Origin: Candidatus Levyibacteriota bacterium
GTDB lineage: Bacteria; Patescibacteriota; Microgenomatia; Levybacterales; UBA12049
Reading direction: 5' to 3'
DNA length: 64,000 nt
NCBI GenBank assembly: GCA_963790825.1
Contig: CAWBPM010000002.1
Span: 618,815 to 682,814, forward strand
In this document: positions 1 to 64,000 of the stretch, piece by piece
Position numbering within the stretch: the stretch's first letter is position 1
Layout of the letters: the number at the start of each line of letters is the position of its first letter
Notes under the pieces: model-generated
What the model saw: the letters and a program-made list of their open reading frames with translations, nothing else
Database searches by the model: none
Told to the model about the DNA's origin: nothing
Program-made: the position numbers and the translations under genes

Positions 1-796
1 GTTTAATTTTCTGTTCAACTATATACTCATGGAATGATTTGAGAAACTCTGATCCATTATCTGTTTGGATTGTATGAATCGGTGTTGGATTATTGCACTG
101 GAACTGCTTAAAAACCTCTCTTGCTGTTACTGAGGAGAGATCCGGTACATATACAACTAAGGCAAATTTTGTGTAAATATCAATCACACACATAAACAAA
201 TGTTTCTCAAAATTGATATAGACAACTACTGAATCCATCTCAATAAATCCAGGAGAAACTACCTTAGGAGACTTTCTCACTCTTAGCTTTTTGAACTTGT
301 TTTTTTGTTTCTGTGGGTAGACTTTCTTCTCAAATGTTAAGTGACGTCTTTTAAGTACTTTCCCAATAGTACTTTCTGCCAAGGTCTTAATACCCAGCTC
401 TTTGGCATACGCATCAACAAAGGGCTTGAGCATACTTTTACCAATATTCCCATGCTCATGCCTCATCTCTCTAATGAACTCAATTATTCTCCAGTCTGTC
501 TCCATCTTTCGCACATGGAGAGGTCTAGTTCCGTGTGGCACTAAACTGATTGTCCTTTTTCCGTTGTGTTCATAAGCATTTCTCCAGTTGTATAAGCTGC
601 TCTTCTTTATTTTGAATGCAGCAAGGGTTGGACGCAGTCCATACTTGTAGTAGTGATTAATCACGTGAAGGCGAAAAGCAGCTACATCGGATACTTCAAC
701 TGCTAATGAATTCTGGAGCATTTTCATCAGTATATGATAGCTCTTTTGTGAGTATTTTGGTCGTAAATGTCTTACTCGTTTAAAATCACTTGGCAT
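1..796 (-). CDS. IS481-like DDE transposase (HTH + rve integrase core); 3' end runs off window start
   Basis: Minus-strand frame from ATG (complement of 794-796) reads MPSDFKRVRHL...VINHYYKYGLRPTLAAFKI...HTIQTDNGSEFLKSFHEYIVEQKIK without stops to position 1. DNGSEF is the integrase-core signature also present in the second transposase at 48442-49515. An in-frame TGA lies just upstream of the ATG. The ORF is absent from the track because it has no stop inside the window. Confidence 0.7.
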   Translation of the reverse strand, partial: MPSDFKRVRHLRPKYSQKSYHILMKMLQNSLAVEVSDVAAFRLHVINHYYKYGLRPTLAAFKIKKSSLYNWRNAYEHNGKRTISLVPHGTRPLHVRKMETDWRIIEFIREMRHEHGNIGKSMLKPFVDAYAKELGIKTLAESTIGKVLKRRHLTFEKKVYPQKQKNKFKKLRVRKSPKVVSPGFIEMDSVVVYINFEKHLFMCVIDIYTKFALVVYVPDLSSVTAREVFKQFQCNNPTPIHTIQTDNGSEFLKSFHEYIVEQKIK

Positions 797-880
797 AGAA
801 TCTTCTTCCTTAAGATTCCAATATGTATCGTGACTTATTCAATCTATTTTTCCCTTTTGTTGTATTTGGAAAATTAGAAA
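1..880 (-). mobile_element. Partial IS element (IS481-like), left part outside window
   Basis: Contains the truncated transposase ORF. The boundaries are not defined because no inverted repeat was identified. Confidence 0.45.
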
Positions 881-910
881 TCGGACGTTGTATTTTTTCC
901 ATACAGAAAT

Positions 911-1528
911 TTATTGATTTTCATGCTCCGACAGACGCATTATCTCCATATGTAAATCTCTAAATTTTTCTGCCAGTTCCAACTGGCTTTTTTTTACTGC
1001 TAACAAAAAATTCTTACCCCAAACACGAACGATCGTATCATCTATTATCGAATATGTTGTGCCATACGCGCCATAAACCCTATCTGGACTTGCCAGTGCC
1101 TCCTCATATACTCGGGCGGATTTTCCTTTCGGCGTTATTGTCGGTTTCAAATGTTCAATCGTGAGTCTTCCAATAGCTTTTCCCCGCAGACTTTCAAGAT
1201 ATCTGAAAAAATCCTGCCGTTTGGACTCATCTGCAATTAATTCAACCTCTCTAACTAATTTACTCTCAATGCTCGCCCCGATATATGCACGTGCTTTTGG
1301 TAATGTCCCGTCAGTTTCCCATACTTTAAGTCCAAAAACTCTTTCCGACAATGCTTTCTTCTCAGATGGAACAGAAAAAAGCTCAGACAAACGGATTTGG
1401 TCACCAGCTAGTTTCTGTGTCAACTCACTACCGAAACCAAACAAAGACATATCCGCAACCGTCAATACATCCCGTTTACGTCGTTCTTCCTCAGAAGAAG
1501 ACCGTGATTGCCCATCTTCTTTAATCAT
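911..1528 (-). CDS. hypothetical protein (205 aa), no recognisable motif
   Basis: ORF track only. Sits directly next to the IS element and is preceded by a 26-bp perfect palindrome. Confidence 0.5.
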   Translation of the reverse strand: MIKEDGQSRSSSEEERRKRDVLTVADMSLFGFGSELTQKLAGDQIRLSELFSVPSEKKALSERVFGLKVWETDGTLPKARAYIGASIESKLVREVELIADESKRQDFFRYLESLRGKAIGRLTIEHLKPTITPKGKSARVYEEALASPDRVYGAYGTTYSIIDDTIVRVWGKNFLLAVKKSQLELAEKFRDLHMEIMRLSEHENQ

Positions 1529-1644
1529 ATTCCTCCCAATAAAACAGTTAATTTACTAAATCCTTCTTTTATGGATTGTAATTTCTGACCGGTAAAAATT
1601 TTCATATCATTCATTTTACAAAGAGATTCCGGAATACGCAACTT

Positions 1645-1670
1645 AATGTTAATTAACGTTAATTAACATT
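1645..1670. promoter_or_regulatory. 26-bp perfect palindrome AATGTTAATTAACGTTAATTAACATT (candidate operator)
   Basis: The sequence is its own reverse complement. It lies in the 160-nt gap between the stop of the 1690-2214 ORF and the start of the 911-1528 ORF. Confidence 0.5.
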
Positions 1671-1689
1671 AGGTTTTCTTAAAGTTTTC

Positions 1690-2214
1690 TTACTTATCCG
1701 GTTCGGGGAAATTTGTCTCTAAATAAGCAAATACCTTTGCGGATCGTTTACGAATTATATTAATAGCCGGCTCAACCATAGCTAAGTTTGGAAAAGATTT
1801 TGGGTTATGTGCTAAAAGATTCTCACGAATAGTTATATCATCTGCCCGCATAATTTCCGGTACAGAATGTTCTCCATATCTATACTTCATATCCCGAGGG
1901 AGAATATAAACATACAACAGATCGGGATTGACTCGTCCACGCAGTGTATGAAGCCTTCTTCCGACATAATTTCCCACCTGTCGCCTTATTTGATTTCTTT
2001 GCTCAACATCTAACGACTGTAATGCTTCTAATTCCCAATCATTATATCCTATGAATTCTGTCAACGTAATGCTTTTATTTGCATAAATAGCAGCAATTTC
2101 GTCTGAGACACCCACCTTTATGTATTGGTCTCGAGTCCGTTCAAAAGACGATTCTTTTGCTACAAAACGAGGAAATTGTTCAGAAAATAATCCCATATCG
2201 TTATTATAGGACAA
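1690..2214 (-). CDS. hypothetical protein (174 aa)
   Basis: ORF track; no family recognised. Confidence 0.5.
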   Translation of the reverse strand: MSYNNDMGLFSEQFPRFVAKESSFERTRDQYIKVGVSDEIAAIYANKSITLTEFIGYNDWELEALQSLDVEQRNQIRRQVGNYVGRRLHTLRGRVNPDLLYVYILPRDMKYRYGEHSVPEIMRADDITIRENLLAHNPKSFPNLAMVEPAINIIRKRSAKVFAYLETNFPEPDK

Positions 2215-2242
2215 TTAGTTGACAATTACAAGTTATGCATGC

Positions 2243-2536
2243 TTATTTTCCTCCTCCGAGCAGTCCGCCTAATCCTCCGAGACCTCCGGTCATTGACTGG
2301 AGTTTCTTGGCTGCTACTTCCTGGGACTTTTTAATCGCTTCATTGACTGCATCTTTAATATTGTCATCAGACTTTCCGTTAGTTTTTATATTTTTTATTT
2401 TCTGATCCCCAGATATTTCAATGTGAACACCTGATTTTTCGACAATAATCGTCTCTGCCTGCAGTTGGCGCTGGATTTGCATTGCCTGATCCCGCATTTT
2501 TCTTAATTCTCCGATTTGTCCAAAAGGATTCATCAT
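2243..2536 (-). CDS. ybaB: YbaB/EbfC family nucleoid-associated protein
   Basis: 97 aa. N-terminal MMNPFGQ...MQ, a central KIK helix region and a Gly-rich GGLGGLGGLLGGG tail are typical of YbaB. It is immediately downstream of dnaX, which is the conserved dnaX-ybaB(-recR) order. Confidence 0.85.
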   Translation of the reverse strand: MMNPFGQIGELRKMRDQAMQIQRQLQAETIIVEKSGVHIEISGDQKIKNIKTNGKSDDNIKDAVNEAIKKSQEVAAKKLQSMTGGLGGLGGLLGGGK

Positions 2537-2616
2537 AATCTATTCACCGCCTTTCTAAAAAGTATTATATATACAGACAAAATAAAAAATTTTTATACTT
2601 AATACATAATACAATA

Positions 2617-4305
2617 CTATTTTTGTTTTAATACAATTGACACTCCGATCGGTGTTCCTGTCAGTTCTTTACATATTTTTTGTAATACTTCCATAGTTTG
2701 CGTGTGACTGAGACGTTCTTTATGAAACTGATATGAGGTTTCAATAATAAGATCTTTTCTATCAAAGCTTTTTATGCTGCAGCCTCTCAGCACTCCGGCG
2801 GTAGTATGATTATGACCCTTCATCGAGTTAATAATGCATTTCCAAAATAGAGTAAGCCATTCCGGTGTAATTTCCCCTTCAGCAGAGTAGTTAAGTAGAT
2901 TGACTGACGCGATATCTACGATGCCGTCTCCATCCGTTTTTTGCTCGATTTCTCCGTAAAGGGCTTTGATTTTGGCAATATTGTTTACCTTTTTACGAAG
3001 TATCGCAACTGATACGTCATTTTCTCCGGAAGTTTTAGTAGCAGTTTTTTCATCTTTTTCCGAAGCAATCACGCTAATCTTTTTTTCATCTTTTTTTTCG
3101 CCTTCTATTTTTTCAAAAGCTTTACACCAGTCAATCAGCGCAATCTCAAGTGGCAATTGCAAAATCGGGGAATTTTTCATATCATTAGAAGCGAAACTGA
3201 AAAGACGAATGAGCTGTTTTATTTCCTCAATACCAAGCTTTATTTCATCTTTTTCAGTTTTTTCATCGGTTGTCACACCAACTTTTTGCAAGATTAGTAG
3301 ATGAAGTTCCTCCACCAATTCACCGGTAAAATATTTCATATCCATACCCTGGCTCACAAGTGTCTCAATCAGCTTTAGTCCTTCTGTTAACTTCCGCTTT
3401 TCAAGTATCCGAAGCATTGCGCTTAAATGAGATGCTATACCTATGATTTGATAGGTTTTATCTATAAATTCTTTTGTAATTTTCTTTCCGTTAGAAAGCG
3501 CCGTAACCTCTTCAAGGAGCTTTGTCGCATCACGAAATCCACCATCTCCCAGGTGAGCAATTTCCAATAATGCTTCTTCATCGATCTCGATTTTTTCCCC
3601 TTTTATAATCCGTTTCAAGGAACGGACGAGTTCCTGATCCGTCGCTTTCGTGAAAACAATCGTGAAACAACGGGAAAGAATCGTTGGAGGAACCTTATGC
3701 TGCTCTGTGGTGCAAAGAATAAACATTGCATGCTGGGGCGGCTCCTCAAGCGTTTTCAGAAGTGCGTTAAATGCTTCACTTGTTAACATGTGCACCTCGT
3801 CAATAATATATATCTTCTTTTTTGCCGAGATTGGAGATAAACGAATTTTATCTTTTAAGTCGCGTATTTCGTCAATTCCGCGGTTAGAAGCTGCGTCAAT
3901 TTCCAAAACGTCCAGGTTCGTGCCATTGGTGATCGAGACACATTGTATACACTTATTGCATGGTTCGATTTGATAAATTTCTTTATCTTCTAATTTTTGA
4001 TTTTTTATCTGTGTTTTTGACTTTTGATCCTTAACTTTTGACCTCCCTACACAATTAACAACCTTGGCAATGATTCGCGCTGAAGAAGTTTTCCCGAGTC
4101 CCTTGGGACCGGCAAAAAGAAACGCGTGGGGGACGGAATCCCACTCAGTGGGATGAGTCCGCCTGTCTTTCGACCCTGAGTTCAAGACCGAAGGGCCTGG
4201 CAGGGGTGGGGGATTTTTGGCTAGGACTGAAAAAAGCGTCTCCCGAACGTGCTTATTATCCAGTTCCTCAATTGTTTGGCCTCGATATTTTCTGTAGAAA
4301 ACCAT
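2617..4305 (-). CDS. dnaX: DNA polymerase III subunit tau/gamma
   Basis: P-loop GPKGLGKTS, Zn-module Cys cluster (CNKCIQC), DEVHML Walker B, LKTLEEPP, sensor SRC, and a C-terminal tau-specific region. Carries the conserved -1 frameshift heptamer (see separate feature). Confidence 0.9.
   Translation of the reverse strand: MVFYRKYRGQTIEELDNKHVRETLFSVLAKNPPPLPGPSVLNSGSKDRRTHPTEWDSVPHAFLFAGPKGLGKTSSARIIAKVVNCVGRSKVKDQKSKTQIKNQKLEDKEIYQIEPCNKCIQCVSITNGTNLDVLEIDAASNRGIDEIRDLKDKIRLSPISAKKKIYIIDEVHMLTSEAFNALLKTLEEPPQHAMFILCTTEQHKVPPTILSRCFTIVFTKATDQELVRSLKRIIKGEKIEIDEEALLEIAHLGDGGFRDATKLLEEVTALSNGKKITKEFIDKTYQIIGIASHLSAMLRILEKRKLTEGLKLIETLVSQGMDMKYFTGELVEELHLLILQKVGVTTDEKTEKDEIKLGIEEIKQLIRLFSFASNDMKNSPILQLPLEIALIDWCKAFEKIEGEKKDEKKISVIASEKDEKTATKTSGENDVSVAILRKKVNNIAKIKALYGEIEQKTDGDGIVDIASVNLLNYSAEGEITPEWLTLFWKCIINSMKGHNHTTAGVLRGCSIKSFDRKDLIIETSYQFHKERLSHTQTMEVLQKICKELTGTPIGVSIVLKQK
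3079..3099 (-). other. dnaX programmed -1 ribosomal frameshift signal: tandem slippery heptamers A_AAA_AAA and A_AAA_AAG
   Basis: The coding strand reads GGC GAA AAA AAA GAT GAA AAA AAG ATT AGC (codons 402-411). A -1 shift at the first site gives AGA TGA. A -1 shift at the second gives GAU UAG. Both terminate within 2 codons, which would produce a gamma-like product of about 405-410 aa, as in E. coli dnaX (A AAA AAG). Confidence 0.6.
4128..4215 (-). other. GC-rich, hairpin-forming in-frame insertion in the dnaX N-terminus (encodes PPPLPGPSVLNSGSKDRRTHPTEWDSVP)
   Basis: About 88 nt of markedly higher GC than the flanking sequence, inserted between the conserved LAKN and HAFLFAGPKGLGKTS segments. 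Contains a perfect ATCCCAC-TCA-GTGGGAT hairpin and G-runs. There is no counterpart in canonical DnaX. Confidence 0.5.
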
Positions 4306-4315
4306 AAAAAAAATT

Positions 4316-4376
4316 AGAATCTAGAATTATAAATTCTAAACTAATTATGAATTCTGAATTTTGAATTCTAGATTCT
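4316..4376. repeat. TRAATTY heptamer / inverted-repeat element (AGAATCTAGAATT ... AATTCTAGATTCT, 13-bp perfect IR with 35-nt spacer containing TGAATTC TGAATTT TGAATTC)
   Basis: Lies between the ybeY stop and the dnaX start. Related elements are at 5903-5999, 7556-7700, 30183-30300 and 50790-50850. Confidence 0.7.
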
Positions 4377-4761
4377 ACTCGTGGTGCATGCCCAGTAAAT
4401 GTAATAATCCATGTTTTACCAGCTCATCAATTTTATCGTCAACCAACACTTCTTCCGCCGCAGCCTCCCTGATTATTTGCGGATATGCCAAAACAATATC
4501 CCCTAACCTGGTAATACCCTCCGGAAGTATTGCTTCTCCGCCTTCGTTAATTGGAAATGATAAAACGTTTGTTGTTTTATCTTTATCTCGGTATTTTTTG
4601 TTCAAAGATCGCATTTTCCTATCTCCCACAATTGCCACGGATACTTCAGTGGGACTACTAATATTATTTTCTCCAATTATTTCCTGAACAGCTTGTTTTA
4701 TCCGTTTTCTATTTACGCTATACCGACTTTCAACAAAGATAAGAACACGAATACTGCTCAT
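4375..4761 (-). CDS. ybeY: rRNA maturation endoribonuclease YbeY
   Basis: 128 aa with a C-terminal HGLLHLLGMHHE metal-binding motif (H..H.....H) typical of YbeY/UPF0054. Confidence 0.85.
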   Translation of the reverse strand: MSSIRVLIFVESRYSVNRKRIKQAVQEIIGENNISSPTEVSVAIVGDRKMRSLNKKYRDKDKTTNVLSFPINEGGEAILPEGITRLGDIVLAYPQIIREAAAEEVLVDDKIDELVKHGLLHLLGMHHE

Positions 4762-4762
4762 A

Positions 4763-4957
4763 TTACATTGCTCTCCGTCTCATTTTGCGGGCTTCTTGCT
4801 CTTCAAGCTTTCTTCTCTCCTGTTTATTAAGGTGAAATTGCCGCCTTCTGATCTCAGGAATAATCCCCGCGTCAGTTACTTTGCGTGAGAAGAGTTTAAT
4901 CAGCTGATCTTCGCTTTGTCCCGGTTGTCGTTTTACTTTAACCATATACAAAAACAC
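4763..4957 (-). CDS. rpsU: 30S ribosomal protein S21
   Basis: 64 aa, very basic. VKVK...LIKLFSRKV..GIIPEIRRRQFHLNKQERRK matches the S21 pattern (VKV..E..LRRFKR..G...E.RRR.Y.KPS). A GGAAGGGGG Shine-Dalgarno lies upstream. Confidence 0.8.
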   Translation of the reverse strand: MFLYMVKVKRQPGQSEDQLIKLFSRKVTDAGIIPEIRRRQFHLNKQERRKLEEQEARKMRRRAM

Positions 4958-5083
4958 CCCCTTCCAAAAGGTACTCGCCTTCTATTTTACCTCAAATCGA
5001 CAGCGGTGTAAACAGGAGAGGCTGGAATTGGTTTTAGAAGTTTCACTGCAAATTCTGCTAGATCTTTTTTAGATCCTAACTAA

Positions 5084-5494
5084 TTATCTTTGTTGACTAA
5101 GAGATTTCTGTGGAGATTGTGTAAAGGCTCTTAGCCATTCCTCTTCACTAGTCTTTTCTATAAGAGCTTCTGTTGCCATTGAAATCCTGGAGACAGTTCC
5201 TGCTAGTTTCTCGAAATCATTGGTTTGTAATTGTTTCAGGTTTGGTTCTCCATGAAGAAGAGCCATAAAGCAGTTCATTGGGGTAGGTCGGGTTCCCCCT
5301 CTAGCATTGAATCTTTCTTCGTAAGAAGAGCCATAGAGACATGCTCCATATACCATAAAACTTATTGGTGTACGAACGCCTAACTCAGCCAACACGACGT
5401 TATCACTTGATAGTTGTGCATTGATTTCATTAGGAGACATAGCATTTACTCTTTCCTCAAAAGTAAGCACTCTGAATTGATCTCGCTCTGCCAT
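5084..5494 (-). CDS. hypothetical protein (136 aa)
   Basis: ORF track; no motif recognised. Confidence 0.45.
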   Translation of the reverse strand: MAERDQFRVLTFEERVNAMSPNEINAQLSSDNVVLAELGVRTPISFMVYGACLYGSSYEERFNARGGTRPTPMNCFMALLHGEPNLKQLQTNDFEKLAGTVSRISMATEALIEKTSEEEWLRAFTQSPQKSLSQQR

Positions 5495-5572
5495 ACTTCA
5501 AGAGTATATCAAAAACATAATTAGGTTGCAAACTCAGCGCAATTTATGATTACGATAATATATATAAAGGAT

Positions 5573-5902
5573 TTATACTCCACCAGCGACTCCGCGCATG
5601 GGGCCTAGAAGGTGAATGTGCAGATGGTCAACGTCTTGATGTCCTCCGCCATTAATCACTATTTTATATCCCTTATCCTTTAAGTCAGCCTTATCAACCA
5701 TTTTCTGGACGACATGAAGCAGCTTCTTCCAAAGTATCTGGTCTTCAAGAACTACAAACTCCGGAATATGTTTTTTCGGCATAATTAACCAGTGGATAGG
5801 CTTGACGGGATGGATATTGGGGAAAACCACAATATCTTCGTCCTCAAAGATGAATTTCGCAGGAATTTTCCCTTCTTTAATTTTGCAAAAAATACAATTC
5901 AT
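5573..5902 (-). CDS. HIT family (histidine triad) nucleotide hydrolase
   Basis: 109 aa with the HxHxHxx motif HLHIHLL near the C-terminus and an N-terminal CIFCKI typical of HINT proteins. Confidence 0.85.
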   Translation of the reverse strand: MNCIFCKIKEGKIPAKFIFEDEDIVVFPNIHPVKPIHWLIMPKKHIPEFVVLEDQILWKKLLHVVQKMVDKADLKDKGYKIVINGGGHQDVDHLHIHLLGPMRGVAGGV

Positions 5903-5999
5903 AAAAGAATTTAAAAATTATAATTCAAAATTCAGAATTAAGTATATAATTTTCAAATTCTAAATTCAATTCTGAAATATAAATTCTTAATTCTAAATT
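5903..5999. repeat. TRAATTY heptamer / inverted-repeat element (AAATTCAGAATT ... AATTCTGAAAT arms)
   Basis: An AT-rich intergenic sequence built of AATTCAA/AATTCAG/AATTCTA units with about 10-bp inverted arms and a 38-nt spacer. Confidence 0.6.
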
Positions 6000-6892
6000 T
6001 TTTCAAGCACTTTTATAAGTTCTTCCAGGCTTAGTTTCGTCGGCACCATTTTCGGGTTTTTTGGTGTTCCGTTTAACAGCATTTTTTTGCTGACATGCAG
6101 GTACCAGCTAGCATCCGGATCAATTTTTTTCAATTTTTCATAGGCTAATGTTAAATCCAGATTGTCTTTTTCAGGATTTTCTGCCGGACGAAGTTTAATC
6201 CGCACATAGCTTTTTCTCGGATCTTTCCTAATAACCAGATTATATCCCATTTTTTGTGAAAGCTTCAGAACCGAATCGTTAATCGTTTTAAAGCCGATTG
6301 CTTTCCCCCATCTGGTTTGAAAAAGAATACCGTTACCGTCTATTTCCCGTTCTGCCCAAATTCTATTTTCAAATTCATGAACTACACTGTCCAGACAAAC
6401 TTTGCCAAACTCCACATAATATTCATCTTCATCCGGCTTTGCCAGTTTCAACCCTTCCAAAACACCGATAAGTGAAAATTCCTGGTAATCGGCAGTCGGG
6501 TTGTTCCAAAATATTTCGCGAAAATGATCAATCTCCACGACTATCTTGATTACTCTATCTATCGCTTTCATATGTTCAGCTCTTAGTACGTCGCCACTTT
6601 TCGTGATTTCTTCTCTTATATAGTCCCAGGTCCTGCTCGCCCCACAAATCGTCAGGTCCGATGTTTCGTGGTGATCGAGTGGTCCCATTCCCGTATCAAC
6701 ATGCACAATCTCGTCTTTGCCGACTTTTTGCATAATATCGCCCATGTCAAGCCCTTTTACCCGCTCAGATCTAAGTCCTGCTGCAACAAATTCCACCGCA
6801 GCGTTCTCCCATCCGCTAAGATATTTTTTAATGAGCCACACAGATGTTATCGCGTCCCAATCAGGCGACGTGTGAGTAACAATAATTTTCAT
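5993..6892 (-). CDS. DHH family phosphoesterase (NrnA-like nanoRNase / pAp phosphatase)
   Basis: N-terminal IVTHTSPDWDAITS (motif I DxD), HVDTG, and GPLDHHE (DHH motif), followed by a DHHA1-like C-terminal half. Confidence 0.75.
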   Translation of the reverse strand: MKIIVTHTSPDWDAITSVWLIKKYLSGWENAAVEFVAAGLRSERVKGLDMGDIMQKVGKDEIVHVDTGMGPLDHHETSDLTICGASRTWDYIREEITKSGDVLRAEHMKAIDRVIKIVVEIDHFREIFWNNPTADYQEFSLIGVLEGLKLAKPDEDEYYVEFGKVCLDSVVHEFENRIWAEREIDGNGILFQTRWGKAIGFKTINDSVLKLSQKMGYNLVIRKDPRKSYVRIKLRPAENPEKDNLDLTLAYEKLKKIDPDASWYLHVSKKMLLNGTPKNPKMVPTKLSLEELIKVLEKI

Positions 6893-6993
6893 ACTAAAAA
6901 TAGAGTATAGAGTGTTTTTCCTCTGAATTCAATGAGCGAGAGATAATACTTGACAAATTATCAAGAATTACCGATCATAGATAATGAGAGCTT

Positions 6994-7494
6994 ATGGATC
7001 CGAAAGCATTTTCTCATCTTGATCCGAAATTAAAAGCAGCTTATGACCGCGTGATGAATACGGCAACCAAGCCAGCCTCGCCGAGCTTAGACGGACCTGC
7101 TTTGGCTCAACCTTCCACCTTTACATCACAGCCTCCTGTCAATCAGTCGCCACTCGTACCTGGAAACCAAACCCCACCTCCGGCTTTCACTCCTCCTCAA
7201 AATTCTGCTTTTTCTGCTTCTTCTCCTTTTCCTCAGGCAACACAGCCGTCTGTATCTCCTCTAACCTACCAGGTTAACGAAATACCGCAAGCCGAAAAAA
7301 CACTAAGTGCGTTGGCCCAAAGAATGTCTCAGGGCGGTCAAGTTCCCAGCAACAGTCACACTATATCTACTGCAGCAAGACATCAACAAGCTTCAAAAAC
7401 TTTACCGTTTCTGCTTATAGGTGCAGGAGCAGTTTTTCTTATCGCTTATGTCATTTTCTGGATGAAATTTTTCAATCTCCCCCTGCCATTTTAG
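6994..7494 (+). CDS. hypothetical Pro/Ser/Thr/Gln-rich protein with C-terminal transmembrane anchor
   Basis: Low-complexity PxxP-rich central region with a single C-terminal hydrophobic helix (LPFLLIGAGAVFLIAYVIFWM). Possible TTGACA -35 at 6950-6955. Confidence 0.5.
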   Translation: MDPKAFSHLDPKLKAAYDRVMNTATKPASPSLDGPALAQPSTFTSQPPVNQSPLVPGNQTPPPAFTPPQNSAFSASSPFPQATQPSVSPLTYQVNEIPQAEKTLSALAQRMSQGGQVPSNSHTISTAARHQQASKTLPFLLIGAGAVFLIAYVIFWMKFFNLPLPF

Positions 7495-7555
7495 CCAGCA
7501 AATTACCCTTATTATAGTTCATTAGTCGAGTAGGATCAAATGATTTCAAAATCCA

Positions 7556-7700
7556 GACAGATAAATCCTAAATACTAAGTTCTAAATCCTAAATAAATCC
7601 AAATGTTCAAAATCTTAATTTTAAAACAGTTTTGTATTTTTTTATTTGAATTTTAAAATTATTTAGAATTTAGTGCTTAAGGTTTAGAATTTTTCAGACA
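7556..7700. repeat. AT-rich intergenic repeat cluster (AAATCCTAAATA x2, TTTAGAATTT x3) between convergent genes
   Basis: Direct inspection of the 250-nt gap between 7494 and 7745. Confidence 0.5.
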
Positions 7701-7744
7701 GACGTTGAAATGCTTTTCTGCGCGGGCATGACAGAATGGAACTA

Positions 7745-7972
7745 TTAAACTTCTCCAACGTAGTCAAACCGGGGAACTTGCTTTCCATTCAAAATAACTT
7801 TTTCAGTGAACATTTTAAGAGGTCTTACCCATAATTTACTTAAAGGATTATCATAAAGTGCTTCATATACCACCAAATCTTCCAGGGTTTCGCTATGCTT
7901 TGCTATACCAATCACTCGATATAACTTACCTGTTTTTGTATGTTTGTACATTCCTAGTTTCAGTTTACTCAT
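7745..7972 (-). CDS. DUF1653 domain protein
   Basis: 75 aa. YKHTKTGKLYRVIGIAKHSETLEDLVVYEALYDNPLSKLWVRPLKMF matches the DUF1653 pattern (YRHYKG..Y.V....HTE..E..VVY.....LWVRP..MF). Confidence 0.7.
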   Translation of the reverse strand: MSKLKLGMYKHTKTGKLYRVIGIAKHSETLEDLVVYEALYDNPLSKLWVRPLKMFTEKVILNGKQVPRFDYVGEV

Positions 7973-7996
7973 AAAGCAGGATATTTATTTTATATT

Positions 7997-9244
7997 TTAA
8001 GAAGATTTTGCGGCTTGTAATCTCTTTACAACTTCGTCTAAGCTAAGAAGTTCTGCGCCAGCCGCGTTTGATTCGGTTCGCTTTTTCCATTCAATTTTTT
8101 CTTGGGTCTTTAAGCTAATAACCAAACGAACCGGAATTCCGATCAAATCCGCATCGGCAAATTTCTCTCCCGGACCGACTGTTTCCCGATCATCATACAA
8201 AACAGAAATGCCGGCTTTTTGTAGCTCATGATAAACGTTCTCTGCTCTATGTTTCACTATTTCATCATCCAAATTTAAACCAACCAGATGTACTACATAC
8301 GGTGCGACTGCTTCAGGCCAGATAATTCCCTTATCGTCATGAAATACCTCAACTATTGCCCCCAGGAGTCTGGTGAGTCCGATGCCATATGCGCCAAACC
8401 AGGCAAACTGCTCTTTGCCTAAATTATTAGTAAAAGAGACACCCATTTTTTTACTATACTCAATGCCATATTTAAAAATATTTCCTACTTCAATCGCTTT
8501 TTTTGTTTCAATTTCCGGATCTTTTAGTTCTTCCTCGGTCATAATTTCTTTATTTTTCCAAAACTTCCAGCCTTTTTTAAAATAAATTGTGTCTTCTCCG
8601 CTTTCAGATATTACTTGAAATTCATGTGTATGCGAGTTGGTGAAAACTCCGCCCGCAGCTTCGACTACAATTGCCTCCAAATTCATCCTTTTGAATATTT
8701 TCAGATACGCGTCTTTAACTTTCCAGTAGTAATCGTTCATTTCTTCTTCCGTCGCGTGCAGACTATAAAGGTCTTTCATTAAGAATTCCCGCTCCCGTAA
8801 AATGCCGGATTTTGCGCGCAGTTCATTTCTGAATTTAGTTGACATATGGTATAAAAGCAGCGGAAGATCACGATACGTTCTCATATGTTTTCTTGCCACA
8901 TCAAGAAAAATTTCCTCGTGGGTAAATGAAAGTGTAAATTCTTTATCGTTTTTTTTAAGCTTGTACATCACTTCGTCTGCCCGGTCCCACCTTCCCGTTT
9001 CATTCCAAATGTCTTTCGGATGCAGAAGCGGCATAAGCATTTCAGAAGCACCTGTTCTGTTTATTTCTTCGCGAATAATATCCTCGATTTTCCGTTCAAC
9101 AATCCGGCCAAGCGGCAGTAATGTATACGAGCCCGCCATCAATTTATCAATAAATCCACCGCGAAGCAGATACCGCGCATTGATCGCTACTTCGTCTTTT
9201 GGCGCTTCTTTTATGGTTTTCGGGAAGTGATGGGAATACCGCAT
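7997..9244 (-). CDS. proS: proline--tRNA ligase (compact form without the editing-domain insertion)
   Basis: MRYSHHFPKT.KE.P.DE.INARYLLRGGFI...GSYTLLPLG..V..KIEDIIREE, class II motifs, and a C-terminal anticodon-binding domain, 415 aa. Confidence 0.85.
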   Translation of the reverse strand: MRYSHHFPKTIKEAPKDEVAINARYLLRGGFIDKLMAGSYTLLPLGRIVERKIEDIIREEINRTGASEMLMPLLHPKDIWNETGRWDRADEVMYKLKKNDKEFTLSFTHEEIFLDVARKHMRTYRDLPLLLYHMSTKFRNELRAKSGILREREFLMKDLYSLHATEEEMNDYYWKVKDAYLKIFKRMNLEAIVVEAAGGVFTNSHTHEFQVISESGEDTIYFKKGWKFWKNKEIMTEEELKDPEIETKKAIEVGNIFKYGIEYSKKMGVSFTNNLGKEQFAWFGAYGIGLTRLLGAIVEVFHDDKGIIWPEAVAPYVVHLVGLNLDDEIVKHRAENVYHELQKAGISVLYDDRETVGPGEKFADADLIGIPVRLVISLKTQEKIEWKKRTESNAAGAELLSLDEVVKRLQAAKSS

Positions 9245-9314
9245 ACAGAAAGTATAGCATGAAGAAGGAAAATTTTATATAATAATACGCGCATATTTAT
9301 TAATATTTATTAAT

Positions 9315-9794
9315 ATGAACACTAAGGAAAACCCAATGAGGAATAACTTTCAAATTAATACTCGCGGTAATATTTCTTCAATTGAATGGAGATTACCAAG
9401 TTTATTAAATTATACCTCATTCAAAACAATTCTTGCAACAATTATCGAGCAAAATTCTTTAAGTCTCATCGGAATGAGAGTGCATAAAGATATCTATAAT
9501 AACTATGATGAAGCCGGAAAACCTAAAATAAAAAGTCTATACTTGGATTTCGACACCGAAGACATCAGAAAAACACTCGCGGAAAAAGATACTACTGATC
9601 AAGCAATTTACTTACAAATTCACGCTTGGAATATCGTCGGTGCAGAAAAAATAGTTTTCTATAAAACAATTGGCGACAATATCCAAGCTATTCCTCAAGA
9701 AGAACCGAAAATTCACTTAACAGAAACTTCACCCGATGCTTTTAAGCAATATATTACTGCTTCCGAGGAGCTAAAAGGATTGGATATGCTTTAA
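9315..9794 (+). CDS. hypothetical protein (159 aa)
   Basis: ORF track. The start is preceded by the tandem 10-mer ATTTATTAAT x2. Confidence 0.45.
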   Translation: MNTKENPMRNNFQINTRGNISSIEWRLPSLLNYTSFKTILATIIEQNSLSLIGMRVHKDIYNNYDEAGKPKIKSLYLDFDTEDIRKTLAEKDTTDQAIYLQIHAWNIVGAEKIVFYKTIGDNIQAIPQEEPKIHLTETSPDAFKQYITASEELKGLDML

Positions 9795-10732
9795 CGCTTT
9801 GTAACTTTGTGTCCACCAAATTCGCGGCGCAAAGCTGCCACCATCTTCGCGGCAAAGGAATTTTGAATGTTTTCGTCTGTTTGTGATTTTCTTCGAAATG
9901 AAAGTGATTCCTCGATAACCGGTACCGGTACTTTTTCTTTTTTTGCAGCTGTTATTGTCCACTCTGCTTCCCCTGTCGCATCTACAATGCCGACAATATC
10001 CGATAACTCCCGATCTTTTTCTAAAGCGTCTTTTGCCCGGTCGATCAGAAAACTTGAGATAATGGTTCCCTTTTGCCAAACTTTAGTAACTTGCAAAAGA
10101 TTGAAATTATACTTCGATTTTTCTAAAACTCCGAAACCCTCGCCGATTGATTGCATCATGCCGTACTCTATTCCGTTATGCACCATTTTTACGAAATGTC
10201 CTGCTCCGCCTGTCCCAAAATACTGATGTCTCCCATTTGGTTTGGCCAAACTATCTAGAATAGGTTTGATATACTTATATGCACTCCTCGTTCCGCCGAC
10301 CATCATCGGGTACCCGTTCTTTTCGGCCATGATTCCCCCCGAAACACCGATTCCTAAATAGGATATATTTTGTGATCTAAAATCAACAAATCGCCTTTCT
10401 GTATCTAGATAATTTGAATTACCTCCATCAATCACAATATCGTCTTTTTTCGCGTATTTTTTAATTTCCTGAAGAGCTGTCTCTGTCGGCTGTCCGGATG
10501 GAAGCATCAACCAAACAATACGAGGTTTTCCTAGATTTTGCATGAGTTCTTCAATCGTTTGGGTAGTTATCAAATTTTTTAATGCTTTTGGTTGCATTTT
10601 TTTTATCTCCCTTGCAAATTCTTCAGTAACAGTATATGTCCTATTCCAGACAACGACAGAAAAGCCCTTTCTAAGAAGTTTCTCCGCTATTCTCGCTCCC
10701 ATTTTCCCAAGTCCTAAAATTGCAATTTGCAT
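9791..10732 (-). CDS. gnd: 6-phosphogluconate dehydrogenase, decarboxylating (short YqeC/Gnd-like form)
   Basis: N-terminal Rossmann fold IAILGLGKMGARIAEKL, GIGVSGG, and the 6PGDH C-terminal domain. Immediately downstream of zwf with a 4-nt gap. Confidence 0.75.
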   Translation of the reverse strand: MQIAILGLGKMGARIAEKLLRKGFSVVVWNRTYTVTEEFAREIKKMQPKALKNLITTQTIEELMQNLGKPRIVWLMLPSGQPTETALQEIKKYAKKDDIVIDGGNSNYLDTERRFVDFRSQNISYLGIGVSGGIMAEKNGYPMMVGGTRSAYKYIKPILDSLAKPNGRHQYFGTGGAGHFVKMVHNGIEYGMMQSIGEGFGVLEKSKYNFNLLQVTKVWQKGTIISSFLIDRAKDALEKDRELSDIVGIVDATGEAEWTITAAKKEKVPVPVIEESLSFRRKSQTDENIQNSFAAKMVAALRREFGGHKVTKR

Positions 10733-10736
10733 AAAT

Positions 10737-12212
10737 TTACAGCCACTTTCTCCCGTCTTTTTCGATTAAATCGTTTGCCTGCTTAGGACCAGTCGAATTA
10801 TCTTTATACGAATACAGCGGAACTTTTGACCTTTCCCACCCCTTAAGAATTCCTGTAATAAATGTCCAGGAACTGACGAGCTCATCCGACCGATTAAACA
10901 GCATTTGATCCCCTGAGAAAATATCGAGGAGAACTTTCTCATACGCATCCAACAAATGATGTTCCTCATGTTCTTTATAGGCAAATTTCATATCAATAGT
11001 TTCCAGAGAAAGACGGGAACCAGGCGTTTTCGCAATGATGCGAATTTGAATTCCTTCATCCGGTTGGATGCGAAAGGTAATCACGTTCCCGACTTCCGGA
11101 CAACCGTATTCTTTAAATAAAATGTGACAGGTCTGTCTGAAAACGACTGAAATCTCCATCATTTCTTTTGGCATTTTTTTGCCAGCCCTCAAATAAAACG
11201 GAATGTATGCAAAGCGCGGATTATCTAAAAATAACTTCATTGCTACGTACGTCTCTGTTTTTGAACCAGGGAGTACATCCTTCTCATTTCTATAGCTCTC
11301 GTATTGAGCCCGTACAACTGTATTCTCTACCTCCTGTGGGTTAACGCAAACTAATGATTTGATCGCATCCGACCTGACATCTCTGATTGCTTCTTTCTCA
11401 AAACTCTTCGGCTGCTCCATCGCAATAGCCGACAGTAACTGCATCAAATGATTTTGCCCTACATCCCGAAGGATTCCAACCCCGTCAAAAAATTTACCCC
11501 TTTTGCCGACTCCTTCTCTTTCCATCCAGGTAATTTGTATGTGATCAATATGTTCTTTGTTCCACATGGGCTCGAAAATTCCATTTGCGAAACGAAACGC
11601 CAAGAGATTCTGCACTGTTTCTTTGCCTAGATAGTGGTCAACCCGGAAAATTTGTTTTTCACTAAAAATCTCCGCTAATTTTCCATCCAGCATCTGTGCT
11701 GTTTCTACGTCTTTTCCAAACGGTTTCTCAATAACAATCTTGATCCCCTGCCCGCTAGTGCCAGCCAGGGGTTGTGGCAGGCGGGATTTATTAGATCCCA
11801 ATTTCGTACTATTTAAATACCGCAGGATATCCGAATAGTGATCCGGCGGCGTCGCGAGATAAAAAATCCGCGCAATATATGCGCCAATTTCTTTATCAAA
11901 CCCATTTAATTTCCGAGCGAGCTCATTATAACCTGCGACCTCGTTAAATACTCCTTGTTGATAATAAATATTTTTACTAAATTTTGCCCAAGCCGCTTTA
12001 TCCTCCGGTTTCATTTCCTCAGCCAAAAGTTCCCGAAATGCAACGTCTTTAAACGAACGCCTGGCAAATCCGACAATATAAAACTTTTCCCCCAATTGCT
12101 TTTTTTTATAGAGAGAGAAAAATGCAGGGAACAATTTATGAAGGGATAAGTCCCCAGTCGCGCCGAAAATTATCATAACAAAGGGGTTCTGCGGAAGCGG
12201 AGAATTTTCCAT
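10737..12212 (-). CDS. zwf: glucose-6-phosphate 1-dehydrogenase
   Basis: IIFGATGDLSLHKLFPAFF NADP-binding motif, the RVDHYLGKE active-site motif, and a 491-aa length. Confidence 0.9.
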   Translation of the reverse strand: MENSPLPQNPFVMIIFGATGDLSLHKLFPAFFSLYKKKQLGEKFYIVGFARRSFKDVAFRELLAEEMKPEDKAAWAKFSKNIYYQQGVFNEVAGYNELARKLNGFDKEIGAYIARIFYLATPPDHYSDILRYLNSTKLGSNKSRLPQPLAGTSGQGIKIVIEKPFGKDVETAQMLDGKLAEIFSEKQIFRVDHYLGKETVQNLLAFRFANGIFEPMWNKEHIDHIQITWMEREGVGKRGKFFDGVGILRDVGQNHLMQLLSAIAMEQPKSFEKEAIRDVRSDAIKSLVCVNPQEVENTVVRAQYESYRNEKDVLPGSKTETYVAMKLFLDNPRFAYIPFYLRAGKKMPKEMMEISVVFRQTCHILFKEYGCPEVGNVITFRIQPDEGIQIRIIAKTPGSRLSLETIDMKFAYKEHEEHHLLDAYEKVLLDIFSGDQMLFNRSDELVSSWTFITGILKGWERSKVPLYSYKDNSTGPKQANDLIEKDGRKWL

Positions 12213-12261
12213 TGCTAAATTATAAACTGTTACTAGGAAAAGATAAAGTCCTTATTTTGTT

Positions 12262-12906
12262 TTATTTTCTTTTCGTCTGTTCTTTCCATCTATACCATAA
12301 ATATTCACGAGAATCAAAAATCTCGAGTCCTCTAAATGGATTTCGGAAGGGTGATATATCAGGAACCGAGCAATAAACTTTTTCAGCTATATTTTTTAAA
12401 CTATATGGCGCCACACCAAGTGTCTCAATGTTTTCAAGTAGTTGTTTTTCCTCCTGGCTATATTCTTCTACTATATGTCCTTCTTTATACACGAGAACCG
12501 ATATTTCCGGATAGTGCATGTGCAAACTGTGTCTGGCTTCAATTGAAGTAGCAAATGCGCGTAGGCTATCAGCTTTTTTATCTTTAGTTCGAATTCCTTT
12601 CCCTTCTTCAACATACGTAGCCCACTGGCCTGCAGGCGCATGATACGTATTATATATTGTATATACACTTGGAGACCAAGAAATACTACCTACGAAATTC
12701 CCAGAAGTTCCTGTTCCGCCTTCCCTAACTACCGTATCTATAGATACACCAAGGGCTTTCCTTTCTTGAGCCAAATAAATAAGATACTCCAGTGAATCGG
12801 TAAATGTAGGAAGCAACGCATCTTTATCTTCCCTAAACTTTATTATTTGTTCATGAATAAAACCTTTTAATAGTTCCATAACACGCTCCCAGCTGTAAAA
12901 ATACAA
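12262..12906 (-). CDS. hypothetical protein (214 aa) upstream of zwf
   Basis: ORF track; no motif recognised. Confidence 0.45.
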   Translation of the reverse strand: MYFYSWERVMELLKGFIHEQIIKFREDKDALLPTFTDSLEYLIYLAQERKALGVSIDTVVREGGTGTSGNFVGSISWSPSVYTIYNTYHAPAGQWATYVEEGKGIRTKDKKADSLRAFATSIEARHSLHMHYPEISVLVYKEGHIVEEYSQEEKQLLENIETLGVAPYSLKNIAEKVYCSVPDISPFRNPFRGLEIFDSREYLWYRWKEQTKRK

Positions 12907-13065
12907 AAACCTCCCATACAGGAGGCTATAATTCTACGGACTTACAACCTCCCTAAGGAAGAATGTAAAGTTGAATCAAATGCGCGGATTTCATGAGTAT
13001 GAGTATAGCAAGTAGAATTGTATTAGGCAAGTTATATAGAGGAGTATAATGATGAGTATACTATA

Positions 13066-14166
13066 GTGGAACAAAATACTATTCGGAAAACAGCACAAAT
13101 TGAGGAAAAAAATTATCGCTTTTCGGCAGATGTGATTCGGGTCCTGGCAATTTCCGGGGTAGTACTGATTCATACTGCAAATGCGGTATATGCAAGACCT
13201 GATTTTTTCGCAGGAGTTTCCTGGTGGATTACTATTGTTTTAAACTCAATATCCCGCAGCGCAATCCCACTTTTTATTATGCTCAGCGGATACTTCTTGC
13301 TCAATAAACATGAATCGTTTATAAAGTCTTTGAAGCGTCTGACCAATCGTATTCTTATACCACTTTTCTTTTGGTTTATCGTTAATATTCTCTGGAATGG
13401 AGGAAGCCCTACACTAGCTACTATAAATTTATCTATAATTTCCAGATTGTTTACGGTAAATGTATTTGACCTCTATTTTCTTATAATTCTTGCGGGACTT
13501 TATCTCGTTTCCCCGATGCTTAGAATATATTTACAAAAAGAAAATTACGCTGTGTAAAAGAAGTTTACCTTATTTGCTTTATTAGCCGGTGTACTCATCT
13601 ACATAGGTCAATATCTCTTTTATCAATGCTCAGCTCTCAATTTTTTTATCTATTGGCTGCCTTATACCGGATTATTTGTAGCCGGATATTTTTTTGGAAA
13701 CGTAAAAAATCTGAAAAGAACAAAAATTTTGCTAAGCGTGTACTCTGTTGCATTATTAGCAACAATTTTTTTGAGCTTTGTATATTACCTCTTACATAAC
13801 AGTGGGAATCATTCACTCGACTCACGTGGTTGTCTCAGCTATTATTCTGATTCTTATCTAAGTGTCAATGTGGTTCTTATGAGTGTTTGCGCATTCATCC
13901 TATTGATTCGACTTCAATTTCAATCAGCCCGTCCGTTGATTCGTAATCTTATTTTTTCTATTGCGAGAACTTCACTGGGAATATATGTACTTCACACATT
14001 TTTTCTGGATATCTTTGACGGGAGACTGCATGCATTTGATCATATAGCTCCGGCCTGGATATATATTTTCCTAAAATGGTTTGTAATCTTTACGCTGTCT
14101 TATCTTAGCACTCTGATTCTTATAAAAATTCCAATGTTCAAAAGAGTCTTCGGAGTTGCTAAATGA
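13066..14166 (+). pseudogene. acyltransferase family 3 (OafA-like) membrane protein interrupted by one in-frame TAA (13555-13557)
   Basis: ORFs 13066-13557 and 13729-14166 are in the same frame, and the 171 nt between them translate without further stops. The combined product of about 366 aa is a multi-TM acyltransferase-3-like protein (LAISGVVLIHT..., about 10 TM helices). The downstream ORF's listed start is a TTG. Confidence 0.6.
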
Positions 14167-14204
14167 AGCTCCTGGGCCTTACGATCGGCCTTTCCATTCA
14201 TACT

Positions 14205-14243
14205 TCAGGGGAGAAAAATTCCTCTGAGGTCCCGCTGAGCGGG
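14205..14243. terminator. Two adjacent hairpins between convergent genes (weak terminator candidate)
   Basis: UCAGGGGAG-AAAAAUU-CUCCUCUGA (9-bp stem with one G.U) followed by CCCGC-UGA-GCGGG. There is no U-run on either strand, so intrinsic termination is uncertain. Confidence 0.25.
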
Positions 14244-14268
14244 AATAAGAGACATAAAGTAGTCCAAA

Positions 14269-15117
14269 CTATTGGGCTTTAAACTGGGTTATTGCCCGAT
14301 GCTGATTAAACGGAGCCGGACTTATTTGTCTAACCGCCAAACCACTGTCGTCATTGATGTCTTGTAACAGACCGCCATTATCGGCAACTGTCTGTAAATC
14401 TGAAACTAAAATTACCGCTGTTTTTCTAAGTGTAGGAGGAATTTCCCGATTTAAACCTTTAACTGTCTCATTAAAATCAGACGTCCAATACCTTTCCGGT
14501 TTGGGCTGGTCGCTCATTGGTTGCGTTGCCCGAAAAAACAACACTCTTGCCGGATCAATACCAATTGTTTTAAGATAATCTACATTAATTTTATAGCCGG
14601 TTTCTTCTTCCCTCAGTCTTCCGTTGCTTGTTTTGGTTTTCGCTACGGTAACTTCCTCGCCAAATAAACCGGACGTGTCTCCTTGAAATCTTTTGCTTCG
14701 CTCGGACGATATCAGATTGTTAAAATTTCCCGTATGTTCAATATATTCACTAAGCAGCGCATCATGATTCCGGATTTCAGAAGGTAACGCATGAAATAAA
14801 TCAGGATCATGAAAATATTCGGTGGTAAAAGGGTTTACCCTAGCTCCCTTCGCCTCCAAATCAGCTTCAAGCGAGTCAATATGTGCATCTACAGCAGGAT
14901 CATGTCGTACTTTGTTAACAAACTCAATACCTTTGAAAAATGGATTCTCTCCCGATCCTTCCTCTGGCATATCATTAGTATAGCAGAATTTATTAATTGT
15001 CCTATTGGTTGTATTTGTGCTAAGTTGTAAAGAAAAATAAGTTCTGGAAAAACGGTACTGTTGCCGATTTATTCGCTGGTCAGTAGCGTATTTCCAAAAA
15101 GAAGTATATCTCCCCAT
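14269..15117 (-). CDS. hypothetical protein (282 aa; possibly starts at internal MPEEGSG)
   Basis: ORF track; no motif recognised. Part of a block whose GC appears higher than the surrounding sequence. Confidence 0.45.
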   Translation of the reverse strand: MGRYTSFWKYATDQRINRQQYRFSRTYFSLQLSTNTTNRTINKFCYTNDMPEEGSGENPFFKGIEFVNKVRHDPAVDAHIDSLEADLEAKGARVNPFTTEYFHDPDLFHALPSEIRNHDALLSEYIEHTGNFNNLISSERSKRFQGDTSGLFGEEVTVAKTKTSNGRLREEETGYKINVDYLKTIGIDPARVLFFRATQPMSDQPKPERYWTSDFNETVKGLNREIPPTLRKTAVILVSDLQTVADNGGLLQDINDDSGLAVRQISPAPFNQHRAITQFKAQ

Positions 15118-15203
15118 TCTGAAAAATCGCTGAAGAGGTTACAGCAAAAATATTTTCGAGAGAAATATTTTAATCTTATTCTCCTCAGTGCTATACTAAT
15201 TAC

Positions 15204-15626
15204 ATGTCGTGGTTAATTTATGCCCTGCTTTCAGCTCTGTTTGCCGCACTCACCGCTATCTTGGCAAAAATTGGCATACAAAATGTAGATTCAAATCTCG
15301 CAACAGCCATACGAACAGTTGTCATTTTGTTTTTCGCCTGGGGAATTGTTTTCTGGCAAGGAACAGCAAGTAAAATATCATCAATATCCCGCTTCTCTCT
15401 CATCTTCCTTATACTTTCAGGCATAGCAACCGGCATATCATGGCTATTTTATTTTCGGGCATTGCAAATAGGAAAAGCTTCACAAGTCGCTCCGATCGAT
15501 AAATTAAGCCTCATTATTACGATTATTCTCGCCGTAGTCATTTTAAAAGAAAAAGTCACTCTTACTATAGTAATAGGCGGAATACTTATGGGAATAGGAG
15601 CTGTACTCGTGGGTCTGGGAAACTAA
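15204..15626 (+). CDS. EamA-like (DMT superfamily) small 4-TM transporter
   Basis: 140 aa with four hydrophobic helices. The N-terminal YALLSALFAALTAILAKIG motif is typical of EamA domains. Confidence 0.65.
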   Translation: MSWLIYALLSALFAALTAILAKIGIQNVDSNLATAIRTVVILFFAWGIVFWQGTASKISSISRFSLIFLILSGIATGISWLFYFRALQIGKASQVAPIDKLSLIITIILAVVILKEKVTLTIVIGGILMGIGAVLVGLGN

Positions 15627-15632
15627 TTATGC

Positions 15633-16394
15633 TTAGCCCCGCCTGGTAATCCTGGTTATATTTAATCTTTCTTCTTCTATAAATCGTTGCATCCATTCTA
15701 TGCTACCTTTAAGATTTCCCCGTAGACCTTCCTCTCCTTCTCTAGTCATGAACTGTGGTCTAATGAGATGGCTTAAATCCTTTAAATCGTCTCCCGCAAA
15801 ATCCTCCAGTCCATAATGTCTCCTATCTCTCGGCCTCCAATAGGTCCCTAGTTTTTTCTTTGCTTCTTCGTAATCGAGATGAATTTGTGCCAGGCGTTGA
15901 TTGGGATAAACCACTACGTGAGTGTGTCTCCAGTATGGAACTTCTTCAGCTATTTTCTGGGATATACCTGACTTAATACCTGATCTGACAAATGCATCAT
16001 GGTCTGCTTCAACCACTCTCATCATTGTTCCGTCTTGTTTAAGTCCTACTACTTCACGAAATTCCCAGTTCCCGAGATTTATTCCGAGGTTTCCATAATC
16101 ACTAGCACGATTTTTAAGCCCGAGAAATAGAGGTTGTGGATGTAAATCATCAAGTTTCCCATTTGCGTATTGATTTATTTCTTCCGCAGTGTGTAAATCA
16201 TGTGCCGGACCGATAGCTACACTGGCAATCTCCAGTAAATCTGTTCGACCCGTTGCCGGCGGACGTATATTGACTCCAACGATTGCCTTATCTACTTTGA
16301 AGCGCTGAATAATCTCATTAAGAACAAGCGGGTGTGCATTTAGCTGTTCCCCAGATACGTCCGGCAGTGAGAAAAGGGGTTGTGTTTCAAGCAT
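15633..16394 (-). CDS. hypothetical protein (253 aa)
   Basis: ORF track; no motif recognised. Confidence 0.45.
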   Translation of the reverse strand: MLETQPLFSLPDVSGEQLNAHPLVLNEIIQRFKVDKAIVGVNIRPPATGRTDLLEIASVAIGPAHDLHTAEEINQYANGKLDDLHPQPLFLGLKNRASDYGNLGINLGNWEFREVVGLKQDGTMMRVVEADHDAFVRSGIKSGISQKIAEEVPYWRHTHVVVYPNQRLAQIHLDYEEAKKKLGTYWRPRDRRHYGLEDFAGDDLKDLSHLIRPQFMTREGEEGLRGNLKGSIEWMQRFIEEERLNITRITRRG

Positions 16395-16636
16395 ATAGGC
16401 TTAATTTCTTACGATTATAACACTAAATTAGCAGATTGCAATAGCGTAATTCTATCTAATATTTGGCTACTTTAGGAGCGATCCGGGAGAAACTCAGGGA
16501 TTTATTACGAGTAAATTTTTAAACAGGTTTTGCACGGTGAATATCTCCTGATTTCTTTAAAAGGACGAGGCAACAGCATACAGCTTGTGAATGTCAATAA
16601 ATAATTTGCCGGATATTGAGGATAAAAACGGCCACT

Positions 16637-16984
16637 TTATTTATTAATGAACTTGTGGATTTTCTTTTTATCAGTATTTTTAAATAAGCAAACCCTGGCT
16701 GTTTCGTCAGTATCCATTATCCCGCCATCTTTCCCTCCCCTATATACTCTAAATCTTATTTCCCCTTCTTCCGCTTTGTTATGTTCCTTACGAAAAAGAG
16801 TAAAAGGGTACATAGCTAAACCAATACCTATTCCCGCTACTAGGCATACTCCGACTACAGATTCGGGTATGTTCACTGCCAGATGTAATAACGCATGCGC
16901 GTAAGAGCCGATTGAGGACTGGAGTTCTGACCACGCCGTTTCAGATTGTTGTAAAGGAGGTATTGACTCCGAATTCATTTGCAA
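16637..16984 (-). CDS. hypothetical small membrane protein (115 aa)
   Basis: One or two hydrophobic helices (VVGVCLVAGIGIGLAMYPFTLF). Confidence 0.4.
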   Translation of the reverse strand: MQMNSESIPPLQQSETAWSELQSSIGSYAHALLHLAVNIPESVVGVCLVAGIGIGLAMYPFTLFRKEHNKAEEGEIRFRVYRGGKDGGIMDTDETARVCLFKNTDKKKIHKFINK

Positions 16985-16998
16985 ATTATAGCATTAAC

Positions 16999-17208
16999 TC
17001 ATTTGCTTTTCATATTGTTTTCGAGGCGAAAAATTAGCCGGTCTGAGTTTGCTGCAGCTAATCTATACCCCCAATCAGGATCTTCTCCTATGGGATTACA
17101 AGGAGCCGGACAAAAAACTCCTTTTAATTGACTTAGGTTGGGTATGGGAACTTTTACAATATGCCCATCTCCCCAATCAATATATTTCACTCGTTTTTCT
17201 TGATTCAC
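16999..17208 (-). CDS. hypothetical protein (69 aa)
   Basis: ORF track only. Confidence 0.3.
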   Translation of the reverse strand: MNQEKRVKYIDWGDGHIVKVPIPNLSQLKGVFCPAPCNPIGEDPDWGYRLAAANSDRLIFRLENNMKSK

Positions 17209-17265
17209 AAACGTGAATTATAGTATAAGAGCAAAATTTTGGGACGAAAAATGAGTTTTTTATTT

Positions 17266-18030
17266 TTATGACTGTATACTACTTTCTGTTTGTTTCTCTG
17301 CGTCTTGACCAGAATTTCCATGACGAGCATAGGATATTGAAGCTGCATAGAAAAAAGCAGACGGGATAGCTTGAACTACTCCCATAAGTGGTTTGTCAGC
17401 AATAAACCATAATAATGAGACGCCTAGAAATATTGTCCCTGAAGCTGCATGTAGCTTTGACTCAACAGGTAAATTACGAACCGACTGGAAAAGAGTTACT
17501 CCTGTCTTCTTCAACTCCTCCGCTGGTAAGGCTAAACTTTGATCTGGAAGCGTAGTCACCAGATCTTTCTCACTATGCTCTGGCTCTGTATTTTTTGAAA
17601 CATAATAATAGGTAAACGACGGATCTATGGGGTCCGGTTCCCGAGTAATTTCTATCCCAGCTCTGTGTAGCTCTCTCGCCAGTTGCGGATCACCGGATCC
17701 ATCAACATTAAGCAGTTTCGGATACCTATCGTGAAAAAAACGTACTTCGCCAGTCTCGTCCGGTTCAAATGTTTCTTCCGTATATGTGGTGATGCAACGA
17801 AAACTTGTACCGTTCGGTCGTATTTGCTCTACCCTTCCTAGCGAAACAGTCAAATCAGCTCCAAGTGTATCAAGCGGAATACCAGATACTTCCCCCCTGC
17901 TGCCATCGGCATGGATAGAAGTTTTCTTCGCATAGCCCCAAATCGCTACATCTCCTACTTGTAATCCCAGCTGTTCTCTCGTCGCCATGGAGAGGATTAT
18001 AACCCTGCCAACCTCTTCGGTCAACAACAA
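17266..18030 (-). CDS. hypothetical protein with C-terminal TM helix (254 aa)
   Basis: ORF track; C-terminal hydrophobic segment IFLGVSLLWFIA. Confidence 0.45.
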   Translation of the reverse strand: MLLTEEVGRVIILSMATREQLGLQVGDVAIWGYAKKTSIHADGSRGEVSGIPLDTLGADLTVSLGRVEQIRPNGTSFRCITTYTEETFEPDETGEVRFFHDRYPKLLNVDGSGDPQLARELHRAGIEITREPDPIDPSFTYYYVSKNTEPEHSEKDLVTTLPDQSLALPAEELKKTGVTLFQSVRNLPVESKLHAASGTIFLGVSLLWFIADKPLMGVVQAIPSAFFYAASISYARHGNSGQDAEKQTESSIQS

Positions 18031-18230
18031 ACTCTATTTAGCAAAGACTACTTTCGGAGAAAAGCCGCAAATCTATTTCATAAGGACGGTGACAGACAGT
18101 TCCGAAAATCAAATTCCGCAGCGCTTGGCACTCCTAAGAACATTTTTTGCAGAACGAGAAGATGCTCGATAATATTTACATCTCATGCATTGACACGCTC
18201 AGTCTCGTATGTCAGTATTAGTAGCATATA

Positions 18231-18662
18231 ATGGATAACCCAACTCAAGATGATATTCCCATGGCGCCTCAAAATACCTCTCTGATTCAAAATATTTTAG
18301 TAATTGGCTTTTTCATTTTAGGCATATGGACTACCTATCTCGGCTTGACATTTACCTTTACATCAATACAGACAATATTAGCTGCAGTACTTTATTTAAT
18401 TAGTATTAATTTATTATTTATTTTATTTTTTAAAAATATTTCTTCCCAAGTAAAAATAAGGACAGGATCGCTAATGAGTTATCTCAGTAAGACAAAGTAT
18501 CTACGCCTCCTTTCTATCTTTCTTCTTAATATTTTTGCTACAGTAAATTTTACTTATAATTGGTTCCATTATGCTGGAGCAATGGTATATATTAGCCTCC
18601 AATTTGCATTCGCGATAATCCTATCCTTCTTGGCATATCTTCTGTATAAAAGAATAGATTAA
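18231..18662 (+). CDS. hypothetical integral membrane protein (143 aa, 4 TM)
   Basis: ORF track; four hydrophobic helices. Confidence 0.45.
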   Translation: MDNPTQDDIPMAPQNTSLIQNILVIGFFILGIWTTYLGLTFTFTSIQTILAAVLYLISINLLFILFFKNISSQVKIRTGSLMSYLSKTKYLRLLSIFLLNIFATVNFTYNWFHYAGAMVYISLQFAFAIILSFLAYLLYKRID

Positions 18663-18845
18663 TGAGGACGAGAAGCGAGCTGATTTAAGTTTTAAAATTT
18701 ATCCTTGCGTAATACTAACTGCCACCCTCCAGGTAGTCCAGCTTGACACCTATTCTTCCGTAGGTCAAACGGAAAACATCCCCAATATCTTCCCTTTTCA
18801 TTCCTGCCTATTTCTCCAAAAGAGTTCTTTGTTAAGCAAAGTTTT

Positions 18846-19592
18846 TTGTTGACTGGTCGCTTTGGTTGGGTTTATAATCCCTCCATGCCGGATGCAAGAG
18901 AACAATTAATACTGCCTCGCCTAGATCAAGTGCCATGTGTCCCGCCTAGTCCTGATGCGATTCCTCCTCGCGAATATCGGACGAGCCCGGAATATGAACA
19001 CTTACTTACTTCTACCTGGACTGTACTCGAAGATGCACAAAGAAATGCAAAAATTGATGGGTTTATTTGCGTATCGGAAACACAGGCAGGAAAAATAATT
19101 GCCTATTGGCAAGAAAGGCTTGACAGGTTTCGAGACAGATCAAGTACGCCGGAAAGTATCGGACCTCATTGGGCTCATTCTTTCAGAGAAAAACGAGAAA
19201 GAGCCACCTGGGCTGCTGCGTATGGTGATGAAGCGTTGAGGTTCCAAGCAGATTACTTAGGACAAAATTTTTACCACGCAACTTTAGAAAGAGGACTTGA
19301 TGAAACTGAACGAACTGAAGAGATAGACGGTGAGTCAAAAGATATAGGAAAAGATTATGACAGTATCGCTTTCACAAGTAGAAAAAACTATACTCTTCCG
19401 CCCGACCTTTATTTAACCTCCTTGGTTGGTGGTAAAGGAAAGTATCTATTTGATACAAAAAGTCATATACAAATTAGGGATGGAAGAATAGTCAGCTTTC
19501 AAAGAACTGAAAGGAGTAGAGAAAAAGCAGATGAGAAGTCAGAGTACTTTAAAAACTTTGAGGGCAATATTTCCCTTAGTGTCGATGTGTAA
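18846..19592 (+). CDS. hypothetical protein (248 aa)
   Basis: ORF track; no motif recognised. Confidence 0.45.
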   Translation: MLTGRFGWVYNPSMPDAREQLILPRLDQVPCVPPSPDAIPPREYRTSPEYEHLLTSTWTVLEDAQRNAKIDGFICVSETQAGKIIAYWQERLDRFRDRSSTPESIGPHWAHSFREKRERATWAAAYGDEALRFQADYLGQNFYHATLERGLDETERTEEIDGESKDIGKDYDSIAFTSRKNYTLPPDLYLTSLVGGKGKYLFDTKSHIQIRDGRIVSFQRTERSREKADEKSEYFKNFEGNISLSVDV

Positions 19593-19771
19593 CCCGAATA
19601 CCAAGAACCTAGATTCTATGATGATTCTTATGATGATTCTCTGGATGAAAGTTTAGATTAAATTTTAAAGAGAGCTAAATAAACTTATACGACCGCGGAT
19701 TTTTGGGCTTGTACTTCCACATAGATATAATCGCTCTACAAGTAATTTAAAACCAAAATTTTATTGACTTC

Positions 19772-20368
19772 CTACACTTGGCAATAGTCGCTGATTTGCT
19801 GGTAGAAAACGAATAGATACCAGATACTAAGTAGAAGAATGAGGAAAAGCAAAAAAAGCCGGCGCTTTTTTTGCTGGCGATCTAGAATATGGTACCAGCC
19901 GAAAAGTGAAAAAGCTTGGTACGAAATCCCCAACATAATACTTCGCAAGATAAACGGCAGATGCGGAGAAAAAAATATTTCAACCAGTGGAAGAAGCAAC
20001 AAAACTGTTAAAAGCGTAAGTGAATATTTCGTTTTTTTATTTCTGACAACATACCAGAATCCAAAAAGAAGCCCTGCTACGCCGGTCAGAGAAATAAATT
20101 GTATCAAGAACCGGACGTCAAAAAATTGCAGATAATCCTGCAGAAATTGGGCGGTAAAGAAAATCGGTTTGTTGTGGAAAATATGCGTGAGGAGAATTCC
20201 TGCTCCTTGATCATTATTCACTTCACCTACAAGTTGTATTAGTCCTTGATGATAATTCAAATGAAAAAGCTCACTGAAATTTCGGCACTTCCCCCACTGC
20301 GTCAGTGCCAAGACTTCATTAAGCCAGATAAGAAACAAATAAAAAATCATACTTATTGTAATTCCCAA
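19772..20368 (-). CDS. hypothetical polytopic membrane protein (198 aa)
   Basis: Overlaps the stop of the upstream glycosyltransferase by 16 nt, so it is probably co-transcribed. Confidence 0.45.
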   Translation of the reverse strand: MGITISMIFYLFLIWLNEVLALTQWGKCRNFSELFHLNYHQGLIQLVGEVNNDQGAGILLTHIFHNKPIFFTAQFLQDYLQFFDVRFLIQFISLTGVAGLLFGFWYVVRNKKTKYSLTLLTVLLLLPLVEIFFSPHLPFILRSIMLGISYQAFSLFGWYHILDRQQKKRRLFLLFLILLLSIWYLFVFYQQISDYCQV

Positions 20369-21888
20369 AACTGGGCGAAAATATCTTTATTCAAATTCGG
20401 CAAATACACGGTAGCAACCTTTTTACGTGAGGTATTTGATCCATAAAACGGACGGATGAACAGAACTTTCTGACCTTGCCAAGACGCCGGAGTCTGCCAG
20501 GAAGCAGCAGCAGCAATCGGTTTCAGATTACTGTCATAAAACTGAAAATAATACACTGCATCTGACAGTTGACTGTCGATAACAATGTGCGGGTATTGTT
20601 TTGCAAGTTTTGCAGTCTTAAAAACTACATCCCTGTATCCCCCGCCCCAATCCAACACATTAATTCTCGGATATTGGACGTAATAAAATTCCAAGTAACT
20701 GAGGAATTGGAAGGTGGCGATAATTATGGTGAGCAGCAAAAGATATATACGATATTTTCCTGCTTTTTGTAATGTATAAAAAATGCCAAGCGTAATAATA
20801 ATCACCATCGGAATAACCATGATAAGTACGCGTAACGTCTGCGGACTGGGCCTGGCAATTGCTGCCGGAAACGGCGACATTAAAAGTAAAAAAAGAAGAA
20901 TATACTTTACGACTCCCCTTTTCATTTGAAGCAGAAGATAAAGCCCAACGAGAAGAAATGGGAATTGCCAATACGGTAAAAGTCCAAAGCCGGAAATTTG
21001 GTGTCTGCCGATTCCGTCTCCTGCGTTAAACAAAAACGACAAAGAGAAAAATGACAGGTAATCTTTTAGGTAAACCATCGGATAGACAGTAGCTTGACCA
21101 AGTAAACTATTTTGCTGGAACTCTGAAAATGCCGATGTCGCTCCGAAGCGGCTCGAACCCTGCGGAGAAAGAGTAAAGAGAATATTCGGCATTACAAAAA
21201 TGAAGAAGAGTATCCCGCAGGTAATTATCGTTCTGTGAAGATTAGGAAGTAATTTATAAAATACGCCAATTATTATCAGAACAGTGACCGGCGTGCTAAT
21301 CCGATAGGTATGATAAGTGTATACGGTGAGAGCAAAAAGAAGAAAACTGCCGAGCAAGAATAAAAATCGTTTCTTCCTGCAAAAAAGTAACAAAAGATAC
21401 GAAGCGGTGAGATAGAGAAACGCGCCGAGTGTTACTTCAAATCCCGCCCGGGAAAATTGCAAATGCCAGGGAGAAATTGCAAGTAAAAACGCGGCGAGCA
21501 AACCTGCAGCACGAGGCGAAATCTGCATCTGTTTTTCATTTTTCAAAAGTAAGGCAAGTTCATAGACAAATAAATATAATACCAGGATTGTCAGTGTGCC
21601 CGAAAGTGCTGAGGTAAAGCGAACGGCGAATTCCGTTTTTCCAAAAACGCTCATTGCTGCTGCGGTCGAGTAAATGTACAGGGGCATTTTATAGTCGCCG
21701 AATGATTTAAATGCCAGAGGATAGCGCACGCCGAACTCATCTGCTCCGGTTTTAAGAATATCATAGGCATTGTTTCCGATTGACACCTCGTCGATATACA
21801 GCCCGGGCGGAACACTGGAAATTTTATAAAATCGCAGAAAGCCTCCGAGGAGAATGATGAGAAAAAGTAAAATAATCGTTTTTTTCAT
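20353..21888 (-). CDS. GT39/GT83-like (PMT/ArnT family) polytopic glycosyltransferase
   Basis: N-terminal TM helix followed by YIDEVSIGNNAYDIL.TGADEFG..YPLAFKSFGDYKMPLY (the DE-containing first periplasmic loop of PMT/ArnT enzymes). More than 10 TM helices, 511 aa. Confidence 0.6.
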   Translation of the reverse strand: MKKTIILLFLIILLGGFLRFYKISSVPPGLYIDEVSIGNNAYDILKTGADEFGVRYPLAFKSFGDYKMPLYIYSTAAAMSVFGKTEFAVRFTSALSGTLTILVLYLFVYELALLLKNEKQMQISPRAAGLLAAFLLAISPWHLQFSRAGFEVTLGAFLYLTASYLLLLFCRKKRFLFLLGSFLLFALTVYTYHTYRISTPVTVLIIIGVFYKLLPNLHRTIITCGILFFIFVMPNILFTLSPQGSSRFGATSAFSEFQQNSLLGQATVYPMVYLKDYLSFFSLSFLFNAGDGIGRHQISGFGLLPYWQFPFLLVGLYLLLQMKRGVVKYILLFLLLMSPFPAAIARPSPQTLRVLIMVIPMVIIITLGIFYTLQKAGKYRIYLLLLTIIIATFQFLSYLEFYYVQYPRINVLDWGGGYRDVVFKTAKLAKQYPHIVIDSQLSDAVYYFQFYDSNLKPIAAAASWQTPASWQGQKVLFIRPFYGSNTSRKKVATVYLPNLNKDIFAQFWELQ

Positions 21889-21933
21889 GCAAACACGACT
21901 ATTATATCAGGAGTGAAAGGAAAATGAGCGTAG

Positions 21934-22698
21934 TTATAACTCAATCCCTTGGTCGGTAATGAGGATTGTTTTACAGGCAATATCCGGCCTGGTAAAAAAA
22001 CGAGCCGGAATGTCTTCTTCTTTACCGGAATTAAAGGTTAATTTTAATGCTTGTTTTTTATCATCTCCGAATACTAAAATAAGGAGTACATCAATCATCG
22101 ACAGTCCCAAAAAAGTCATGCTGATCCGCTCTTGATACGTTGCATCAGGATACAGGTACGCACTCACCTGGTCTTGCTCCGACAATTCTGAATTCTGAAT
22201 TCTAAACTCTGAATTTCTGGCCAAAAGGCCTGCCGTATGTCCGTCTTTTCCGATTCCTAAAATAGCCAGACTATTTTGAAATGTTGCATGCATTCCTCGT
22301 ACGACCTGATCATAGTCTTCTGCCGTTTTTTTAAGGTCGGTTTCGGCAGTTATAATCGGAGAGAAACGAATATCCCGCATGTGGAAATAATTAAGCAGCC
22401 CCGAGTCTCTGATCATCGTTTCATTACTGTTCTCGTGAAATTTAGGGCTGAACCGTTCGTCAACTAATCCGACTGCTCCGGGTATCAATTTTTCCTCTTT
22501 GGCCAAGGTTTTGTAAAGCTCTTTTGGAGTATTTCCGCCGGAGAGAAACAAGGTTGTTTTTCTATCAACCAAAAGATAGAGGATTTCTTTACCCAGATCT
22601 AAGCCTTCTTCGCTACCATAAACCGGACAAACTAAAATTCCTGTATTTATAAACGACAAGATATTTTTCGTTTTCAGAAGTTGTATAACTTCTTTCAT
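21934..22698 (-). CDS. pgl: 6-phosphogluconolactonase
   Basis: LSGGNTPKELY and the LGIGKDGHTAGL signature of the 6PGL/NagB family. Carries an unusual in-frame insert NSEFRIQNSELS encoded by TRAATTY heptamer repeats. Confidence 0.75.
   Translation of the reverse strand: MKEVIQLLKTKNILSFINTGILVCPVYGSEEGLDLGKEILYLLVDRKTTLFLSGGNTPKELYKTLAKEEKLIPGAVGLVDERFSPKFHENSNETMIRDSGLLNYFHMRDIRFSPIITAETDLKKTAEDYDQVVRGMHATFQNSLAILGIGKDGHTAGLLARNSEFRIQNSELSEQDQVSAYLYPDATYQERISMTFLGLSMIDVLLILVFGDDKKQALKLTFNSGKEEDIPARFFTRPDIACKTILITDQGIEL
22184..22218. repeat. Five tandem imperfect heptamers (AATTCTG AATTCTG AATTCTA AACTCTG AATTTCT) embedded in-frame in pgl
   Basis: Same TRAATTY motif as the intergenic heptamer elements. 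Translated on the minus strand as part of pgl. Confidence 0.6.
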
Positions 22699-23882
22699 GG
22701 CTTTGCAAATTGTTGCGCGATATCTTTATAGGTGATCAGAATAATAAGCAGCAGAAGAATCGCCATACCGACCTGGTGAATGTAGCCTTCTATTTTCGGA
22801 TTAACTTTCCGACCGGTCACTCCTTCCAGAAGAATAAAAAACAGTCTTCCCCCGTCAAGTGCGGGAATCGGCAGTATGTTGAAAAATGCCAAAGAGATTG
22901 ACAAAATACCTGACAGATTGAGAATCTGAAGAATCCGCTCTTTCATGTTGGGAATTTGCACTATCGTACCGACCAGCGAATAGATGCCGACCGGTCCTGA
23001 AACACCCTGGCTGATTGGCGCTGCGTTTCTTTCTTTGATAGAGACACTGAGGAGCTGTCCCAAAACGTCGAAATTATAGAGCATAAGATTTATCGGATGG
23101 ACAATTCCGGACAATGCTTTTTCTACCGGTGTTTTATAGCTTAATTCGATGCTTTCTGCCGGGAAAAATGCCACGCCTAATGCCCCCTGGTTCTTGGGAG
23201 GATTTACCCTGGGCGTTACACTGCCCGAGTAGGTTTGATTAGTCTCCAGATTTTGCCAGGCAATAGTTATTTTTTTTCCCTTATCTGCCTGTACAATTTT
23301 TACAAATTCGTCAGGACTGGTAACATTTATGCTATTTAGCGAAGTAATTCTTGAATTGACTTGGATACCCGCCATCTCTGCCGGTGAATTTTTCTCTACC
23401 TCACTTACTATAATATCCGATCTTTTCTGCTGCTCAACCAGGAAGAACTTGTGATCGCCGAGAAGCGGCAGCTCCGTATGAAAACTAGAGATAAACATAA
23501 ACGCATAGTAAATCAGAATTGCCAGAATCGCGTTCATAATAACGCCGGCTATGACGACTGCCGCACGTTGACCAACCGACCGAGTGTAAAAAGCCCGCTT
23601 TTCGTCTTCCTTGTTTTTTGTTTCTGTTTTCTCTTCCGCAGGTCCGATTCTTCCTGCCCCTGCTTCATCTTCGCCGTAAAGTTTTACGAATCCGCCAATC
23701 GGCAACCAGTTAATCGAATATTCCGTCTCTCCCCTTTTAATGCTGAATGCTTTGGGTGGAAAGCCGAATCCGAATTCCTCAACTTTTATTCCCAATTTTT
23801 TCGCAACAAAAAAATGTCCCGCTTCGTGGATGAGAACGAGAACCGATAGAATGATGAGAAACGTAATTGCGGTAAGTAGCAT
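22695..23882 (-). CDS. rseP: RIP metalloprotease RseP (site-2 protease)
   Basis: HEAGHF zinc motif in the first TM helix, a central PDZ domain, and a C-terminal LDGG motif (ALDGGRLFF). Confidence 0.85.
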   Translation of the reverse strand: MLLTAITFLIILSVLVLIHEAGHFFVAKKLGIKVEEFGFGFPPKAFSIKRGETEYSINWLPIGGFVKLYGEDEAGAGRIGPAEEKTETKNKEDEKRAFYTRSVGQRAAVVIAGVIMNAILAILIYYAFMFISSFHTELPLLGDHKFFLVEQQKRSDIIVSEVEKNSPAEMAGIQVNSRITSLNSINVTSPDEFVKIVQADKGKKITIAWQNLETNQTYSGSVTPRVNPPKNQGALGVAFFPAESIELSYKTPVEKALSGIVHPINLMLYNFDVLGQLLSVSIKERNAAPISQGVSGPVGIYSLVGTIVQIPNMKERILQILNLSGILSISLAFFNILPIPALDGGRLFFILLEGVTGRKVNPKIEGYIHQVGMAILLLLIILITYKDIAQQFAKP

Positions 23883-23940
23883 TGAGTATTAATTATAGCA
23901 TGTTTAGCATATGAGAGACAGGGAAAGTGTATTAAGTATT

Positions 23941-24112
23941 ATGTAGTAAAAATTCTTCTCTGTTGAGTTTCCGTTGTATTTTTTCGCAGAGACGAATGCT
24001 ACTTAAAAAGTAGGTAAGCTAAAAGACGGTGCGAGTGAATAAGCACCAGTATGAATAGTTTGTTCTAGGTAGGTCTCAAGAAAAAATGCAGAGGAAACGA
24101 AAATAGTTAGGT
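23941..24112. repeat. Mosaic intergenic repeat, copy A
   Basis: Contains module 1 (AATTCTTCTCTGTTGAGTTTCCGTTGTATTTTTTCGCAG, 23951-23989) and module 2 (TAGGTCTCAAGAAAAAATGCAGAGGAAACGAAAATA, 24070-24105). Both recur at 30029-30274, and the TTTTTTCGCA..GACGAATG..TAC core recurs at 44973-44998 and 45892-45918. Confidence 0.7.
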
Positions 24113-24134
24113 CGATTAGAAATTAGCAATTCTC

Positions 24135-24716
24135 CTACATGGCCATCAGTTCCGATTCTTTCTGTTTTCCCAAATTTTCAATCGTTTGACTCGTTTCATC
24201 GATAAACCGCTGCAGATCTTTTTCAAGTCGCATTTTATCATCATCCGAAATCGTTTTTTCATCATGCTGCTTTTTAATTTGCTCCATAATTTCATGCCTG
24301 ACTTGACGGGCCATAATCCGTCCGTTTTCGAGTTTGTGTTTCATGAGTTTTGCCAGTTCTTCCCGCCTTTCCTGCGAAAGCGGCGGCAGACTAATCCGGA
24401 TCAGCGTACTATCCACCACAGGATTCATGCCGACATTGGCATCCTGTATACCTTTTGCAATTTCATGAATAATCGATTGGTCATACGGAGTAATGACGAT
24501 TGTCTGCGGATCAGTGGTGCCGACTGTCGCCAGTTCAACTATTTTCATCACCGTAGTTCCACCATAAACTTTAACTACAACATTTTCAACCAAAGACGGC
24601 GCTGCTCTGCCTGTGCGGATCGTTCCAAGATCGGTTTTCAATACATCTAAAACTTTCTGAAGCCTCTGTTTTGCCTCGTCAAGAATATCTCTATCCATAG
24701 CCCCAGTATACACCAT
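24135..24716 (-). CDS. frr: ribosome recycling factor
   Basis: 193 aa with the characteristic central and C-terminal RRF helices (…IRISLPPLSQERREEL…KDLQRFIDE…). Confidence 0.9.
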   Translation of the reverse strand: MVYTGAMDRDILDEAKQRLQKVLDVLKTDLGTIRTGRAAPSLVENVVVKVYGGTTVMKIVELATVGTTDPQTIVITPYDQSIIHEIAKGIQDANVGMNPVVDSTLIRISLPPLSQERREELAKLMKHKLENGRIMARQVRHEIMEQIKKQHDEKTISDDDKMRLEKDLQRFIDETSQTIENLGKQKESELMAM

Positions 24717-24768
24717 TTGAAAAAATTAAAGAAGAGAGTTTTTGGGAAGTATCTGCCCGATTTACTGG

Positions 24769-24796
24769 TTGACAGGAGAAAAATTTGTGCTATTAA
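24769..24796 (+). promoter_or_regulatory. sigma70-like promoter candidate (TTGACA-16 nt-TATTAA)
   Basis: TTGACA at 24769-24774 and TATTAA at 24791-24796, 22 nt upstream of the ATG at 24818. Confidence 0.4.
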
Positions 24797-24817
24797 GAGA
24801 TGATCAATTACTGATAG

Positions 24818-25411
24818 ATGGAAAAAGGTCGCTTTACGCCAGAACAATCCGCTCCTATTCCACATACTCTGCGAATGGGTGAGGTTTGGACGCCATTTCG
24901 GGAAGGACAATTCCCCGTTGATCAGCTTGCATTCAGAATACAACTTCCGATTATGTATGAAGGTTATCCGGGCAATGTTGTTCTTGAAAGGACAACCAGA
25001 GATACAGGAACTAAAGCAAAAAAAACCACCACTATCCAAGCAGCATTCCCTGACATTGGCAGAAGGGATCCTTTTAGAAAAGAACTCGATAATACTGTTT
25101 TAAGTGTCGTAAATCCCCAAGAAGATACAGTACTGACTTTTCAGGAGGCGACTGAAGAGCATACCAGCGGTGTAATATCCCCTTCGGAAGTTTTATATTC
25201 ATACCGGGACGCAGCGATGAAGCATACCGAAATTGAAGTGATGAGTGCCTCGGATTACGTTCGTTCACAGCAGGAAAAAAAACGACGTCGTTTACAAATC
25301 CAGAAACAGTTAGGAGAAGCATATGACCATCTTGATTGGGATTCACCAATAATTAATACCTTATATGAGAATGCAAAGGTACAGGTATTACGTCGCATAT
25401 TTTGCGTTTAG
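24818..25411 (+). CDS. hypothetical protein (197 aa)
   Basis: ORF track. Plus-strand promoter candidate upstream. Overlapping minus-strand ORFs are judged spurious. Confidence 0.4.
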   Translation: MEKGRFTPEQSAPIPHTLRMGEVWTPFREGQFPVDQLAFRIQLPIMYEGYPGNVVLERTTRDTGTKAKKTTTIQAAFPDIGRRDPFRKELDNTVLSVVNPQEDTVLTFQEATEEHTSGVISPSEVLYSYRDAAMKHTEIEVMSASDYVRSQQEKKRRRLQIQKQLGEAYDHLDWDSPIINTLYENAKVQVLRRIFCV

Positions 25412-25652
25412 TCGGATTAAGACCAATGTATTCGGGAAAACTATTCCGGGAGCTGGGAGAAGATGTACCGGATGTAGTGCAGGAGATGGTTATGAATAAT
25501 GAGATTGCATATTCCGAAGCTAGGTTTTTAGTGCCAAATAATAAACCTGTGCTATCGAAGTAATATAATTTCTCTACTAAAAGTATCTTTGTAATCATTT
25601 GACAATAGAACAATTCAACAATCTAACAATTTAATAATCTCCGTCCTCTCCC

Positions 25653-25717
25653 GTCATTCCCGAACCAATCGGATTTGAACTTTGAAATTATTTAGGAGTT
25701 AGTTCGTCAGCTGACGG
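25653..25717. repeat. Intergenic repeat module D (GTCATTCCCGAACCAATC) plus 12-bp palindrome CGTCAGCTGACG
   Basis: 16/18 identical to 30082-30099; palindrome at 25706-25717. Confidence 0.45.
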
Positions 25718-25799
25718 ATTAGAATTTAGAATTTGCCTAAACTTATAGGTCTTTTTAATCTCTTGTGTATCGCTGCTGAATTTACTACAATACAAGAGT

Positions 25800-26789
25800 A
25801 TGGTTTCCTGTGAAAGTCGGGTAGAAAAAGTAAAAGATCCTTACAAAATGAAGTCTCAAGAATTACAGGCTTTGGCTATGGATGAATCCGGAAAGTCAGA
25901 TGACAACCAGAAAAAATCCAGACTTCTTCGCGTTTCTAGCTCATGGCATAGAATTACCCAGACGCTAACCGAGTCCCGTACCAAACGGCGGATTGGCGGC
26001 GGTGTTGTTTTAGCATTAAATGTTTTAGCTTTTAAACAGCCGGAATTAGCCAGCGCTATAGGTATATTTTTAGGAGGTGCTGCCGGCGCAACAATAGCCG
26101 CTGATACGGATTTTACTGAGAAAATCAACGAGCGGCAGGTCGAGAAACAGGCAGAAAAACAAATTACAGCAGTTGAACCAGATAGACCGGTTCCCCACTC
26201 CATGCTGGTGGAAATATTTGCCTTGCATCCGGATGTTATTCCAGCTTCGGAAATTAGAGACTGGAGTATTAATTCGCGTCGTGCTGAGCGTAAATATCGT
26301 AAAGACATAAGACTTACCGCTTCGGAATCAGTCTTTGATCATGCCGCACATATGACTGGAAAATTAAGGGCAAATATTGGTCAAGCGAAACAAACAGTTT
26401 TAGTTGCTCAAGTGGAGGCACAAAAACACAGATCCGATCCTGAGTTTATGAAAGCAATAGCCTTTCGTAAAATTGGCGGCGTATCGGCAGGTGTAGTTCT
26501 GGGTGGATTGGGTGGGTTCGTTTCGGTAGGAATGTTAGGACCGATTGGCGGAGCTATTGCCGGCACTGCCGATGATGCCTATTTGGTAGCAAGACTTTGC
26601 GGCGAAGATATCCGGCATTTAGTACATAAATTTATTAAGTCCGGATCGGATGATCTCCCTTCCTCTCCTATCTACATTTCACCAATTAGTCAGGAAGTAG
26701 CAATAAATTCTGTTTTTAGTGCTGCCCGCGACATTGTGATTCCAATTCGTTCTGAAACATGTCCGAGACAAACAGTTAGAAGATTATAA
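25800..26789 (+). CDS. hypothetical protein with two glycine-zipper-like segments
   Basis: GGGVVLALNVL...IGIFLGGAAGATIAA and GGVSAGVVLGGLGGFVSVGMLGPIGGAIAGTA resemble glycine-zipper (GxxxG repeat) membrane segments. Confidence 0.45.
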   Translation: MVSCESRVEKVKDPYKMKSQELQALAMDESGKSDDNQKKSRLLRVSSSWHRITQTLTESRTKRRIGGGVVLALNVLAFKQPELASAIGIFLGGAAGATIAADTDFTEKINERQVEKQAEKQITAVEPDRPVPHSMLVEIFALHPDVIPASEIRDWSINSRRAERKYRKDIRLTASESVFDHAAHMTGKLRANIGQAKQTVLVAQVEAQKHRSDPEFMKAIAFRKIGGVSAGVVLGGLGGFVSVGMLGPIGGAIAGTADDAYLVARLCGEDIRHLVHKFIKSGSDDLPSSPIYISPISQEVAINSVFSAARDIVIPIRSETCPRQTVRRL

Positions 26790-26800
26790 AAAGAAGTGTG

Positions 26801-27259
26801 CTATTCGCCAATGGCGAACCTCGTGAAGCGTTTAATCGTAATATTTTCACCCAGTTTCCCGATCGTGCTTTTTATTAGTTGTTCAACCGTCACTGAGCTG
26901 TCCCGGATATATTCCTGCTTAAGTAATGCTTTTACCGATTCCGGTTTCATTGCGGCAATCTGCATTCCCAGTTCCCGCGCCAGTCTTTTGAAATCATCAG
27001 TTTTCGCGACAAAATCAGTTTCGCACAAGAGTTCAACCAAAACGCCAACCCTGCCGTTATGAATATACGAATCAATGATTCCTTGCGAAGTTTCCCGATT
27101 GGCTTTTTTCTCTGCTTTTTCGACCGATCGCTTTTTCAACCAAGCTAAAGCTTTTTCGAAGTTGCCGTTTGATTCCTCCAGGGATAAACGACAATCGGCA
27201 ATTGAAGCTGATGTCTCGTCGCGAAGTTTTTTCAGAATTTTTAAATCAACTTGTAGCAT
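26801..27259 (-). CDS. tsf: elongation factor Ts (short form)
   Basis: N-terminal UBA-like LRDETSASIADCRLSLEESNGNFEKALAWLKK, then GVLVELLCETDFVAKTDDF. Directly downstream of rpsB. Confidence 0.8.
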   Translation of the reverse strand: MLQVDLKILKKLRDETSASIADCRLSLEESNGNFEKALAWLKKRSVEKAEKKANRETSQGIIDSYIHNGRVGVLVELLCETDFVAKTDDFKRLARELGMQIAAMKPESVKALLKQEYIRDSSVTVEQLIKSTIGKLGENITIKRFTRFAIGE

Positions 27260-27326
27260 AGTTTCAAAGCGTATAGCTGCTAGCGGTTAACGTTTAGTAT
27301 TTTTTCTAAACGCTAGTCCCTAAACC

Positions 27327-28406
27327 CTAGACGCTACTTTTTGTTGCTGCTTTCTTTGCTTTTTCTGTTTTGACTTTCACTGGTTTTGCAACTTTTTTTT
27401 CTTCTGCTTGCCCTGAGCGAGGTCGAAGGGTTTTCGCCTCTGGTTTTTTTACTGCCTCTTCGGCTTTTTTGGCTTCTTTGGTCTGCCCCACCTGCCCCGC
27501 GCTTTGCCCTTCCGACTTGTCCGGCGAAGCCTTGGCGGAGTTGGAAGCTTTCAGCGAAGGAGAAGAGTCTTGCTTGCCGGTCGAAGCCTTGCTTGCCGGT
27601 CGAAGCCTTGGCGGAGTCTGAGCGGAGTCTGGAGGAAGTGGGGAGCTTTGTTGAAGGGCTTTCTTCTCTGCTTCTAGGGCTGCTTTCGTTGCTTCCTCTT
27701 GTGCACTCTTTTTTCCTTCAATCCACGAATCTACGATATAACTCGTGATTAATTTGATTGAGCCAACTGCATCATCATTAGCGGGAATCGGATAATCAAT
27801 AATCGTCGGATCAGAGTTAGTATCGGTAATTCCGACTGTTGGTACATGCATTTTCCTGGCTTCCCGTACAGCCAAATCCTCAAGGTGCGTATCAATAATA
27901 AAAACCGCGTCAGGTGTATGAATCATTTCCGAAATTCCTCCATAGAAACTCAGTAATTTGGTTCTCTCTTTTTCCCACAGCGATACTTCTTTTTTGGTAT
28001 ATTTTGCTTTTTCCTCAGGGCTTTGCAGATTTTCTTCAAGTGTTTTCAACTTTTTAAAGTTTTTTAATACTTCAGAAAAATTGGTGAGGATACCGCCAAT
28101 CCAACGATTGGTAACGAAATATAAACCTGTTGCCCCTGCTTCATGTGCTCGTTTCGCTTCTTCCAAGACGATGCCTGCAGCCTGTCTCTTCGCGCCGAGC
28201 ATGATCATCGTGCCATCCTTTTTAGCGATACTTCTTACGAAGTTACCCGCCTCTTCGAGTCCTTCTTTAGTTTTGGCTAAATCGATAATGTGGATATTGT
28301 CGCGAGCTTCGAAAACAAAATCGCGGGACTTAGGATTTTGGCGAGTTACTTGGTGGCCAAAATGGCACCCAGCTTCAAGAAGTTCTTCAAGTGTAATTGT
28401 ACGCAT
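27327..28406 (-). CDS. rpsB: 30S ribosomal protein S2 with about 110-aa low-complexity Lys/Ala/Pro-rich C-terminal extension
   Basis: LLEAGCHFGHQ...VTNRWIGGILTNF, then a tail of KASTGKQDSSPSLKASNSAKASPDKSEGQ...KKAATKSSV containing tandem DNA duplications. Confidence 0.9.
   Translation of the reverse strand: MRTITLEELLEAGCHFGHQVTRQNPKSRDFVFEARDNIHIIDLAKTKEGLEEAGNFVRSIAKKDGTMIMLGAKRQAAGIVLEEAKRAHEAGATGLYFVTNRWIGGILTNFSEVLKNFKKLKTLEENLQSPEEKAKYTKKEVSLWEKERTKLLSFYGGISEMIHTPDAVFIIDTHLEDLAVREARKMHVPTVGITDTNSDPTIIDYPIPANDDAVGSIKLITSYIVDSWIEGKKSAQEEATKAALEAEKKALQQSSPLPPDSAQTPPRLRPASKASTGKQDSSPSLKASNSAKASPDKSEGQSAGQVGQTKEAKKAEEAVKKPEAKTLRPRSGQAEEKKVAKPVKVKTEKAKKAATKSSV
27573..27632. repeat. Tandem duplications inside rpsB tail: 19-bp unit CTTGCCGGTCGAAGCCTTG x2, followed by an approx. 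11-bp GCGGAGTCTG(A) x2
   Basis: Direct inspection. The 19 + 11 = 30 nt of duplicated sequence keeps the frame. Confidence 0.7.
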
Positions 28407-28561
28407 AATTTTGTGTCCCTTTTCCCTTCCGTAGCTTTAGCGTAGGAGGGTTTCCGCCATCTATCTATTTATTATTCAAGGACATCTGATAGATGTGAGA
28501 ATTTCTACTCAGTATTATAGTACAGGGCAAGTGGTATTGCAAGGGTAATAGTAATCGTTCC

Positions 28562-30034
28562 TTGTTGACATCTAAAGAAAGAAATATTTACAATAAAGAT
28601 AAGTGTACAATTTTTATTGTACAAATCCTAATGAAAATAAGAATAGAGAAAAAAGCTGTAGGAAGAAAGAGAAAGATAAATAGAAAAGATTCCCGGGGTG
28701 GCATAGGCATCGGCTATCCGCTTTTAATCCTTATCGGAATAACGATTCTTGCTTTTTTCTTAAGCGGTCTAAATTATAAGCCGCCTGTCTTAAATTCGCC
28801 GAGTAACGCCGCTCCTGACAGTTATACTTGCTGCGACACCGGGGACGGAGCAAATTGCCAGCCAATAACTACCAATACTATTTCATTTCACTCGCCATCT
28901 TATCAAGAAGGAACACCTCAATTCGGAACCACTTATGAATACCAGCTACTGAAAAGTAATGTCGCAATTCTTGAGCCAAGCCATTTACAGGATTCGGGAC
29001 AGATCGCCCCAGACGGTAATCATATTTTTTACAGCGATTCACAACTTACAGGTTATAACGGGAAACAATTCGGGACACCATCTGATCCTTCAAGCTGTAA
29101 TACTAAGACTCACACCCAAGATGTTGTAGGCGTCTGGGATCGAGTAAATAATGGATTGAGTTGGTGTGTAGGTTTTCCTGATGATGAAATTGTCTATGTC
29201 TGCCGTACTACCCCATTAAGTGATTGTTTAAAACCCGAAGGCACCGGCGTTTTTGACGCCTACTTCCGCGTAGCAGACGGTGCCGTTCCTACTGTTATTA
29301 GTAGTTGCGTGAAACCTACCGGTACATATAATTTAACAGCCAGTCCGCAAACAATTAGCTATCAAAATTACCCGAGCCCGGGAAAAAAGAATCTGCAGCT
29401 TGAGACCTTTACCGCATCGTTATCAGCTCCACAACAGCCGTGGATGTCTCCTTTCTGTAAACCGGCGGTTTATTTGTATCCTCCGGAAAAAACAGCCGTG
29501 AATGTGCAAATCGCACCACTTGGAAAACTTATACTCACCATTCCTACCTATCCTGATTCCGGTTGGAATGTTACTGCCTATCCTGACGGAAAAATCGTCG
29601 AGGGAAATTCTACTTATGACTATCTTTTTTACGAGGCTTCCATGCCCGATAGTCTCCTGAGTAATCCTATCAATGGTTACTCTGTCGCCTATGATAAATT
29701 GTCTGACTTTTTCCAAAATACCTTACCACAGTTAGGTCTCAATCAAAAAGAACAAGTACAATTTAGTGAGTATTGGCTGAAAGCCCTGCCCTACTCTCCC
29801 TATTATTTTGTCGGTGTAGAGCCGGAATCGCTCCTCAATGCCATTTCACCGTTAACGATAACGCCTAAGCCTGATACCACTATCCGTGTTGACCTATACT
29901 TCGAACCCTTTGATCATCCGGTTAGTTCGAACCCGCCGGCAAATTTACAAATCAAAAGATCCGGTTTCACCGTCGTTGAATGGGGAGGTTTATTTAAGAA
30001 AGATGTTCAGCATCCCTTCACCTGCTTAATGTAG
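28562..30034 (+). CDS. hypothetical secreted/membrane-anchored Cys-containing protein (likely start MKIRIEKK near 28634)
   Basis: N-terminal hydrophobic anchor GIGIGYPLLILIGITILAFFLSGL, then a 420-aa extracytoplasmic region with YTCCDTGDGANCQP and several Cys. No family recognised. Confidence 0.5.
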   Translation: MLTSKERNIYNKDKCTIFIVQILMKIRIEKKAVGRKRKINRKDSRGGIGIGYPLLILIGITILAFFLSGLNYKPPVLNSPSNAAPDSYTCCDTGDGANCQPITTNTISFHSPSYQEGTPQFGTTYEYQLLKSNVAILEPSHLQDSGQIAPDGNHIFYSDSQLTGYNGKQFGTPSDPSSCNTKTHTQDVVGVWDRVNNGLSWCVGFPDDEIVYVCRTTPLSDCLKPEGTGVFDAYFRVADGAVPTVISSCVKPTGTYNLTASPQTISYQNYPSPGKKNLQLETFTASLSAPQQPWMSPFCKPAVYLYPPEKTAVNVQIAPLGKLILTIPTYPDSGWNVTAYPDGKIVEGNSTYDYLFYEASMPDSLLSNPINGYSVAYDKLSDFFQNTLPQLGLNQKEQVQFSEYWLKALPYSPYYFVGVEPESLLNAISPLTITPKPDTTIRVDLYFEPFDHPVSSNPPANLQIKRSGFTVVEWGGLFKKDVQHPFTCLM

Positions 30035-30300
30035 TAATATAAATAAATTCTTCTATTGAGTTTCCTTTGTATTTTTTCGCAGTCATTCCCGCTCCAATCA
30101 AACATTCTTCCAGGCTTAATTCGCATTCCAAACGACGATTATTTTATAACATCAACGAAATTTAACGTCTTTCATAATAACTTTCAGATCTTTACTTGTG
30201 ATTTTGAATTTTAAATTTTAAATTTATTCGATAGGTCTCAAGAAAAAATGCAGAGGAAACGAAAATAATTAGGTTAATTTTTAATTTTGAATTTTAAATT
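30029..30300. repeat. Mosaic intergenic repeat, copy B (module 1 at 30046-30082, D-like module at 30082-30099, module 2 at 30232-30274, TRAATTY heptamers at 30197-30225 and 30276-30300)
   Basis: Module 2 is 36/36 identical to 24070-24105. Module 1 is about 90% identical to 23951-23989. Confidence 0.7.
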
Positions 30301-30303
30301 CTC

Positions 30304-31632
30304 TTACGGTAGCGGAAATCCTGCAGTAAATGCCTTCACTTCTTTCGCAATTTTTGTTAAATTTTTATTATTGGCGATTTTTTTCCGATATTCCTTCATA
30401 AGTAGACTTCTTTTCTGTTTATCGTCTTTTGGCAGTATCATTCCTTCTACCTCCGCAATTACCAGGTCGTACCATTTGGCGATTTTTTTCATGTCTTTTT
30501 CTTTCATTCCCCTAGTCGTAATTGCCGGAGTCCCGAGTCTGATTCCCGAAGCAAAAAGCGGCGGCATATTGTCTCCCGGTACCCCGTTATAATTAAGGAC
30601 AATCCCCGCTTTTTCGAGTGCTATTGCCCCGACTCTGCCGTTTACTTTTTTATTTCGAAGATCAATGAGAATAAGATGATTATCTGTTCCGCTGCTAACC
30701 AAATCAAATTTTAGCGCTGTTAATTCTAAAGCGAGTGCTTTCGCGTTTTTCACAATCTGCTTATTATATTTTCTAAAACTCGCTGAGTCCGCTTCTTTCA
30801 AAGCAACTGCGATTGCTGCTGTTTGATTATCATGTGGTCCACCCTGAAGTCCGGGAATAATCGCTGTTTCCAATTTAGCCGGTAAATCGGGCATCTTCCG
30901 AAGTCCTTTTTCAGTCACCATAATTATTGCACCCCTCGGCCCCCGAAGCGTTTTATGTGTCGTCGTCGTAATGATGTCGACAAATGGCACAGGACTGGGA
31001 TGCACGCCTGCCAGAATCAAACCGGTGATATGTGAAATATCTGCCATCAGAAAACAGCCGGCTTTCTCGGCTATTTTTCCAAATTTCTCAAAATCAATAA
31101 CTCTCGGATACGCGGTAAATCCGCAGATGAGAAGTTTTGGTTTTTCTGCCAGAACCTGTTTTTCAATAAGATCATAATCTAATAGATTATCTTTTCCAAG
31201 CTTATAATGTACTGCTGTAAAAAACCTGCCGGACAAACCTAACTTATGTCCATGTGTTATATGTCCCCCGCTGGCTAAATCCAATCCCATCAACTTCTCT
31301 CCATTTTGCAAGAGTGCAAAATAGACTGCAGAATTTGCCGGTGATCCGGAAAGCGGCTGGACATTGACATACGGTACGCCAAATAGTTTCTTTGCCCGTT
31401 CTTGCGTTAGAAGTTCGACGCTGTCAATAACTGCATTTCCCTGGTAGTAACGTTTATTGGGAAAACCTTCAGAATATTTATTAGTCAAAACCGAACCGAG
31501 TGCTTCCATGACAGCTTGTGAAGTGTAATTTTCCGAGGGAATCATTTCTAAGACTTCTTTTTGCCGTTTTTCTTCTTGCCGGATAAGGATGTAAATCGCG
31601 GGATCAGTCTTCTTTAAACGCTTCATTATCAC
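30304..31632 (-). CDS. glyA: serine hydroxymethyltransferase
   Basis: PLP-lysine motif TTTTHKTLRGPRGA, GGHITHG, 442 aa. Confidence 0.9.
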   Translation of the reverse strand: MIMKRLKKTDPAIYILIRQEEKRQKEVLEMIPSENYTSQAVMEALGSVLTNKYSEGFPNKRYYQGNAVIDSVELLTQERAKKLFGVPYVNVQPLSGSPANSAVYFALLQNGEKLMGLDLASGGHITHGHKLGLSGRFFTAVHYKLGKDNLLDYDLIEKQVLAEKPKLLICGFTAYPRVIDFEKFGKIAEKAGCFLMADISHITGLILAGVHPSPVPFVDIITTTTHKTLRGPRGAIIMVTEKGLRKMPDLPAKLETAIIPGLQGGPHDNQTAAIAVALKEADSASFRKYNKQIVKNAKALALELTALKFDLVSSGTDNHLILIDLRNKKVNGRVGAIALEKAGIVLNYNGVPGDNMPPLFASGIRLGTPAITTRGMKEKDMKKIAKWYDLVIAEVEGMILPKDDKQKRSLLMKEYRKKIANNKNLTKIAKEVKAFTAGFPLP

Positions 31633-31676
31633 ATGAGCAGTATATAAATTATCATCTAAACTCGCAAGTGGGAAAT

Positions 31677-32015
31677 TTAATCATCTATCAGTTCGATTCG
31701 CGGTCCACACTCAGATTCAAAATAAGAATCCCCATCATCGTATGAAAGCATAACAGTGTAGATATCTCTGCTTCTTTGAACTAATTTTTGACGTATTTCG
31801 GGATCTTCAACTGGTTTGTATCCGCCGGTCAAAATTAAAAACAGTTCGCTGCGTTCATATTCGCCAGGATTAAGACGCATTTTATTCCGTTCTGGAATCT
31901 GGAAACATTGATAATCCGGCTGCCACCATCTGCGAAGTGTTCGCAAAATTCTTCTCGCTTCCGGATCTTGTGTTTTGGGTATTTGCCCATGTGTTACTTC
32001 TCGTTCGTGAGGCAT
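31677..32015 (-). CDS. hypothetical protein (112 aa)
   Basis: ORF track; first of three co-oriented unknown genes. Confidence 0.4.
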   Translation of the reverse strand: MPHEREVTHGQIPKTQDPEARRILRTLRRWWQPDYQCFQIPERNKMRLNPGEYERSELFLILTGGYKPVEDPEIRQKLVQRSRDIYTVMLSYDDGDSYFESECGPRIELIDD

Positions 32016-32022
32016 GGTAGAA

Positions 32023-32415
32023 TTATTTTCCTACAGGCGCGGGGAATATTGCTACGACTGGAAGATGAAGCAACTCCGGATCTCTTTCTGCTACAATTCC
32101 TGCTACTTGCCTTGCACGTTCCAATGTCCCCCGTCTGGTTGATTCAACTTCTAAAGGTTTAATAGTACCCAAATTTTTACTGAAAGGAGAACGTGATACT
32201 GGGTCTCCGATGTACCGCGTTACAGAATATTCACGTTCTCCGTCATATGTTGCATCAACTTCGAAATGGCTTGAGTTTCTGAGTCTTTCAGCTTCTTCCG
32301 CAGATAATTGTCTCTCAACTTCGCCGGTTTTTAAACTAACTTTCTCCACAGAGCCGACATCTCTCCCCATTTTGTTATAATGACTGATGTAATATTCTGT
32401 ATCTTTACGTACCAT
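32023..32415 (-). CDS. hypothetical protein (130 aa)
   Basis: ORF track. Confidence 0.4.
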   Translation of the reverse strand: MVRKDTEYYISHYNKMGRDVGSVEKVSLKTGEVERQLSAEEAERLRNSSHFEVDATYDGEREYSVTRYIGDPVSRSPFSKNLGTIKPLEVESTRRGTLERARQVAGIVAERDPELLHLPVVAIFPAPVGK

Positions 32416-32448
32416 ATATTTTTTCTCGAATTGTCTTATTGTCTTTGC

Positions 32449-33105
32449 TTAGAGTTTGCTGAATTTGACGCTGAGTTCTGCTGCCAAGCCTTTAGGTTCT
32501 TCATAAAAACTGCCAAGTTCCTTTACTACAGGAGGTGTATCTACCAAGGAGATTCCTGTTATATGGTTATTTTCAAAAGTCACGGCCGTACTTTCTACTA
32601 CTACATGTCTACCGGAAAAATTTTTAATGCGAACATAATTAGCTGAAAAAACTTCTGTCAGGTCAGGATTAACATTTACCTGCAGAGAAGAATCTTCACG
32701 TACGTTACCCACTTCGTGATATCCTTCATGAAATCTTGTTAACATATAATCACCGATTTCAACTCCATCATTATCCGACCAATAACTACCATCCTGATCT
32801 CCACCCGACCCGAACACAACTTTCCCTTCCCATTTTCCTCCTCTTTGTTCCTGCATTCTTTTCATTTCAGCGACTTCTTCTCGGCAGATTTCTAAAAGCA
32901 TAGCGCTCGCTTTACTGCTTCCTGAATCAACCTCCTGCTCACTGACACCTCGTTTTGCCAAATCTTTTACTCTACGCAGTACGCCCAATGTAGTATCTGG
33001 ATAATATTCTTTCTCAACTTTTTGAGGAGTTTCGCTGGGCTGTGGCTGAGGGGTCGGTAAAACTTCTTGTTGCTTTGGTTTTCTAAGTCTTTCTAATATT
33101 GACAT
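32449..33105 (-). CDS. hypothetical protein (218 aa)
   Basis: ORF track. Confidence 0.4.
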   Translation of the reverse strand: MSILERLRKPKQQEVLPTPQPQPSETPQKVEKEYYPDTTLGVLRRVKDLAKRGVSEQEVDSGSSKASAMLLEICREEVAEMKRMQEQRGGKWEGKVVFGSGGDQDGSYWSDNDGVEIGDYMLTRFHEGYHEVGNVREDSSLQVNVNPDLTEVFSANYVRIKNFSGRHVVVESTAVTFENNHITGISLVDTPPVVKELGSFYEEPKGLAAELSVKFSKL

Positions 33106-33350
33106 ATAAATCCAATAATAGTCGCGATTTTATTCGTAAGCTATTGTTTTGTCAAGCGGTAAAAAATCCTCATTCGCTTTTTTCTCTTCCAGTTGGAGTA
33201 TTCTCATTTGCGGCTGTTGTTTCATGAGCGTTTCAAGTGTAGTCATTTATGAGATCAACACAAGATCGAGTCGAGGACTGGATTTTACCAAGCTTGCCAA
33301 AATTTGGATTTTTAAGTAAATAAGCGTTTACGACTGATATAATAAGTACT

Positions 33351-34304
33351 ATGCGAGGTAATCTGAAAGCATTCGAAATAAAGGTAAATGGAAAGATCTT
33401 GGATTATCGTCTGGGAGAAAATTTAGATTTGGAAGCAGTTAAAGCATTCTTCGCAAAAAAATACACAGTAAAAAAATTGTGGTATGGAGGAAGACACGTC
33501 CTGGGTATTCTTGTTAAAGACGATAAAGAATTATTTTTAAAACTTGCTACCAGCGAAGGAATTGGTGAAATAACCAAGGTTGAATATAAATGGAACGAAG
33601 AGTTTAATAACCTTCTTCCGCGCCGGACGACAGATTTTTATGTTCCGCAAAATCAGGACAGCGGTATGTACAATGATAATTTATTTTTCCTAATCACCGA
33701 TATTTTGCAGGGAGAAATGCTTGCCAATAGACCTGAAAAAACAACTGCGTCCCGAGTGCTTCAAAAATATCTGCCCCGGGTAATTGATTTCTCAGAGGCA
33801 ATTCAAAATTTGAAGATAAATAAATTGTCCGGAAGAGAGGATTCTCCTTTTCATGACTTGTTCCTTACGAAAACTAAGTCTTGGTTTGAGTCTATCCCAC
33901 AAGAAATTACCGCCAGACATAATCTCGATAAATTGCTGGAGATTATAGAAGGCGGGACTCTGCTGCTTGAAAAACGACCCCGACACGGAGATTTTACCCC
34001 CTGGCATCTGATAAAACTCGACTCAGGAAAACTTGGTCTCATAGATGGAGAGCACGCACTTGCAAATGGCGTTGAATATTATGACATCGGTTATTTCAGC
34101 CAAAGAGTATTTTGCGTACTGGAAAATCCCGGTCTTGCACAAAGCATCCTGAACCTCTTACTACAAAGAAAATACGATATGGATAAAATAAGAATTATCC
34201 TCCTAGCCCGGGTAATTGGCGGATTCCTCGACGAATCCCTAAAAGACCGGCCAAACTATCTGCTGCATGATAGTTTTAAAAATTGGACAATCAATCTAAG
34301 ATAA
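33351..34304 (+). CDS. phosphotransferase-family kinase (APH/choline-kinase-like fold)
   Basis: HGDFTPWHL catalytic-loop-like motif and a downstream IDGEHA (D.E) motif, 317 aa. Confidence 0.45.
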   Translation: MRGNLKAFEIKVNGKILDYRLGENLDLEAVKAFFAKKYTVKKLWYGGRHVLGILVKDDKELFLKLATSEGIGEITKVEYKWNEEFNNLLPRRTTDFYVPQNQDSGMYNDNLFFLITDILQGEMLANRPEKTTASRVLQKYLPRVIDFSEAIQNLKINKLSGREDSPFHDLFLTKTKSWFESIPQEITARHNLDKLLEIIEGGTLLLEKRPRHGDFTPWHLIKLDSGKLGLIDGEHALANGVEYYDIGYFSQRVFCVLENPGLAQSILNLLLQRKYDMDKIRIILLARVIGGFLDESLKDRPNYLLHDSFKNWTINLR

Positions 34305-34346
34305 TCATTGATTTTACGCTCATTCTACCTATAATAGAATATACCT

Positions 34347-36104
34347 ATGGAACAGAAAATTCCCAAAAATCCAATTTCCTTTGGACTATTTATCACGAAG
34401 ACCTATAAAAAATGGGCAGTCTATTCGTTCTTTTTCGTCTTTCTGGCAACGACTCTTGGGCAGCTGAATGTCGTTGTACTGCAAAAACTGACCAATGCGC
34501 TTATCGCTCGCCCGCTTAATATAGATACTGTCTGGTTATGGGTACTTATTCTCCCGGTGAATTTTTTTATTGCTGAAAATCTTTGGCGGGCAAGCGGATT
34601 TAGTGGTCTGAGATGGATCATGAATACCCGTTCTGCTATCTACCAAACACTCTATGAATATGTAAGTTTGCATAGTAAGGATTACTTTAGTGACCGGTTT
34701 GCCGGTTCCCTCACTAATAAAATCTCCAATGCTGTCGATGGCATTGATTCGCTTTTCTCGCAATTTTTGTGGGAATTTTTTCCACTCATCCTGGGACTTA
34801 TCCTCTACATAATTATTGCTTGGATCAGCAGTAGTTTGCTTGGACTCATCCTACTCCTCTGGTCCATACTTTTTATTTTGGTCAACATGTGGTTTGCCGG
34901 AAAATTACAGCCTCGCTCGATACGAGCTGCAGATGCCTTGTCTACTTTAAAAGGCAGAGTTGTCGATTCCTTAAACAATATCTCACTTGTCCATGAGTAT
35001 GCCAACGTCTCAGGTGAGAGAGAGTACATCAGAAAATATGTTACTCACTCCCAGGATACCGGCAGTGCTGCCTGGCGAATGAGCGAATGGCTTCTTTTTA
35101 CCAACGGCATTCTGCTTTTTATTTTTATGTTTTTGATGCTTGATACATCAATGTACCTTTTTGAAAATAAATTGCTCACGGTTGGCGTCATTGTCATGAT
35201 AATTACCATGGTCGGAAATCTTGCGAATCAATTGCTTTTTCTCGGCCAGGGCATGCGAAATGCAGTAAAATATTACGGCCAAGTGGCAGAAGGTCTAGAG
35301 GAGATACTGAAGAAACATCTGATCGTCGACTCTCCCGATGCCTTAGATATCACATTGACCCGGGGCAATATCATTTTTACCTCAGTAGATTTTGAGTATG
35401 AAAGCTCCGGCGTCTTTAAAAACTTTTCACTCTCAATTCCTGCCGGGCAAAAAATCGGCTTAGTCGGTAAAAGCGGAGCCGGGAAAACCACATTCGTTTC
35501 CCTTCTTCTCAGACATTTCGATGTCAGGTCTGGTGAAATTACAATTGATGGACACAACATTCAGGCAATTACGCTTGAAAGTCTGCGCCGTGGGGTTGCC
35601 TTCGTCCCCCAGGACACCAGCCTTTTCCATAGAAGTATCCGCGAGAATATTAGCTACGGCAGTCCTGATGCGACCCCTGAACAAATAAAAAAAGCGGCAA
35701 TCCAAGCCCAGGCAGATGGATTTATTGAAAATCTTCCCGACAAATATGAATCCCTTGTCGGCGAACGCGGAGTAAAACTCTCAGGCGGTCAGCGTCAGCG
35801 TATCGCAATTGCCCGGGCATTTCTGAAAAATGCGCCGATTTTGGTTCTTGACGAAGCAACCAGCAGTCTCGATACTGAAAGCGAACAAGCCATCCAGGAA
35901 TCGCTCGAGACACTTATGCAGGGACGTACTGTCATTGCCATTGCCCATCGTCTCTCAACCCTTAAAAAAATGAACCGGATTGTTGTCATTGAATTAGGCA
36001 GAATTGTAGAAGACGGCGATCCGCAAAATTTGTTGCAAAAGCCGGATAGTGTCTTTAAGAAAATGTGGAACAACCAAGTCCGCGGCTTCCTCGTAGACGA
36101 GTAA
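34347..36104 (+). CDS. ABC transporter, fused permease/ATPase exporter (MsbA-like)
   Basis: Six N-terminal TM helices, Walker A GKSGAGKTT, ABC signature LSGGQRQRIAIARA, Walker B ILVLDEATS, H-loop AIAHRL. Confidence 0.9.
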   Translation: MEQKIPKNPISFGLFITKTYKKWAVYSFFFVFLATTLGQLNVVVLQKLTNALIARPLNIDTVWLWVLILPVNFFIAENLWRASGFSGLRWIMNTRSAIYQTLYEYVSLHSKDYFSDRFAGSLTNKISNAVDGIDSLFSQFLWEFFPLILGLILYIIIAWISSSLLGLILLLWSILFILVNMWFAGKLQPRSIRAADALSTLKGRVVDSLNNISLVHEYANVSGEREYIRKYVTHSQDTGSAAWRMSEWLLFTNGILLFIFMFLMLDTSMYLFENKLLTVGVIVMIITMVGNLANQLLFLGQGMRNAVKYYGQVAEGLEEILKKHLIVDSPDALDITLTRGNIIFTSVDFEYESSGVFKNFSLSIPAGQKIGLVGKSGAGKTTFVSLLLRHFDVRSGEITIDGHNIQAITLESLRRGVAFVPQDTSLFHRSIRENISYGSPDATPEQIKKAAIQAQADGFIENLPDKYESLVGERGVKLSGGQRQRIAIARAFLKNAPILVLDEATSSLDTESEQAIQESLETLMQGRTVIAIAHRLSTLKKMNRIVVIELGRIVEDGDPQNLLQKPDSVFKKMWNNQVRGFLVDE

Positions 36105-36124
36105 TCTTTATTATAAAATCTAAC

Positions 36125-37219
36125 CTACTTAGATAAAATCTGCTCGGAGAGTTTTAATATTTTAATTAACCTCTTAACATCCGAGATCTGGTGTGCCGGA
36201 AAATTGGCGATCCGGATATGCTCATCTTTATACTTTCCGTATCCTGAGCCGACAATCATTCCATGCTTTGCCAATAATTTCAGCACTTCTTTACTCTTCC
36301 CTTTCACATCAATAACAATCGTCGTTTTCGATCTGAACCTTTTATCTTTCACCAGAGGCGTAAATTCTTTCTGCCGGTCAAAAAAATCATAAATTAATGC
36401 CGCTTTTTCTTCTGTTTCTTGACGAATTTTATCAATTCCGTATGCTTGCATATCCGCTATTACTTTTCCCAAAAGATAAATAGCAAAAACATTGGGAGTC
36501 TCGGGTGTTTGGAATAGATTTTCTTCTTGCAAAAGATTTAAGAAACTATGATAGCTGCCGATACTTTTCCCCTTACTTACAATATTTTTTGCTTTCTCAA
36601 TTGCCCGGTCATTAACTACCAGAACCGCCAGTCCTGCCGGCAAACCAAATCCTTTCTGGACTGAGAAAAATCCGACGTCAATTTGGGAAAAATCCATTTC
36701 CTGCGCCGGAACTGACGAAACCATATCCACCGCAATGAGTCCGTCCGGATGCCGTTCGCGCAAGCAATAAATTTCGTTATTGGAAATTGCCACGCCGCTT
36801 GAGGTTTCATTATGAGTAACCGCAATCAGTTCCGAAGTTTTAGGAATTTTTAATTCTGCAATTTCACAACCGTATCCATGAACAGCTTCTACTTTTACCG
36901 CATTTTTTTTATAGTCCACTGCTGTTTGATAAAACTTGCTGCCGAAAATTCCGTGCACAATATGGAAACTGGTTTTATCAACACAATTTTGAATTACCCG
37001 CTCCATATTTTCCTGAGAAGAACCGGTAAAGAAAATATGATAAGTCTTAGGAATATCCAGAAGTTTCCTTAGATTTTCAGCTGTGGTACGGTAAATGTCG
37101 CGAAACTTTTCGCTCCGGTGAGAAAGCGACGGAATATCTTCTTTTAACCCTTCCAGAATATGTTTCTCAACTGTCGGATAAAGTTGAGACGGCCCAACGG
37201 TGAAATAAATATTTTTCAT
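36125..37219 (-). CDS. serC: phosphoserine aminotransferase
   Basis: FTVGPSQLYPTV, THNETSSGV, SVQKGFGLPAGLAVLVV (PLP-Lys region), TPETPNVFAIYLLG. 364 aa. Confidence 0.8.
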   Translation of the reverse strand: MKNIYFTVGPSQLYPTVEKHILEGLKEDIPSLSHRSEKFRDIYRTTAENLRKLLDIPKTYHIFFTGSSQENMERVIQNCVDKTSFHIVHGIFGSKFYQTAVDYKKNAVKVEAVHGYGCEIAELKIPKTSELIAVTHNETSSGVAISNNEIYCLRERHPDGLIAVDMVSSVPAQEMDFSQIDVGFFSVQKGFGLPAGLAVLVVNDRAIEKAKNIVSKGKSIGSYHSFLNLLQEENLFQTPETPNVFAIYLLGKVIADMQAYGIDKIRQETEEKAALIYDFFDRQKEFTPLVKDKRFRSKTTIVIDVKGKSKEVLKLLAKHGMIVGSGYGKYKDEHIRIANFPAHQISDVKRLIKILKLSEQILSK

Positions 37220-37405
37220 AAATATGTTGGTCCTGCTATTATATTAAATTTTTGCCCAACGGTAAATCACGTTGTAGTTACATCAGCACATGATTTTCCT
37301 TTACGTTTTAACAATTTAAGAATTCAACTATCCGCATAATACTTAATACCAATTTCAATTCGCAATTTGATAACTAGCAATTTTCAATTTACTAGTCCCT
37401 ATACC

Positions 37406-39310
37406 CTAGTACAGTACTCTCAATCTAATCGTTCCCGAAACTCTGTGCAAATTTTCCATCACTTGTTTATCATATACTCTATCCACATCGGTTATGGCGT
37501 AACCGACTGTTTCATTGGTTTTCAAGTGCTGGCTCAAAATATTAATTTTCTGCTCTGCAAATACCGTATTTATCTTCGCCAAAACACCAGGAACATTACG
37601 ATGGATATGAAGTAAACGATGCGCATGGCGTAGAGGTGAAACATGGATTTGCGGCATAGTAACCGACAATGTCGTATCACCGGCGTTAATGTATTCCAGC
37701 AGTCGATGTGAAACAAAAGTTCCAATATTTTCCTGTGCTTCCTTAGTACTGCCACCAACGTGAGGAGTCAGGATGACATTCGGAAGTCCTTGCAAAGGAG
37801 AAACAAAAGGTTCCGATTTCCCTTTCGGCTCCAGAGGAAATACATCAATTGCCGCTCCCCCGACTTTTCCTGACCTCAGAGCAGCAACCAGCGCATTAAT
37901 TTCCACCACAAATCCCCGGCTGAGATTTAAAAATAACACGCCGCCTTGCATTTGTTTAAACTCTTTTTCACCAATCAGGTTTCTGTTTTTCGGGTCGCCG
38001 TCAACATGAATCGTCACAATATCCGAATGTTTCAAAACTTCTGCCATTGACGAACAGGCTATAGCATTCCCCAAAGCCAGCTTTTCCGACGTGTTATAAA
38101 ACAATACTTTCATACCTAACGATTCGGCGAGAACTGATAGTTGCGAGCCGATATTTCCATAGCCGATAATCCCCAAGGTCTTGCCTCTGACTTCCATACT
38201 CCCCAGTTCTGATTTATCCCAGATACCCAGGTGTAAATTCGCACTTTTTGGGAACGTTCCCCGAGCGAGCGCAATAATCTCACCTATTGTCAACTCAACA
38301 ACACTTCTGGTATTACTAAACGGCGCATTAAAAACTGCAATTCCTCTCTCCGCTGTAGAGGATAAATCAATCTGATCGGTGCCGATACAAAATGCGCCAA
38401 TTGCCATGAGATGTTTCGCCTTTTCAAGCAGGTTCTTTGTAATTTTGCTTCGTGAGCGGATCCCGAGAATTGACACATCTGAAATTTTCTCTGCTAATTC
38501 TGTCTCGGTTAAACTTCGTTCAAAGAATTCCACAGCAAAACCTTCTCTTTCAAAAGCAGTGATTGCTTTTTGGTTCACTTTTTCTAGTAACAATACCAGC
38601 ATCCGGTTTTTCGGATATGATAATGCTTGAGGCAGATGATAAATATATAAAAATTCGTCAAAATTCGGAATCGCATAATCTGCTTTGATAGTCACTGCTT
38701 CGCGAAAAACGTTTTCAGTAAAAGCGATAAATTTCGCTTGAGGCAACTTTTTTTTTATTTCATAATCTGTATACCCATCACCGATAATAAATATATCTCC
38801 CTTTAACCCTAACGACTTGACCGCTTTCACTTTCCCGCCTTTTTGGCTGAGTGGATTTTTCTTATCTATTCCCAGTGCGTTCCCTTTTTTGTCAAACAAA
38901 AATTGGTTCGCAAGGACGTGTTCTTTGGGTATCCCGAATTCCGAAACAATCGGTAAAATAAACTCCCTAAATCCCCCGGAGATCAGGTAAATCTGTTTTT
39001 TATACGCTTTGAAAAACTGCTTATTCCGCGCAATCGATGGCGTTACTTTTTTCTTAAGTCGCTTGGCAACAATTGCCAAATCTGCTTGTGTAATTGGTAA
39101 TAGTTTCAGGCGTTTTTTCAAACTTTCCGCAAAAGATATTTTTCCTTCCATCCCTAAATCGGTAATCTCTTTAATTTTTTCAAGAATTTTTTCCCGATTG
39201 GGGTTCTTTTGCAAAACCACAGCAGCCAATTCTTCGAGACCCTCACATTGAATAAATGTGCTGTCAAAATCGATAATAAAGTAACTGTTCTGTTGTGTTT
39301 CTGCCTGCAT
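37406..39310 (-). CDS. fused phosphoserine phosphatase (HAD, N-terminal) / D-3-phosphoglycerate dehydrogenase (C-terminal, with ACT domain)
   Basis: N-terminal IIDFDSTFI (HAD motif I DxD) and IGDGYTDYE. From about residue 240, a 2-hydroxyacid dehydrogenase region with GKTLGIIGYGNIGSQL NAD-binding and catalytic HVGGST, followed by a C-terminal ACT-like domain. Confidence 0.75.
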   Translation of the reverse strand: MQAETQQNSYFIIDFDSTFIQCEGLEELAAVVLQKNPNREKILEKIKEITDLGMEGKISFAESLKKRLKLLPITQADLAIVAKRLKKKVTPSIARNKQFFKAYKKQIYLISGGFREFILPIVSEFGIPKEHVLANQFLFDKKGNALGIDKKNPLSQKGGKVKAVKSLGLKGDIFIIGDGYTDYEIKKKLPQAKFIAFTENVFREAVTIKADYAIPNFDEFLYIYHLPQALSYPKNRMLVLLLEKVNQKAITAFEREGFAVEFFERSLTETELAEKISDVSILGIRSRSKITKNLLEKAKHLMAIGAFCIGTDQIDLSSTAERGIAVFNAPFSNTRSVVELTIGEIIALARGTFPKSANLHLGIWDKSELGSMEVRGKTLGIIGYGNIGSQLSVLAESLGMKVLFYNTSEKLALGNAIACSSMAEVLKHSDIVTIHVDGDPKNRNLIGEKEFKQMQGGVLFLNLSRGFVVEINALVAALRSGKVGGAAIDVFPLEPKGKSEPFVSPLQGLPNVILTPHVGGSTKEAQENIGTFVSHRLLEYINAGDTTLSVTMPQIHVSPLRHAHRLLHIHRNVPGVLAKINTVFAEQKINILSQHLKTNETVGYAITDVDRVYDKQVMENLHRVSGTIRLRVLY

Positions 39311-39458
39311 GTTTCAGAGCATTATAGCAGGAGAAAGAAAAAGTAAAAAGCAATACTTTAAAGACAATCATTCATTATTGTAACGTATAAAACTGTCTGT
39401 CATTCTGGAGTGGATGCAATCCATAATAGAATCCCTTACAAATAATATGTCATCGCGA

Positions 39459-39557
39459 GCCACGTTCAGTTTACATGAACGTGGCGTGGCGATCTTCTGC
39501 CTAGATTGCTTCTTCTTCGGTAAGTTATAACACTGAGCGAAGCCGAGGTGCTCAGTG
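39459..39557. other. Two perfect stem-loops in a GC-richer 270-nt intergenic region
   Basis: GCCACGTTCA-GTTTACA-TGAACGTGGC (10-bp stem, 39459-39485) and CACTGAGC-11 nt-GCTCAGTG (8-bp stem, 39531-39557). The motif TGTCAT occurs three times in the region. Confidence 0.4.
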
Positions 39558-39604
39558 TCATGACCTGCCGAATCACGACGTGGGACTTTTTACGATAACA
39601 ACAT

Positions 39605-41311
39605 TTACTGTAAGATTCCGTTGTTTGTCATTACTTGGTATATTTGCTTGGTCGAATCTGCCGGAAAAATTTGGAACGAACGTTGAATGTCTAAAAGCGC
39701 GCTGTTTTTATCGCCTAACTCGTACCGGGCAATTCCTCGCTCTATTAAAATTTTTGGGTCATCAGGGTTTTCTTTCAAAGTGCTATTCGTAAAACTCAGC
39801 GCTTTTTTATAATCATGCGCTAATAAATATACTCTCCCCAAATTTTCCGAAGCATCGATAAGATTCCCTTTATTTACAACGTAGAGATAATATTTTTCTG
39901 CTTGTGTATAATCTTTTTTCTTTTCGTAATATATGCCGATATTATCCCAAGCCGTCCACCAATTCGGATTAAATTGTATTGCTTTTTTAAAATGCGCCAG
40001 CGCTTGGTCACTATTTCTTGCAAATAATTCACTCCCCAGATTATTTTCGAGTATAAAATTTCCCCCGGTAAATTGTATATCATGCGAGTATAAAGTAAAA
40101 GCATCCGCATAATCTGCATTTCTTATCATAGTCTGAATACCAAGAGTCAAAAACACGACAGTAAAGAGAGCCAGTAAGACCGCTTCATGCCGTTTAATGA
40201 ATGTTTTGTACTTTTCCCCGACTACGCCAATCATTCCCAGCATGCCGATAAAGGAAAAGCTAAACCATCGTTCTGCAACAGTTTGATCGAGAGGAAAAAT
40301 TTGTATATGAAATAAGATTCCCATAAAGTACCAGACCGCAAAAAAGAGAAACAGATTTTTGAAATGATTCTTGGCTTTTACTAAAACAATGTAGATAAAT
40401 ACTACGATACAAACAAAAACAATATCCAGAATAAGCGGCAGATAAAAATCCTGTATATTTGGAGATTTAATAATCCACTCAGGAGCAAGATACGTAGCAT
40501 GGGGTAAAAAAAATGAAGAAATGTAATACCAGCCTATTTTAGGCATGGAGATTACACGTATACTAAGCGGTATACTTTGCATAAGAGATTGGGCTATATA
40601 GGTTGCGTGTTGTGTACTTGCGGATATCCGCATAAAAACATAAACAATTACTGCTCCTGAAACAAATGCAAGATTTATCAGTCTTTCTTTTATTCGTTTA
40701 CTGATAAAAAGATACGAATAAAATAATGTCACGAAGATGAAAAGCGCGCCTGTTTCTTTTGACATAAGAGAAAGGGTAAACAGTAAAGCGGCCAGTAGTT
40801 TTTTTCTATAACCTGCCGGCTTTTGTGTAAATAAAAGAAGTCCGCTGATACCAAAGAAAAAATATAAAACATCTTGTGCCACTGCAATATACACGGTTGC
40901 CTCTTGATTCATTAGATGTACAAGAAATATAAGCGAGGACAATAACGATATTTTTTTAGCAAAAAATCTCGATAATAAGAGAAATATTAAATAGCCGTTA
41001 CAAACCTGAAGAGTGATCATGGGAAATCTGAAGAATAATGGCGTGATGCCAAAAATAGATTTAATAATTGAAAAATAAAAAAAAGGGAAGGGTCTGTAAT
41101 ATTGACCTAAAAAAGTATGGCTATGGGTGAGATCTACCTGTGACTGAAAAAATGTAATAAAAGAATGCGGGAATAAGGGAATTATTTGCAGGTTGTAAAT
41201 TTCCGAATCGTCTCCGACAAGTCCGTTAAAAAAAGCGTTCGCGTAAACGATGATCCCAACTATAAAAAGAATGAGAAAAGCCGTACGGTTTGTAATCTTT
41301 AACCATTTCAT
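39605..41311 (-). CDS. polytopic membrane protein with C-terminal TPR repeats (PMT_2/TMTC-like putative glycosyltransferase)
   Basis: About 11 N-terminal TM helices beginning AFLILFIVGIIVYANAFFNGLVGDD. The C-terminal 170 aa carry TPR-like repeats (ALAHFKKAIQFNPNWWTAWDNIGIYYEKKKDYTQAEKYY...). Confidence 0.6.
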   Translation of the reverse strand: MKWLKITNRTAFLILFIVGIIVYANAFFNGLVGDDSEIYNLQIIPLFPHSFITFFQSQVDLTHSHTFLGQYYRPFPFFYFSIIKSIFGITPLFFRFPMITLQVCNGYLIFLLLSRFFAKKISLLSSLIFLVHLMNQEATVYIAVAQDVLYFFFGISGLLLFTQKPAGYRKKLLAALLFTLSLMSKETGALFIFVTLFYSYLFISKRIKERLINLAFVSGAVIVYVFMRISASTQHATYIAQSLMQSIPLSIRVISMPKIGWYYISSFFLPHATYLAPEWIIKSPNIQDFYLPLILDIVFVCIVVFIYIVLVKAKNHFKNLFLFFAVWYFMGILFHIQIFPLDQTVAERWFSFSFIGMLGMIGVVGEKYKTFIKRHEAVLLALFTVVFLTLGIQTMIRNADYADAFTLYSHDIQFTGGNFILENNLGSELFARNSDQALAHFKKAIQFNPNWWTAWDNIGIYYEKKKDYTQAEKYYLYVVNKGNLIDASENLGRVYLLAHDYKKALSFTNSTLKENPDDPKILIERGIARYELGDKNSALLDIQRSFQIFPADSTKQIYQVMTNNGILQ

Positions 41312-41412
41312 TTAGTCTACTATAGCAAAAAATATAGAGAAGGATACAATTAACAAGCTGAAAATACTAGGTTGTAAGCTACTCTTTGGATTTTATAAGG
41401 AAACTTTTATGG

Positions 41413-41440
41413 CTTGACACTGCGTCTCTTTTAGTTATAT
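41413..41440 (+). promoter_or_regulatory. sigma70-like promoter candidate (TTGACA-16 nt-TATATT), near-leaderless
   Basis: TTGACA at 41413-41418 and TATATT at 41435-41440; ATG at 41453. Confidence 0.4.
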
Positions 41441-41452
41441 TATCATGTTCAT

Positions 41453-41659
41453 ATGACCACCACTGATGTAACACAAATCTCAGAGTTACTTGACCAAAAA
41501 CTTGAACCTATACATCAAGAATTAAAACAACATAGAAAAATGCTTAAATCGCTTAAGAAAGACCAGGATACAATGTTAGATATGCTTGATAAAGAACAAA
41601 TGGATCAAAGAAGAAGATTGAAACGAGTTGAAGAACATCTCGCTATTACTCCATCTTAA
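41453..41659 (+). CDS. hypothetical small coiled-coil protein (68 aa)
   Basis: ORF with promoter candidate; a charged, heptad-like sequence. Confidence 0.4.
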   Translation: MTTTDVTQISELLDQKLEPIHQELKQHRKMLKSLKKDQDTMLDMLDKEQMDQRRRLKRVEEHLAITPS

Positions 41660-41726
41660 CTCTCCTCTCCGATAAGTTAAAATTGGCTCTTGTGACTATG
41701 TCGGAACTTTTTATAGTCACAGATTG

Positions 41727-42251
41727 TTATTCGTTTAAATGAAATGTTTTAATTATTTTAGCTGGGGTCAGGCCGTCCCCTTTGATAAGAGAAATATTGT
41801 CGAAATTAGAGGTTATATGGATATTCATTCTTTCTGCTTCTCCGTAACCTTTTTCAAATAATTCTTTGTTAAAAACATTATTCTCTTTTCCAAAATAGCC
41901 AAGCGTTATATGAGGGCTAAATGGAATATCAGTTTGGAGATACGGAGCTAATATTCCAGAATACAATTTCTCATGCAGATTAACTATTTCTTCATCCCCT
42001 TCTTTAACTTGAAGAAAAAGATAGTCGTCAAAAGATTTTATTAAACCGCTTAAAACAATTGGGAAAGGTTTTACTTCTTTGCTAATCCTTTCAACATGCT
42101 CAGCAAGTTGGTTTTCAGAGATATCTGATACAGGAAAAACTATTGTTATATGCGGAGGAATTATCTTCCAACCAGGATCATATTTTCTCCTAAACTTATC
42201 AATCGCATTTGAATTTATTTTTGGAAAATATACTACAGCGAGTTGTTGCAC
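41727..42251 (-). CDS. 2H phosphoesterase superfamily protein (LigT / 2'-5' RNA ligase-like)
   Basis: Two H-x-T-x motifs in the two halves (HITIVF and HITLGYF), 174 aa. Confidence 0.7.
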   Translation of the reverse strand: MQQLAVVYFPKINSNAIDKFRRKYDPGWKIIPPHITIVFPVSDISENQLAEHVERISKEVKPFPIVLSGLIKSFDDYLFLQVKEGDEEIVNLHEKLYSGILAPYLQTDIPFSPHITLGYFGKENNVFNKELFEKGYGEAERMNIHITSNFDNISLIKGDGLTPAKIIKTFHLNE

Positions 42252-42329
42252 TCATACAGTATAGCAAAAGTTCAAATCTGAGTTGGAGCTTTTACTGGCA
42301 AGCCTGGGTTCGAACAAAGCAGGAGGCCA

Positions 42330-42385
42330 CTATCTTTCCGAATCCAAAAACGTACACTTGTACCCATTTGATTCGCCCTTTTCTT
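42330..42385. repeat. Partial duplicate of the folA 3' coding end (direct repeat of 44456-44500)
   Basis: AAAAACGTACACTTGTACCCATTTGATTCGCCCTTTTCTTCA versus AAAAACGTATACTTGTACCCGTTTGATTCGCCCTTTTCTTCA, 40/42 identical and in the same orientation. Confidence 0.75.
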
Positions 42386-42430
42386 CAGCTACTACTTTTT
42401 AAAATATGTTATGCTATAGAGAGTTACCCT

Positions 42431-43834
42431 ATGAAATATATTGTCTTTACTTTTGACGGATCAGGCACTCCTGTTGCTCAGCATCTGCAGATGGAAGGCC
42501 AGGATGTAGTACTGGCTCTAGTCCAGAGTATGAGTAGCCTAGCCGCTCCGGGTGATGATATCTATATGGAGGGACGAAAAGATAAGGAGGGTCGTCTTTC
42601 TGTGTTTGACGGTATTGTGAAGAAAAAATCAGCAGAAGAACTTCTGAAAGAAATGAAAACATATAAGAATCCTCAGGATTATTTCGTATTTTTTGACACG
42701 AATGGATTATATGCACTTGCGGAACAAATCAAAGACTTAGGTTTCCATGGTAATTTCCCAACTCACGAGGACTATTTATATGAAATGGATCGAGATAAAG
42801 CCAAAGAATTTGTCAAAAAATACTACTCCAAATTACATATTGCCCGGAAGAAAGAATTCGCCAAAGTCGCTGACGCGAAAAAATTCTTAGCGAATACCGA
42901 TGAGGTCTGGGTGTTAAAAGCGAACAGTGAGTCGTTAACTGCTTTTGTGCCCAGTGTTGATGATCCGATTCTAGCCTCCCATGCGGTAATTGAAGTTTTA
43001 GATAAAGACGCAGCTTCTTATGAGTCTGAAGGATTCATCCTGGAAGTACTTATCCCCTCTGTTATGGAAGTTACTCCCGAAAAAATATATTATGACGGTG
43101 AACCGGTCGCTACATGTATAGATATTGAGAACAAACCAATTGGCAGTGGAAATATTTCTGTTCAAACCGGCTGTGCTGCGGATCTTGTTTTCCCTATTGC
43201 TATGGAAGAGAGGATTAATCAGATTGCCTTTCCGCCGATTGTTGATGAACTGGCTAAAAAGCATAAAGGGTTATTTTACTGGGATGCGTCAATTTTAATT
43301 AATAAAAGAGACGGAAAAATGTATTTTGGCGAATTCTGCCCTAACAGACCGGGGTACAATGCTATCTTTACTGAATTTGCCCAGTGCGGTAGTGTGCATG
43401 AATATTTCGAAAATATAGTCCAGAAAAAAAATCCATTTACTTTAGGGACTGTCGCGTCCTCTATTAAAATATTTAATTTACACAGGGATAATGATACCCA
43501 ACAAATACTCGGCGGACTAACAGTCGATTTCGCGCCGGAGGTTGAAAAGGATATTTGGTTATGGGATGCAAAGAAAAAAGGAAAAAAACTTGTCAATACC
43601 GGTTATGGCGATATTATCGCTGTTATTACCGGATCTGGAACATCTGTTGAAGAAGCAGTCAATAGAATGTATCGAAATTTAGAAAAATTTTCTTTCCTCG
43701 ACGCGTATTATCGTCCGAAAGCGGATTTTCTGTCGCTTGGATATTCGACTTCTATTCTCAATCGCCTCAATTACGGTATGGATCGGGGATTATATCAAAT
43801 ACCATTTAATGTAAAAGTTGGAGATATCCTGTAA
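42431..43834 (+). CDS. ATP-grasp superfamily enzyme (PurD-like); start taken at internal MKYIVFTFDGSG
   Basis: N-terminal pre-ATP-grasp Rossmann-like segment MKYIVFTFDGSGTPVAQHLQMEGQDVVLA resembles the PurD N-domain. The central region is consistent with ATP-grasp. The family assignment is tentative. Confidence 0.45.
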   Translation: MKYIVFTFDGSGTPVAQHLQMEGQDVVLALVQSMSSLAAPGDDIYMEGRKDKEGRLSVFDGIVKKKSAEELLKEMKTYKNPQDYFVFFDTNGLYALAEQIKDLGFHGNFPTHEDYLYEMDRDKAKEFVKKYYSKLHIARKKEFAKVADAKKFLANTDEVWVLKANSESLTAFVPSVDDPILASHAVIEVLDKDAASYESEGFILEVLIPSVMEVTPEKIYYDGEPVATCIDIENKPIGSGNISVQTGCAADLVFPIAMEERINQIAFPPIVDELAKKHKGLFYWDASILINKRDGKMYFGEFCPNRPGYNAIFTEFAQCGSVHEYFENIVQKKNPFTLGTVASSIKIFNLHRDNDTQQILGGLTVDFAPEVEKDIWLWDAKKKGKKLVNTGYGDIIAVITGSGTSVEEAVNRMYRNLEKFSFLDAYYRPKADFLSLGYSTSILNRLNYGMDRGLYQIPFNVKVGDIL

Positions 43835-43847
43835 AATTCTTAACCGT

Positions 43848-44285
43848 TTATCTTACTTTCCAACGTTTTGTTTGTTTTTTAACTTCTTTATTTTTTTTAG
43901 AATTTACTTTTACTTTTGCACTATAGATAGCTTTTTGACACTCTTTCCAATCCATTCCCATATTCTCAATAAAGTGTTTCTCTATTGTATTGGCCATGCG
44001 ATGATATTTACGATACAGCTTATATTCCTTCTTGTGTTTTTCTGAAGCTTCATAATCAGTATCAAACGCGTCAATCATCTCTACCGGAATCCCGGCCGAT
44101 CTGATTAAGCTGTACTCAATAAATTCATGCAGCATAATACCATTGTTGATAATGGGATTTTCCATATCGTAAGAGATAATTGTTGTGTCAAAGTAGTCTC
44201 CCACGTCATCATAACGCATCGACTTAAATATTTTAAACTTAAGCTTAGAGTAATCTATCAGTTTGTCCAGAATTTTCTGTTTCAT
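43848..44285 (-). CDS. hypothetical protein (145 aa)
   Basis: ORF track. Confidence 0.4.
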   Translation of the reverse strand: MKQKILDKLIDYSKLKFKIFKSMRYDDVGDYFDTTIISYDMENPIINNGIMLHEFIEYSLIRSAGIPVEMIDAFDTDYEASEKHKKEYKLYRKYHRMANTIEKHFIENMGMDWKECQKAIYSAKVKVNSKKNKEVKKQTKRWKVR

Positions 44286-44444
44286 AGACAGTAATTATAG
44301 CGCAATAACAGCCTTTAGTAAAGTACGGAAACCTGAGGCTAAAAAGGAGAACAAGGTATTAATTTGAACATAAACTATACTCACATCTCGACGACACCTA
44401 TCATTCTGTAAGCTTATAGTTTAGGAAATTTTTATAAGAATATT

Positions 44445-44939
44445 TTATTTTCTCAGGTCTAAAAACGTATACTTGTACCCGTTTGATTCGCCCTTTTCTT
44501 CATACGCGATTTTTGTAAATATCTTTTTATATTCCGGGAAAAAGGCGTCGCCATTGATCGTCGTATGGACAATCGTTAAATAGAGTTTATCGGCAAACGT
44601 AATTGCCTGCTTAAAAATCTGTCCGCCGCCGATGATGAAAATCTCCTGTTTTTCATAATGCCAGGCGATTTCAATTGCCTGTTCTAAAGAATTTGCCGTT
44701 GTCGTATCCGCGTTTCCGACAAATAACCCAGATGTGTGCGTAATAATAATATTTGTTCGCCTTGGGAGAGCTTTTCCGATCGATTCATACGTTTTCCGTC
44801 CCATGATAACGACATGGCCGGAAGTAAGTTTTTTAAAACGTTTCAAATCCTCAGGAATATGCCAGGGAAGTTTATTCTCTTTCCCTATCACCCGGTTTTC
44901 AGAAAGTGCTGCAATAAGACTAATTTTCGGCGTATTCAT
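44445..44939 (-). CDS. folA: dihydrofolate reductase
   Basis: ISLIAALSENRVIGKENKLPWHIPEDLKRFKKLTSGHVVIMGRKTYESIG, GGGQIF, 164 aa. Confidence 0.9.
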   Translation of the reverse strand: MNTPKISLIAALSENRVIGKENKLPWHIPEDLKRFKKLTSGHVVIMGRKTYESIGKALPRRTNIIITHTSGLFVGNADTTTANSLEQAIEIAWHYEKQEIFIIGGGQIFKQAITFADKLYLTIVHTTINGDAFFPEYKKIFTKIAYEEKGESNGYKYTFLDLRK

Positions 44940-44972
44940 TTTTATATATTGCTTAATTTTGCGTTTGCTTAG

Positions 44973-44998
44973 TGTTTTTTCGCAATGACGAATGTTAC
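44973..44998. repeat. Intergenic repeat core GTGTTTTTTCGCAATGACGAATGTTAC (family of 23976-24002)
   Basis: 23/27 identical to copy A. Confidence 0.5.
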
Positions 44999-45140
44999 AC
45001 CCTGCCTGCTAGATAACAAATAAAGGTACGAGTTATATAGGCACCCAGTTTTTTATTTGTTCTCAAGAACCGGTCATAAGAAAAAATACTGAGCAAACGT
45101 ATCTAGTTTTGTTCTTACCCTTGTATTTTAACACAGAATA

Positions 45141-45839
45141 TTGTACTATTCTTCCGAGGTATTTACTACATTTAATATAGAATCGTTTAATTCTTCATCT
45201 CAATTTTCTAACCCCGATTTAATCGGGACTCATTCTAAACAAAACGCACCACCGCCATTGCGCGTTTTGATCGTGGATAACTATTCAGAACAGCTTGATC
45301 ACCTGCATCAATTATTAGCAGGACACAGCCTGGAAGTGGTCACGGCAGCCCACGTCTCTTCCGAGAAAGCTTCAGAAAAAGATCTTATCATACTTTCAGG
45401 CGGAGGAAAATATTCCGTTGCGAAATATGCTAATACAGTTTACCGAAAAGAAATCGATTTAGTCAAAAACGAAACAGTCGATGTCCCGATTCTAGGAATT
45501 TGCCTGGGTCTGCAAATAATTGCCTATGCATATGGATCATTACTCATACCGCTTCCTAAGAAACGAAAAGAGACTATTACTATAACTATGGAACAAAATG
45601 AACCGATTAGCGGTAATCGAACAGAAGCTAAAGTTTATGAATGTCATCGCTGGGCCGTAGGTCTAACTGGAAATGAATTAGAGATACTTGCCACTTCCGA
45701 AGACGGAGTGGAAATTGTCAGACATAGCCAAAGATTGACGTATGGTGTACAATTCCATCCAGAAACCACTGCGAAGAGTGCAGATGGCAAAATAATTTTT
45801 GACAACTTTTTACAGATGATTCCGAGAAGAGCTATATAA
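45141..45839 (+). CDS. class I glutamine amidotransferase-like protein
   Basis: GICLGLQ nucleophile-elbow Cys, HRWAV, and VQFHPE His/Glu region (TrpG/PabA/GuaA-type triad). Confidence 0.65.
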   Translation: MYYSSEVFTTFNIESFNSSSQFSNPDLIGTHSKQNAPPPLRVLIVDNYSEQLDHLHQLLAGHSLEVVTAAHVSSEKASEKDLIILSGGGKYSVAKYANTVYRKEIDLVKNETVDVPILGICLGLQIIAYAYGSLLIPLPKKRKETITITMEQNEPISGNRTEAKVYECHRWAVGLTGNELEILATSEDGVEIVRHSQRLTYGVQFHPETTAKSADGKIIFDNFLQMIPRRAI

Positions 45840-45891
45840 TAATTAAAAGAGGGTAAGCGAGGAATGAATTTACTTAATAAAAGAGCGCGAA

Positions 45892-45918
45892 GTGTTTCAT
45901 TTTCGCAGAATGTAAGCG
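45892..45918. repeat. Intergenic repeat core GTGTTTCATTTTCGCAGAATGTAAGCG (family of 23976-24002)
   Basis: Shares TTTTCGCAGA..GAATG and a GGTAAGCGAGGAATGAAT segment with copy A. Confidence 0.4.
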
Positions 45919-45964
45919 AACTGCGTATTCAAGAAAATGGAATACTTCGTGATATTTTAATTTA

Positions 45965-46750
45965 TTGTTCCAAGCGAATTTTCAAACTCTAAATTATATG
46001 CAAGTTACACCGTATAAAACGAAAAAAGTTCGGGTCGGAGACGATTTATACCAGATTCTGGATCGTTATTTGCCAGATCTTCACGAAAAAGACGTCGTCG
46101 TCATTACTTCCAAAATCGTGGCTATTTGCCAAGGACGAGTGGTGAAAAATGATGGTAGTATCAATAAGCTTGACCTCATGAGAAAAGAAGCTCAATTGTA
46201 TTTACCTGAACGACATATTCGTCATGGTATCCATCTGACTATTACTCACGATTTATTTATCGCCAGCGCCGGCATTGACGAATCCAACGGCAACGGCTAC
46301 TTTATTCTCTGGCCGAAAGATATTGAAAAAACAGTGAACGAGATTTGGCGTTATCTACGCCGTAAACATGAGTTAAGACACTTAGGTGTAATCATCACCG
46401 ACAGTCATTTATCACCACTTCGAAGAGGAATTACCGGACTCGGAATTGGCTGGTGTGGATTTCAAGCATTGACCGACTATATCGGTAAACCCGATATTTT
46501 CGGCAGACTGTTAAAATTTACCATGACCAACCTACTCGATGGATTGGCTGCTTCAGCAGTTTTGCTGATGGGAGAAGGATTTGAGCAAACACCTTTATCG
46601 GTTATTTCAGGTACGCCGTTTCTTCAGTTTCAAAATCGCGTCCCGACGAAGAAAGAATTGGCTTTTATGAAAATAGCAATAGCAGATGATGTTTTCGGCG
46701 GATTAATCGACAGTGTTCGGTGGTCCAAAGGCGGTCAGTACGAAAAATAA
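45965..46750 (+). CDS. CofE-like gamma-glutamyl ligase family protein (F420-0:gamma-glutamyl ligase fold)
   Basis: VIITDSHLSPLRRGITGLGIGWCGF matches the CofE core IITDT.GR..R.G..G.AIG..G. DESNGNGY resembles the CofE metal/nucleotide loop. Confidence 0.5.
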   Translation: MFQANFQTLNYMQVTPYKTKKVRVGDDLYQILDRYLPDLHEKDVVVITSKIVAICQGRVVKNDGSINKLDLMRKEAQLYLPERHIRHGIHLTITHDLFIASAGIDESNGNGYFILWPKDIEKTVNEIWRYLRRKHELRHLGVIITDSHLSPLRRGITGLGIGWCGFQALTDYIGKPDIFGRLLKFTMTNLLDGLAASAVLLMGEGFEQTPLSVISGTPFLQFQNRVPTKKELAFMKIAIADDVFGGLIDSVRWSKGGQYEK

Positions 46751-46753
46751 CAC

Positions 46754-47125
46754 CTATAAATCCCCTAAAAGTTTTGTAATATCTTCAATCATATTATTCG
46801 TATCCGTATACATCAAAAACTTTTTGCTGATAATGCTTAATGATCCTGATATTTCTACACCTTTTTTATAGATACAAACGATTGGAATCTGTAACAAATC
46901 CGCCCAGCCGAGCTCTATTCCCTGTCCGGTCGCAGGATATGACACTTCTGCAATTACCAAATCACAGGTTTTAGATTCAAAAAGTTCTTTTGTATCAAAC
47001 GGCGTATCGTTCTCGTCATAAGGAAAAATAAATTCATGTTGCTTAGCAAGTTCTGAATTCTTCAGCGGTTCATAGAGTTCTTTTTTATAATCAAAATTTC
47101 TCGAATGGCTAATGTAGATTTTCAT
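46754..47125 (-). CDS. nucleoside 2-deoxyribosyltransferase-like protein
   Basis: MKIYISHS...DLVIAEVSYPATGQGIELGWA resembles the Nuc_deoxyrib_tr fold (KIYLAGP...AE....S.G...ELG.A). The assignment is tentative. Confidence 0.4.
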   Translation of the reverse strand: MKIYISHSRNFDYKKELYEPLKNSELAKQHEFIFPYDENDTPFDTKELFESKTCDLVIAEVSYPATGQGIELGWADLLQIPIVCIYKKGVEISGSLSIISKKFLMYTDTNNMIEDITKLLGDL

Positions 47126-47706
47126 ATAGATAAATACTCCTTCATCTTTTTTTCAAATTCCGAAATGTTCGTAAATAACTCTGCGTGTAAACCTGCTTTT
47201 TTTGCACCCGTTATATTCTCCTCATCGTCATCCCAAAAGAGAACTTGGTTGGGCTGTAACTTTTGCTCTTTCAAAATATGCTGAAAAAACTCCACGTCCG
47301 GTTTCATTTGACCGATATGAGCCGATGCATACACTTTATCGAACAGATCGTTAAGCTTTAACTCTTTTATTAAATATTCCACGCGGTATTTCTCATTATT
47401 TGTTGCCAAAAAAACTTTTATACCTTTCTTTCTAAGCTGCCTTGCATACTGGAACATTTTTTCATCCATCTGTTTTTCTCCCTCAAACCAAAAGTCCAAC
47501 AATTCATCCACAGTTCCTTTCCATTCCCACTCTTTCACTACTTTTTTAAGCTCTTCTTTCAGGTCAGCACGTCCTATGAGACATTCCTGAAAAATTCCCT
47601 TCATAAAAGCAGTTACTGTTTTAAGAGGAAGTCCCGATCGTTCGCTGAAATATTTTTCTCTGTGGATTAAAACCCCATCTGCATCGAAAATAATTGCGGT
47701 AATCAT
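47122..47706 (-). CDS. HAD-superfamily hydrolase (subfamily IA)
   Basis: AIIFDADGVLI (motif I DxDG), a conserved Lys region, and a C-terminal WDDDEENI (motif IV). Confidence 0.7.
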   Translation of the reverse strand: MITAIIFDADGVLIHREKYFSERSGLPLKTVTAFMKGIFQECLIGRADLKEELKKVVKEWEWKGTVDELLDFWFEGEKQMDEKMFQYARQLRKKGIKVFLATNNEKYRVEYLIKELKLNDLFDKVYASAHIGQMKPDVEFFQHILKEQKLQPNQVLFWDDDEENITGAKKAGLHAELFTNISEFEKKMKEYLSI

Positions 47707-47737
47707 TTACTATGTATTATAGTATATTGCGAGTAGC

Positions 47738-48397
47738 TTAAGATTGTTGGTCATGTCTCTTTTCCCAACTGGCTTTTCCTACCTCTTTTTTATGGGAATG
47801 GAAATATGCGTTATAATCTTCCGACCCTGCAATAGCACCTGCTAATTCACCTGCTTGGTCCACAGCAGAAAGAAATAGTTCGATTTCTCCTTCTGTCTCA
47901 AAGTATTGCCTGTTCTGTCTTACAAAAGTAACATTATCCCACGTTCTTTCAGGCCTTTCTCCGGACTCCAAACAGACACGTCTGATTGTCCGGGGTTCAT
48001 CGTCTTCATTTTGTAAAGTTATTTGAACAGCACTATAAAATCCATCCGGATTTCGCCAGTAACCCACAGTTTCCACTCTCGTATCATCGTCAATTCTGTC
48101 CCGTCTTACTTCTACATCTCCGCTTGGAGTCTCAAGTACTTGTACTAAACTTGGAAATTTTTCTCTCAATTCTCCAAGCCGTATCGGAACTGCCGGCTCT
48201 ACTCCACCTGTTGACCATTCATCCCAATTAAGCCCTGCGTGCGGAGTGCCATTTGCTCTTTTTGCGTGATCTACAATTTTTTCTGCGACACCAATTACTT
48301 TTCTTTCTGTAACGAATGCACATCTGCGGCCTTTCTCAGCATCGGCACTTAGTTTTGCTAAAAATTCGGATTGTGCTTCTGATGGTTGTTCTATCAT
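47738..48397 (-). CDS. hypothetical protein (219 aa), GC-richer than surroundings
   Basis: ORF track. Abuts the IS481-like element. Confidence 0.45.
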   Translation of the reverse strand: MIEQPSEAQSEFLAKLSADAEKGRRCAFVTERKVIGVAEKIVDHAKRANGTPHAGLNWDEWSTGGVEPAVPIRLGELREKFPSLVQVLETPSGDVEVRRDRIDDDTRVETVGYWRNPDGFYSAVQITLQNEDDEPRTIRRVCLESGERPERTWDNVTFVRQNRQYFETEGEIELFLSAVDQAGELAGAIAGSEDYNAYFHSHKKEVGKASWEKRHDQQS

Positions 48398-48441
48398 ATT
48401 TTTTTTGCTTCAACAAGCACCATATATTATAGCAGGCCTTG

Positions 48442-49515
48442 TCAAGACCTTGATTGGGCTGGGGTGATAAGTACCAGTTGAGGAGTTAATGTAGAAGCAT
48501 ACTCCAATGGTGTTTTGTAGTCAAGGGCTTGATGAGGGCGAATGCTGTTGTATTTGACTAACCATTCTGTTAAATCAACATTCGCTTCCGCTATGTCATC
48601 AAGCCCTACCTCTGAAAAATCGAGCCATTCTCTCTGCACTGTATGATTAAATTTTTCAAGACACGGGTTGTCTTTTGGGGTATGTGGACGAGAAAATATT
48701 TGTTGTATTGATAATTGTTCACAGGTATCTGAAAAGTGTTTCGCAAATTCTGATCCATTGTCTGAGTGTATGACTGACAATTTGTTCTCACTGAGGTATC
48801 GTAACCTCCTGAGAAAATCTGCGCCATTTTGTGATGAAGCTGTTGGATACACTCTTGCAAACCCAAGTTTTGTTTTATCATCCAAAGCGGTAAATATTAC
48901 TCTCCTTTGTCCATACCACCAGATAAGGATACTGTCGGTATGCCACAGTCTTCCCGGTTCCTTCATTGTGTGGATACGAATCCGTGGCTGTTTTGTCTTT
49001 CCTACCGTGTAGACTCGCTTCTTTTTCTTCTCTTGAAATAACTTGTGCTTTCGTATGACTCGTTCTATCTTCCAGGTTGTTATCTTCTGGTTATACCTGT
49101 TCTGATAAAGTACTTTCAGTTTTTGTTTACCTAGTTCCATGTTTTCTTTTCGAAGGATAATAATTTGTTTTTCTTCTTTTGCCGTTACCATCCATTCCCG
49201 TACCCTCTTGGGTCGCTTTGATTTCTCCTCTAAACAATATGCATTACTCCTGTCAAACCGTTGTACCCACCGCCTGAGACATTTGCGTGAAATCCCAAAA
49301 TGGAAAGCTGTTGTTGTTATATTCTCTTTCCCAACAGTATAATAGAATGCAATCCACTCCAATCGTAATCTCCCGTCGGAGGATATTCCTTCTTGTTTTG
49401 CCTGATAGCGATAGTAATCCCAGAAGTTCTCTTTTCCTTTTTGTATATCCCTCCATGTTTGGTACGTCCACGGATGGGCTGATACTGGCTTATGTGCTTT
49501 CGTTTTCATAGTCAC
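48442..49515 (-). CDS. IS481-like DDE transposase (HTH + rve integrase core)
   Basis: 357 aa. N-terminal HTH (FGISRKCLRRWVQRF) and DDE core with WHTDS...HSDNGSEF...RPHTPKDNPCLEKFNHTV. Confidence 0.85.
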   Translation of the reverse strand: MTMKTKAHKPVSAHPWTYQTWRDIQKGKENFWDYYRYQAKQEGISSDGRLRLEWIAFYYTVGKENITTTAFHFGISRKCLRRWVQRFDRSNAYCLEEKSKRPKRVREWMVTAKEEKQIIILRKENMELGKQKLKVLYQNRYNQKITTWKIERVIRKHKLFQEKKKKRVYTVGKTKQPRIRIHTMKEPGRLWHTDSILIWWYGQRRVIFTALDDKTKLGFARVYPTASSQNGADFLRRLRYLSENKLSVIHSDNGSEFAKHFSDTCEQLSIQQIFSRPHTPKDNPCLEKFNHTVQREWLDFSEVGLDDIAEANVDLTEWLVKYNSIRPHQALDYKTPLEYASTLTPQLVLITPAQSRS

Positions 49516-49540
49516 CTCCTCAGACGTTATTCTACGCCTA
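48442..49540 (-). mobile_element. IS481-like insertion sequence between a hypothetical gene and thyA
   Basis: Single transposase ORF. Possible imperfect terminal inverted repeats TGAGGAGTTAATGTAG (near 48474) and CATAGTCACCTCCTCA (49516-49531). Confidence 0.5.
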
Positions 49541-49620
49541 AAGTGGTACCTATGTATCTCAGCCTACTCAGACAATCTAAATTAATTAATTTTCTATCAG
49601 TGAAATTATAGGAGAAAGTG

Positions 49621-50616
49621 TTATACTGCTGCTACGTTTTTTCCTTCGTAGAATCCGCCGGCAACAGTCAGTTCCGCTTTAATCAGAGGATGTGGGTCAT
49701 AATTTTCCAGCAGTACATGTTCGGGTTTAATATCAGCCAAAGTTTTAACACTCGGATCGATAGTAATTGTCGGGAAAGGTTTCGGTTCACGTTTCAATTG
49801 TTCTTTTACTTGCTCAATATGATTCTCATAAATATGCACATCACCATACGAATGAATAAACTCGCCCGGTTCAAGATTTAATATTTTGGCCAGAATTACT
49901 GTCAAAAGTGCATAAGAAGCAATATTAAACGGAACACCTAAAAACAAATCGCAGCTTCTTTGATACAAAATCAGAGACAATTTTCCGTCCCGATTACTTA
50001 CCTGATACATATTGTGGCAAATCGGAAAACGGGATGCATTTTCAGAATCAGCCATCGTATAGAGATATTCCGGATTCCATGAATTGACAATAGCGTTATG
50101 AGCATTCGGATCCGCTTTCAACTCGTCTATTACCCATTGCAGCTGGTCGATGGTCCGGCCGGTCTTAGTCGGCCAGCGCCGCCACATTTCGCCGTAGATA
50201 CGCGGTAATTCTCCCCATTTGTTGGCAAATTTATCATCGGTTGCGATTTTTTCGATGAATTCTTCTTTCGTCATCACCGGTAAAACTAAATCCTCGACCA
50301 CTTTTTTATATGTTTTGTACGGATAGTCATCCCAAATATGTACATTGTTATCAACTAAATATTTTATGTTTGACCGTCCTGACATGAACCAAAATAGTTC
50401 GTACAAAACACCTTTCCAATAAACTTTTTTCGTAGTTAACAGAGGAAATCCTTGGGACAGATCGTATCTGGCTTGCTTACCGAATAAGCTGTATGTTACG
50501 ACACCTGTTCCGCGGTCGACTTGTTTTATGCCGGTATCTAAAATTTCCTGGAGTAAATTGAGGTATTGATATTCTAGATGATTTCTTTTAACTATTTTTA
50601 CCCCATTAGATTTCAT
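49621..50616 (-). CDS. thyA: thymidylate synthase (ThyA, long form with insertions)
   Basis: FPLLTTKK, LPICHNMYQ...LILYQRSCDLFLGVPFNIASYALL (catalytic Cys and dUMP-binding region), 331 aa. Confidence 0.9.
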   Translation of the reverse strand: MKSNGVKIVKRNHLEYQYLNLLQEILDTGIKQVDRGTGVVTYSLFGKQARYDLSQGFPLLTTKKVYWKGVLYELFWFMSGRSNIKYLVDNNVHIWDDYPYKTYKKVVEDLVLPVMTKEEFIEKIATDDKFANKWGELPRIYGEMWRRWPTKTGRTIDQLQWVIDELKADPNAHNAIVNSWNPEYLYTMADSENASRFPICHNMYQVSNRDGKLSLILYQRSCDLFLGVPFNIASYALLTVILAKILNLEPGEFIHSYGDVHIYENHIEQVKEQLKREPKPFPTITIDPSVKTLADIKPEHVLLENYDPHPLIKAELTVAGGFYEGKNVAAV

Positions 50617-50789
50617 CCCATCATTTTTACCGCATTGGCAATCTTTTTACAAGATATACAACTCTATCAAACCATTTACTTTCTATTTCAGTTGGCGTGT
50701 CACTAAATAATATAAGTCATATTGATGGATTAATATTATTTCGAGGAGTTTGAGAAAAGTATTTTATTATTGGTATTTATTTATTTACT

Positions 50790-50850
50790 TACGCATGCTT
50801 TCTAATTTAATTTTGAATTATGAATTTTAAATTTTGAATTTTTTATACTT
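50790..50850. repeat. TRAATTY heptamer tandem element (TAATTT TGAATTA TGAATTT TAAATTT TGAATTT)
   Basis: Lies between the thyA start and the stop of the dcd-like gene. Confidence 0.6.
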
Positions 50851-51382
50851 GCTTTTCTTTTTTCCTCGCCGTTACCCGTCCGCCTTGCCATTGCCCGCGG
50901 TACTGACTGCCTACGCCTTTTATCTCATGGAATATAACATGGACAAAGCGTGCTCCCATTTCGATCTCAACCGTAATCGGTCCTTCATTTTTTAAACCAA
51001 ACGTTAATTCTCCCTGATATCCCGGTTGAATCGGACCTGTCCTGATAAAAATCCCCGACCGGAACGTCGTCGTTCTAGGTAAAATAACTGCTGACAAATT
51101 AAGCGGCAAATTTATTTTCTCAATTGTTTTAACTAAGAAAAAATCACCCGGTTTTATTTTAATACTCTGTTTTTTCTTCGGGTCATATGTTTTAACTGTT
51201 TTTATATCTGCCGTCTGGCGATGCGTTTCACCTAAAAATGCTTTGCCAGAAATTTCATAGACTTCCCCCAAGCGTAAATCAAATCCCGCTCCTTCGGGAT
51301 TGGTAAGCTCCCGTTCCGAAAGATTTTCAACCAGTTTTTGTTTCTTAACCAATGTTAATAATTTCTTAGGTGAAAGTATCAT
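50843..51382 (-). CDS. dCTP deaminase/dUTPase-family protein (short paralog)
   Basis: GFDLRLGEVY...PIQPGYQGELTFGLKNEG (dUTPase-fold motif 3-like). Confidence 0.6.
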   Translation of the reverse strand: MILSPKKLLTLVKKQKLVENLSERELTNPEGAGFDLRLGEVYEISGKAFLGETHRQTADIKTVKTYDPKKKQSIKIKPGDFFLVKTIEKINLPLNLSAVILPRTTTFRSGIFIRTGPIQPGYQGELTFGLKNEGPITVEIEMGARFVHVIFHEIKGVGSQYRGQWQGGRVTARKKEKQV

Positions 51383-51509
51383 AAATTTATATATGCCTTA
51401 ATTTACTTATACCTTTTTACTAAATTCACTATCCTTCCGTCAAGTGGCTTTTTCCAATTTGTCATCCTGAGTTTATCTTATCCTTCCGAAATTTTAATGA
51501 AGGGGGATT

Positions 51510-52517
51510 TCAGGATCTCTTTTCGCTTTCATCTGCTAATTTTACCAATTCATTATATTGCTCACCTATTTGAGTAATCGCAAAAGGACTATCTTTTCTG
51601 CTTTTCAATTGATAAATAGTGACAGGTAACGTCGTAATGAGTTCTGCAAGTTTTACTTGAGATGTTAACGTATCTTTTTTATTATCAGTATTAACTTCTG
51701 TAACGATCGGTATCCCCCCGACTTCGTCTACCTGTGAAACCCCGGCTTGCAAATCAGCCCTGTTATACGCATGGACTGCCATATCGACATTTTGTATCTG
51801 AATGCTCTGGTTAAGAAGCGCTGTTATATACTGCCCAAATTGCTGGTAATGAATTGACGGTCCTGAAATGGCAGCCAGAATTGGCGTAACCGGACGGCTG
51901 AGATGAAGAGATTTTAAAACAGCCAGAGTCTCTTTCGTAAAATAAGCAAACGTATCATAATTTTGATCCCACCAAAAGTTCGACTCATTCGGTTCATTCC
52001 CTATTTCAAGCCATTCCACGCTTTTATGCTCAGTAATCGCCAGGAGATCCAATTTTATGAATTCTTTAATTTGGGTTTCATTTTGCTTAAGTTCCGAAAC
52101 TGTCTTGGGCATTGAGTGAATAAAACGAAGGACCGCACCGTTATCGACAAATGTGTAAAAAGGAAGCTCTCCGGGATCATAACAGAAAATTACTTTTTTA
52201 TTTTCTTTATCTGCCTCGGTCAGTTCTTCTTCAACCTGAGGATTATTTTCAAAAGTACCATCTACACTGACCAGAGAAGTAGGACTGCCGATTCGCAAGG
52301 TATTAATATGCAGTTTATCTGTCCCTTCTATCATTGACTGTTCAGAAACACTAACACCTATTCGTGAGTCATAGCTTGTTGTAGTTGTTTGAGAAGCAGA
52401 AACAGTTTCGGACGGATGAGGAAAACCTGTAGAATAGAAGGTAGAAGACAAAAGAGCAACAGATCCTAATATTTTTCTTATTTGGTTCCTAGGCTTTAGT
52501 TTTTCAACCTGCGCCAT
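51510..52517 (-). CDS. secreted glycoside-hydrolase-like protein (clan GH-A-like, NEP motif)
   Basis: N-terminal signal-like segment ILGSVALLSSTFYSTG. WLEIGNEPN is a typical catalytic acid/base motif of GH5/GH-A TIM-barrel enzymes. Confidence 0.45.
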   Translation of the reverse strand: MAQVEKLKPRNQIRKILGSVALLSSTFYSTGFPHPSETVSASQTTTTSYDSRIGVSVSEQSMIEGTDKLHINTLRIGSPTSLVSVDGTFENNPQVEEELTEADKENKKVIFCYDPGELPFYTFVDNGAVLRFIHSMPKTVSELKQNETQIKEFIKLDLLAITEHKSVEWLEIGNEPNESNFWWDQNYDTFAYFTKETLAVLKSLHLSRPVTPILAAISGPSIHYQQFGQYITALLNQSIQIQNVDMAVHAYNRADLQAGVSQVDEVGGIPIVTEVNTDNKKDTLTSQVKLAELITTLPVTIYQLKSRKDSPFAITQIGEQYNELVKLADESEKRS

Positions 52518-52550
52518 AGATATTTACAATTATACACCTCAGCTGTACAC

Positions 52551-52636
52551 ATAACCAATAACCAATAACCAATAACCAATAACCAATAACCAATAACCAA
52601 TAACCAATAACCAATAACCAATAACCAATAACCAAT
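52551..52636. repeat. Heptanucleotide microsatellite (ATAACCA)x12 in divergent promoter region
   Basis: Twelve perfect tandem copies at 52551-52634 plus a partial AT, lying between the start of the minus-strand GH-like gene (52517) and the start of the plus-strand Cys-rich protein gene (52679). A TTGACA lies immediately downstream at 52643-52648. Confidence 0.95.
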
Positions 52637-52678
52637 TATATTATTGACAAGTATATGAAACTCAAGTAGTCTAGACGT

Positions 52679-53440
52679 ATGAGGCTCTTCGCTAAATTGG
52701 TAATCTCGTTTTTTGTTTTTACGTTATTTATTTTTAATCCTCCTAAGATGTTCGCAGTTACTGCTCCCCCTATTTGTAGCGCAGTGACCGCGTTTAATCT
52801 TACCTGTTCTCTTTCGGGTACAGCTACGTTTACAGCTTCTTGGGATTTATCTGCATATGGAGTACCAGCAGCTAGTAATATTTGCAATATTTATGTTTAT
52901 GCTGGCAGCAATGCCCATACTATTAGTCATACGTGTGCTGGCAGCAATGTTAGCATTACGGTTCCTGCTGATAATTCTCCGACTGTTTCAATCTACGTAA
53001 GCAATGGAATTATTGGTGATGTATGTTATAATGCTCCTCAAGGCACCATAAATAATGCTTGTGCTCCTCCCACTGCTACACCAATCCCTGCTCCTACTAC
53101 TCCCCCTGTTAACATTTATGCAGGCTGCGAAGGCAGCGCGGCAGACAACGCGGCTGACGTCTGGAAGCTAGATTGTATTCCTGTTGTCGCAGGACAACTG
53201 GTTAATTATGCTCTCATTTTCCTAGGAATCGTCGCGGTTATATTTATTATCTATGCGGGCTACAAGTTTATTACTTCCCGCGGTGATCCGAAGCAGGTTG
53301 AAGGAGCCAGAAAAATTATTACTTACGTTCTTATCGGCATCACGATTATTTTACTTTCATTCTCTATTATAGCCTTCATTGCATATATTACGGGCGTAAC
53401 ATGTATCGATGGCTTTAGTCTACATGCATGTAACACGTAA
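52679..53440 (+). CDS. secreted Cys-rich protein with TrbC/VirB2-pilin-like C-terminal hydrophobic hairpin
   Basis: Signal peptide, then a 150-aa Cys/Thr/Ala-rich region (10 Cys) with a PTATPIPAPTTPP linker. C-terminal LVNYALIFLGIVAVIFIIYAGYKFITSRG...IITYVLIGITIILL has two TM segments with a short basic loop, as in TrbC/VirB2 pilins. Confidence 0.45.
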   Translation: MRLFAKLVISFFVFTLFIFNPPKMFAVTAPPICSAVTAFNLTCSLSGTATFTASWDLSAYGVPAASNICNIYVYAGSNAHTISHTCAGSNVSITVPADNSPTVSIYVSNGIIGDVCYNAPQGTINNACAPPTATPIPAPTTPPVNIYAGCEGSAADNAADVWKLDCIPVVAGQLVNYALIFLGIVAVIFIIYAGYKFITSRGDPKQVEGARKIITYVLIGITIILLSFSIIAFIAYITGVTCIDGFSLHACNT

Positions 53441-53469
53441 ATTATCCTCATGGAGATAAAAAATATCTA

Positions 53470-54102
53470 TTATTTCCCGTCTTTATAAATCCGTGATTCG
53501 TCGGGACCTTTTTGTCCGATATATTTTGCATTTTTCTTCTTCATGTAAGGAACATCCGCAGGGGTTGACAACTGGTCGAAAGTAAATGAACAAATCCGCA
53601 TTCCGGGGGTGAGCGCCACTGCCATTCTTCCCAAGTTACCAAGTTCCAATACCGGATGCCCATCCCACCCGGGATCGAAAATTGATGCAGTCGAATGCAC
53701 AACAATCCCGAGTCTTCCGAGTGACGATCTGCCTTCAAGTCTGCCGATCAAATCAGAACTGATTATTAACTTTTCAAGCGTTACAGCCAGGACGAAATCC
53801 CCTGGTTGCATTATAAATTGCTCCCCGTCTTTCACTACAATTTCCCGCGTAATCTCATTACTGTGTTCTTTTTTTGTCGGATCAATAAAAGGCATTTTAC
53901 TGTATTCAAATACTCTGAAATGATTACCAAGCCTTAGGTCAATTGAGCAACTCCCGAGCTGCAGCGATAAATCCGGTTTCGGCGTAATAATAATCCTCTT
54001 ACTCTTCAGCGCTTTTTTAATATCTCGGTCCGATAGAATCATGGGTAAAGTGTAACATGTACGTGGTATTTTGGGAAGGGGTAAGCTTGCCCGCATTGAC
54101 AA
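53470..54102 (-). CDS. dcd: dCTP deaminase (likely true start MILSDRDIKK at 54042)
   Basis: MILSDRDIKK...IDLRLGNHFRVF...FIMQPGDFVLA...GRSSLGRLGI..H..AS..DPGW.G, the canonical Dcd pattern. Confidence 0.8.
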   Translation of the reverse strand: MSMRASLPLPKIPRTCYTLPMILSDRDIKKALKSKRIIITPKPDLSLQLGSCSIDLRLGNHFRVFEYSKMPFIDPTKKEHSNEITREIVVKDGEQFIMQPGDFVLAVTLEKLIISSDLIGRLEGRSSLGRLGIVVHSTASIFDPGWDGHPVLELGNLGRMAVALTPGMRICSFTFDQLSTPADVPYMKKKNAKYIGQKGPDESRIYKDGK

Positions 54103-54132
54103 TACTTCGAGGGTTTACTACGCTGTTATTAC

Positions 54133-57100
54133 ATGCAATTTTCCTTGATAAAATTTTATCCAAAAAGCTTGCACGTTTTCCGTATTTTCTCTACTCGATT
54201 TCTCGGAGTTTTTATTGCTTTGCTATTATTTCAAGCTACTAGTCCGGTTCAAAAAGCTTATGCGCAATATGCTGGCAATTTATTACAAAATCCATCGTTT
54301 GATACTACTTCACCTAATTGGCCTTCTCCTTGGTATATGTCTGTTTATCCTGATGCTGCTGCTACGGTAACTCAGGATATGTCAACGTATGTTGATGGAA
54401 ATTCCTCCGCACGAGTCGATATCAATACAGCCAGTCCGACCTTTTGGCATATCCAGCTACTGCAAACCGATGTTCCAATATCTCAAGGCGTTTCTTATAC
54501 AATCACCTTTTGGGCTAAGGCAACAACAGCTCGTACTATCAACGTTGTTGATCAAATGGGACTCTATCCCTATAACTCTTATTTCAGTCAGGATATCGAT
54601 ATCACTACCTCATGGCAACAATATACAATTACATTTACTGCTCCCGTAAATGACTCGCGTTCTCTTTTTACTTTTAACATAGGACTGCAAACCGGTAGTG
54701 TTTGGTTCGATGCTACGTCATTCCACTTTACTCTGCCTGATGATTATTGTTATGGACAAGGTGTCTATTTATATACCAACATAAATTGGACTGGTGCGTG
54801 TGCTAGATTTACTGCTGATACTCCTGATTTAACCAGTAGCATAGGCAACGGCACTGCTCAATCCGTTAGACTTGTAGGTGACTACGCTGCGACATTGTAT
54901 TCGGGTACAAACTATACTGGATCATCAAGCGCAGTTACTTCCGATGTCGCTGATCTTAGTACCACTGATGTTGGTCAAAAAGCTGTTTCTTCATTACAAA
55001 TTGCCGTACCTACTCCGACTCCTACTATACTTCTTGCACCTACAGCTACTCCGAGCGGCACAACTTACTCGATTACCGGAAATGTTTATAATGATCTTAA
55101 TAAAAATGGCGCGAAAGATTTAAGTCCGACATGGCAACAACTTACCAGCACCGTTACTGTAGATTATAACGACAGAACCAGTCTGGGAATTTCTGTTATC
55201 ATGGAAGGCGCATCCGGTACAGATTCGTTTCAAGTAGATGATATTTCTTTACAATTGGACAGCGGCCCAAATCTAATCACCAACCCCGGGTGTGAGGCAG
55301 ATACAAGCGACTGGGCTGGAACGCAAGCAACTCTTTCACAAGATACGACAGATTTTCATTCGGGTAGCGCGTCTTGTAATGTTCAGCAAACTACCGGAGA
55401 TCAATTTTCAATAAGCGACCAACCGGCTACTGTAAGTAATCCTCCGATGGGACAACAATATACAGCTACTGTTTGGGTCCGTACCGATTCATTAAATAAA
55501 CCGGTTTGGCTGTCTATAACAATGTCCGGTGGAGCCAATCCTGACGTAACTACGTATAGCCCAGCATTTGCTATGAACTCTAGTGAACCGAACTACAGCG
55601 GAGGAGCTGTTATTCAGTTATCAGACGGAGAGCAAACGGTTACCGATGCGAATGGAAATTATGCTTTTAATAACGAGCCATCCGGAACATATACGGTATC
55701 GCTTGCCTCGACAAGTATTTATACCCCGACTACATCCTCTTCTCAAACAATTGATCTGACAAGTGGCGACCAAACTGTTAACTTCGGATTGTATTACACC
55801 AGCTATACTTTGGCGGGGAATGTATTCGTCGATACCAATGACGATGGAGTTCAAGACGGAAGCGAAACCGGTTTTCCCGCAGGAACTGTTACCATTGCAG
55901 GTCCTGTATCCAAACAAGTAACTACAGATTCAGCTGGAAATTATTCGATACCTAATCTTCCTACCGGTATTTATATTGTCCAATATGCATTACCGTTTGG
56001 TTATACAACATCCACGACCAATCCGGTTACGATAAGTCTGGTTGCCAATACCATAGTTAATTTCGGACTTTCTCCATATACTCCTGCAGTCCTTACCAAC
56101 TCATGTGGTGCTGCTGCTCCCGAAGCAGATATCATGCTTGTTCTTGATTCTTCCGGTTCAATGGGTGAAGGAAGCAAAATACATGATGCCATAGCAGCTG
56201 CACAAAGTTTCGTTGATACGGTTGCAAGTCAACACCCTGCAAGCCAGGTGGGATTAGTAACATATAGTACCACCGTCCATATTGTAGATCCATTAATGCA
56301 AGACCATGGTGCTAACCAAACAAAATTAGATCATGATTTGGGAACTGCTGTAGCAGACGGTACTACATGCGGTTTATGTGCTATGCAAGAAGCAGTTAAT
56401 CAGCTCGAAAGTGGACACCATGGTAACGATACGAGAGTAATTGTTTTTCTTACTGACGGAATCGAAAACTATTTGCCGGGAGGACATGATCAAGTCCCTC
56501 CGCAAACAGCTCAGGATCCGATTTTGGCTCTGGCAGATCAAGAACATAATGATCACGGAACGAGCTTCTTCACGATAGGACTGGGAACTGATGTTGACGC
56601 AAATTTCCTGCAAAAACTAGCTGACGATACCGAAGCGAAATATTACTTCACTCCTACTTCCGATCAACTAAATTCGATTTATGCCAGTATTTATTATGAA
56701 ATTACTCAGGGTGTCGGCCAAGTCAAGGGAACTGTGTATAAAGATGTTAATTTTAACCGCCGCTTAGATGCAGCTGATCTAGGACTGCCCAGTTGGATTG
56801 CCACCTTAAGCAATGGAACAACCACTTATACGCAAGTGACAGATGTATCCGGAAATTATACTTTCACCGGTATTTGTACCGGCGCATATACCTTGCAGGA
56901 GCAAGCACAACCCGGCTGGTTTCAGGACAGTCCGAGACACCCAAGCAACTATGCCATTAATGTCCTTAACAGTTCAGCCATAACCAAGAAAAACTTTGGT
57001 AATACCCAAGGATATACTGTAGCTGGTTTTGTTTTTGACGATAGAAATAAAAATCAAACTTTCGATTCCGACGAAACAGCATTTACGAGCGGACTTGATA

Positions 57101-58233
57101 TTACATTTACACCTACCAACGGCACTACTTCGACTGCCGGATCAGTGGTATATGATACCACATCCGGACAATACACTGTTCAGGGTTTATTGCCCGGATC
57201 ATACATAATTTCTTACTTAGGGCCTTTACCTGTCCACTATTTCCCTGTCTATCCGGTCGGTGCCCCTTTCCCGTCGTATGTTGTCACTGTCGGTCCCGGC
57301 TGCAGCGTTGACGGCACAACAGGAGGTAGTTGTGATCCTGCAGGTAGTATTTCAGATTTGGATTTCGCAATCAGCGATTCAACTCCCTGGATACAAATAC
57401 GAGGTTTAGACGGCAGATTCGATAATGGTTACGAAGATAAAATTCCTCCCGGTATTACGGCAGCTTGCGGACCATATGAAGCAGTTCCCCAATCTTCAAT
57501 TCCTCCGGCTACTCCCGGAATTATTTTCTCAGGTGACCAGACAAGTTTGTTTGACTCGGGATCATCATCTACTACCGGTTGGGTTGTCGGTGGGCCGACA
57601 TATCCGGAAGTATTTACCCCTAAAACTGCCGGCGTAATGAAAACTTCTTATAATTATCTTCTGAGTCTTGCTCAACAATCGAACGTACCAATTACCGATC
57701 TCTCAACCATTTGCAATCTGAGCAATTGTACTTTGCCTAACGGTCTTTCACACGGAGTTTACCAATCTAACGGTGATCTTACGTTAAATAGCTTTATATT
57801 CCAAGGAAATAGTAATTATGTCATATTGGTAGCTGGAAACTTACATGTTATGGGAAATATCCAAGTAACTTCCGGTAGTACTGCCATTTTTTCTGTTGGT
57901 AAAGATATTATTTTCGATAAAACTATCGGAGATCTTAATCCTATTTGTCCACCGACGTCTTCTCATATCGAAGGCTTATACAGTAGTGATCAGAACATCA
58001 TAATCGACGGTAATGACAATTGCGTGGTTGGTCCGGATAATATGCTAAACGTTCAAGGCGCATTGGTCGCCAATGCCGGTTCCACAGGCGGTTCGTTGCT
58101 TTTGCATAGAGATCTCTGCGGAAATAATTTTATTGGCCCGGCTTTAACTGTTACCCAGCGGCCTGATTTTATTCTAAATGCTCCTGATTTTATTAAGCAG
58201 CAAAACTATTTTTTCCAGGAAGTCGCCCCATAA
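54133..58233 (+). CDS. giant secreted surface protein: CBM4/9-like carbohydrate-binding modules + Cna-B/SdrD-type repeats + von Willebrand factor A domain + C-terminal beta-helix-like region
   Basis: Signal peptide FLGVFIALLLFQATSPVQKAYA. NLLQNPSFDTTSPNWPSPW...ITFWAKATTARTINVV is CBM4/9-like, and a second such module follows (GPNLITNPGCEADTSDWAG...VWVRTD). Repeated GNVYNDLNKNGAKD, GNVFVDTNDDGVQDGSETG and GTVYKDVNFNRRLD segments are SdrD-B/Cna-B-like. The vWA MIDAS motif is IMLVLDSSGSMGE...T...VIVFLTDG. Confidence 0.7.
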   Translation: MQFSLIKFYPKSLHVFRIFSTRFLGVFIALLLFQATSPVQKAYAQYAGNLLQNPSFDTTSPNWPSPWYMSVYPDAAATVTQDMSTYVDGNSSARVDINTASPTFWHIQLLQTDVPISQGVSYTITFWAKATTARTINVVDQMGLYPYNSYFSQDIDITTSWQQYTITFTAPVNDSRSLFTFNIGLQTGSVWFDATSFHFTLPDDYCYGQGVYLYTNINWTGACARFTADTPDLTSSIGNGTAQSVRLVGDYAATLYSGTNYTGSSSAVTSDVADLSTTDVGQKAVSSLQIAVPTPTPTILLAPTATPSGTTYSITGNVYNDLNKNGAKDLSPTWQQLTSTVTVDYNDRTSLGISVIMEGASGTDSFQVDDISLQLDSGPNLITNPGCEADTSDWAGTQATLSQDTTDFHSGSASCNVQQTTGDQFSISDQPATVSNPPMGQQYTATVWVRTDSLNKPVWLSITMSGGANPDVTTYSPAFAMNSSEPNYSGGAVIQLSDGEQTVTDANGNYAFNNEPSGTYTVSLASTSIYTPTTSSSQTIDLTSGDQTVNFGLYYTSYTLAGNVFVDTNDDGVQDGSETGFPAGTVTIAGPVSKQVTTDSAGNYSIPNLPTGIYIVQYALPFGYTTSTTNPVTISLVANTIVNFGLSPYTPAVLTNSCGAAAPEADIMLVLDSSGSMGEGSKIHDAIAAAQSFVDTVASQHPASQVGLVTYSTTVHIVDPLMQDHGANQTKLDHDLGTAVADGTTCGLCAMQEAVNQLESGHHGNDTRVIVFLTDGIENYLPGGHDQVPPQTAQDPILALADQEHNDHGTSFFTIGLGTDVDANFLQKLADDTEAKYYFTPTSDQLNSIYASIYYEITQGVGQVKGTVYKDVNFNRRLDAADLGLPSWIATLSNGTTTYTQVTDVSGNYTFTGICTGAYTLQEQAQPGWFQDSPRHPSNYAINVLNSSAITKKNFGNTQGYTVAGFVFDDRNKNQTFDSDETAFTSGLDITFTPTNGTTSTAGSVVYDTTSGQYTVQGLLPGSYIISYLGPLPVHYFPVYPVGAPFPSYVVTVGPGCSVDGTTGGSCDPAGSISDLDFAISDSTPWIQIRGLDGRFDNGYEDKIPPGITAACGPYEAVPQSSIPPATPGIIFSGDQTSLFDSGSSSTTGWVVGGPTYPEVFTPKTAGVMKTSYNYLLSLAQQSNVPITDLSTICNLSNCTLPNGLSHGVYQSNGDLTLNSFIFQGNSNYVILVAGNLHVMGNIQVTSGSTAIFSVGKDIIFDKTIGDLNPICPPTSSHIEGLYSSDQNIIIDGNDNCVVGPDNMLNVQGALVANAGSTGGSLLLHRDLCGNNFIGPALTVTQRPDFILNAPDFIKQQNYFFQEVAP

Positions 58234-58292
58234 AAAAAGCTTGCCTCTTCCTTATTGACAAGTTTGCCATAGTTTATTACGCTAATGTATAG

Positions 58293-61244
58293 ATGGAAAA
58301 TTCTACCGATCCTGTCGCGCGTATACCACGAAGTAAGGCAAGAATAGTAAGTATACTCTTCTTACTTCTCTTGGTTATTGCTATTCCGTTAACGGTTATT
58401 ACCTTGCAGCACCGTCAGGAAACCAGACAAAGGGCAAGTACTACGTCTATTCCCGCCTTCGTTCAAGAAAATGAAAATAAAATAACTTCCGGAACAACGG
58501 TCAGTACGACCTTTGCCAAACCAAACACTGCAGGTAATCTGATCGCTGTCTATGTGCTTTGGAACAACGCTGGGACAGCTTCGATAAAAGACAGTTTGGG
58601 AAATACCTACACCAGCGCAACTGGCCCTTTGAGTTGGAACAATAACACCTGGAGAGGACAGGTCTTTTACGCCAAAAATATCTTAGGTGGCTCCAACACG
58701 ATTACAGTCACCTTCTCGCAAGGTGTCACTTCTTTTGGCATTATGTATACACATGAGTATTCCGGCCTTGATCCTGCCAATCCTATTGATGTTACCCAGG
58801 GAGCAATTGGTACGTCTTCAGCTATGAGTAGCGGATTGGTAACGACAACCAATGCGAATGATCTTATCTTTGGAGCCGGAGCTTCAAGTGCAGGTATAAC
58901 CGCTGGAGAAAGTGGCTTTACTGTCAGAACAACTGGATATGGCAATATGACAGAAGACGAAGATGTGACTAATACCGGCTCGTATGCCGCAACAGCAACT
59001 CAGAATAGTGTTGCATGGATTATGCAAATGGTTGCTTTTAAAGCAGCTAGCACCACGCTTTCCCCAAGTCCAACTCTCGCCACAGGAACAGCTGGTGTTT
59101 GCAGTACAAATGCACCGGTTGACGTAGTTTTGCTTGTTGATACCTCTGGAAGTATGTCTGAGCCGGCACAATCTGGATCAACAGCAACAAAGATTACACA
59201 ACTAAAACAAGCAGCCACAAGCTTTGTTAACGGTGCTCTTGGACTAGCAAATAATAATTATGAAATAAGTCTTGTATCCTTCACAGATAAAGCAACCATA
59301 CTTTCAGATTTCACCAATAACGTCTCGACCTTAACATCCGACATAAACTCATTACAAGCAACGAACACCACCTGCACAGAATGCGGGGTAGACGCTGCTA
59401 ACCAAGAAATAACCAATCATGGCAGGAGCAATGTAAAAAAGGCTGTCATACTTCTAACCGATGGATTTGCAAACGTAATCGAAAAAACAGCCGGAAATTA
59501 CACAAGTTCAGTTGACCCTGCAAGCTGTACTGCAACTCAAAATAATGATAAAGCTTGTACGCTTGCTGAAACACCAACACTTTCATTAGTAACCACAGGA
59601 CACACTGCAAGCAATACAACATATTTTACAATTGGACTTGGCACAGCCGGAACTACAGTAAATCAAAACTTCCTCCAGCAAATTGCCGACAGCACGACAG
59701 GACAATACTATAACGATCCAACAGGAAACGATTTAACTAGTATCTATACCAATCTCCAAGAGGTCATAGGTCAAGGCGGCATAAGTGGTTTTGTCTTCAA
59801 TGATACCAATGCAAATGGCCAATACGATTCTACCGAAACGAAAGTGACGGGTAGAACTGTTACGCTCTCCTCAAGCGCGAGCGGAACCTCCACACAATCA
59901 ACCGTAACAGATGCGACAGGTGACTATTCGTTCGTTGGGCTATGTAACGGCAATTATACGATAACGGATAGCATTCCCTCAGGCAGCATTATTACCGACC
60001 CCAAGACAAATAACGGCGTATACATTGACACAATTACAAATGATCAAACAATCCCGAATCAAAACTTCGGAGAAGCAATAATTCCGACATCTACACCAAT
60101 ACCCACTCCCCCATCTGCTCCGGTAGTTACAATTAATGGTTGTATCACAGGACCTGTGAGTGGAACGAACAATTTAACCCTTTCCTGGAATGATAGTAAT
60201 GTCTCTTCAGTCAATATAGGGACAGACCCATCATATTCTACCTATTACGCTAAGAATGCTCCAGGAGTATTAAGCACAACAGCTCCCATAGGTTTTTTTG
60301 GGGGTAGCAGTAACGTCTCAGGATTACAACTCGTGCTTAGTCCTAATACCACTTACTATGCTACAGTTTGGGATGGAGTCACCAGTCAGCTAAGTAGTCA
60401 AGCTCCTTTCTCACTTTCTCTTTGCGCCACTCCAACTCCGACGGTAACATTAACACCGACACCAAAGCCGACGAATACACCCACTCCCACTGCGACTCCT
60501 GTACCGACGTCTACCCTAACACCCACACCCCGCCCGACGAATACACCTACTCCAACCCCAACTTTTACTCCTACACCTACTCCAAGACCAACCAGCACTC
60601 CGACACCTATTCCTACCGATACGCCCTTCCCAACCAGTACGCCGGTACCCCTAGCTACTACCCTTAATTTTACAGTGTTCCTCCACGGTATCGGAAACAG
60701 TGGAGATAATGCCAACCCGAATACTTTTTCTTTAAGTAATCACAGCCCGCTTCACCCGGAACGCCCAGCTACTATCGAAGTGTATGATAGTAATAATCAA
60801 CTCGTTAAAAGCACTACGGGTACACTCACGTACAGCAGTAATGCAGGAAATTTCACCGCCAATACTATTAGCCTAGGGACAGCATTTACTACCGGAGATT
60901 ACAATATTAAAATAAAAACAGATCGCTATCTGAAAAAATTAGTGCCGGGAATAGTACACATTACTGCCGGACAAAGTAATCTTGTACCAACGGTAACACT
61001 GGTTGCCGGAGATATTAACGGGGATAATAATTTAAATATCCTTGATTACAATACCTTGCTTGATTGCGGCTATGGAGCGTTTACTCCGCTTCCCATGACT
61101 GATCCGAACTCTCTTTATAACAGTGCTTCCTGTCAATCTCACCAGCCGTATGTGGCCAATGCTGATCTTAACGACGACGGAACTGTGGACTATACTGACT
61201 TCAATTTATTTGTCCGCGAGTTATCTGTACAAAATGGAGATTAA
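58293..61244 (+). CDS. membrane-anchored surface protein: lectin-like beta-sandwich + vWA + SdrD-B repeat + Pro/Thr linker + conserved beta module + C-terminal dockerin-type double EF-hand
   Basis: N-terminal TM helix [21 protein letters not shown]. vWA MIDAS motif [13 protein letters not shown]...[37 protein letters not shown] is SdrD-B-like. The (PT)n linker spans 60420-60660. The C-terminus [20 protein letters not shown]...[22 protein letters not shown] matches the dockerin calcium-binding loop pattern D.N.DG....D..L twice. Confidence 0.7.
60420..60660. repeat. Pro/Thr-linker coding repeats ([10 protein letters not shown]...)
   Basis: Degenerate tandem ACNCCNAC-type codon repeats. They generate spurious antisense ORFs at 60398-60715 and 60422-60667. 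Confidence 0.8.
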
Positions 61245-62559
61245 TAAAAAAAAAATTATTCACAAAGATGTATTCATAGGTTTGATTTTGGGACTTCTGG
61301 TTATTAGTATTCCCTTAACTGTTTTTATTTTGCAAAAATCACAGGAGAGCCGGTCTCGTGCTACTGCTGCTACGACCCTTTCTTTTATGCCCGCTTCTAC
61401 CCAGACCAGTCCGCTTCAGTTTACCGTGAATGATAGTTTTATACTTAATCCGACAATTAATCCCGGCACCAATTTAGTCACTTTGGTAAAATTGGAAATT
61501 ACCTATGATCCGTCTAAACTTGCACCGAACGGCGCGAATTCATTCGCGCCGAATACTGCAGCATTTCCGGTTATTACGCAACAGCCCATTTATTCCCCTG
61601 GGGTTATTCAAGTAATTATGGAAATCGGTAGCAACCCCACTAATGCAATTCAGACAACAACCAGCCTGGGTACGATTAGTTTTAATGCGCTTTCTCCAAC
61701 AACTTCGGGAACTCCGACACAGGTAGTTTATACAACTACTTCTGAAGTGCTTTCACTTGGCAGTAATGACCAAGCTGCAGAAAATGTGCTTTCTTCAACA
61801 ACTCCTGCTTTTATCGAAATCAATTCACCAATTCCGACTCCCACTAATACCCCTGTTCCTACATTAACTCCGACACCAACATTACTTCCGACGAATACTC
61901 CCACCCCAACACCTACCAGTACGCCGATTCCGACGGATACGCCTTTCCCGACCAGTACTCCGGTACCGTTGTCCACAGTCCTTAACTTCACTGTCTTTCT
62001 CCACGGCATCGGCAACAGCGGAGACAACGCTAACCCGAATACTTTTTCTTTAAGTAATCACAATCCGCTACATCCGGAGCGTAATCTCTCAGTTGAGATT
62101 TATGATAAGACAAATCAGTTTGTTTCTTCGTCTTCAGGAACTCTCGTGTTTGACGCGAATGCAGGAAACTTTAGCGCAAGTATTGATATGGGGACTGCTT
62201 TTTTGACAGGTGATTATAATATTTACATCAAATCAGATAAATATCTCAAGAAACTTATTCCCGGAATTCAAAAAATAACAGCCGGACAAACAAATACTGC
62301 AGTAGTAACAACGCTTATTGCCGGAGATATCAATGACGATAATACGCTTGATATTCTTGATTATAATGCCCTTTTAGATTGCGGCTATGGAGAAATAACC
62401 TCGCTTCCCATGACAGATCCGAATTCCGTATTTAATAGCGCGATGTGCCAAGCACACCAACCGTATACTATTAATACAGATTTGAATGATGACGGGATTA
62501 TTGATGCAACCGACTTTAATCTTTTTATTCGTGAACTATCTGTACAAAATGGAGATTAA
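61234..62559 (+). CDS. membrane-anchored cohesin-like + Pro/Thr linker + conserved beta module + dockerin protein (paralog 2)
   Basis: Start taken at [12 protein letters not shown] (ATG 61234-61236, overlapping the stop of the upstream gene). TM helix [21 protein letters not shown]. The N-terminal domain [39 protein letters not shown]...[10 protein letters not shown] resembles cohesin strands, including the YDP..L motif. The C-terminal 190 aa are about 85% DNA-identical to 60640-61244, including the dockerin repeats [20 protein letters not shown] and [22 protein letters not shown]. Confidence 0.65.
61835..61975. repeat. Pro/Thr-linker coding repeats in paralog 2
   Basis: [45 protein letters not shown]; spurious antisense ORF at 61728-62027. 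Confidence 0.8.
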
Positions 62560-62575
62560 TAAAAAACACTAAACT

Positions 62576-64000
62576 ATGAGAGGCTTTTTAAGTTCTAAAA
62601 GAAATGCATCTTTGGCCTTACTGACGCTTCTACTTCTTATCAGTTTGCCGGTAACCCTAATCGTCTTGCAAAAACCTCAGGAAGATAGAAGTCATGCGCA
62701 GGCTTCAACCTTGCTTTCGTTTAGTCCCGCTTCAACACAGACTTCTCCTACGCAAGTAAGTCTTAATGATTCGGTCAGTTTACAGCCGATGCTAGACCCG
62801 GGAAATAATTTAGTCTCGATAGTAAAATTAGAAATTGATTATGATCCTACTAAGCTTGCGCCTGATGGTACAAATGCTTTTACCCCAAACACGACATCTT
62901 TCCCCACTGTTCTCGAAGGGCCGATATATGACTCAGGTAAAATGCAGGTCCTCATATCTGTTGGTTCAGACCCGACCAAAGCCATAAGTACGCCAACTTC
63001 TCTCGGAACAATAAAACTAAAAGCAATTTCTCCAACAAATAATGCTACAACAGAAGTAACATATAATACAAATGTCGTCCAAATACTTTCTGTCGCCTCG
63101 TCCGACCAGGCAGCTGAGAATGTTTTTTCCTCAGCCACTCCTGCTTATATTTCAATAAACTCTTCTTCAACGCCAACGATAACAACAATGCCAACCTCAA
63201 CCAATGTAAAAATAATTTCTCCGGCGCTGAATGATACTATATGCATGGGTAAGCCCTATACTATTACCTGGCAAGGAACGACAGACATACAAGGCATCAT
63301 GTTTCAAATAGTCTCCCCGCAACCAAACAGTTTTGCTGTACCCATATCATCGGTTTTAGCCATAAATGGTCAGCCTGTTTCCGGAAAAAGCGGGTATATC
63401 CAAGACTCATACATCTGGACCGTCGGCCAGTTGCTCAGTAATCAGTTTGGTGCACTCGCCCCAGGTTTCGGCTATAAGCTTGAGGCGTTGGCATATGTCG
63501 GTAACTCTGATACAGTTTTTGATAGCGATTTATTTAGTATCTCTAATAATAGCAATTGCAGCAACACACCAACTCTTGTTCCAACAAGTACCCCTATACC
63601 TAGTACTACTTTAAGCCTAGCTATATTTCTACACGGCGTTGGCTTAAGTGGAGATAATGTAAACGAAAACAATTCAGATCTTAGCAATAAAATGCCCCTG
63701 CACCCTGAACGTAACCTAATAGTAGAGTTCACAAATGACCAAAACAAGCTCTTGGCGACAGCTAATACGACAATTACCTATAATAGTGATCTTGGCGATT
63801 TTATCGGTACTGTTCCAGTACCCAACGTTGTTGGGAACGGATCATACAACATAACGGTAAAAACCGACAAGTATCTCAGAAAACTTGTTTCGGGTATTCA
63901 AAATCTAAGGTTATATCAAATGAATACTTTACCCAAAATTACACTCACTGCCGGAGATGTTAATGGCGATAATAAGCTAGATCTGCTTGACTATAATATA
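62576..64000 (+). CDS. membrane-anchored cohesin-like + beta module + dockerin protein (paralog 3), 3' end beyond window
   Basis: Not in the ORF track because there is no stop in the window. I translated it without stops from ATG 62576 to 63999: MRGFLSSKRNASLALLTLLLLISLPVTLIVLQKPQ...[52 protein letters not shown]... It is collinear with paralog 2. Later segments are LAIFLHGVGLSGDNVNENNSDLSNKMPLHPERN, ...ITVKTDKYLRKLVSGIQ, and ...TAGDVNGDNKLDLLDYNI, the first dockerin loop. Confidence 0.65.
   Translation, partial: MRGFLSSKRNASLALLTLLLLISLPVTLIVLQKPQEDRSHAQASTLLSFSPASTQTSPTQVSLNDSVSLQPMLDPGNNLVSIVKLEIDYDPTKLAPDGTNAFTPNTTSFPTVLEGPIYDSGKMQVLISVGSDPTKAISTPTSLGTIKLKAISPTNNATTEVTYNTNVVQILSVASSDQAAENVFSSATPAYISINSSSTPTITTMPTSTNVKIISPALNDTICMGKPYTITWQGTTDIQGIMFQIVSPQPNSFAVPISSVLAINGQPVSGKSGYIQDSYIWTVGQLLSNQFGALAPGFGYKLEALAYVGNSDTVFDSDLFSISNNSNCSNTPTLVPTSTPIPSTTLSLAIFLHGVGLSGDNVNENNSDLSNKMPLHPERNLIVEFTNDQNKLLATANTTITYNSDLGDFIGTVPVPNVVGNGSYNITVKTDKYLRKLVSGIQNLRLYQMNTLPKITLTAGDVNGDNKLDLLDYNI

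Follow-up and report, generated by a model that had tools for sequence, protein, structure and literature searches.

Tandem slippery heptamers at the gamma/tau junction of dnaX in a Levyibacteriota bacterium: a probable by-product of sequence composition

The dnaX gene of this Candidatus Levyibacteriota bacterium carries two tandem A-runs, each containing a slippery heptamer with a -1-frame stop one codon beyond it. We consider the two runs to be probably (roughly 0.6) a composition-driven by-product with no programmed recoding signal. Given the high usage of AAA and GAA codons, Glu-Lys-Lys is almost automatically written GAA AAA AAR, and Lys-Lys-Asp-Glu under this codon usage automatically creates a -1-frame TGA. 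On this reading, RNA polymerase (on the A8 run) and ribosomes (on A_AAA_AAG and A_AAA_AAA) would slip at a low, unprogrammed rate, perhaps around one or a few percent, each slipped product would end within 1–7 codons as a harmless gamma-like DnaX of 406–412 a.a., and the functional product would stay tau. Programmed recoding at the dnaX sites is, taken overall, unlikely. All positions refer to the window, i.e., the whole 64-kb stretch of DNA analyzed.

The dnaX gene and its two slip sites

The gene is dnaX, comprising a clamp-loader AAA+ module, domain III, and a tau C-terminal domain, with ybaB synteny. Its intact zero-frame ORF starts with the ATG at 4305 and encodes 562 a.a., giving a computed mass of 63.3 kDa for tau. 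The translation displayed Pfam matches to DNA_pol3_delta2, AAA, ATPase lid, and gamma3, with domain III (PF12169) ending at approximately aa 399. The match to DnaX_C (PF20964) was weak (E = 0.019, below threshold); this domain is annotated in several dnaX homologs, and an alignment of 40 homologs revealed W483, W488, N499, and H500, among other residues, to be invariant. Within the window, dnaX is flanked by YbeY upstream and YbaB downstream, and the order rpsU(S21)-ybeY-dnaX-ybaB is kept in relatives. The gene and its two conserved parts are as follows:

2617..4305, minus strand: dnaX (DNA polymerase III tau), from the ORF list and translation, Pfam/NCBIfam matches, and synteny
3127..4137, minus strand: N-terminal module common to gamma and tau (domains I–III, aa 57–393), from TIGR02397 dnaX_nterm (312 bits)
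2626..2883, minus strand: tau-specific C-terminal domain (aa 475–560), from the weak PF20964 DnaX_C match and the invariant residues

The slip sites lie 10–16 residues beyond the common module, and Walker A precedes them by 338 and 342 codons. Codon 402 is GGC (3102-3100), and codons 403–411 read GAA AAA AAA GAT GAA AAA AAG ATT AGC (3099-3073), with both heptamers holding the X_XXY_YYZ phase in the zero frame. The elements read from this sequence and its alternative frames are:

3091..3098, minus strand: A8 run with slippery heptamer 1, A_AAA_AAA (3097-3091), codons 403–405
3079..3086, minus strand: A7 run (3086-3080) plus G with slippery heptamer 2, A_AAA_AAG (3085-3079), codons 407–409
3086..3088, minus strand: -1-frame TGA, one codon (AGA, R) past site 1, in the reading AGA TGA
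3074..3076, minus strand: -1-frame TAG, one codon (GAT, D) past site 2, in the reading GAT TAG
3069..3071, minus strand: +1-frame TGA, 7 codons past site 1 or 3 past site 2
3045..3059, minus strand: second copy of the 15-nt direct repeat AAAAAGATGAAAAAA

The preliminary description of this DNA had reported two tandem heptamers, each with a -1 stop within two codons, at about residue 405 of 562 after domain III, and a truncated product of roughly 46 kDa; all three points hold, with predicted -1 products of 406 a.a. (46.0 kDa, ending in IEGEKKR) from site 1 and 410 a.a. (46.4 kDa, ending in EKKDEKKD) from site 2. Given that the sites lie just past the module common to gamma and tau, any slip would give a gamma-like 46-kDa product without DnaX_C. 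The +1 frame, corresponding to one A fewer in the mRNA, was absent from that account and reads ATG AAA AAA AGA TTA GCG TGA. At both sites, a useful -1 extension could be no shorter, and the +1 frame is closed nearby too, an observation that runs counter to the by-product reading.

The linker around the sites is of low complexity and internally repeated, as marked by AAAAAGATGAAAAAA, whose first copy (3081-3095) lies 12 codons from the second; this is typical of low-complexity drift. Tandem Repeats Finder (TRF) also reported an 11-nt period across 3077-3097, which we have treated as low-complexity resemblance, given that duplication of an 11-nt unit would break the frame. Tandem duplication was considered as the origin of the two slip sites and rejected, as a 12-nt copy would need three substitutions.

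Given homopolymers are error-prone and the genome is metagenome-assembled, an assembly or sequencing error in homopolymer length could have made or masked a real frameshift, in which case the gene would be split or its runs would be of other length. However, the zero frame continues unbroken into the C-terminal domain, where all 39 homologs align down to the invariant residues, and the identical 562-aa protein is on record from NCBI, ENA, and Logan sources, making an artefact highly improbable.

Slip sites and candidate stimulators against the genomic background

The heptamers and runs were compared with a background set of all 62 ORFs of the window, with expectations drawn from a synonymous-codon shuffle. 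The genome has a G+C content of ~40%, with AAA used for 79% of Lys codons and GAA for 72% of Glu codons. In-frame A_AAA_AAR heptamers numbered 27, and A_AAA_AAG itself occurred 9 times against 7.4 expected, including another copy at dnaX codon 161, inside the essential ATPase core. Sense-strand A7 runs (25 observed vs 25.4 expected) and A8 runs (12 vs 11.8, the dnaX run being among the 12) were likewise at expectation, whereas A9 runs (1 vs 5.0) and A10-or-longer runs (0 vs 4.2) were depleted. The A8 and A7 runs of dnaX are therefore just short of the length from which slippage becomes visible to selection; a threshold of 9 nt has been reported for many bacteria. In the absence of selection against A_AAA_AAG, A7, and A8, these are apparently neither very slip-prone nor costly in this genome, and the lack of avoidance together with the copy in the ATPase core speaks against a very shifty heptamer here. 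Counting A7/A8 runs and heptamers against synonymous shuffles, where the break here came at A9, offers a cheap calibration of recoding calls.

It is unusual for both sites to be followed by an immediate -1 stop (P ~0.02–0.04). Only 2 of the 27 in-frame heptamers stand one codon before a -1 stop, and both are the dnaX sites; the background probability of a distance of at most one codon is 0.14 per site, or ~0.02 jointly. Given the amino-acid sequence and codon usage, an immediate stop has a derived probability of ~0.04 at both sites together and ~0.46 at one or more of them. The TGA of site 1 is nearly forced, since Asp-Glu is coded as GAT GAA (GAT usage is 0.70 for Asp), while the TAG of site 2 requires ATT followed by AGY, with a probability of ~0.18 by codon usage.

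Two candidate stimulatory elements lie around site 2:

3099..3104, minus strand: weak Shine-Dalgarno (SD)-like AAGGCG, 13–15 nt 5′ of heptamer 2 and 1–2 nt 5′ of heptamer 1
3014..3074, minus strand: imperfect hairpin starting 4 nt past heptamer 2, with 8 bp in its core, 7 more pairs, and an A-rich loop of 26 nt

Their presence at roughly the right distances is a second observation that sits uneasily with the by-product reading. The duplex of AAGGCG with the anti-SD, assumed to be canonical as the 16S rRNA lies outside the window, was computed at -2.4 kcal/mol, the 37th percentile of the coding background, and AAGGCG alone was found where an internal upstream SD stimulator was sought, ~10–14 nt 5′ of the dnaX heptamer. 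The hairpin was computed at -15.3 kcal/mol, standing out from its own shuffles (z = -3.8) and ranking at the 9th–12th percentile among coding windows of the same genome. As a control, the E. coli dnaX signal gave -7.2 kcal/mol for its AGGGAG duplex, with a -1 stop after one codon, and a hairpin of -19.7 kcal/mol in compact form or -28.7 kcal/mol per 65 nt, at the first percentile. The stimulators thus appear ordinary for this genome and far below E. coli strength, and the earlier failure to see an obvious downstream stem-loop is in essence borne out, the hairpin that exists being weak. An estimate of SD usage (53 of 62 ORFs without a motif) was discarded as unreliable, as starts had been set at the first ATG/GTG/TTG. 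No Rfam family was matched in the window, and no tRNA genes were found in the window or at 16 related loci, the E. coli type of frameshift relying on a sole tRNA-Lys (anticodon UUU) with poor decoding of AAG.

These data bear on programmed -1 ribosomal frameshifting of the E. coli kind, in which ribosomes would slip on A_AAA_AAG, and less on A_AAA_AAA, with help from AAGGCG and the hairpin, to yield a useful gamma of 406 or 410 a.a. The heptamers are in the right phase with an immediate -1 stop, lie just past the common module, have a plausibly spaced SD-like element and hairpin, and form a tight tandem pair improbable by chance. However, the stimulators appear ordinary and much weaker than those of E. 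coli, A_AAA_AAG is not avoided as it is in E. coli, and the linker heptamer is missing in most relatives (see below), such that we regard this mechanism as distinctly unlikely. Of the E. coli frameshift logic invoked in the preliminary description, the heptamer phase, the immediate stop, and the position stand, while a programmed signal is not supported, the stimulators being weak and conservation lacking.

The naked A_AAA_AAG heptamer is in itself shift-prone, giving ~14–16% frameshifting in vitro with E. coli components, and two tandem sites could therefore make gamma-like protein in more than trivial amounts even with no stimulators, provided that the tRNA-Lys is E. coli-like. A rather unlikely alternative, then, is that recoding with few stimulators at the tandem sites makes gamma, with slippage by RNA polymerase and -1 slippage by the ribosome both contributing; the two would share one outcome, since all alternative frames stop within 1–7 codons.

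dnaX linkers in relatives and in other phyla

The by-product reading is consistent with the linker composition of related DnaX proteins. The linker that joins the clamp-loader module to the tau C-terminal domain is fast-evolving, unalignable, and Lys/Glu-rich, and in the present dnaX it contains 21% Lys, with two Lys-Lys pairs against 1.7 expected by shuffling. The preliminary description had suggested that a truncated gamma-like subunit is made by slippage and had set against this the chance occurrence of poly-Lys codons, to be recognized by homologs lacking the A-runs; this is largely what we found, with no Lys-Lys present in the linker of 78 of 104 homologs (75%; 48–59% identity). The 26 of 104 that do contain the pair match the number expected from composition (22.2). 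At the DNA level, 5 of 11 Lys-Lys pairs across 8 relatives were slippery, as codon usage predicts, and the -1 stops of the relatives' heptamers lay at 2, 4, 5, 10, and 14 codons, resembling background. No alignable slip cassette was seen in the DNA of 9 relatives, the closest being 54–59% identical, nor was conservation of the cassette found among related genomes through the 104 homologs, a set whose closest member is at 54–59% identity, with none at the species or genus level. A contig scan with the single DnaX protein returned distant dnaX genes only (28–48% identity), and a metagenome scan with an alignment, which captures very general patterns, returned mostly other phyla.

Across many phyla, 70 non-redundant dnaX genes contained 18 linker heptamers against 21.1 expected. 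In the same 70 genes, slippery coding of Lys-Lys was not enriched in linkers compared with elsewhere (Fisher P = 0.22), and the enrichment of tight stops in linker heptamers was not significant (8/18 vs 8/32, P = 0.21). In other dnaX genes, the density of A9-or-longer runs in the linker was ~8 times that found elsewhere, and A9–A10 tracts with nearby stops cluster 329–345 codons after Walker A. Look-alike tracts of A9–A10 were noted in four dnaX genes (here labeled L005, L043, L007, and L105), one of which (L105, A9) is from the same protein family. The slip site of the present gene sits in this hotspot where other phyla have A9–A10 tracts, and its place within the 329–345-codon range is a third observation that speaks against the by-product reading.

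This placement counts in favor of programmed transcriptional slippage of the Thermus kind, in which RNA polymerase would stutter on the T8/T7 template, gaining or losing one A, to give gamma-like products within 1–7 codons. Stops are near in both non-zero frames, as in T. thermophilus, the position is that of the A9–A10 tracts in other dnaX genes, including L105, and such slippage has already been proposed for two-ORF dnaX genes with A7 and A8 tracts. Against this, the runs are of only 8 and 7 nt, in a genome where A7 and A8 are neutral and depletion begins at A9, in line with the literature threshold of ~9; A8 runs are found in twelve ordinary ORFs of the window; and the runs are not kept in relatives. 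We therefore consider transcriptional slippage as a programmed mechanism to be very unlikely.

Significance and comparison with known systems

If the runs are incidental, as we favor, they carry a caution, in that Lys-rich DnaX linkers in AT-rich genomes would yield E. coli-like heptamers in about one in eight relatives or fewer, given that Lys-Lys occurs in 26 of 104 linkers, with roughly half of these pairs slippery. A motif with a stop would therefore be no evidence of recoding on its own. If the sites were functional, the dual coding of gamma and tau would extend to the candidate phyla radiation (CPR), in a 'minimal' tandem-site variant needing no strong stimulators and intermediate between Thermus, with its A9 run, and E. 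coli, with its heptamer and stimulators. It would then stand as the first proposal of recoding in this reduced-genome radiation, with implications for the number of times gamma has been reinvented and for the make-up of the clamp loader in ultra-small cells. Among the papers covered, our literature search found nothing linking dnaX recoding to Patescibacteria or the CPR.

Among known systems, the sites resemble the dnaX -1 frameshift of E. coli, Salmonella, Vibrio, and Neisseria, where A_AAA_AAG in the X_XXY_YYZ phase is followed by one codon and a stop, and, as in the E. coli type, the site follows domain III and the product lacks the tau C-terminal domains. In E. coli, a strong AGGGAG lies 10 nt 5′ of the heptamer and a compact stem-loop 6 nt 3′ of it, in contrast to the weaker AAGGCG and the less stable, wide-looped hairpin described here; the E. 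coli signal is conserved across genera, whereas the present one is missing from most relatives; and in-frame A_AAA_AAG is markedly under-represented in E. coli but not in this genome. The present sites are also two in tandem and lie ~45 codons nearer Walker A (338/342 vs 384).

Thermus thermophilus dnaX relies on transcriptional slippage on an A9 run, with stops near in both alternative frames. The present gene shares with it, and with the four look-alikes, a single tau ORF, poly-A at the start of the linker, and nearby stops in both alternative frames, although its A8 and A7 runs are one or two bases shorter than the Thermus A9 and below the length that is selected against in this genome. In two-ORF dnaX genes (Chlorobi and others), tau requires recoding at A7–A10 (Antonov et al. 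2013), and the likeness extends to a poly-A tract, A7 and A8 cases included, at the gamma/tau junction; there, however, the zero frame ends after gamma and recoding leads to tau, while here the zero frame is tau and recoding would lead to gamma. In Caulobacter crescentus, gamma arises by proteolysis of tau, an example of a gamma-like DnaX that is needed and is made with no conserved recoding signal; that mechanism is post-translational and the present sequence has no bearing on it.

Finally, the sites resemble places of unprogrammed slippage, such as the A-AAA-AAA of Gateway attB1 and the in-frame heptamers of E. coli, in being a Lys-Lys tract without dedicated stimulators or conservation and at a frequency set by composition. 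They differ from such incidental sites in one respect, namely that the truncated by-product here equals exactly a known functional isoform.

The dnaX gene, its candidate slip sites and its surroundings

The product of dnaX carries the Pfam domains DNA_pol3_delta2, AAA, DnaX ATPase lid and gamma/tau domain III (ending near residue 399), and the gene has YbeY upstream and YbaB downstream, the same arrangement as in relatives. The NCBIfam model for the part common to gamma and tau (dnaX_nterm) covers residues 57-393 and the full-length gamma/tau models cover 57-561; the final 90 residues match PF20964 (DnaX_C) weakly (E = 0.019) and include many positions that are invariant among 40 homologues. 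Named homologues are assigned to 'Patescibacteria group', 'Candidatus Levybacteria' and 'Microgenomates group', and the G+C content of the window is ~40%.

2617..4305, minus strand: dnaX ORF, 562 aa
3097-3091, minus strand: heptamer 1, A_AAA_AAA, within an A8 run
3085-3079, minus strand: heptamer 2, A_AAA_AAG, within an A7 run

The preliminary description was correct: two tandem, in-phase heptamers lie in the linker (codons 402-411, GGC GAA AAA AAA GAT GAA AAA AAG ATT AGC, 3102-3073), after domain III and each with a -1 stop within two codons (AGA TGA past site 1, GAT TAG past site 2). The +1 frame is closed by GCG TGA, 7 codons (site 1) or 3 codons (site 2) downstream. The predicted slip products of 406 aa (46.0 kDa) or 410 aa (46.4 kDa), compared to 63.3 kDa for tau, would stop 10-16 residues beyond the module shared by gamma and tau, without DnaX_C.

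The linker also contains a 15-nt direct repeat, AAAAAGATGAAAAAA (3045-3059 and 3081-3095, at a distance of 12 codons). An 11-nt periodicity spans both slip sites (3077-3097). The motif, EK(K)D, is of low complexity and repeats internally, which suggests that the linker drifts by replication slippage. Immediately N-terminal to Walker A lies a 25-30-residue insertion, NPPPLPGPSVLNSGSKDRRTHPTEWDSVP (residues 30-58; window about 4132-4218, minus strand), missing from most of 39 DnaX homologues; its DNA is locally GC-rich, contains a TCCCAC/GTGGGA inverted repeat, occurs once in the window and shows an unremarkable fold (z = -1.0). The zinc-binding module (C85 ... C116-x2-C119-x2-C122) holds a Lys/Gln-rich insertion as an internal spacer (residues 86-115; window about 3960-4060, minus strand), the length of which is highly variable, ranging between 0 and about 45 residues across homologues.

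4306-4380, minus strand: inverted repeat TAGAATCTAGAATT ... AATTCTAGATTCTA, between ybeY (4375..4761) and the dnaX ATG (4305)

This AT-rich, near-perfect repeat is predicted to fold as an extended hairpin of -22.5 kcal/mol (z = -4.9); a U8 tract comes next, directly adjoining the dnaX start codon, and the arrangement looks like a terminator or attenuator. No Shine-Dalgarno (SD) sequence is visible ahead of dnaX, and the ybeY-dnaX spacer in relatives is just about 10-145 nt. The 64-kb window contains no tRNA genes and no Rfam families at gathering threshold, a long interval without RNA genes given the small size of the genome.

A-runs in the window and in dnaX linkers

Run statistics were computed on a crude, mechanically called set of 62 ORFs (54 kb of the 64 kb), with synonymous codons shuffled and all protein sequences unchanged. 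There are 60 A/T runs of at least 7 nt in the 64 kb and 27 in-frame A_AAA_AAR heptamers in the ORFs (one at dnaX codon 161, in the conserved SAKKK motif), their frequency being due to codon usage (Lys AAA 79%, Glu GAA 72%, Asp GAT 70%). The genome treats A_AAA_AAG (9 observed vs 7.4 expected), sense A7 runs (25 vs 25.4) and sense A8 runs (12 vs 11.8) as neutral. Counts of sense A9 runs (1 vs 5.0) and of A10 or longer (0 vs 4.2) point to selection against slippage-prone runs starting at 9 nt, the same threshold that Baranov et al. reported in many bacteria. A_AAA_AAG is markedly under-represented in E. coli, an avoidance that this genome does not share. The sole sense-strand A9 (38748-38756; codon 185 of gene 37406..39310, minus strand) also holds overlapping A_AAA_AAA and A_AAA_AAG heptamers.

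We favour, at a probability of about 0.6, the reading that the A-tracts are a composition-driven by-product, with low-level, unprogrammed gamma-like truncation only. The alternative, that recoding at the dnaX sites is programmed, whether ribosomal or transcriptional, is doubtful, given that the genome-wide statistics are neutral and that the runs fall one or two bases under the organism's own selection threshold; in its favour is the double tight stop at the right position. Lys makes up 21% of the linker, a composition that accounts for its two Lys-Lys dipeptides (1.7 expected by composition shuffle). With the peptide EKKDEKKIS and the codon usage taken as fixed, P for the complete pattern is ~0.40 at site 1, ~0.10 at site 2, ~0.04 at both and ~0.46 at one or more. 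Among the 27 heptamers, only these two have a single codon ahead of the -1 stop (background P(k<=1) = 0.14 per site, ~0.02 jointly); the genuinely unusual part of the pattern is the stops, not the heptamers.

Across 75 non-redundant dnaX genes, linker A-run enrichment grows with length (A7 1.7x, A8 2.4x, A9 or longer 8x), and the four tracts that reach A9 or more are all found 329-345 codons past Walker A with stops nearby.

L005 (labelled Actinomycetota MAG): A10 then TCTGA, codon 331 after Walker A
L043 (metagenome contig): A10 then TCTGA, codon 331 after Walker A
L007/L009/L010 (Zixibacteria): L007 tract A10, codon 345 after Walker A
L105 (same protein family as the window DnaX): A9, codon 329 after Walker A

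At these loci the distance to the stop is 1-4 codons for the -1 frame and 3-7 codons for the +1 frame, and the tracts look like unannotated Thermus-type transcriptional-slippage sites. The window sites, 338 and 342 codons past Walker A, fall inside this hotspot, which counts towards programmed recoding, and their position agrees with the literature, where the Thermus dnaX slippage tract is A9 and some two-ORF dnaX genes have A7-A10 tracts. Also on that side, a naked A_AAA_AAG is shift-prone with E. coli components (14-16% frameshifting in vitro); therefore, two tandem sites could matter without stimulators, if the tRNA-Lys of this bacterium resembles that of E. coli.

Relatives and candidate stimulators

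Among 5.8 billion proteins, the nearest to DnaX are 54-59% identical; no species-level relatives occur in the collections searched, and the linker is unalignable with relatives. The preliminary description took absence of the A-runs in homologues as a sign of chance poly-Lys codons, and most relatives do lack the sites, which weakens the programmed reading: Lys-Lys occurs anywhere in the linker in 26 of the 104 homologues that have both anchor motifs (22.2 expected from composition, P = 0.19), and A_AAA_AAR is impossible in the linkers of the remaining 78. In the DNA of nine relatives, eight of them with linker Lys-Lys, 5 of 11 such dipeptides are in slippery form, matching the codon-usage prediction, with background-like -1 stops 2, 4, 5, 10 and 14 codons away. 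A set of 70 dnaX genes, non-redundant and drawn from many phyla, shows no excess of linker heptamers (18 vs 21.1 predicted by the codon usage of each gene) and no significant enrichment of tight stops (8/18 vs 8/32, P = 0.21).

3074-3014, minus strand: imperfect hairpin downstream of site 2, -15.3 kcal/mol, 8-bp core, 26-nt loop
Upstream of the sites, minus strand: AAGGCG, duplex -2.4 kcal/mol, 37th percentile (anti-SD assumed canonical)

A downstream stem-loop, not obvious by eye, is present; measured against its A-rich composition it stands out (z = -3.8), but among coding windows of the same genome it is only in the 9th-12th percentile. In E. coli K-12 dnaX, run through identical scripts as a positive control, the SD duplex reaches -7.2 kcal/mol 10 nt upstream, a compact stem-loop of -19.7 kcal/mol begins 6 nt downstream, the 65-nt window (-28.7 kcal/mol) is in the first percentile of its own gene, and one codon precedes the -1 stop. 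Given the weaker SD and hairpin, the E. coli architecture said to be reproduced here is matched only as heptamer and stop. With such ordinary stimulators, programmed ribosomal recoding is unlikely; its transcriptional counterpart, which may coexist with it, is more unlikely still. An artefact is highly improbable.

Comparison with known dnaX systems

That slippage lets dnaX encode both gamma and tau has been on record since 1990, and several routes to it have been found, so the interest of the present case is modest. From the literature and the present dnaX sample, the prior is roughly 5% of lineages with dnaX recoding, and the pair of tight stops, correctly positioned, gives a likelihood ratio for a real signal of few-fold to ten-fold. 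The literature searched contained no report of recoding in Patescibacteria/CPR; if real, this would add a member to known dnaX recoding, or a mild tandem, stimulator-poor variant of it, in that radiation. E. coli dnaX has a strong SD and a conserved cassette and Thermus dnaX an A9 tract, whereas the window site has neither of the former nor any tract of A9 or longer, and its hairpin is looser and less stable than the E. coli stem-loop. It would work as those systems do, sharing with them the heptamer, the stop and the position.

Follow-up and report, generated by a model that had tools for sequence, protein, structure and literature searches.

The extra segment found early in the dnaX gene is most probably a single, lineage-specific, in-frame insertion in the surface loop between helix alpha1 and strand beta1 of the DnaX AAA+ module, one that is tolerated by the protein and probably disordered. 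It looks like an ordinary tolerated insertion and not like a hidden RNA gene or a mobile element, although its origin looks non-native. Throughout, 'the window' is the whole 64-kb stretch of DNA analysed, which forms part of a contig of ~751 kb.

The dnaX locus and the limits of the extra loop

The protein is DnaX, the AAA+ clamp loader, as judged by its motifs, Zn module, profile matches and gene neighbourhood. In a 59-sequence alignment, Walker A (GPKGLGKT), IIDEVHML (with the Walker B DEVH), LSRC (the SRC motif) and the four-Cys Zn module (C85/C116/C119/C122) all occupy invariant columns, and all catalytic motifs are intact despite the insert. Comparison with the PDB matched E. coli gamma/tau structures (down to E=3e-40), and the precomputed Pfam matches are PF13177, PF12169, PF22608 and PF00004; the annotation of the relatives reads DNA polymerase III subunit gamma/tau, with PF13177, PF12169 and PF00004 among their own Pfam matches. 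The gene order rpsU-ybeY-dnaX-ybaB is common to the window and the relatives, and both the N-terminus (MVFYRKYR..) and everything from HAFLF onward can be aligned to them. The Zn module of the whole clade has a variable insert of its own, of about 22 residues. The features of the locus discussed here, in gene direction, are as follows.

2617..4305, minus strand: dnaX, DNA polymerase III gamma/tau clamp-loader subunit, 562 aa, intact (uninterrupted ORF)
4219..4254, minus strand: AAA+ module helix alpha1, made up of residues 18-29 and immediately preceding the insert (AF2 model)
4206..4213, minus strand: upstream copy of the 8-nt direct repeat TCCCCCAC, within codons N31-P34
4129..4212, minus strand: extra loop, codons P32-P59 (PPPLPGPSVLNSGSKDRRTHPTEWDSVP), Pro/Gly/Ser-rich (codon map, loop-length distribution, GC, codon usage, AF2)
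4136..4195, minus strand: 60-nt gap (20 codons) relative to the closest loop subtype, 'NP(P/L)SFQDVPH' of relatives P0005 and P0042 (MAFFT DNA alignment, codon comparison)
4138..4154, no strand assigned: perfect 7-bp inverted repeat ATCCCAC-TCA-GTGGGAT with a 3-nt loop, codons H51-D56, statistically unremarkable
4126..4133, minus strand: downstream copy of TCCCCCAC, within codons V58-H60
4087..4125, minus strand: strand beta1 (AFLFA) and, after it, the Walker A P-loop (GPKGLGKT), a block that immediately follows the insert (motifs, AF2, PDB)

A first-pass annotation of this DNA had described an 88-nt in-frame insertion at this site. The sequence that it quoted is present at 4128-4215, inside the 562-aa dnaX ORF, but dnaX lies on the minus strand and the quoted string is therefore antisense. 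Likewise, the insertion is indeed in frame, but 88 is not divisible by three and the net gain is 60-78 nt. Measured against the modal loop of the relatives the net insert is 78 nt (26 codons), and loop peptides of the 'NPPSFQDVPH' subtype give the shorter net gain of 60 nt. The frame is open throughout, with no stop codon in the frame of the gene. The added peptide, PPPLPGPSVLNSGSKDRRTHPTEWDSVP, is encoded between ..LAKN, at the end of helix alpha1, and HAFLFAGPKGLGKTS, at strand beta1 (HAFLF), after which comes Walker A. The annotation was right to call it a Pro/Gly/Ser-rich loop between these two elements, and its figure of about seven canonical residues agrees with the ~4-10 that relatives have there. 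The observation as a whole was partly confirmed, and the interpretation placed on it was partly supported.

An AlphaFold2 model of DnaX, built from the 59-sequence alignment, has a helix at residues 18-29, coil through residues 30-53 with pLDDT below 50, and a strand at 61-65, while the blocks flanking the insert reach pLDDT 87-93. On this model the added surface loop is probably disordered. Either of the peptide stretches SVLNSGSK and DRRTHPTEWDSVPHAFLFAGPK, if detected in DnaX, would mark the insert as translated.

Relatives and the permissive site

The insert is missing from every one of the 118 nearest DnaX relatives (identity of 58% or lower); the nearest sampled relative is itself only about 54-58% identical. 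Among 119 DnaX proteins, including that of the window, YRKYR and HAFLF lie 29-33 apart in 99, 36-37 apart in 15 and 46-56 apart in the remaining five. Long inserts of 16-22 residues occur at exactly the same site in four other Patescibacteria DnaX proteins and are unrelated in sequence, indicating that the site is a permissive indel hot-spot. The insert in the window is the longest at this site among the 119 proteins, and the sole GC-rich one with atypical codons among those examined. In the three other lineages with DNA available, the inserts have a GC content of 0.33-0.46 and a GC3 of 0.04-0.17. Since these inserts are AT-rich and native-looking as well as unrelated in sequence, long loops appear to arise here repeatedly and independently. 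No similar loop was seen in DnaX among the 120 best relatives, and when the 32-aa loop was run by HMMER in full against 1.84 billion representatives, a search of low power for short peptides and with no assured positive control, none came up at E<=1e-3. Word-indexed short-peptide searches missed even the protein of the window itself and are uninformative.

Of the origins considered in the first-pass annotation, the lineage-specific loop is the one that fits: the segment is in frame, it falls at a site of independent long inserts in Patescibacteria, and it is predicted to be disordered. It resembles other lineage-specific indels in surface loops of AAA+ clamp loaders, which are likewise in frame, predicted to be disordered, located between secondary-structure elements and without effect on the catalytic motifs. 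We propose that one insertion, with a net gain of 60-78 nt, entered the loop joining helix alpha1 to strand beta1. The insert would be transcribed and translated with the rest of dnaX, adding ~20-26 Pro/Gly/Ser/Arg-rich residues as a most likely disordered loop, and would be tolerated because of the structural permissiveness of the alpha1-beta1 loop. Both the hairpin and the 8-nt repeat at the flanks would then be incidental by-products of a C-rich, Pro-codon-rich sequence.

Composition and origin of the insert

The claim that the GC content of the segment is well above that of the rest of the gene was borne out: no other 88-nt window in the 64 kb reaches the GC of 0.648 found at positions 4125-4212, the mean being 0.399 and the sd 0.067, and dnaX outside the insert has native composition. 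For codons P32-P59, GC1/2/3 is 0.61/0.64/0.68, compared with 0.50/0.38/0.36 for the genome. The anomaly is real, but much of the excess is explained by the encoded amino acids (Pro, Gly, Arg, Ser and Ala codons), the remainder being due to synonymous codons that are rare in this genome. Given the peptide and the codon usage of the genome, an insert GC of 0.563 is expected and 0.643 is observed (P=0.012), and GC3 is 0.679 as against an expected 0.427 (P=0.004); not one of the seven Pro codons in the insert is CCG, the preferred Pro codon. Other GC-rich windows of this genome are mostly Pro/Thr/Ala-rich low-complexity protein segments. No genome-wide habit of GC-rich inserts was seen, the other top GC/GC3 windows being Pro/Thr linkers, the S2 tail and the conserved ThyA core. 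Two results had been named in advance as contrary to an unusual element, namely a shared insert with normal codon usage in close relatives and a flat GC plot; neither was obtained, as the insert is missing from the relatives and atypical in codon usage, and the GC plot has its peak there.

The use of codons rare in the genome suggests that this DNA did not evolve as native coding sequence, and that it is either young or was captured from elsewhere. We infer that the loop is functionally neutral and that the insert is recent or foreign. Against a neutral loop it can be argued that a genome of 40% GC should drift it AT-ward, as has happened in the other lineages, so that a GC3 of 0.68 would fit only a young or a nucleotide-constrained insert. 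Our searches found no donor sequence.

A miniature mobile element lodged in frame in dnaX and tolerated as a peptide, comparable to the Rickettsia palindromic elements (RPEs), MITEs or mitochondrial GC clusters, would account for a GC-rich segment with atypical codon usage in an AT-rich genome and for its internal inverted repeat. It has a documented precedent in the RPEs inserted in frame within Rickettsia genes (PMC10969869), and like RPEs and intragenic MITEs the insert is short, contains a palindrome, sits in frame in a reduced genome's housekeeping gene and adds a peptide to its product (PMC10969869). RPEs, however, are ~150 bp long and occur in families of dozens of repeated copies whose peptides are conserved, whereas the insert spans 60-84 nt, belongs to no family and has one copy in the 64-kb window, where searches with blastn (word 7), nhmmer --max and tblastn found no second. 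The insert was also unmatched in phage, plasmid and E. coli collections. A scan for exact 20-26-mers in viral, genome and metagenome contigs returned three isolated 20-mer matches, none of which extended, a yield attributable to chance (about one match is expected per scan by our own estimate); two fall within Verrucomicrobia repeats that encode 'WEFKTEGP', the third within an Asp/Gly-rich 'NPTQWDD' repeat. Terminal inverted repeats are absent: the two ends are not complementary, and the sole inverted repeat is internal (4138-4154). Local shuffling seldom yields an 8-nt direct repeat such as the one that occurs at both junctions (P about 0.007). This repeat favours a mobile origin, but its reading as a target-site duplication is weakened in two ways: the copies of TCCCCCAC are spaced 80 nt apart, which is not a multiple of 3 and would break the frame after a simple duplication, and they align to N-P-P (upstream) and V-P-H (downstream) codons that insert-free relatives already have. 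The miniature element raised in the first-pass annotation thus finds no support in the copy search of the window and of the public collections, and we regard it as improbable. Replacement of the loop region by homologous recombination with the long-loop dnaX allele of a GC-richer relative also seems unlikely. The atypical codons within an otherwise native dnaX speak for such a patch, as do the flanking ancestral codons, which are likewise shifted to GC-ending synonyms (GTC CCC CAC GCG in the window, GTT CCA CAC GCT/GCC in P0005 and P0042); against it stands the failure to find a similar loop in the 120 best relatives or in the low-power HMMER pass. That the segment is unique, has no homologue that we could find and differs in composition from its surroundings might even suggest a chimeric insertion produced by assembly or sequencing. 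We hold such an artefact to be highly unlikely, because the segment is exactly in frame in an essential gene without a stop codon, is unmatched in the E. coli, phage and plasmid collections, and recurs in an independently assembled Logan contig, reached via a YbeY look-up, whose 7,354 nt equal positions 814-8167 of the window at 100% identity, insert included; the protein with the insert is recorded in NCBI, ENA and Logan.

Hairpin, RNA and bypass readings

GC-rich islands in AT-rich genomes are often RNA genes, and the GC maximum of the 64 kb falls on the insert. Its raised GC3 could stem from selection at the nucleotide level, and the gene strand allows both a GAAA-capped hairpin and the 7-bp hairpin to be drawn. 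Each of these points would suit a structured RNA within the dnaX mRNA (cis-regulatory element, ribozyme or sRNA) or an antisense sRNA gene on the plus strand, yet we judge such an RNA to be very unlikely. The perfect 7-bp hairpin to which the first-pass annotation drew attention does exist at 4138-4154, but occurs no more than by chance: the window holds 44 perfect 7-bp hairpins, and one turns up in 6.1% of the shuffled inserts (dinucleotide shuffling), so that no significance can be attached to it. An unusually stable fold was rejected as well, the z-scores against dinucleotide shuffles being -0.95 to -1.3 on either strand with two choices of boundary, i.e. within about 1 sd. Rfam 15 (including SRP RNA, ribozymes, riboswitches, tRNA-like RNAs and rRNA) gave no hit at the gathering score in the window and none over the insert (4126-4213) even at E<=10, so that the embedded RNA, like the mobile element, is left with no support. 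ARAGORN found no tRNA or tmRNA, no RNA family was found in the same neighbourhood of relatives, and no promoter-like site was seen upstream on the plus strand, where the terminator-like match is weak (5-bp only). No homologous insert occurs in any database searched. The SRP RNA gene, ffs, often adjoins dnaX in bacteria, and one version of the RNA reading would make the insert a relic of it, both being small GC-rich sequences close to the dnaX start. The insert, however, lies within the coding region and shows neither an Rfam match to SRP RNA nor a long hairpin nor the conserved domain IV motif ('AGCA' is absent); both of its halves, 5' and 3', are rich in C on the gene strand and cannot pair, making a long SRP-type hairpin impossible. 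We therefore rejected ffs or any other known RNA inside dnaX.

The analogy with translational bypass elements, such as the T4 gene 60 coding gap and the 'byps' of Magnusiomyces mitochondria, is that these too are GC-rich, hairpin-capable and intragenic in an AT-rich genome, with matching codons at their ends. By this analogy the insert might be a bacterial counterpart, a mobile hairpin-forming GC cluster between matching Pro codons that is partly hopped. Pro codons CCC/CCA/CCC (P32-34) and CCC (P59) do lie in frame 75-81 nt apart, which is trivial in a Pro-rich loop, and skipping the segment at Pro codons 78 nt apart would restore ..LAKNPPHAFLF, the common loop of the relatives. Were this so, a stall at PPP and a hairpin from codon 34 might help the ribosome to hop to the short form, read-through giving the long-loop form. 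Known bypass elements contain or precede a stop codon or are out of frame, and so must be skipped, whereas no stop codon or frame disruption forces a bypass here and the open frame renders one unnecessary. Byps are 27-55 nt long. The gene 60 gap, at 50 nt according to bioRxiv 10.1101/2022.08.31.505936, is likewise shorter than the insert, and the same source reports that a mobile element carries it. Signals of the gene 60 kind are not evident in the insert, and we consider a bypass extremely unlikely. Nor does the insert fit an intein, for which at least about 130 residues, an N-terminal Cys/Ser and a C-terminal His-Asn followed by Cys/Ser/Thr would be expected: it is only 26-28 residues long, starts with Pro and has no HN junction.

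What stays puzzling about the preferred reading, a tolerated lineage-specific insertion, is the retention of GC-rich, non-native codons in an AT-biased genome, given that the three inserts examined elsewhere are AT-rich; this would become interesting only if further copies, or closer relatives bearing the insert, were to appear. The insert may be of minor use in marking the lineage and in showing where DnaX would permit engineered tags. If the reading is correct, DnaX would be another essential replication protein of a reduced-genome (CPR) bacterium that tolerates a sizeable insert in a surface loop.

The extended loop of DnaX and its counterparts

The dnaX gene of the window is a single uninterrupted ORF. 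Its product begins MVFYRKYRGQTIEELDNKHVRETLFSVLAKN and, from HAFLFAGPKGLGKTS onward, aligns with the DNA polymerase III gamma/tau (DnaX) of Patescibacteria (best non-self matches 54% identity by BLASTP, up to 58% in the alignment); E. coli gamma/tau structures also align with it (E=3e-40).

2617..4305, minus strand: dnaX, 562 aa
4129..4212, minus strand: extra loop, codons P32-P59, PPPLPGPSVLNSGSKDRRTHPTEWDSVP, between the MVFYRKYRGQTIEELDNKHVRETLFSVLAKN and HAFLFAGPKGLGKTS parts

The string quoted for this segment in the first-pass annotation is present in dnaX, but it reads along the plus strand and is the antisense of the gene.

Loop length was compared across 119 DnaX sequences, the window's own included, as the number of residues from the YRKYR motif to HAFLF. 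This spacing is 29-33 in 99 of the 119, 36-37 in 15 and 46-56 in five, with the window's DnaX the longest at 56. None of the relatives among the 119 carries this insert. Long inserts of unrelated sequence are found at exactly the same site in four of them (P0011, P0097, P0098 and P0120), and such independent occurrences indicate that the alpha1-beta1 loop is a recurrent permissive insertion site. The three other long inserts with DNA have a GC of 0.33-0.46 and a GC3 of 0.15, 0.17 and 0.04, at or below the averages of their own genes, and of the inserts examined at this site the window's is the only GC-rich one. Locally, the closest loops are those of the relatives P0005 (..LAKNPLSFQDVPHAFLF) and P0042 (..LSKNPPSFQDVPHAFLF), which have the N-P-P and (D)-V-P-H codons of both flanks; DNA alignment with the window opens one 60-nt gap, at ∼4136-4195.

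An AlphaFold2 model of the window's DnaX (59-sequence alignment; mean pLDDT 82.6) places a helix at residues 18-29 and a strand at 61-65 leading into the P-loop; residues 30-53 between them are coil and 54-57 a single helical turn, with pLDDT below 50 at residues 34-45 and 48-52 and of 87-93 in the adjacent 10-residue blocks. From this coil and its low pLDDT, the extra residues are predicted to loop out flexibly between two clearly defined elements, and general clamp-loader topology would put the alpha1-beta1 connection at the exterior of the AAA+ module. A second insert, in the Zn-binding module (residues 86-113, ∼3967-4050), leaves 30 residues between the first two Cys, C85 and C116, compared with 8 in the E. 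coli gamma protein. This second insert is rich in Lys and in AT, holds a 16-nt direct repeat (3994-4009 and 4014-4029), has a pLDDT of ∼61-64 and, in contrast to the GC-rich insert, is clade-wide with variable sequence.

The order S21-YbeY-DnaX-YbaB is common to the window and its relatives. An AT-rich imperfect palindrome (4315-4377; arms of 31 nt, 81% complementary, with TAGAAT/GAATTC-like units) fills nearly all of the 69-nt ybeY-dnaX gap. Promoter-like hexamers overlap it on the gene strand, its Rfam matches are spurious miRNA-like ones only, and it could be an operator, a ybeY terminator or the dnaX promoter region. The gaps of relatives are longer (119-144 nt), likewise AT-rich and different in sequence. 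At the P0011 locus, an IS66-family transposase fragment (L002 1877-2194) lies between the HIT gene and rpsU, directly upstream of the conserved rpsU-ybeY-dnaX block.

Base composition and codon usage

The local GC excess proposed from the sequence holds up: no other 88-nt window of the 64 kb is as GC-rich as positions 4125-4212, at 0.648 (mean of all such windows 0.399, sd 0.067, 99.99th percentile 0.625). Because most of the windows ranked next encode low-complexity protein segments rich in Pro, Thr and Ala (e.g. the S2 C-terminal tail and PT linkers), amino-acid and codon effects were separated by re-encoding these 28 residues with codons sampled from the window's own codon usage. The sampling gave an expected GC of 0.563 (sd 0.033) and GC3 of 0.427 (sd 0.09), against 0.643 (P=0.012) and 0.679 (P=0.004) observed. 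Minor codons occupy most positions, the preferred CCG being used at none of the seven Pro codons, and among all 28-codon coding windows the insert's GC3 ranks third (top 0.3%), below an apparently conserved core segment of ThyA and the tail of S2. By this comparison, Pro/Gly/Arg/Ser codons account for about two thirds of the excess in GC, and the remaining third is a genuine anomaly at synonymous sites. The atypical codons suggest young or non-native DNA.

Other GC-rich stretches of the window were also noted. ORF 27327..28406 (minus strand), ribosomal protein S2-like by sequence, ends in a tail of ∼110 residues in which Ala, Ser, Pro and Lys are abundant (27327-27660). Within this tail lie the second GC-richest 88-nt window (0.636) and a stretch of 28 codons whose GC3, 0.75, is above that of the dnaX insert. 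GC3 in 28-codon windows peaks (0.79) at residues ∼138-165 of the thymidylate synthase-like ORF 49621-50616 (minus strand), in an apparent conserved core segment rather than an insert, so local GC3 peaks occur in apparently native sequence too. Several further GC-rich windows come from two adjacent, very large plus-strand ORFs (54133-58233 and 58293-61244; 1,366 and 983 aa) with hydrophobic N-terminal segments, repeated beta-rich modules and long Pro/Thr linkers.

Hairpin and junction repeat

The hairpin ATCCCAC-TCA-GTGGGAT is present at 4138-4154 as first described, but points to no structure beyond composition. The window contains 44 perfect 7-bp hairpins with 3-8-nt loops (at least four of the pairs being G-C in seven of them), one turns up in 6.1% of dinucleotide shuffles of the 88 nt, and the minimum free energies of the insert lie ∼1 sd or less from shuffles (z-scores of -0.96 on the gene strand and -1.29 on the plus strand for 111 nt; -0.95 and -1.11 for the exact 88 nt). 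At gathering score, Rfam returned no family anywhere in the 64-kb window; nothing overlapped the insert at E<=10, and three relatives' loci gave no match. ARAGORN found no tRNA or tmRNA gene in the 64 kb, and promoter and terminator scans for plus-strand sRNA signals showed nothing convincing. Despite the hairpin, a structured RNA, whether antisense or embedded in the mRNA as initially suggested, is thus very unlikely, with no Rfam match and folding no better than that of shuffles. Of the reading frames, just the gene's own and one on the antisense strand run open across the segment. The SRP RNA gene ffs often adjoins dnaX; an ffs relic was rejected, as no model matched, the domain IV AGCA motif is absent and both segment ends are C-rich on the gene strand, making the SRP hairpin impossible.

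The sequence TCCCCCAC (gene strand) is present twice, at 4206-4213 and 4126-4133; exact matches of 8 nt or more arose in 0.66% of trials in which the two junction windows were shuffled separately. The pair looks like a target-site duplication, but the 80-nt spacing would require an element of 72 nt with an 8-nt duplication, which together would break the frame, and both copies coincide with the N-P-P and V-P-H codons already in insert-free relatives (AAT CCA CCC ... GTT CCA CAC). We take the repeat to reflect similar Pro-codon contexts, or at most a microhomology used in insertion.

Origin of the insert

We consider it probable that the insert is a translated, disordered loop specific to this lineage, gained in one in-frame insertion event where the protein is permissive. 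Of the origins initially proposed, a lineage-specific loop has the best support, as relatives lack the insert, the site is permissive and disorder is predicted. A miniature mobile element, another of those proposals, is unlikely: terminal inverted repeats are absent, and blastn (word 7), nhmmer --max and tblastn recovered only the segment itself within the 64-kb window. Plasmid, phage and E. coli genome collections gave no match to the insert. Exact scans yielded no match in public viral contigs, none and then two in public genome contigs, and none and then one in public metagenome contigs; these three are bare 20-mers in unrelated repeat proteins, without extension, and by our own estimate about one such match per scan is expected by chance. 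A patch recombined from an unsampled, GC-richer dnaX is similarly improbable, since a DnaX with a similar loop was not found among the relatives compared. HMMER with the 32-aa loop against 1.84 billion representatives, a search of low power, found nothing. Word-indexed protein search with short or composite peptides missed even P0001, the DnaX of the window itself and an exact match to the peptide, and its negatives for queries under ∼150 aa are not readable as absence. An assembly artefact is highly improbable, as a separately assembled Logan contig (ERR11594402_259834; 7,354 nt) matches window 814-8167 at 100% identity, insert included, so that the segment is no quirk of a single assembly.

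The ribosome has to skip over the gene 60 coding gap and the byps of mitochondria, whereas the window's insert has an open frame and requires no hopping. A byp/gene-60-like element, in which ribosomes could hop between matching Pro codons 78 nt apart and so regenerate the canonical ..NPPHAFLF loop, is very improbable. The coding gap of phage T4 gene 60 is 50 nt and is reported to be carried on a mobile element (bioRxiv 10.1101/2022.08.31.505936). Rickettsia palindromic elements likewise insert in frame into housekeeping genes, but as repeated families of ∼150 bp (PMC10969869), whereas the window's insert has no second copy in 64 kb. With these elements, the gene 60 gap and byps it shares only superficial traits, being short, GC-rich, hairpin-capable and intragenic. 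The GC-rich synonymous sites of the insert, in an AT-biased genome, are the mildly unexplained remainder; the original observation is real, and the insert is an ordinary kind of feature.

Follow-up and report, generated by a model that had tools for sequence, protein, structure and literature searches.

The spacers between several genes of a Candidatus Levyibacteriota genome contain AT-rich heptamers that recur in tandem. They raise the question of whether these heptamers form a genuine repeat family and, if so, whether the family is best viewed as terminators, mobile elements, promoter or regulator sites, or simple-sequence repeats. The DNA considered here, termed the window, is the whole analysed stretch of 64,000 nucleotides (64 kb).

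Gene content and promoter style of the window

The window has a G+C content of about 40%, and its housekeeping genes include dnaX, ybeY, HIT-family and DHH-family genes, glyA (SHMT), dcd, thyA, frr, rpsB and the gene of an RseP-like protease. The closest match of its SHMT belongs to Candidatus Levyibacteriota (80% identity), and the next relatives are other Patescibacteria. A tRNA scan of the window found no tRNA gene, and an Rfam scan found no family at the gathering score.

In many of the genes a TATAAT hexamer, or a one-mismatch variant thereof (TATACT, TATAGT), is located 6-12 nt 5' of the ATG (for example, at 23883-23900, 39311-39330, 44286-44305 and 47707-47725), often preceded by GC. 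Other genes of the window carry a GGAGG ribosome-binding site in place of the near-ATG TATAAT. This arrangement suggests that the promoters of the window are dominated by the -10 box. Many of the mRNAs are probably leaderless, because the TATAAT-type box lies so close to the ATG.

A family of tandem heptamers with the unit AATTYTR

The first-pass annotation had described a family of AT-rich TRAATTY heptamers in at least five intergenic regions. Such sequences were indeed found at all five positions, in excess over shuffled DNA, and the family is non-random. Its unit is better described as that of a period-7 tandem array, which reads AATTYTR on the forward strand and, equivalently, YARAATT on the reverse strand, the latter being the sense strand of the neighbouring genes. 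The members are as follows.

4315-4377: element 1, a near-palindromic array with arms at 4315-4345 and 4347-4377
5905-6002: element 2, arrays in both orientations, with AATTYTR on the reverse strand at 5919-5939 and on the forward strand at 5956-6002
7562-7694: element 3, inverted arrays of variant units, TAAATCC-type on the left and TTTAGAA-type on the right
22184-22211, forward strand: array of four units of AATTCTG type, inside a 6-phosphogluconolactonase-like (pgl) gene (21934-22698, reverse strand)
30200-30227, forward strand: left array of element 4, GATTTTG AATTTTA AATTTTA AATTTAT, inside a MITE-like element (30060-30260)
30276-30303, forward strand: right array of element 4, four units, running up to the SHMT stop codon (30304-30306)
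50809-50843, forward strand: element 5, a direct array of five units, reaching the dcd stop codon (50843-50845)

The annotation had itself proposed base composition as the explanation to be excluded, and the heptamer frequency is clearly not explained by it, as judged by two kinds of count against shuffled sequence. At lag 7, the window contains six arrays in which at least 17 of 21 positions match, compared to 0.05 expected from 200 local (100-nt block) dinucleotide-preserving shuffles. The other lags from 4 to 15 yield none or one array each, except for lag 14, the double period, which yields three. A single unit, AATTYTR on the forward strand, is common to five of the six lag-7 arrays. A weight-matrix scan detected seven arrays of at least three in-phase AATTYTR units (0.01 expected) and 22 in-phase AATTYTR pairs (4.0 expected); these latter counts are partly circular, because the matrix was derived from the arrays themselves, whereas the lag-7 test is independent of the matrix. 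The autocorrelation of intergenic DNA shows peaks at lags 7, 14, 21 and 28, with none in coding DNA, and Tandem Repeats Finder also reports period-7 rows in the window. The suggestion that the elements are rich in EcoRI sites was not borne out: GAATTC occurs 27 times in the window, compared to 20.5 expected, and only four of the copies are within arrays.

The AATTYTR arrays start at dispersed loci (4343, 5919, 5982, 22184, 30200, 30276 and 50809). The members share no non-repeat core, their lengths span 28-135 nt, and most of them are direct arrays that lack inverted ends. All of the direct arrays have one orientation and are co-oriented with the genes; this could be functional, and it is inseparable from replication-strand bias. 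Within the units, it is only positions 5 and 7 that vary; the AATT and the T in position 6 are nearly invariant, a pattern that could reflect selection.

In four cases an array adjoins or runs into the stop codon of the upstream gene (ybeY, 4375; the DHH gene, 5993; SHMT, 30304; dcd, 50843). Elements 1 and 2 occupy the entire spacer between co-directional genes, and elements 3 and 4 are located between convergent genes. The five stretches originally listed as intergenic are all present, but the family is not purely intergenic, because the member at 22184-22211 lies inside a coding sequence. There it encodes ...NSEFRIQNSE... in a variable loop of the pgl product, and the Pfam Glucosamine_iso match spans the array; in pgl orthologues the DNA at this site is non-periodic. 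The AATTYTR arrays are thus real, and they are best read as a heptanucleotide simple-sequence repeat family, STRR-like in the broad sense.

Inverted arrays and possible intrinsic termination

Two of the elements had been credited with inverted arms around a spacer of roughly 36 nt. This holds for the pair 4316-4328/4364-4376, which is separated by 35 nt, but not for the pair 5928-5939/5968-5978, for which the distance is 28 nt. Because the unit has a palindromic AATT core, the hairpins were compared with 500 random direct arrays of the same near-palindromic units.

The arms of element 1 are 31 nt long and 81% complementary, and 4343-4377 on the forward strand consists of five AATTYTR units, the last of which contains the ybeY stop codon (4375-4377). 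The element fills the whole ybeY-dnaX spacer. Its reverse-strand RNA folds at -22.5 kcal/mol (z -4.86), stronger than all of the same-unit direct arrays (0 of 500 reach this value). On the sense strand, the ybeY stop codon marks the beginning of the hairpin, after which come AAUUUUUUUU and the dnaX ATG, in this order.

4306-4313, reverse strand: run of 8 T, directly after the element 1 hairpin and just before the dnaX ATG (4303-4305)

The hairpin with its U8 tract has the shape of an intrinsic terminator and may function as one. Element 2 takes up the DHH-HIT spacer and extends into the end of the DHH gene, covering its last codons and its stop codon (5993-5995). It folds at -23.9 kcal/mol (z -4.12), but beyond what its self-complementary units would give there is no support for a true inverted repeat, the fold being no better than those of same-unit direct arrays (14%). 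Element 3, which separates two convergent genes, forms a long AU hairpin. It folds at -25.5 kcal/mol on the forward strand (z -2.96) and at -32.1 kcal/mol on the reverse strand (z -4.58), is stronger than 98% of same-unit direct arrays, and is followed by U5 on the forward strand.

7745-7972, reverse strand: DUF1653 gene, bounding the gap that holds element 3
7997-9244: class II aminoacyl-tRNA synthetase gene

These folds invite a reading of the elements as AU-rich intrinsic terminators or transcription insulators, in which inverted arrays end the upstream transcript before the next, often leaderless, unit. Element 1, with its hairpin at a stop codon and the T-rich tract behind it, and element 3, with folds on both strands between convergent genes, are consistent with such a role. 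In a related Wolfebacteria locus (L065), inverted arrays of the non-palindromic unit ATAACTN are located between co-directional genes and carry a U-rich tail, and a similar inverted pair occurs in another CPR locus (L036). Moreover, genes with a TATAAT 6-12 nt before the ATG, being probably leaderless, would need clean transcript boundaries. As an account of the family, however, we consider termination unlikely: no fold is seen in element 4, element 5 or the pgl array (z +0.6 to +1.3), the fold of element 2 is no better than its unit composition predicts, the stems are almost devoid of G-C pairs and their loops are large, and a consensus terminator scan flagged none of them.

Possible mobile elements

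Element 3 is flanked by an 8-base direct repeat, which occurs only twice in the window, exactly at the two ends of the element, and which may represent a target-site duplication. The right half of the element has a second copy at 25673-25733.

7554-7561, forward strand: left copy of CAGACAGA
7695-7702, forward strand: right copy of CAGACAGA
25720-25733, reverse strand: two-unit array, AATTCTA AATTCTA, at the second copy of the right half of element 3

A separate family of MITE-like elements is also present in the window. Its three members (132-201 bp; 23967-24098, 30060-30260 and 44963-45098) possess inward-facing 19-nt inverted ends, GTTTCCTYTGYATTTTTTC, for which six matches were found compared to 0.29 expected. 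A heptamer array is located inside the second copy, and another follows it. The inverted end is absent from all 98 related loci that were fetched. Two of the copies harbor a mini-ORF, ATG CAG AGG AAA CGA AAA plus stop (MQRKRK; 24087-24107 and 30249-30269, forward strand), and the stop codon differs between them (TAG versus TAA).

The heptamer elements had been proposed to be REP- or MITE-like; on this reading, each array would be one arm, or what is left, of a small non-autonomous transposable element. The inverted arms of element 3 and the restriction of CAGACAGA to its two ends, the second copy of its right half, the physical joining of element 4 to a real MITE-like family and the presence of same-unit arrays at unrelated loci, one of them within a gene, would all accord with mobility. 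Nonetheless, only element 3 looks like an insertion. Elements 1, 2, 4 and 5 and the pgl array have neither a shared non-repeat core nor defined ends, most members are direct arrays, lengths change by unit steps, and related genomes differ by whole units within arrays rather than by the presence or absence of whole elements. Inverted ends and several homologous full-length copies are features of the separate MITE-like family and not of the heptamer arrays as a set, and elements 1 and 3 are palindromic, as REP/BIME sequences would be, yet the members have no common palindrome consensus. A mobile origin of the family is accordingly judged quite improbable.

Other period-7 DNA in the window

The same period is found in the window with other units, both in a spacer and in the coding sequences of two proteins.

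52551-52636, forward strand: perfect (ATAACCA)x12.3 array
3993-4028, reverse strand: period-7 stretch of RTCAAAA units (sense strand), encoding a lysine-rich DnaX loop, ...KVKDQKSKTQIKNQK...
23605-23635, reverse strand: weaker period-7 stretch of AGAAAAC-type units (sense strand), encoding a loop of the RseP-like protease

The ATAACCA array is positioned between the divergent promoters of 51510-52517 (reverse strand) and a T4SS-pilin-like gene (52679-53440, forward strand). In this respect it shares the contingency-locus anatomy of the hmw-type phase-variable 7-bp promoter repeats of H. influenzae (PMC8262952, PMC12721329). Unlike the hmw-type repeats, the AATTYTR arrays are short and imperfect and should therefore mutate far less often. 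Arrays also occur in the same DnaX loop in one related genome (L032) and in the same RseP loop in two others (L006 and L009).

Period 7 in related CPR genomes

The occurrence of tandem arrays was compared among 53 CPR loci around SHMT, 12 CPR loci around dnaX and 24 non-CPR loci at the same G+C.

53 CPR loci around SHMT, 860 kb: 47 period-7 arrays, 0.3 expected; other periods at most 9 each, lag 14 with 22
12 CPR loci around dnaX, 101 kb: 6 period-7 arrays, 0.2 expected; other periods at most 3 each
24 non-CPR loci, same G+C, 363 kb: 1 period-7 array, 0.9 expected; other periods at most 5 each

The contrast is one between 65 CPR loci near two genes and a narrow non-CPR set dominated by Halanaerobium. 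At the chosen threshold, the density of arrays is about 55-94 per Mb. Each genome has units of its own, which recur within it (AGCAAAA, ATCAAAA, TAGAAAT, CATAATT, TTTTGAA and TTCGAAC); ATCAAAA, for example, is found in three genes of L009, and TTCGAAC in both FolD and a spacer of L036.

Among the 59 arrays of the CPR loci and the window, about half (28 arrays) are inside conserved coding sequences, where homologue alignments span them. The genes concerned include those of FolD, SHMT, ThyA, RseP, DHFR, GuaA, RecR and DnaX. In FolD, whose gene is about 1-2 kb downstream of glyA, a period-7 array is present at one alignment position, with no change in length, in five orthologues (L036, L037, L047, L077 and L059), and the five units are all different (TTCGAAC, TGAACTT, CTAACAA, CTAAAAG and CTACTCA). 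A sixth FolD (L060) exhibits period 7 in the same segment at the lag-7 and peptide level only. The array encodes a linker segment before the VAVVG motif, and it looks like a case of concerted evolution of a repeat inside a conserved enzyme.

Differences in unit number were observed in two pairs of CPR genomes, rather than in strains of the window genome. In two related Levybacteria genomes, the (AGCAAAA)n arrays of thyA (L006, 8001-8044; L007, 8070-8105) are exactly 7 nt, or one unit, apart. The three-unit version of L007 runs into an in-frame TGA, such that this gene would be either frameshifted or heterogeneous in the population. Likewise, L080 and L081 differ by exactly 14 nt within an array. 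The flanks of the arrays are about 90% identical in both pairs.

In two further relatives (L003 and L002), period-7 arrays directly follow the SHMT stop codon, with units different from those of the window. The closest relative (L001) has no such arrays across the syntenic 21 kb. A metagenome scan with DnaX for orthologous ybeY-dnaX junctions returned only relatives at 24-41% identity.

Possible promoter and regulator sites

Read on the sense strand, the units of the window include TAGAAT, TAAAAT, CATAAT and TATAAT, and could thus constitute promoter-related DNA, i.e., clusters of -10-like hexamers (YARAAT), UP-like AT tracts, or sites of a global regulator or nucleoid protein. The arrays upstream of dnaX and the HIT gene contain TATAAT at a distance of 20 and 16 nt, respectively, from the ATG, and a promoter scan found matches in both spacers (in element 1, TAGAAT sites of -10 type; in element 2, TTGAAT-17-TATACT). 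The near-invariance of the AATT and T6 is also in keeping with a binding site. CATAATT-type arrays of two relatives (L032 and L025) end 0-10 nt from predicted starts. The closeness of arrays to starts is, however, partly an artefact, because the units contain stop codons and thereby force the longest-ORF start calls; arrays that abut start codons in relatives were for this reason set aside as unreliable.

Other observations make a promoter or regulator role of the family very doubtful. Elements 3 and 4 are in convergent gaps, about 190 nt separate element 5 from the next start codon, that of thyA, and the pgl array is located within a gene. The hexamers lack a suitably spaced TGn or -35 partner, and the 7-base register gives spacers of 15 or 22 nt. 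The UP elements suggested by the first-pass annotation fare no better, as the positions of elements 3 and 4 and of the coding array do not suit them, and the arrays of elements 1 and 2 overlap the -10 region itself instead of being placed 5' of a -35 box. Its global-regulator sites do not fit the whole set either: at the same positions, the period-7 arrays of relatives are built from different units, which argues against a single sequence-specific binding protein. HutP-like UAG-N4 sites, heptamer binding by cold-shock proteins and Rho loading sites were considered as well, and none of them is claimed.

Origin of the arrays

The explanation that we favor as the probable one is that the elements are genome-specific heptanucleotide simple-sequence repeats that slippage produces and turns over. 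Misalignment of slipped strands during replication, in steps of 7 bases, would create and homogenise the arrays, which would fill whatever DNA tolerates variation, i.e., short spacers, up to or over the stop codons, and a tolerant protein loop. The palindromic AATT core would favor hairpins and occasional strand switching, and inverted arrays such as elements 1 and 3 would follow from this. Counted in favor of slippage are the exclusive period of 7, the presence of other units with the same period, the excess of period 7 in the CPR loci compared to the non-CPR loci, the unit-step indels and the turnover in place, as well as the extension of the arrays to the coding boundary and their lability, including their absence from L001. 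No dedicated function would be needed to explain the arrays. Any effects on termination or insulation (elements 1 and 3) and on promoters (the YARAAT -10-like hexamers upstream of dnaX and HIT) would be by-products, and they are ranked as such because elements 4 and 5 and the coding arrays suit neither role.

The period and the indels are accounted for by slippage, but the recurrence of one unit at unrelated loci of one genome is not. The fact that each genome favors a unit in this manner hints that units spread by a templated or recombination-based route, or that replication and repair in CPR bacteria have some peculiarity. We raise, tentatively, the possibility of a lineage-wide CPR/Patescibacteria process that keeps creating and replacing 7-base units wherever the sequence is free to vary, both in spacers and in the loops of conserved proteins (FolD, SHMT, ThyA, RseP, DnaX, RecR and GuaA), with each genome favoring its own unit at unrelated loci.

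Comparison with known heptanucleotide repeats

The STRR of heterocystous cyanobacteria (Calothrix, Nostoc and Anabaena) consist of tandem 7-nt units, with a few genome-specific units, such as CCCCAGT, TTGGTCA and CAACAGT, at many dispersed and mostly intergenic loci. We know of no established function for them. Like the STRR, the arrays of the window are composed of tandem, genome-specific 7-nt units at dispersed loci; unlike them, they belong to a CPR (Levybacteria) genome, are short (3-5 units), degenerate and AT-rich (AATTYTR), and are accompanied by period 7 in protein loops. STRR proper, or a cyanobacterial origin, was rejected: CCCCAGT, TTGGTCA and CAACAGT occur 0-8 times in the window and form no Tandem Repeats Finder array, and HIP1 is absent.

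Heptanucleotides are the most over-represented long simple-sequence repeats in many bacteria, for which polymerase slippage has been proposed (PMC4679880, PMC4692102). According to the survey of Mrazek et al. (2007), as summarised in the same two papers, a length of 7 is favored among units of 5-11 nt, mostly in non-coding DNA and by slippage; three Calothrix heptanucleotides are mentioned in PMC4692102. As far as these summaries go, the window resembles the surveyed genomes in its preference for period 7 and in the proposed slippage origin, but in the present set about half of the arrays are in conserved coding sequences, and the density is high. The survey reportedly predates the CPR genomes.

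Additional heptamers provide closer parallels to individual features. The TAACTGA repeats of marine Beggiatoaceae, some cyanobacteria and Bacteroidetes occur in 2-6 copies at many intergenic sites, often at coding boundaries and for the most part immediately 5' of a start codon, and they have been proposed to act in translation; their units contain stop codons, and the few arrays within ORFs give rise to 7-residue peptide repeats (PMC4679880). Similarly, the AATTYTR arrays represent one heptamer at coding boundaries, with stop codons in its units and one array inside an ORF. The unit is different, however, and here four arrays abut the stop codon of the upstream gene and two are in convergent gaps. 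The intergenic heptamers GGGAATC (Xanthomonas) and GGGGAYT (Nostoc) include inverted pairs able to form stem-loops, vary widely in length and sequence between close relatives at the same intergenic positions and, being G-rich, are able to form quadruplexes (PMC4692102). The AATTYTR family likewise comprises intergenic heptamers, some of them as inverted pairs, but it is AT-rich with a palindromic AATT core and cannot form quadruplexes.

A search of the literature yielded no report of heptamers or simple-sequence repeats in CPR/Patescibacteria in its searchable part. Considered alone, AATTYTR adds one more heptanucleotide repeat family to a known and poorly understood class. The wider pattern matters more: period 7 dominates the tandem repeats of the sampled CPR loci, with about half of the arrays in conserved genes, and this CPR-wide excess, protein loops included, is the part worth following up. 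If it extends genome-wide, it would point to a mutational force, both strong and specific, by which spacers and protein loops are shaped across a major uncultivated radiation, and would offer a natural system in which to test the polymerase-slippage account of the "magic" length 7. It would also warn annotators that low-complexity loops and frameshifts in CPR genes, as in the thyA of L007, can stem from unit slippage.

Other repeats in the window

The ribosomal protein S2 gene contains a perfect 19-nt tandem repeat (2.2 copies, 27569-27610) downstream of its Pfam Ribosomal_S2 match; the encoded protein is unusually long (359 residues), and the match covers residues 9-231. The segment 60426-62490 contains two repeated blocks, of 222 and 300 nt, whose copies lie about 1.3 kb from each other and are 69-75% identical; Thr/Pro-rich coding repeats of 66 and 30 nt are present as well. 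All of these repeats fall within neighbouring genes for large surface proteins that have VWA, SdrD_B, cohesin-like and dockerin-like domains. Finally, the long spacers (25651-25670, 30083-30100, 39400-39600 and 51469-51480) contain recurring GTCATTCCCG, GTCATCGCGAG and GTCATCCTGAG modules together with GC-rich hairpins, such as tgtcatcgcgagccacg...cgtggcgtggcgatc near 39440-39500, and these modules and hairpins may represent another small repeat family.

Follow-up and report, generated by a model that had tools for sequence, protein, structure and literature searches.

The window, by which we mean the whole 64,000-nucleotide stretch of DNA analysed here, carries on its minus strand an open reading frame for a predicted 6-phosphogluconolactonase (Pgl), inside which lies an in-frame array of heptanucleotide repeats (Table 1). 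The reading frame scored 102.7 bits (E=3.4e-29) with Pfam PF01182, for which the cut-off is 27, and its sequence matches to Pgl proteins in the PDB reached E values down to 7.5e-10. The AF2 model had a mean pLDDT of 93 and a pTM of 0.91, and a Foldseek search of the PDB returned Pgl structures at ranks 1–18 (E=4e-14 to 5e-12), with NagB structures only after them. Residues G148, G150, D152, G153 and H154 of the GIGKDGHTAG motif were invariant in alignments of 26 and of 120 orthologs, and the gene of the window is intact and of full length relative to these. In related loci (L082, L083, L089, L090 and L092) zwf lies directly downstream of pgl, which supports the Pgl role; in the window the pathway partners gnd and zwf are found ~10 kb from pgl. 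Profile, fold, GxDGHT motif and the association with zwf and gnd all agree with the assignment of the product as a predicted 6-phosphogluconolactonase.

On the plus strand, positions 22184–22218 read AATTCTG AATTCTG AATTCTA AACTCTG AATTTCT, the fifth heptamer (AATTTCT) being weak and partly flank. TRF reported the repeat at 22184–22215 with a period of 7, 4.6 copies, 84% matches and a score of 50, and the repeat is perfect over at most 20 nt (2.9 units). Read on the minus strand, the codons AGA AAT TCA GAG TTT AGA ATT CAG AAT TCA GAA TTG are translated as RNSEFRIQNSEL, that is, residues 161–172 (R161–L172) of Pgl, immediately C-terminal to ILGIGKDGHTAGLLA. A preliminary description of this DNA, made from the letters alone, had reported in-frame heptamers inside pgl on the minus strand, and this was borne out, with about 4.6 units by TRF.

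Table 1. Positions of the genes, motif and repeat arrays of the window that are discussed in the text.
Feature	Position	Strand	Basis or remark
Degenerate period-7 array in dnaX, encoding SKVKDQKSKTQIKNQK	3993..4028	-	TRF: 5.3 copies, 66% matches
Array of AATTATG/AATTCTG/AATTTTG, ybeY-dnaX spacer	4343..4369	.	Same AATT-core family as the pgl array
Two arrays, AAAATTC and AAATTCT types, between DHH-like gene and HIT gene	5914..5999	.	
gnd (9791-10732) and zwf (10737-12212)	9791..12212	-	Pfam G6PD_N/G6PD_C; NAD_binding_2/6PGD
pgl ORF, predicted 6-phosphogluconolactonase, Pgl/DevB family, 254 aa	21934..22698	-	Pfam PF01182, PDB matches, AF2/Foldseek
In-frame heptanucleotide array in pgl	22183..22218	-	Sense strand AGAAATT CAGAGTT TAGAATT CAGAATT CAGAATT G
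GIGKDGHTAG motif, residues 148-157 of Pgl	22228..22257	-	Invariant columns; just upstream of the array
Short TTAGAAT x2.3 array, divergent spacer	25719..25734	.	
Two AATTTTR arrays (30201-30225 and 30274-30300), convergent spacer	30201..30300	.	Just downstream of the SHMT stop
AATTTTG x4.9 array	50809..50842	.	Abuts the stop of a dCTP-deaminase-like gene

We analysed how common such repeats are in the window. The 14-mer AATTCTGAATTCTG, allowing up to two mismatches, occurs 13 times as compared with 1.19 expected, and none of 100 shuffles reached 13. When arrays with periods of 4–14 were counted at a threshold of at least four units and at least 85% matches, period 7 was clearly enriched (four arrays, versus none in shuffles), with one array each at periods 4 and 5. 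At that threshold the pgl array was the sole period-7 array within coding sequence; the degenerate array in dnaX is a second, decayed coding array of the window. The earlier statement that the pgl repeats are identical in type to the intergenic elements also held, as AATT-core heptamers make up all five remaining array entries of Table 1. Four of five arrays of the window are non-coding, and the stop codons at 4375, 5993, 30304 and 50843 are abutted or contained by arrays. The TAG stop of ybeY (4375–4377) falls within a degenerate GATTCTA unit that prolongs the array of the ybeY-dnaX spacer, and the TAG stop of the DHH-like gene (5993–5995) lies inside a heptamer unit. The units are heterogeneous (AATTCTG, AATTTTG, AAATTCT, TAAATCC, ATAACCA and others; ATAACCA forms a tract of 12 units at 52551–52636), and do not amount to a single genome-wide heptamer.

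In the related loci, as in the window, several arrays had period 7, arrays of periods 6 and 8 were nearly absent, and shuffles gave about zero. The ybeY-dnaX spacer of L082 also holds an array, the rseP gene of L083 contains ATTAAAG x5 in a loop of RseP, and pgl of L086 has a second array site with 3 units and a net gain of 7 aa. The pgl array is thus one member of a family of A/T-rich arrays with a period of 7 that extends across the lineage; its members are mostly intergenic and often adjoin or overlap stop codons. We found no description of the abundance of heptamer arrays in Patescibacterial genomes in the literature that we searched, and it is apparently undescribed.

The preliminary description had placed the repeat in a loop that follows the active-site signature, at a point where canonical Pgl proteins were said to have a short turn, and expected an alignment of orthologs to confirm an insertion. 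The position of the loop was correct. However, in an alignment of 120 orthologs (44–57% identical, nearly all ~253 aa long) the segment from DGHT to MT is 44 aa long in the window and 45 aa long in most of the 119 other orthologs, and solved Pgl structures also have the corresponding segment, 2–9 aa shorter than that of the window, and not a short turn. The similar length in the orthologs and the presence of the segment in solved structures indicate that the repeat fills a pre-existing variable loop and adds none; the insertion hypothesis was, therefore, rejected. The more general proposal that heptamers insert or expand within genes agrees with the in-gene arrays seen elsewhere in the lineage, but the pgl array is not an example of such insertion. 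It had also been proposed that chance similarity would be recognised by orthologs having a loop of similar length and unrelated DNA. The length was indeed similar, but in many orthologs heptamer DNA of a related kind encodes the loop, and chance is thereby excluded as the cause of the similarity.

The only residues of the AF2 model with a pLDDT below 50 are 163–166 and 168–171. As these fall in the array, it is predicted to encode a disordered surface loop. The loop also appears to be insertion-tolerant, judging from unrelated inserts found at the same place in other orthologs (S[AS]SGQ peptides, and a GC-rich insert of 29 nt in L008).

Ten sequenced orthologs, ~44–57% identical, carry a heptamer array at the same site (L082, L083, L084, L086, L088, L089, L090, L091, L004 and L005). 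In all 11 arrays (the window and these ten) the array starts 25–33 nt after the first base of the DGH codon (29–33 nt in 10 of the 11), and in all 11 it is in frame with 3.6–5.1 units. Four of the 11 were retrieved by DNA-level scans, for which an intact reading frame was no prerequisite. A scan of metagenome DNA for an array together with DGHT codons gave four loci, of which two were real pgl genes with in-frame arrays (L086 and L088) and two were chance matches. The consensus of the unit differs among orthologs (AATTCAG, AATTCAA, AATTCCA, CAAATCT, CATGAAT). The array of L083 is AAATTCA x4.7, perfect over 33 nt, and that of L082 is ATTCAGA x4.0, perfect over 28 nt; L084 has three GAATTCA units followed by AAATTCA, L090 has AGTTCAA alternating with AATTCAA, L004 has CAAATCT x4.6, and L005 has CATGAAT x5. 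The reverse complement of the intergenic AATTTTG unit at 50809–50842, CAAAATT, is the unit that encodes NSKFKIQNSK in L083 Pgl.

A near-identical loop peptide occurs in P0003 (SEFRIQNSE) and P0055 (NSEFRIQNSK), and each of the other loop peptides of the orthologs (NSKFKIQNSK, SSKFKVQNSK, KSQISNLKSQ, IMNHESRIKNS) is what its own homogeneous heptamer, different from the rest, encodes. In 19 of 120 orthologs, at least 8 of 10 loop residues agreed with the translated product of a perfect heptamer repeat, versus 0 of 591 background segments; further instances were also seen. The same position and ~4–5 units across orthologs show that the array is old. In a neighbour-joining tree of the 120 orthologs, built with the loop columns removed, array-type loops did not separate from NRxDF-type loops; the tree is crude and poorly resolved, hence the array-type loops may, but need not, have a single origin. 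The arrays of L086 and L088 contain a register shift, which shows that rare length events have occurred and were compensated.

It is conceivable that selection keeps an NSEFRIQNSE-like peptide, or that the resemblance arose by chance, with the periodicity of the DNA being a by-product of A/T-rich codon bias; loops rich in Lys, Ser, Asn and Gln are common in A/T-rich genomes. We resampled synonymous codons from the codon usage of each locus and compared the number of lag-7 matches. In every one of the 11 arrays, matches were more numerous than expected (P from <5e-5 to 0.06), and two control orthologs with an NRxDFxNPWF loop gave P=0.73 and 0.44. In all 11 arrays the synonymous codons that are used (Ser TCA, Phe TTC, and CAG or CAA for Gln, matching the adjacent units) fitted the repeat. 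Across the orthologs, the periodicity is thus kept in the DNA to a degree that the peptides do not demand. The array of the window was the weakest of the 11, with 21 of 29 lag-7 matches versus 15.9 expected from its peptide and codon usage (P=0.06). It is, therefore, only slightly more periodic than its peptide would require, and may already evolve simply as peptide. The loop peptides, however, vary by lineage (NSEFRIQ, NSKFKIQ, KSQISNL, MNHESRI), each corresponding exactly to the reading of its own homogeneous heptamer, and a specific peptide is unlikely to be needed because the segment is predicted to be disordered. The resampling, the 19 of 120 versus 0 of 591 peptide matches and the identity of units within arrays (see below) largely refute a peptide-only or chance origin, and we regard it as scarcely credible.

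We compared the units with each other and with their counterparts in other orthologs. The identity of units within arrays was 0.864, as compared with 0.573 at orthologous positions; the null obtained by shuffling columns was 0.606, and 0 of 2000 shuffles reached the observed within-array identity. The higher identity within arrays than at orthologous positions is the mark of concerted evolution: the units have been homogenised. Two strains that we compared over 3762 nt of rseP-pgl-zwf differ by only two substitutions; both are in the array, the length of which is unchanged, and one of them turns unit 4 identical to unit 1. As both differences fall inside it, the array is a hot spot of substitution without change of length. 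These sequence patterns are also the source from which we infer the homogenising mechanism proposed below.

The preliminary description had proposed that slippage by one unit would frameshift pgl, making the array a phase switch of the oxidative pentose phosphate pathway. By this explanation, slipped-strand mispairing that adds or removes one 7-nt unit would turn the lactonase step reversibly ON or OFF. The first part is correct: the unit length is not divisible by 3, and we computed that one- or two-unit changes truncate Pgl at 175 or 186 aa. Loss of Pgl would likely be tolerable, because the lactone also hydrolyses spontaneously. There is a precedent in neuO, where a coding (AAGACTC)n tract leaves the gene ON only if the number of units is divisible by 3 (PMC13001214). 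Near-perfect arrays are kept in some orthologs (33 nt in L083, 28 nt in L082), the concerted evolution of units suggests that misalignment does occur, and the register shifts of L086 and L088 imply earlier length events.

Other observations argue against the switch itself. The window has only 2.9 perfect units, versus 8–53 in documented heptanucleotide switches, the unit numbers of which are highly variable (PMC13001214, PMC2651432). All 11 arrays are in frame, including the four from DNA-level scans, and an independent Logan assembly has the array of the window identical base for base. A search with residues 1–172 as the query gave 64 matches, among which no truncated allele of ~175–190 aa with full coverage was seen, although the power of this search was low. 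Comparison of related genomes, which had been suggested as a check, revealed no OFF variants in unit number, and the two strains compared over 3762 nt differ in the array by substitutions and not in length. Besides, pgl is a housekeeping enzyme gene, neither a surface nor a host-interaction gene. Set against what is known of SSR contingency loci, the array does have a non-triplet unit within a reading frame; it does not have a long tract of identical units, and neither polymorphism of unit number nor OFF alleles were seen among the 11 arrays and the strain pair, a sample of limited power. We, therefore, consider a phase switch quite improbable. A programmed ribosomal frameshift site was rejected, as AATTCAG does not fit X_XXY_YYZ and the zero-frame product is of full length and homologous throughout.

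It is also possible that the array has a dual use as a DNA or RNA signal kept by selection, such as a site for a factor, or a signal for transcription or translation of the zwf operon. The position and size of the pgl array are conserved across orthologs, its synonymous sites are constrained, and the intergenic array of the ybeY-dnaX spacer is conserved in position as well (window and L082). Heptamer families elsewhere have been proposed as regulatory sites and favour ~4 units near the ends of reading frames (PMC4679880, PMC4692102). The window, where zwf does not follow pgl, has the most decayed of the AATTCAR arrays. Selection for a DNA or RNA element with a set size could likewise account for a near-constant number of units whose sequences differ.

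The sequence of the array itself is, however, not conserved, with 57% identity at orthologous positions and units differing at 2 of 7 bases between lineages; the periodicity alone is kept. A consensus scan of positions 21800–22800 for sigma-70-like promoters and intrinsic terminators gave no candidate at the array and no more matches than in shuffles, and the RNA fold of the 86 nt around the array was no better than those of shuffles (z=-0.82). In addition, the mean distance from the pgl unit to other arrays was 1.89 within its own genome and 2.11 between genomes, which is no clear difference. We thus find a cis-acting role of the pgl array rather unlikely. A broader form of this proposal, to which we give a little less credence still, is that the period-7 A/T-rich arrays are a functional cis-element system of the whole lineage, the pgl array being dual-coding, for the loop and for a DNA or RNA signal or a low-rate ON/OFF switch. 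If true, it would explain why, over deep divergence, ~4–5 units and the position are held in pgl, rseP and ybeY-dnaX while the units co-evolve.

In our opinion, the array is probably a length-locked, in-frame heptanucleotide microsatellite that encodes a disordered loop after the GxDGHT motif of Patescibacterial Pgl. A 7-nt unit is read in all three frames, so that three units specify a peptide with a period of 7 aa; (CAGAATT)3, for example, gives QNSEFRI. Transient misalignment or template switching between neighbouring units would copy substitutions from unit to unit, leading to concerted evolution, while selection on the reading frame and on the length of the loop would purge changes in the number of units. 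Changes of one or two units would be removed because they truncate Pgl at 175–186 aa, and a change of three units would delete the greater part of the loop or make it almost twice as long. In the window, the array would have partly decayed (2.9 perfect units plus imperfect ones) within a gene that is presumably constitutively intact. The contribution of the repeat would then be the sequence of the loop, with no part in regulation.

Bacterial in-gene microsatellites with non-triplet units are usually read as contingency switches. The pgl array suggests that repeat-driven mutation (misalignment) and selection on the frame are separable, and that slippage-prone DNA can turn into a permanent disordered loop of a core enzyme. 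An SSR in an ORF should, thus, not be equated with phase variation unless copy-number data exist. The abundance of heptamers also matters for annotation, since stop codons and loops are supplied by repeats, and it is relevant to the cause of the preference for period 7 in several bacterial lineages that are unrelated to each other.

A close known parallel in coding DNA is neuO of the CUS-3 prophage of E. coli K1, with a coding (AAGACTC)n tract that has 3–53 units and is variable within cultures; 66% of genomes have neuO in the OFF state (PMC13001214). As in neuO, a 7-nt tandem repeat lies inside a reading frame, its translation in three frames gives a 7-aa repeat, and the product is of full length only with a number of units that keeps the frame. 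The tract of neuO, however, lies 5′-terminally in a gene for capsule modification, whereas the pgl array is in the middle of a gene for a housekeeping enzyme, and unlike neuO it has ~4.6 units (2.9 perfect), a similar number across deep orthologs, and no OFF allele seen. Heptanucleotide SSRs of H. influenzae are found in the promoters of hmw1A and hmw2A, and (AATTTTG)14 lies inside an hmw1a reading frame (PMC2651432). Location in a promoter or a reading frame, and even the AATTTTG unit, are shared with the arrays described here; the H. influenzae tracts, in contrast to the pgl array, have 8–38 perfect units, vary among strains and are linked to surface adhesins. The ATAACCA tract of the window resembles them; the pgl array does not.

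Cyanobacterial STRR heptamers are one genome-wide family of heptamer direct repeats. Other such families are TAACTGA in Beggiatoaceae and cyanobacteria (PMC4679880) and GGGAATC and GGGGAYT in Xanthomonas and Nostoc (PMC4692102). As in the TAACTGA and GGGAATC families, period 7 is over-represented in the window and the arrays are dispersed, with few units (~4 being typical), mostly intergenic and near the ends of reading frames, often within 50 bp of stop codons or overlapping them, with occasional copies inside reading frames in a stop-free orientation. The arrays described here differ in their host lineage, Patescibacteria, and in their units, which are A/T-rich with an AATT core and are heterogeneous instead of one fixed heptamer. 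Furthermore, where the known families have copies inside reading frames, these mostly encode the ends of proteins or belong to hypothetical proteins, whereas the pgl array lies midway in a conserved enzyme, keeps its place among orthologs and shows concerted evolution.

In-ORF tandem repeats of Borg proteins create intrinsically disordered regions (PMC9879509). The pgl array resembles these, as a nucleotide tandem repeat that keeps the frame, does not disrupt the reading frame and encodes a low-complexity segment predicted to be disordered. The units of Borg repeats, however, always have lengths divisible by three, and they are perfect and of recent origin, whereas the pgl unit is 7 nt long, and its array is old and constrained in length. 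Dispersed heptamer families are already known; what is newly seen here is probably a variant of them, a non-triplet microsatellite in the coding sequence of a core enzyme that is locked in length and whose units evolve in concert.

Period-7 arrays also lie within coding sequences other than the post-GxDGHT loop of pgl. In the relative L083 (JGI 3300072699), five copies of ATTAAAG within rseP, the gene upstream of pgl, specify a loop in the M50 protease RseP, IKIKDERLKIKDE. Weaker period-7 sequence is found at the matching rseP site both in L082 (GCA_038254115.1) and in the window; the rseP loop is a second coding array that recurs at one position. A second site within pgl itself is occupied in another relative, L086, where five copies of AAACTTA after VDERY encode TNLKLKTENLKLG. 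The net difference from other orthologs at this site is +7 amino acids, exactly three units, and the site exemplifies a fixed in-frame gain of three units. In the window, the degenerate array in dnaX encodes SKVKDQKSKTQIKNQK, directly ahead of the Cys-rich stretch PCNKCIQC of DnaX; this peptide is similar to array-derived Pgl loops of other genomes, for example SQKSKVKSQK.

At the Pgl loop that holds the array, several orthologs (P0008, P0021, P0061 and P0082) carry unrelated, S[AS]SGQ-type inserts of 8-9 amino acids (THSASSGQE, IHSASSGQA, SSLSSGQA and PSAGSGQG). In the pgl locus of L008, the heptamer array is split by a 29-nt GC-rich insert, CCCGGCCTCGCCAAGCGAAGCGGGGCGGGC. These inserts seem to represent a small repeat element, rich in GC, landing in that loop.

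Arrays also meet the ends of genes in the window. Both ybeY and a DHH-like gene end in a TAG codon (4375-4377 and 5993-5995, respectively) that falls inside a heptamer unit (TAGAATC in the first, TAGAATT in the second), and the arrays therefore provide these stops. Two further arrays adjoin the stops of the SHMT and dCTP-deaminase-like genes. An AATT-core array is present in the ybeY-dnaX spacer of both the window and L082, two genomes with 57% identity between their Pgl proteins; one intergenic array has therefore been kept in position.

Coordinates of arrays and neighbouring features
Feature	Sequence	Position	Strand	Remarks
dnaX degenerate array	window	3993-4028	-	TRF, 5.3 copies, 66% matches
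ybeY-dnaX spacer array	window	4343-4369
ybeY-dnaX spacer array	L082	20599-20633
ybeY stop array region	window	4343-4377
DHH-like stop array region	window	5955-5999
zwf-gnd	window	9791-12212
PMT_2-type glycosyltransferase	window	20353-21888		511 aa
rseP period-7 sequence	window	~23600-23650
rseP period-7 sequence	L082	~9063
rseP array	L083	9059-9099
Second pgl site	L086	1177-1215
Split pgl array	L008	~1240-1290
Palindrome region	window	25684-25720
SHMT stop array	window	30274-30300
dCTP-deaminase-like stop array	window	50809-50842
ORF	window	51510-52517	-	335 aa, no Pfam match
(ATAACCA) x12.3	window	52551-52636		100% perfect, TRF score 172
ORF	window	52679-53440	+	253 aa, T4SS_pilin (PF18895, E=5e-7)

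In the orthologs examined, pgl is followed directly or almost directly by zwf. In the window this place is taken by the glycosyltransferase gene, and zwf-gnd lies ~10 kb from pgl; the oxidative pentose phosphate cluster is locally rearranged.

Immediately upstream of a TTAGAAT array we noted a perfect 12-nt palindrome, CGTCAGCTGACG, which shares with it the divergent spacer preceding ORF 25800-26789. The palindrome may act as an operator or fold into a terminator-like hairpin.

The ATAACCA tract occupies the 161-nt divergent spacer between the two tabulated ORFs. It is a far stronger candidate for phase variation than the pgl array, because its length and location fit known heptanucleotide promoter switches: in both respects it is like those of hmw1A and hmw2A, the surface adhesin genes of H. 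influenzae.
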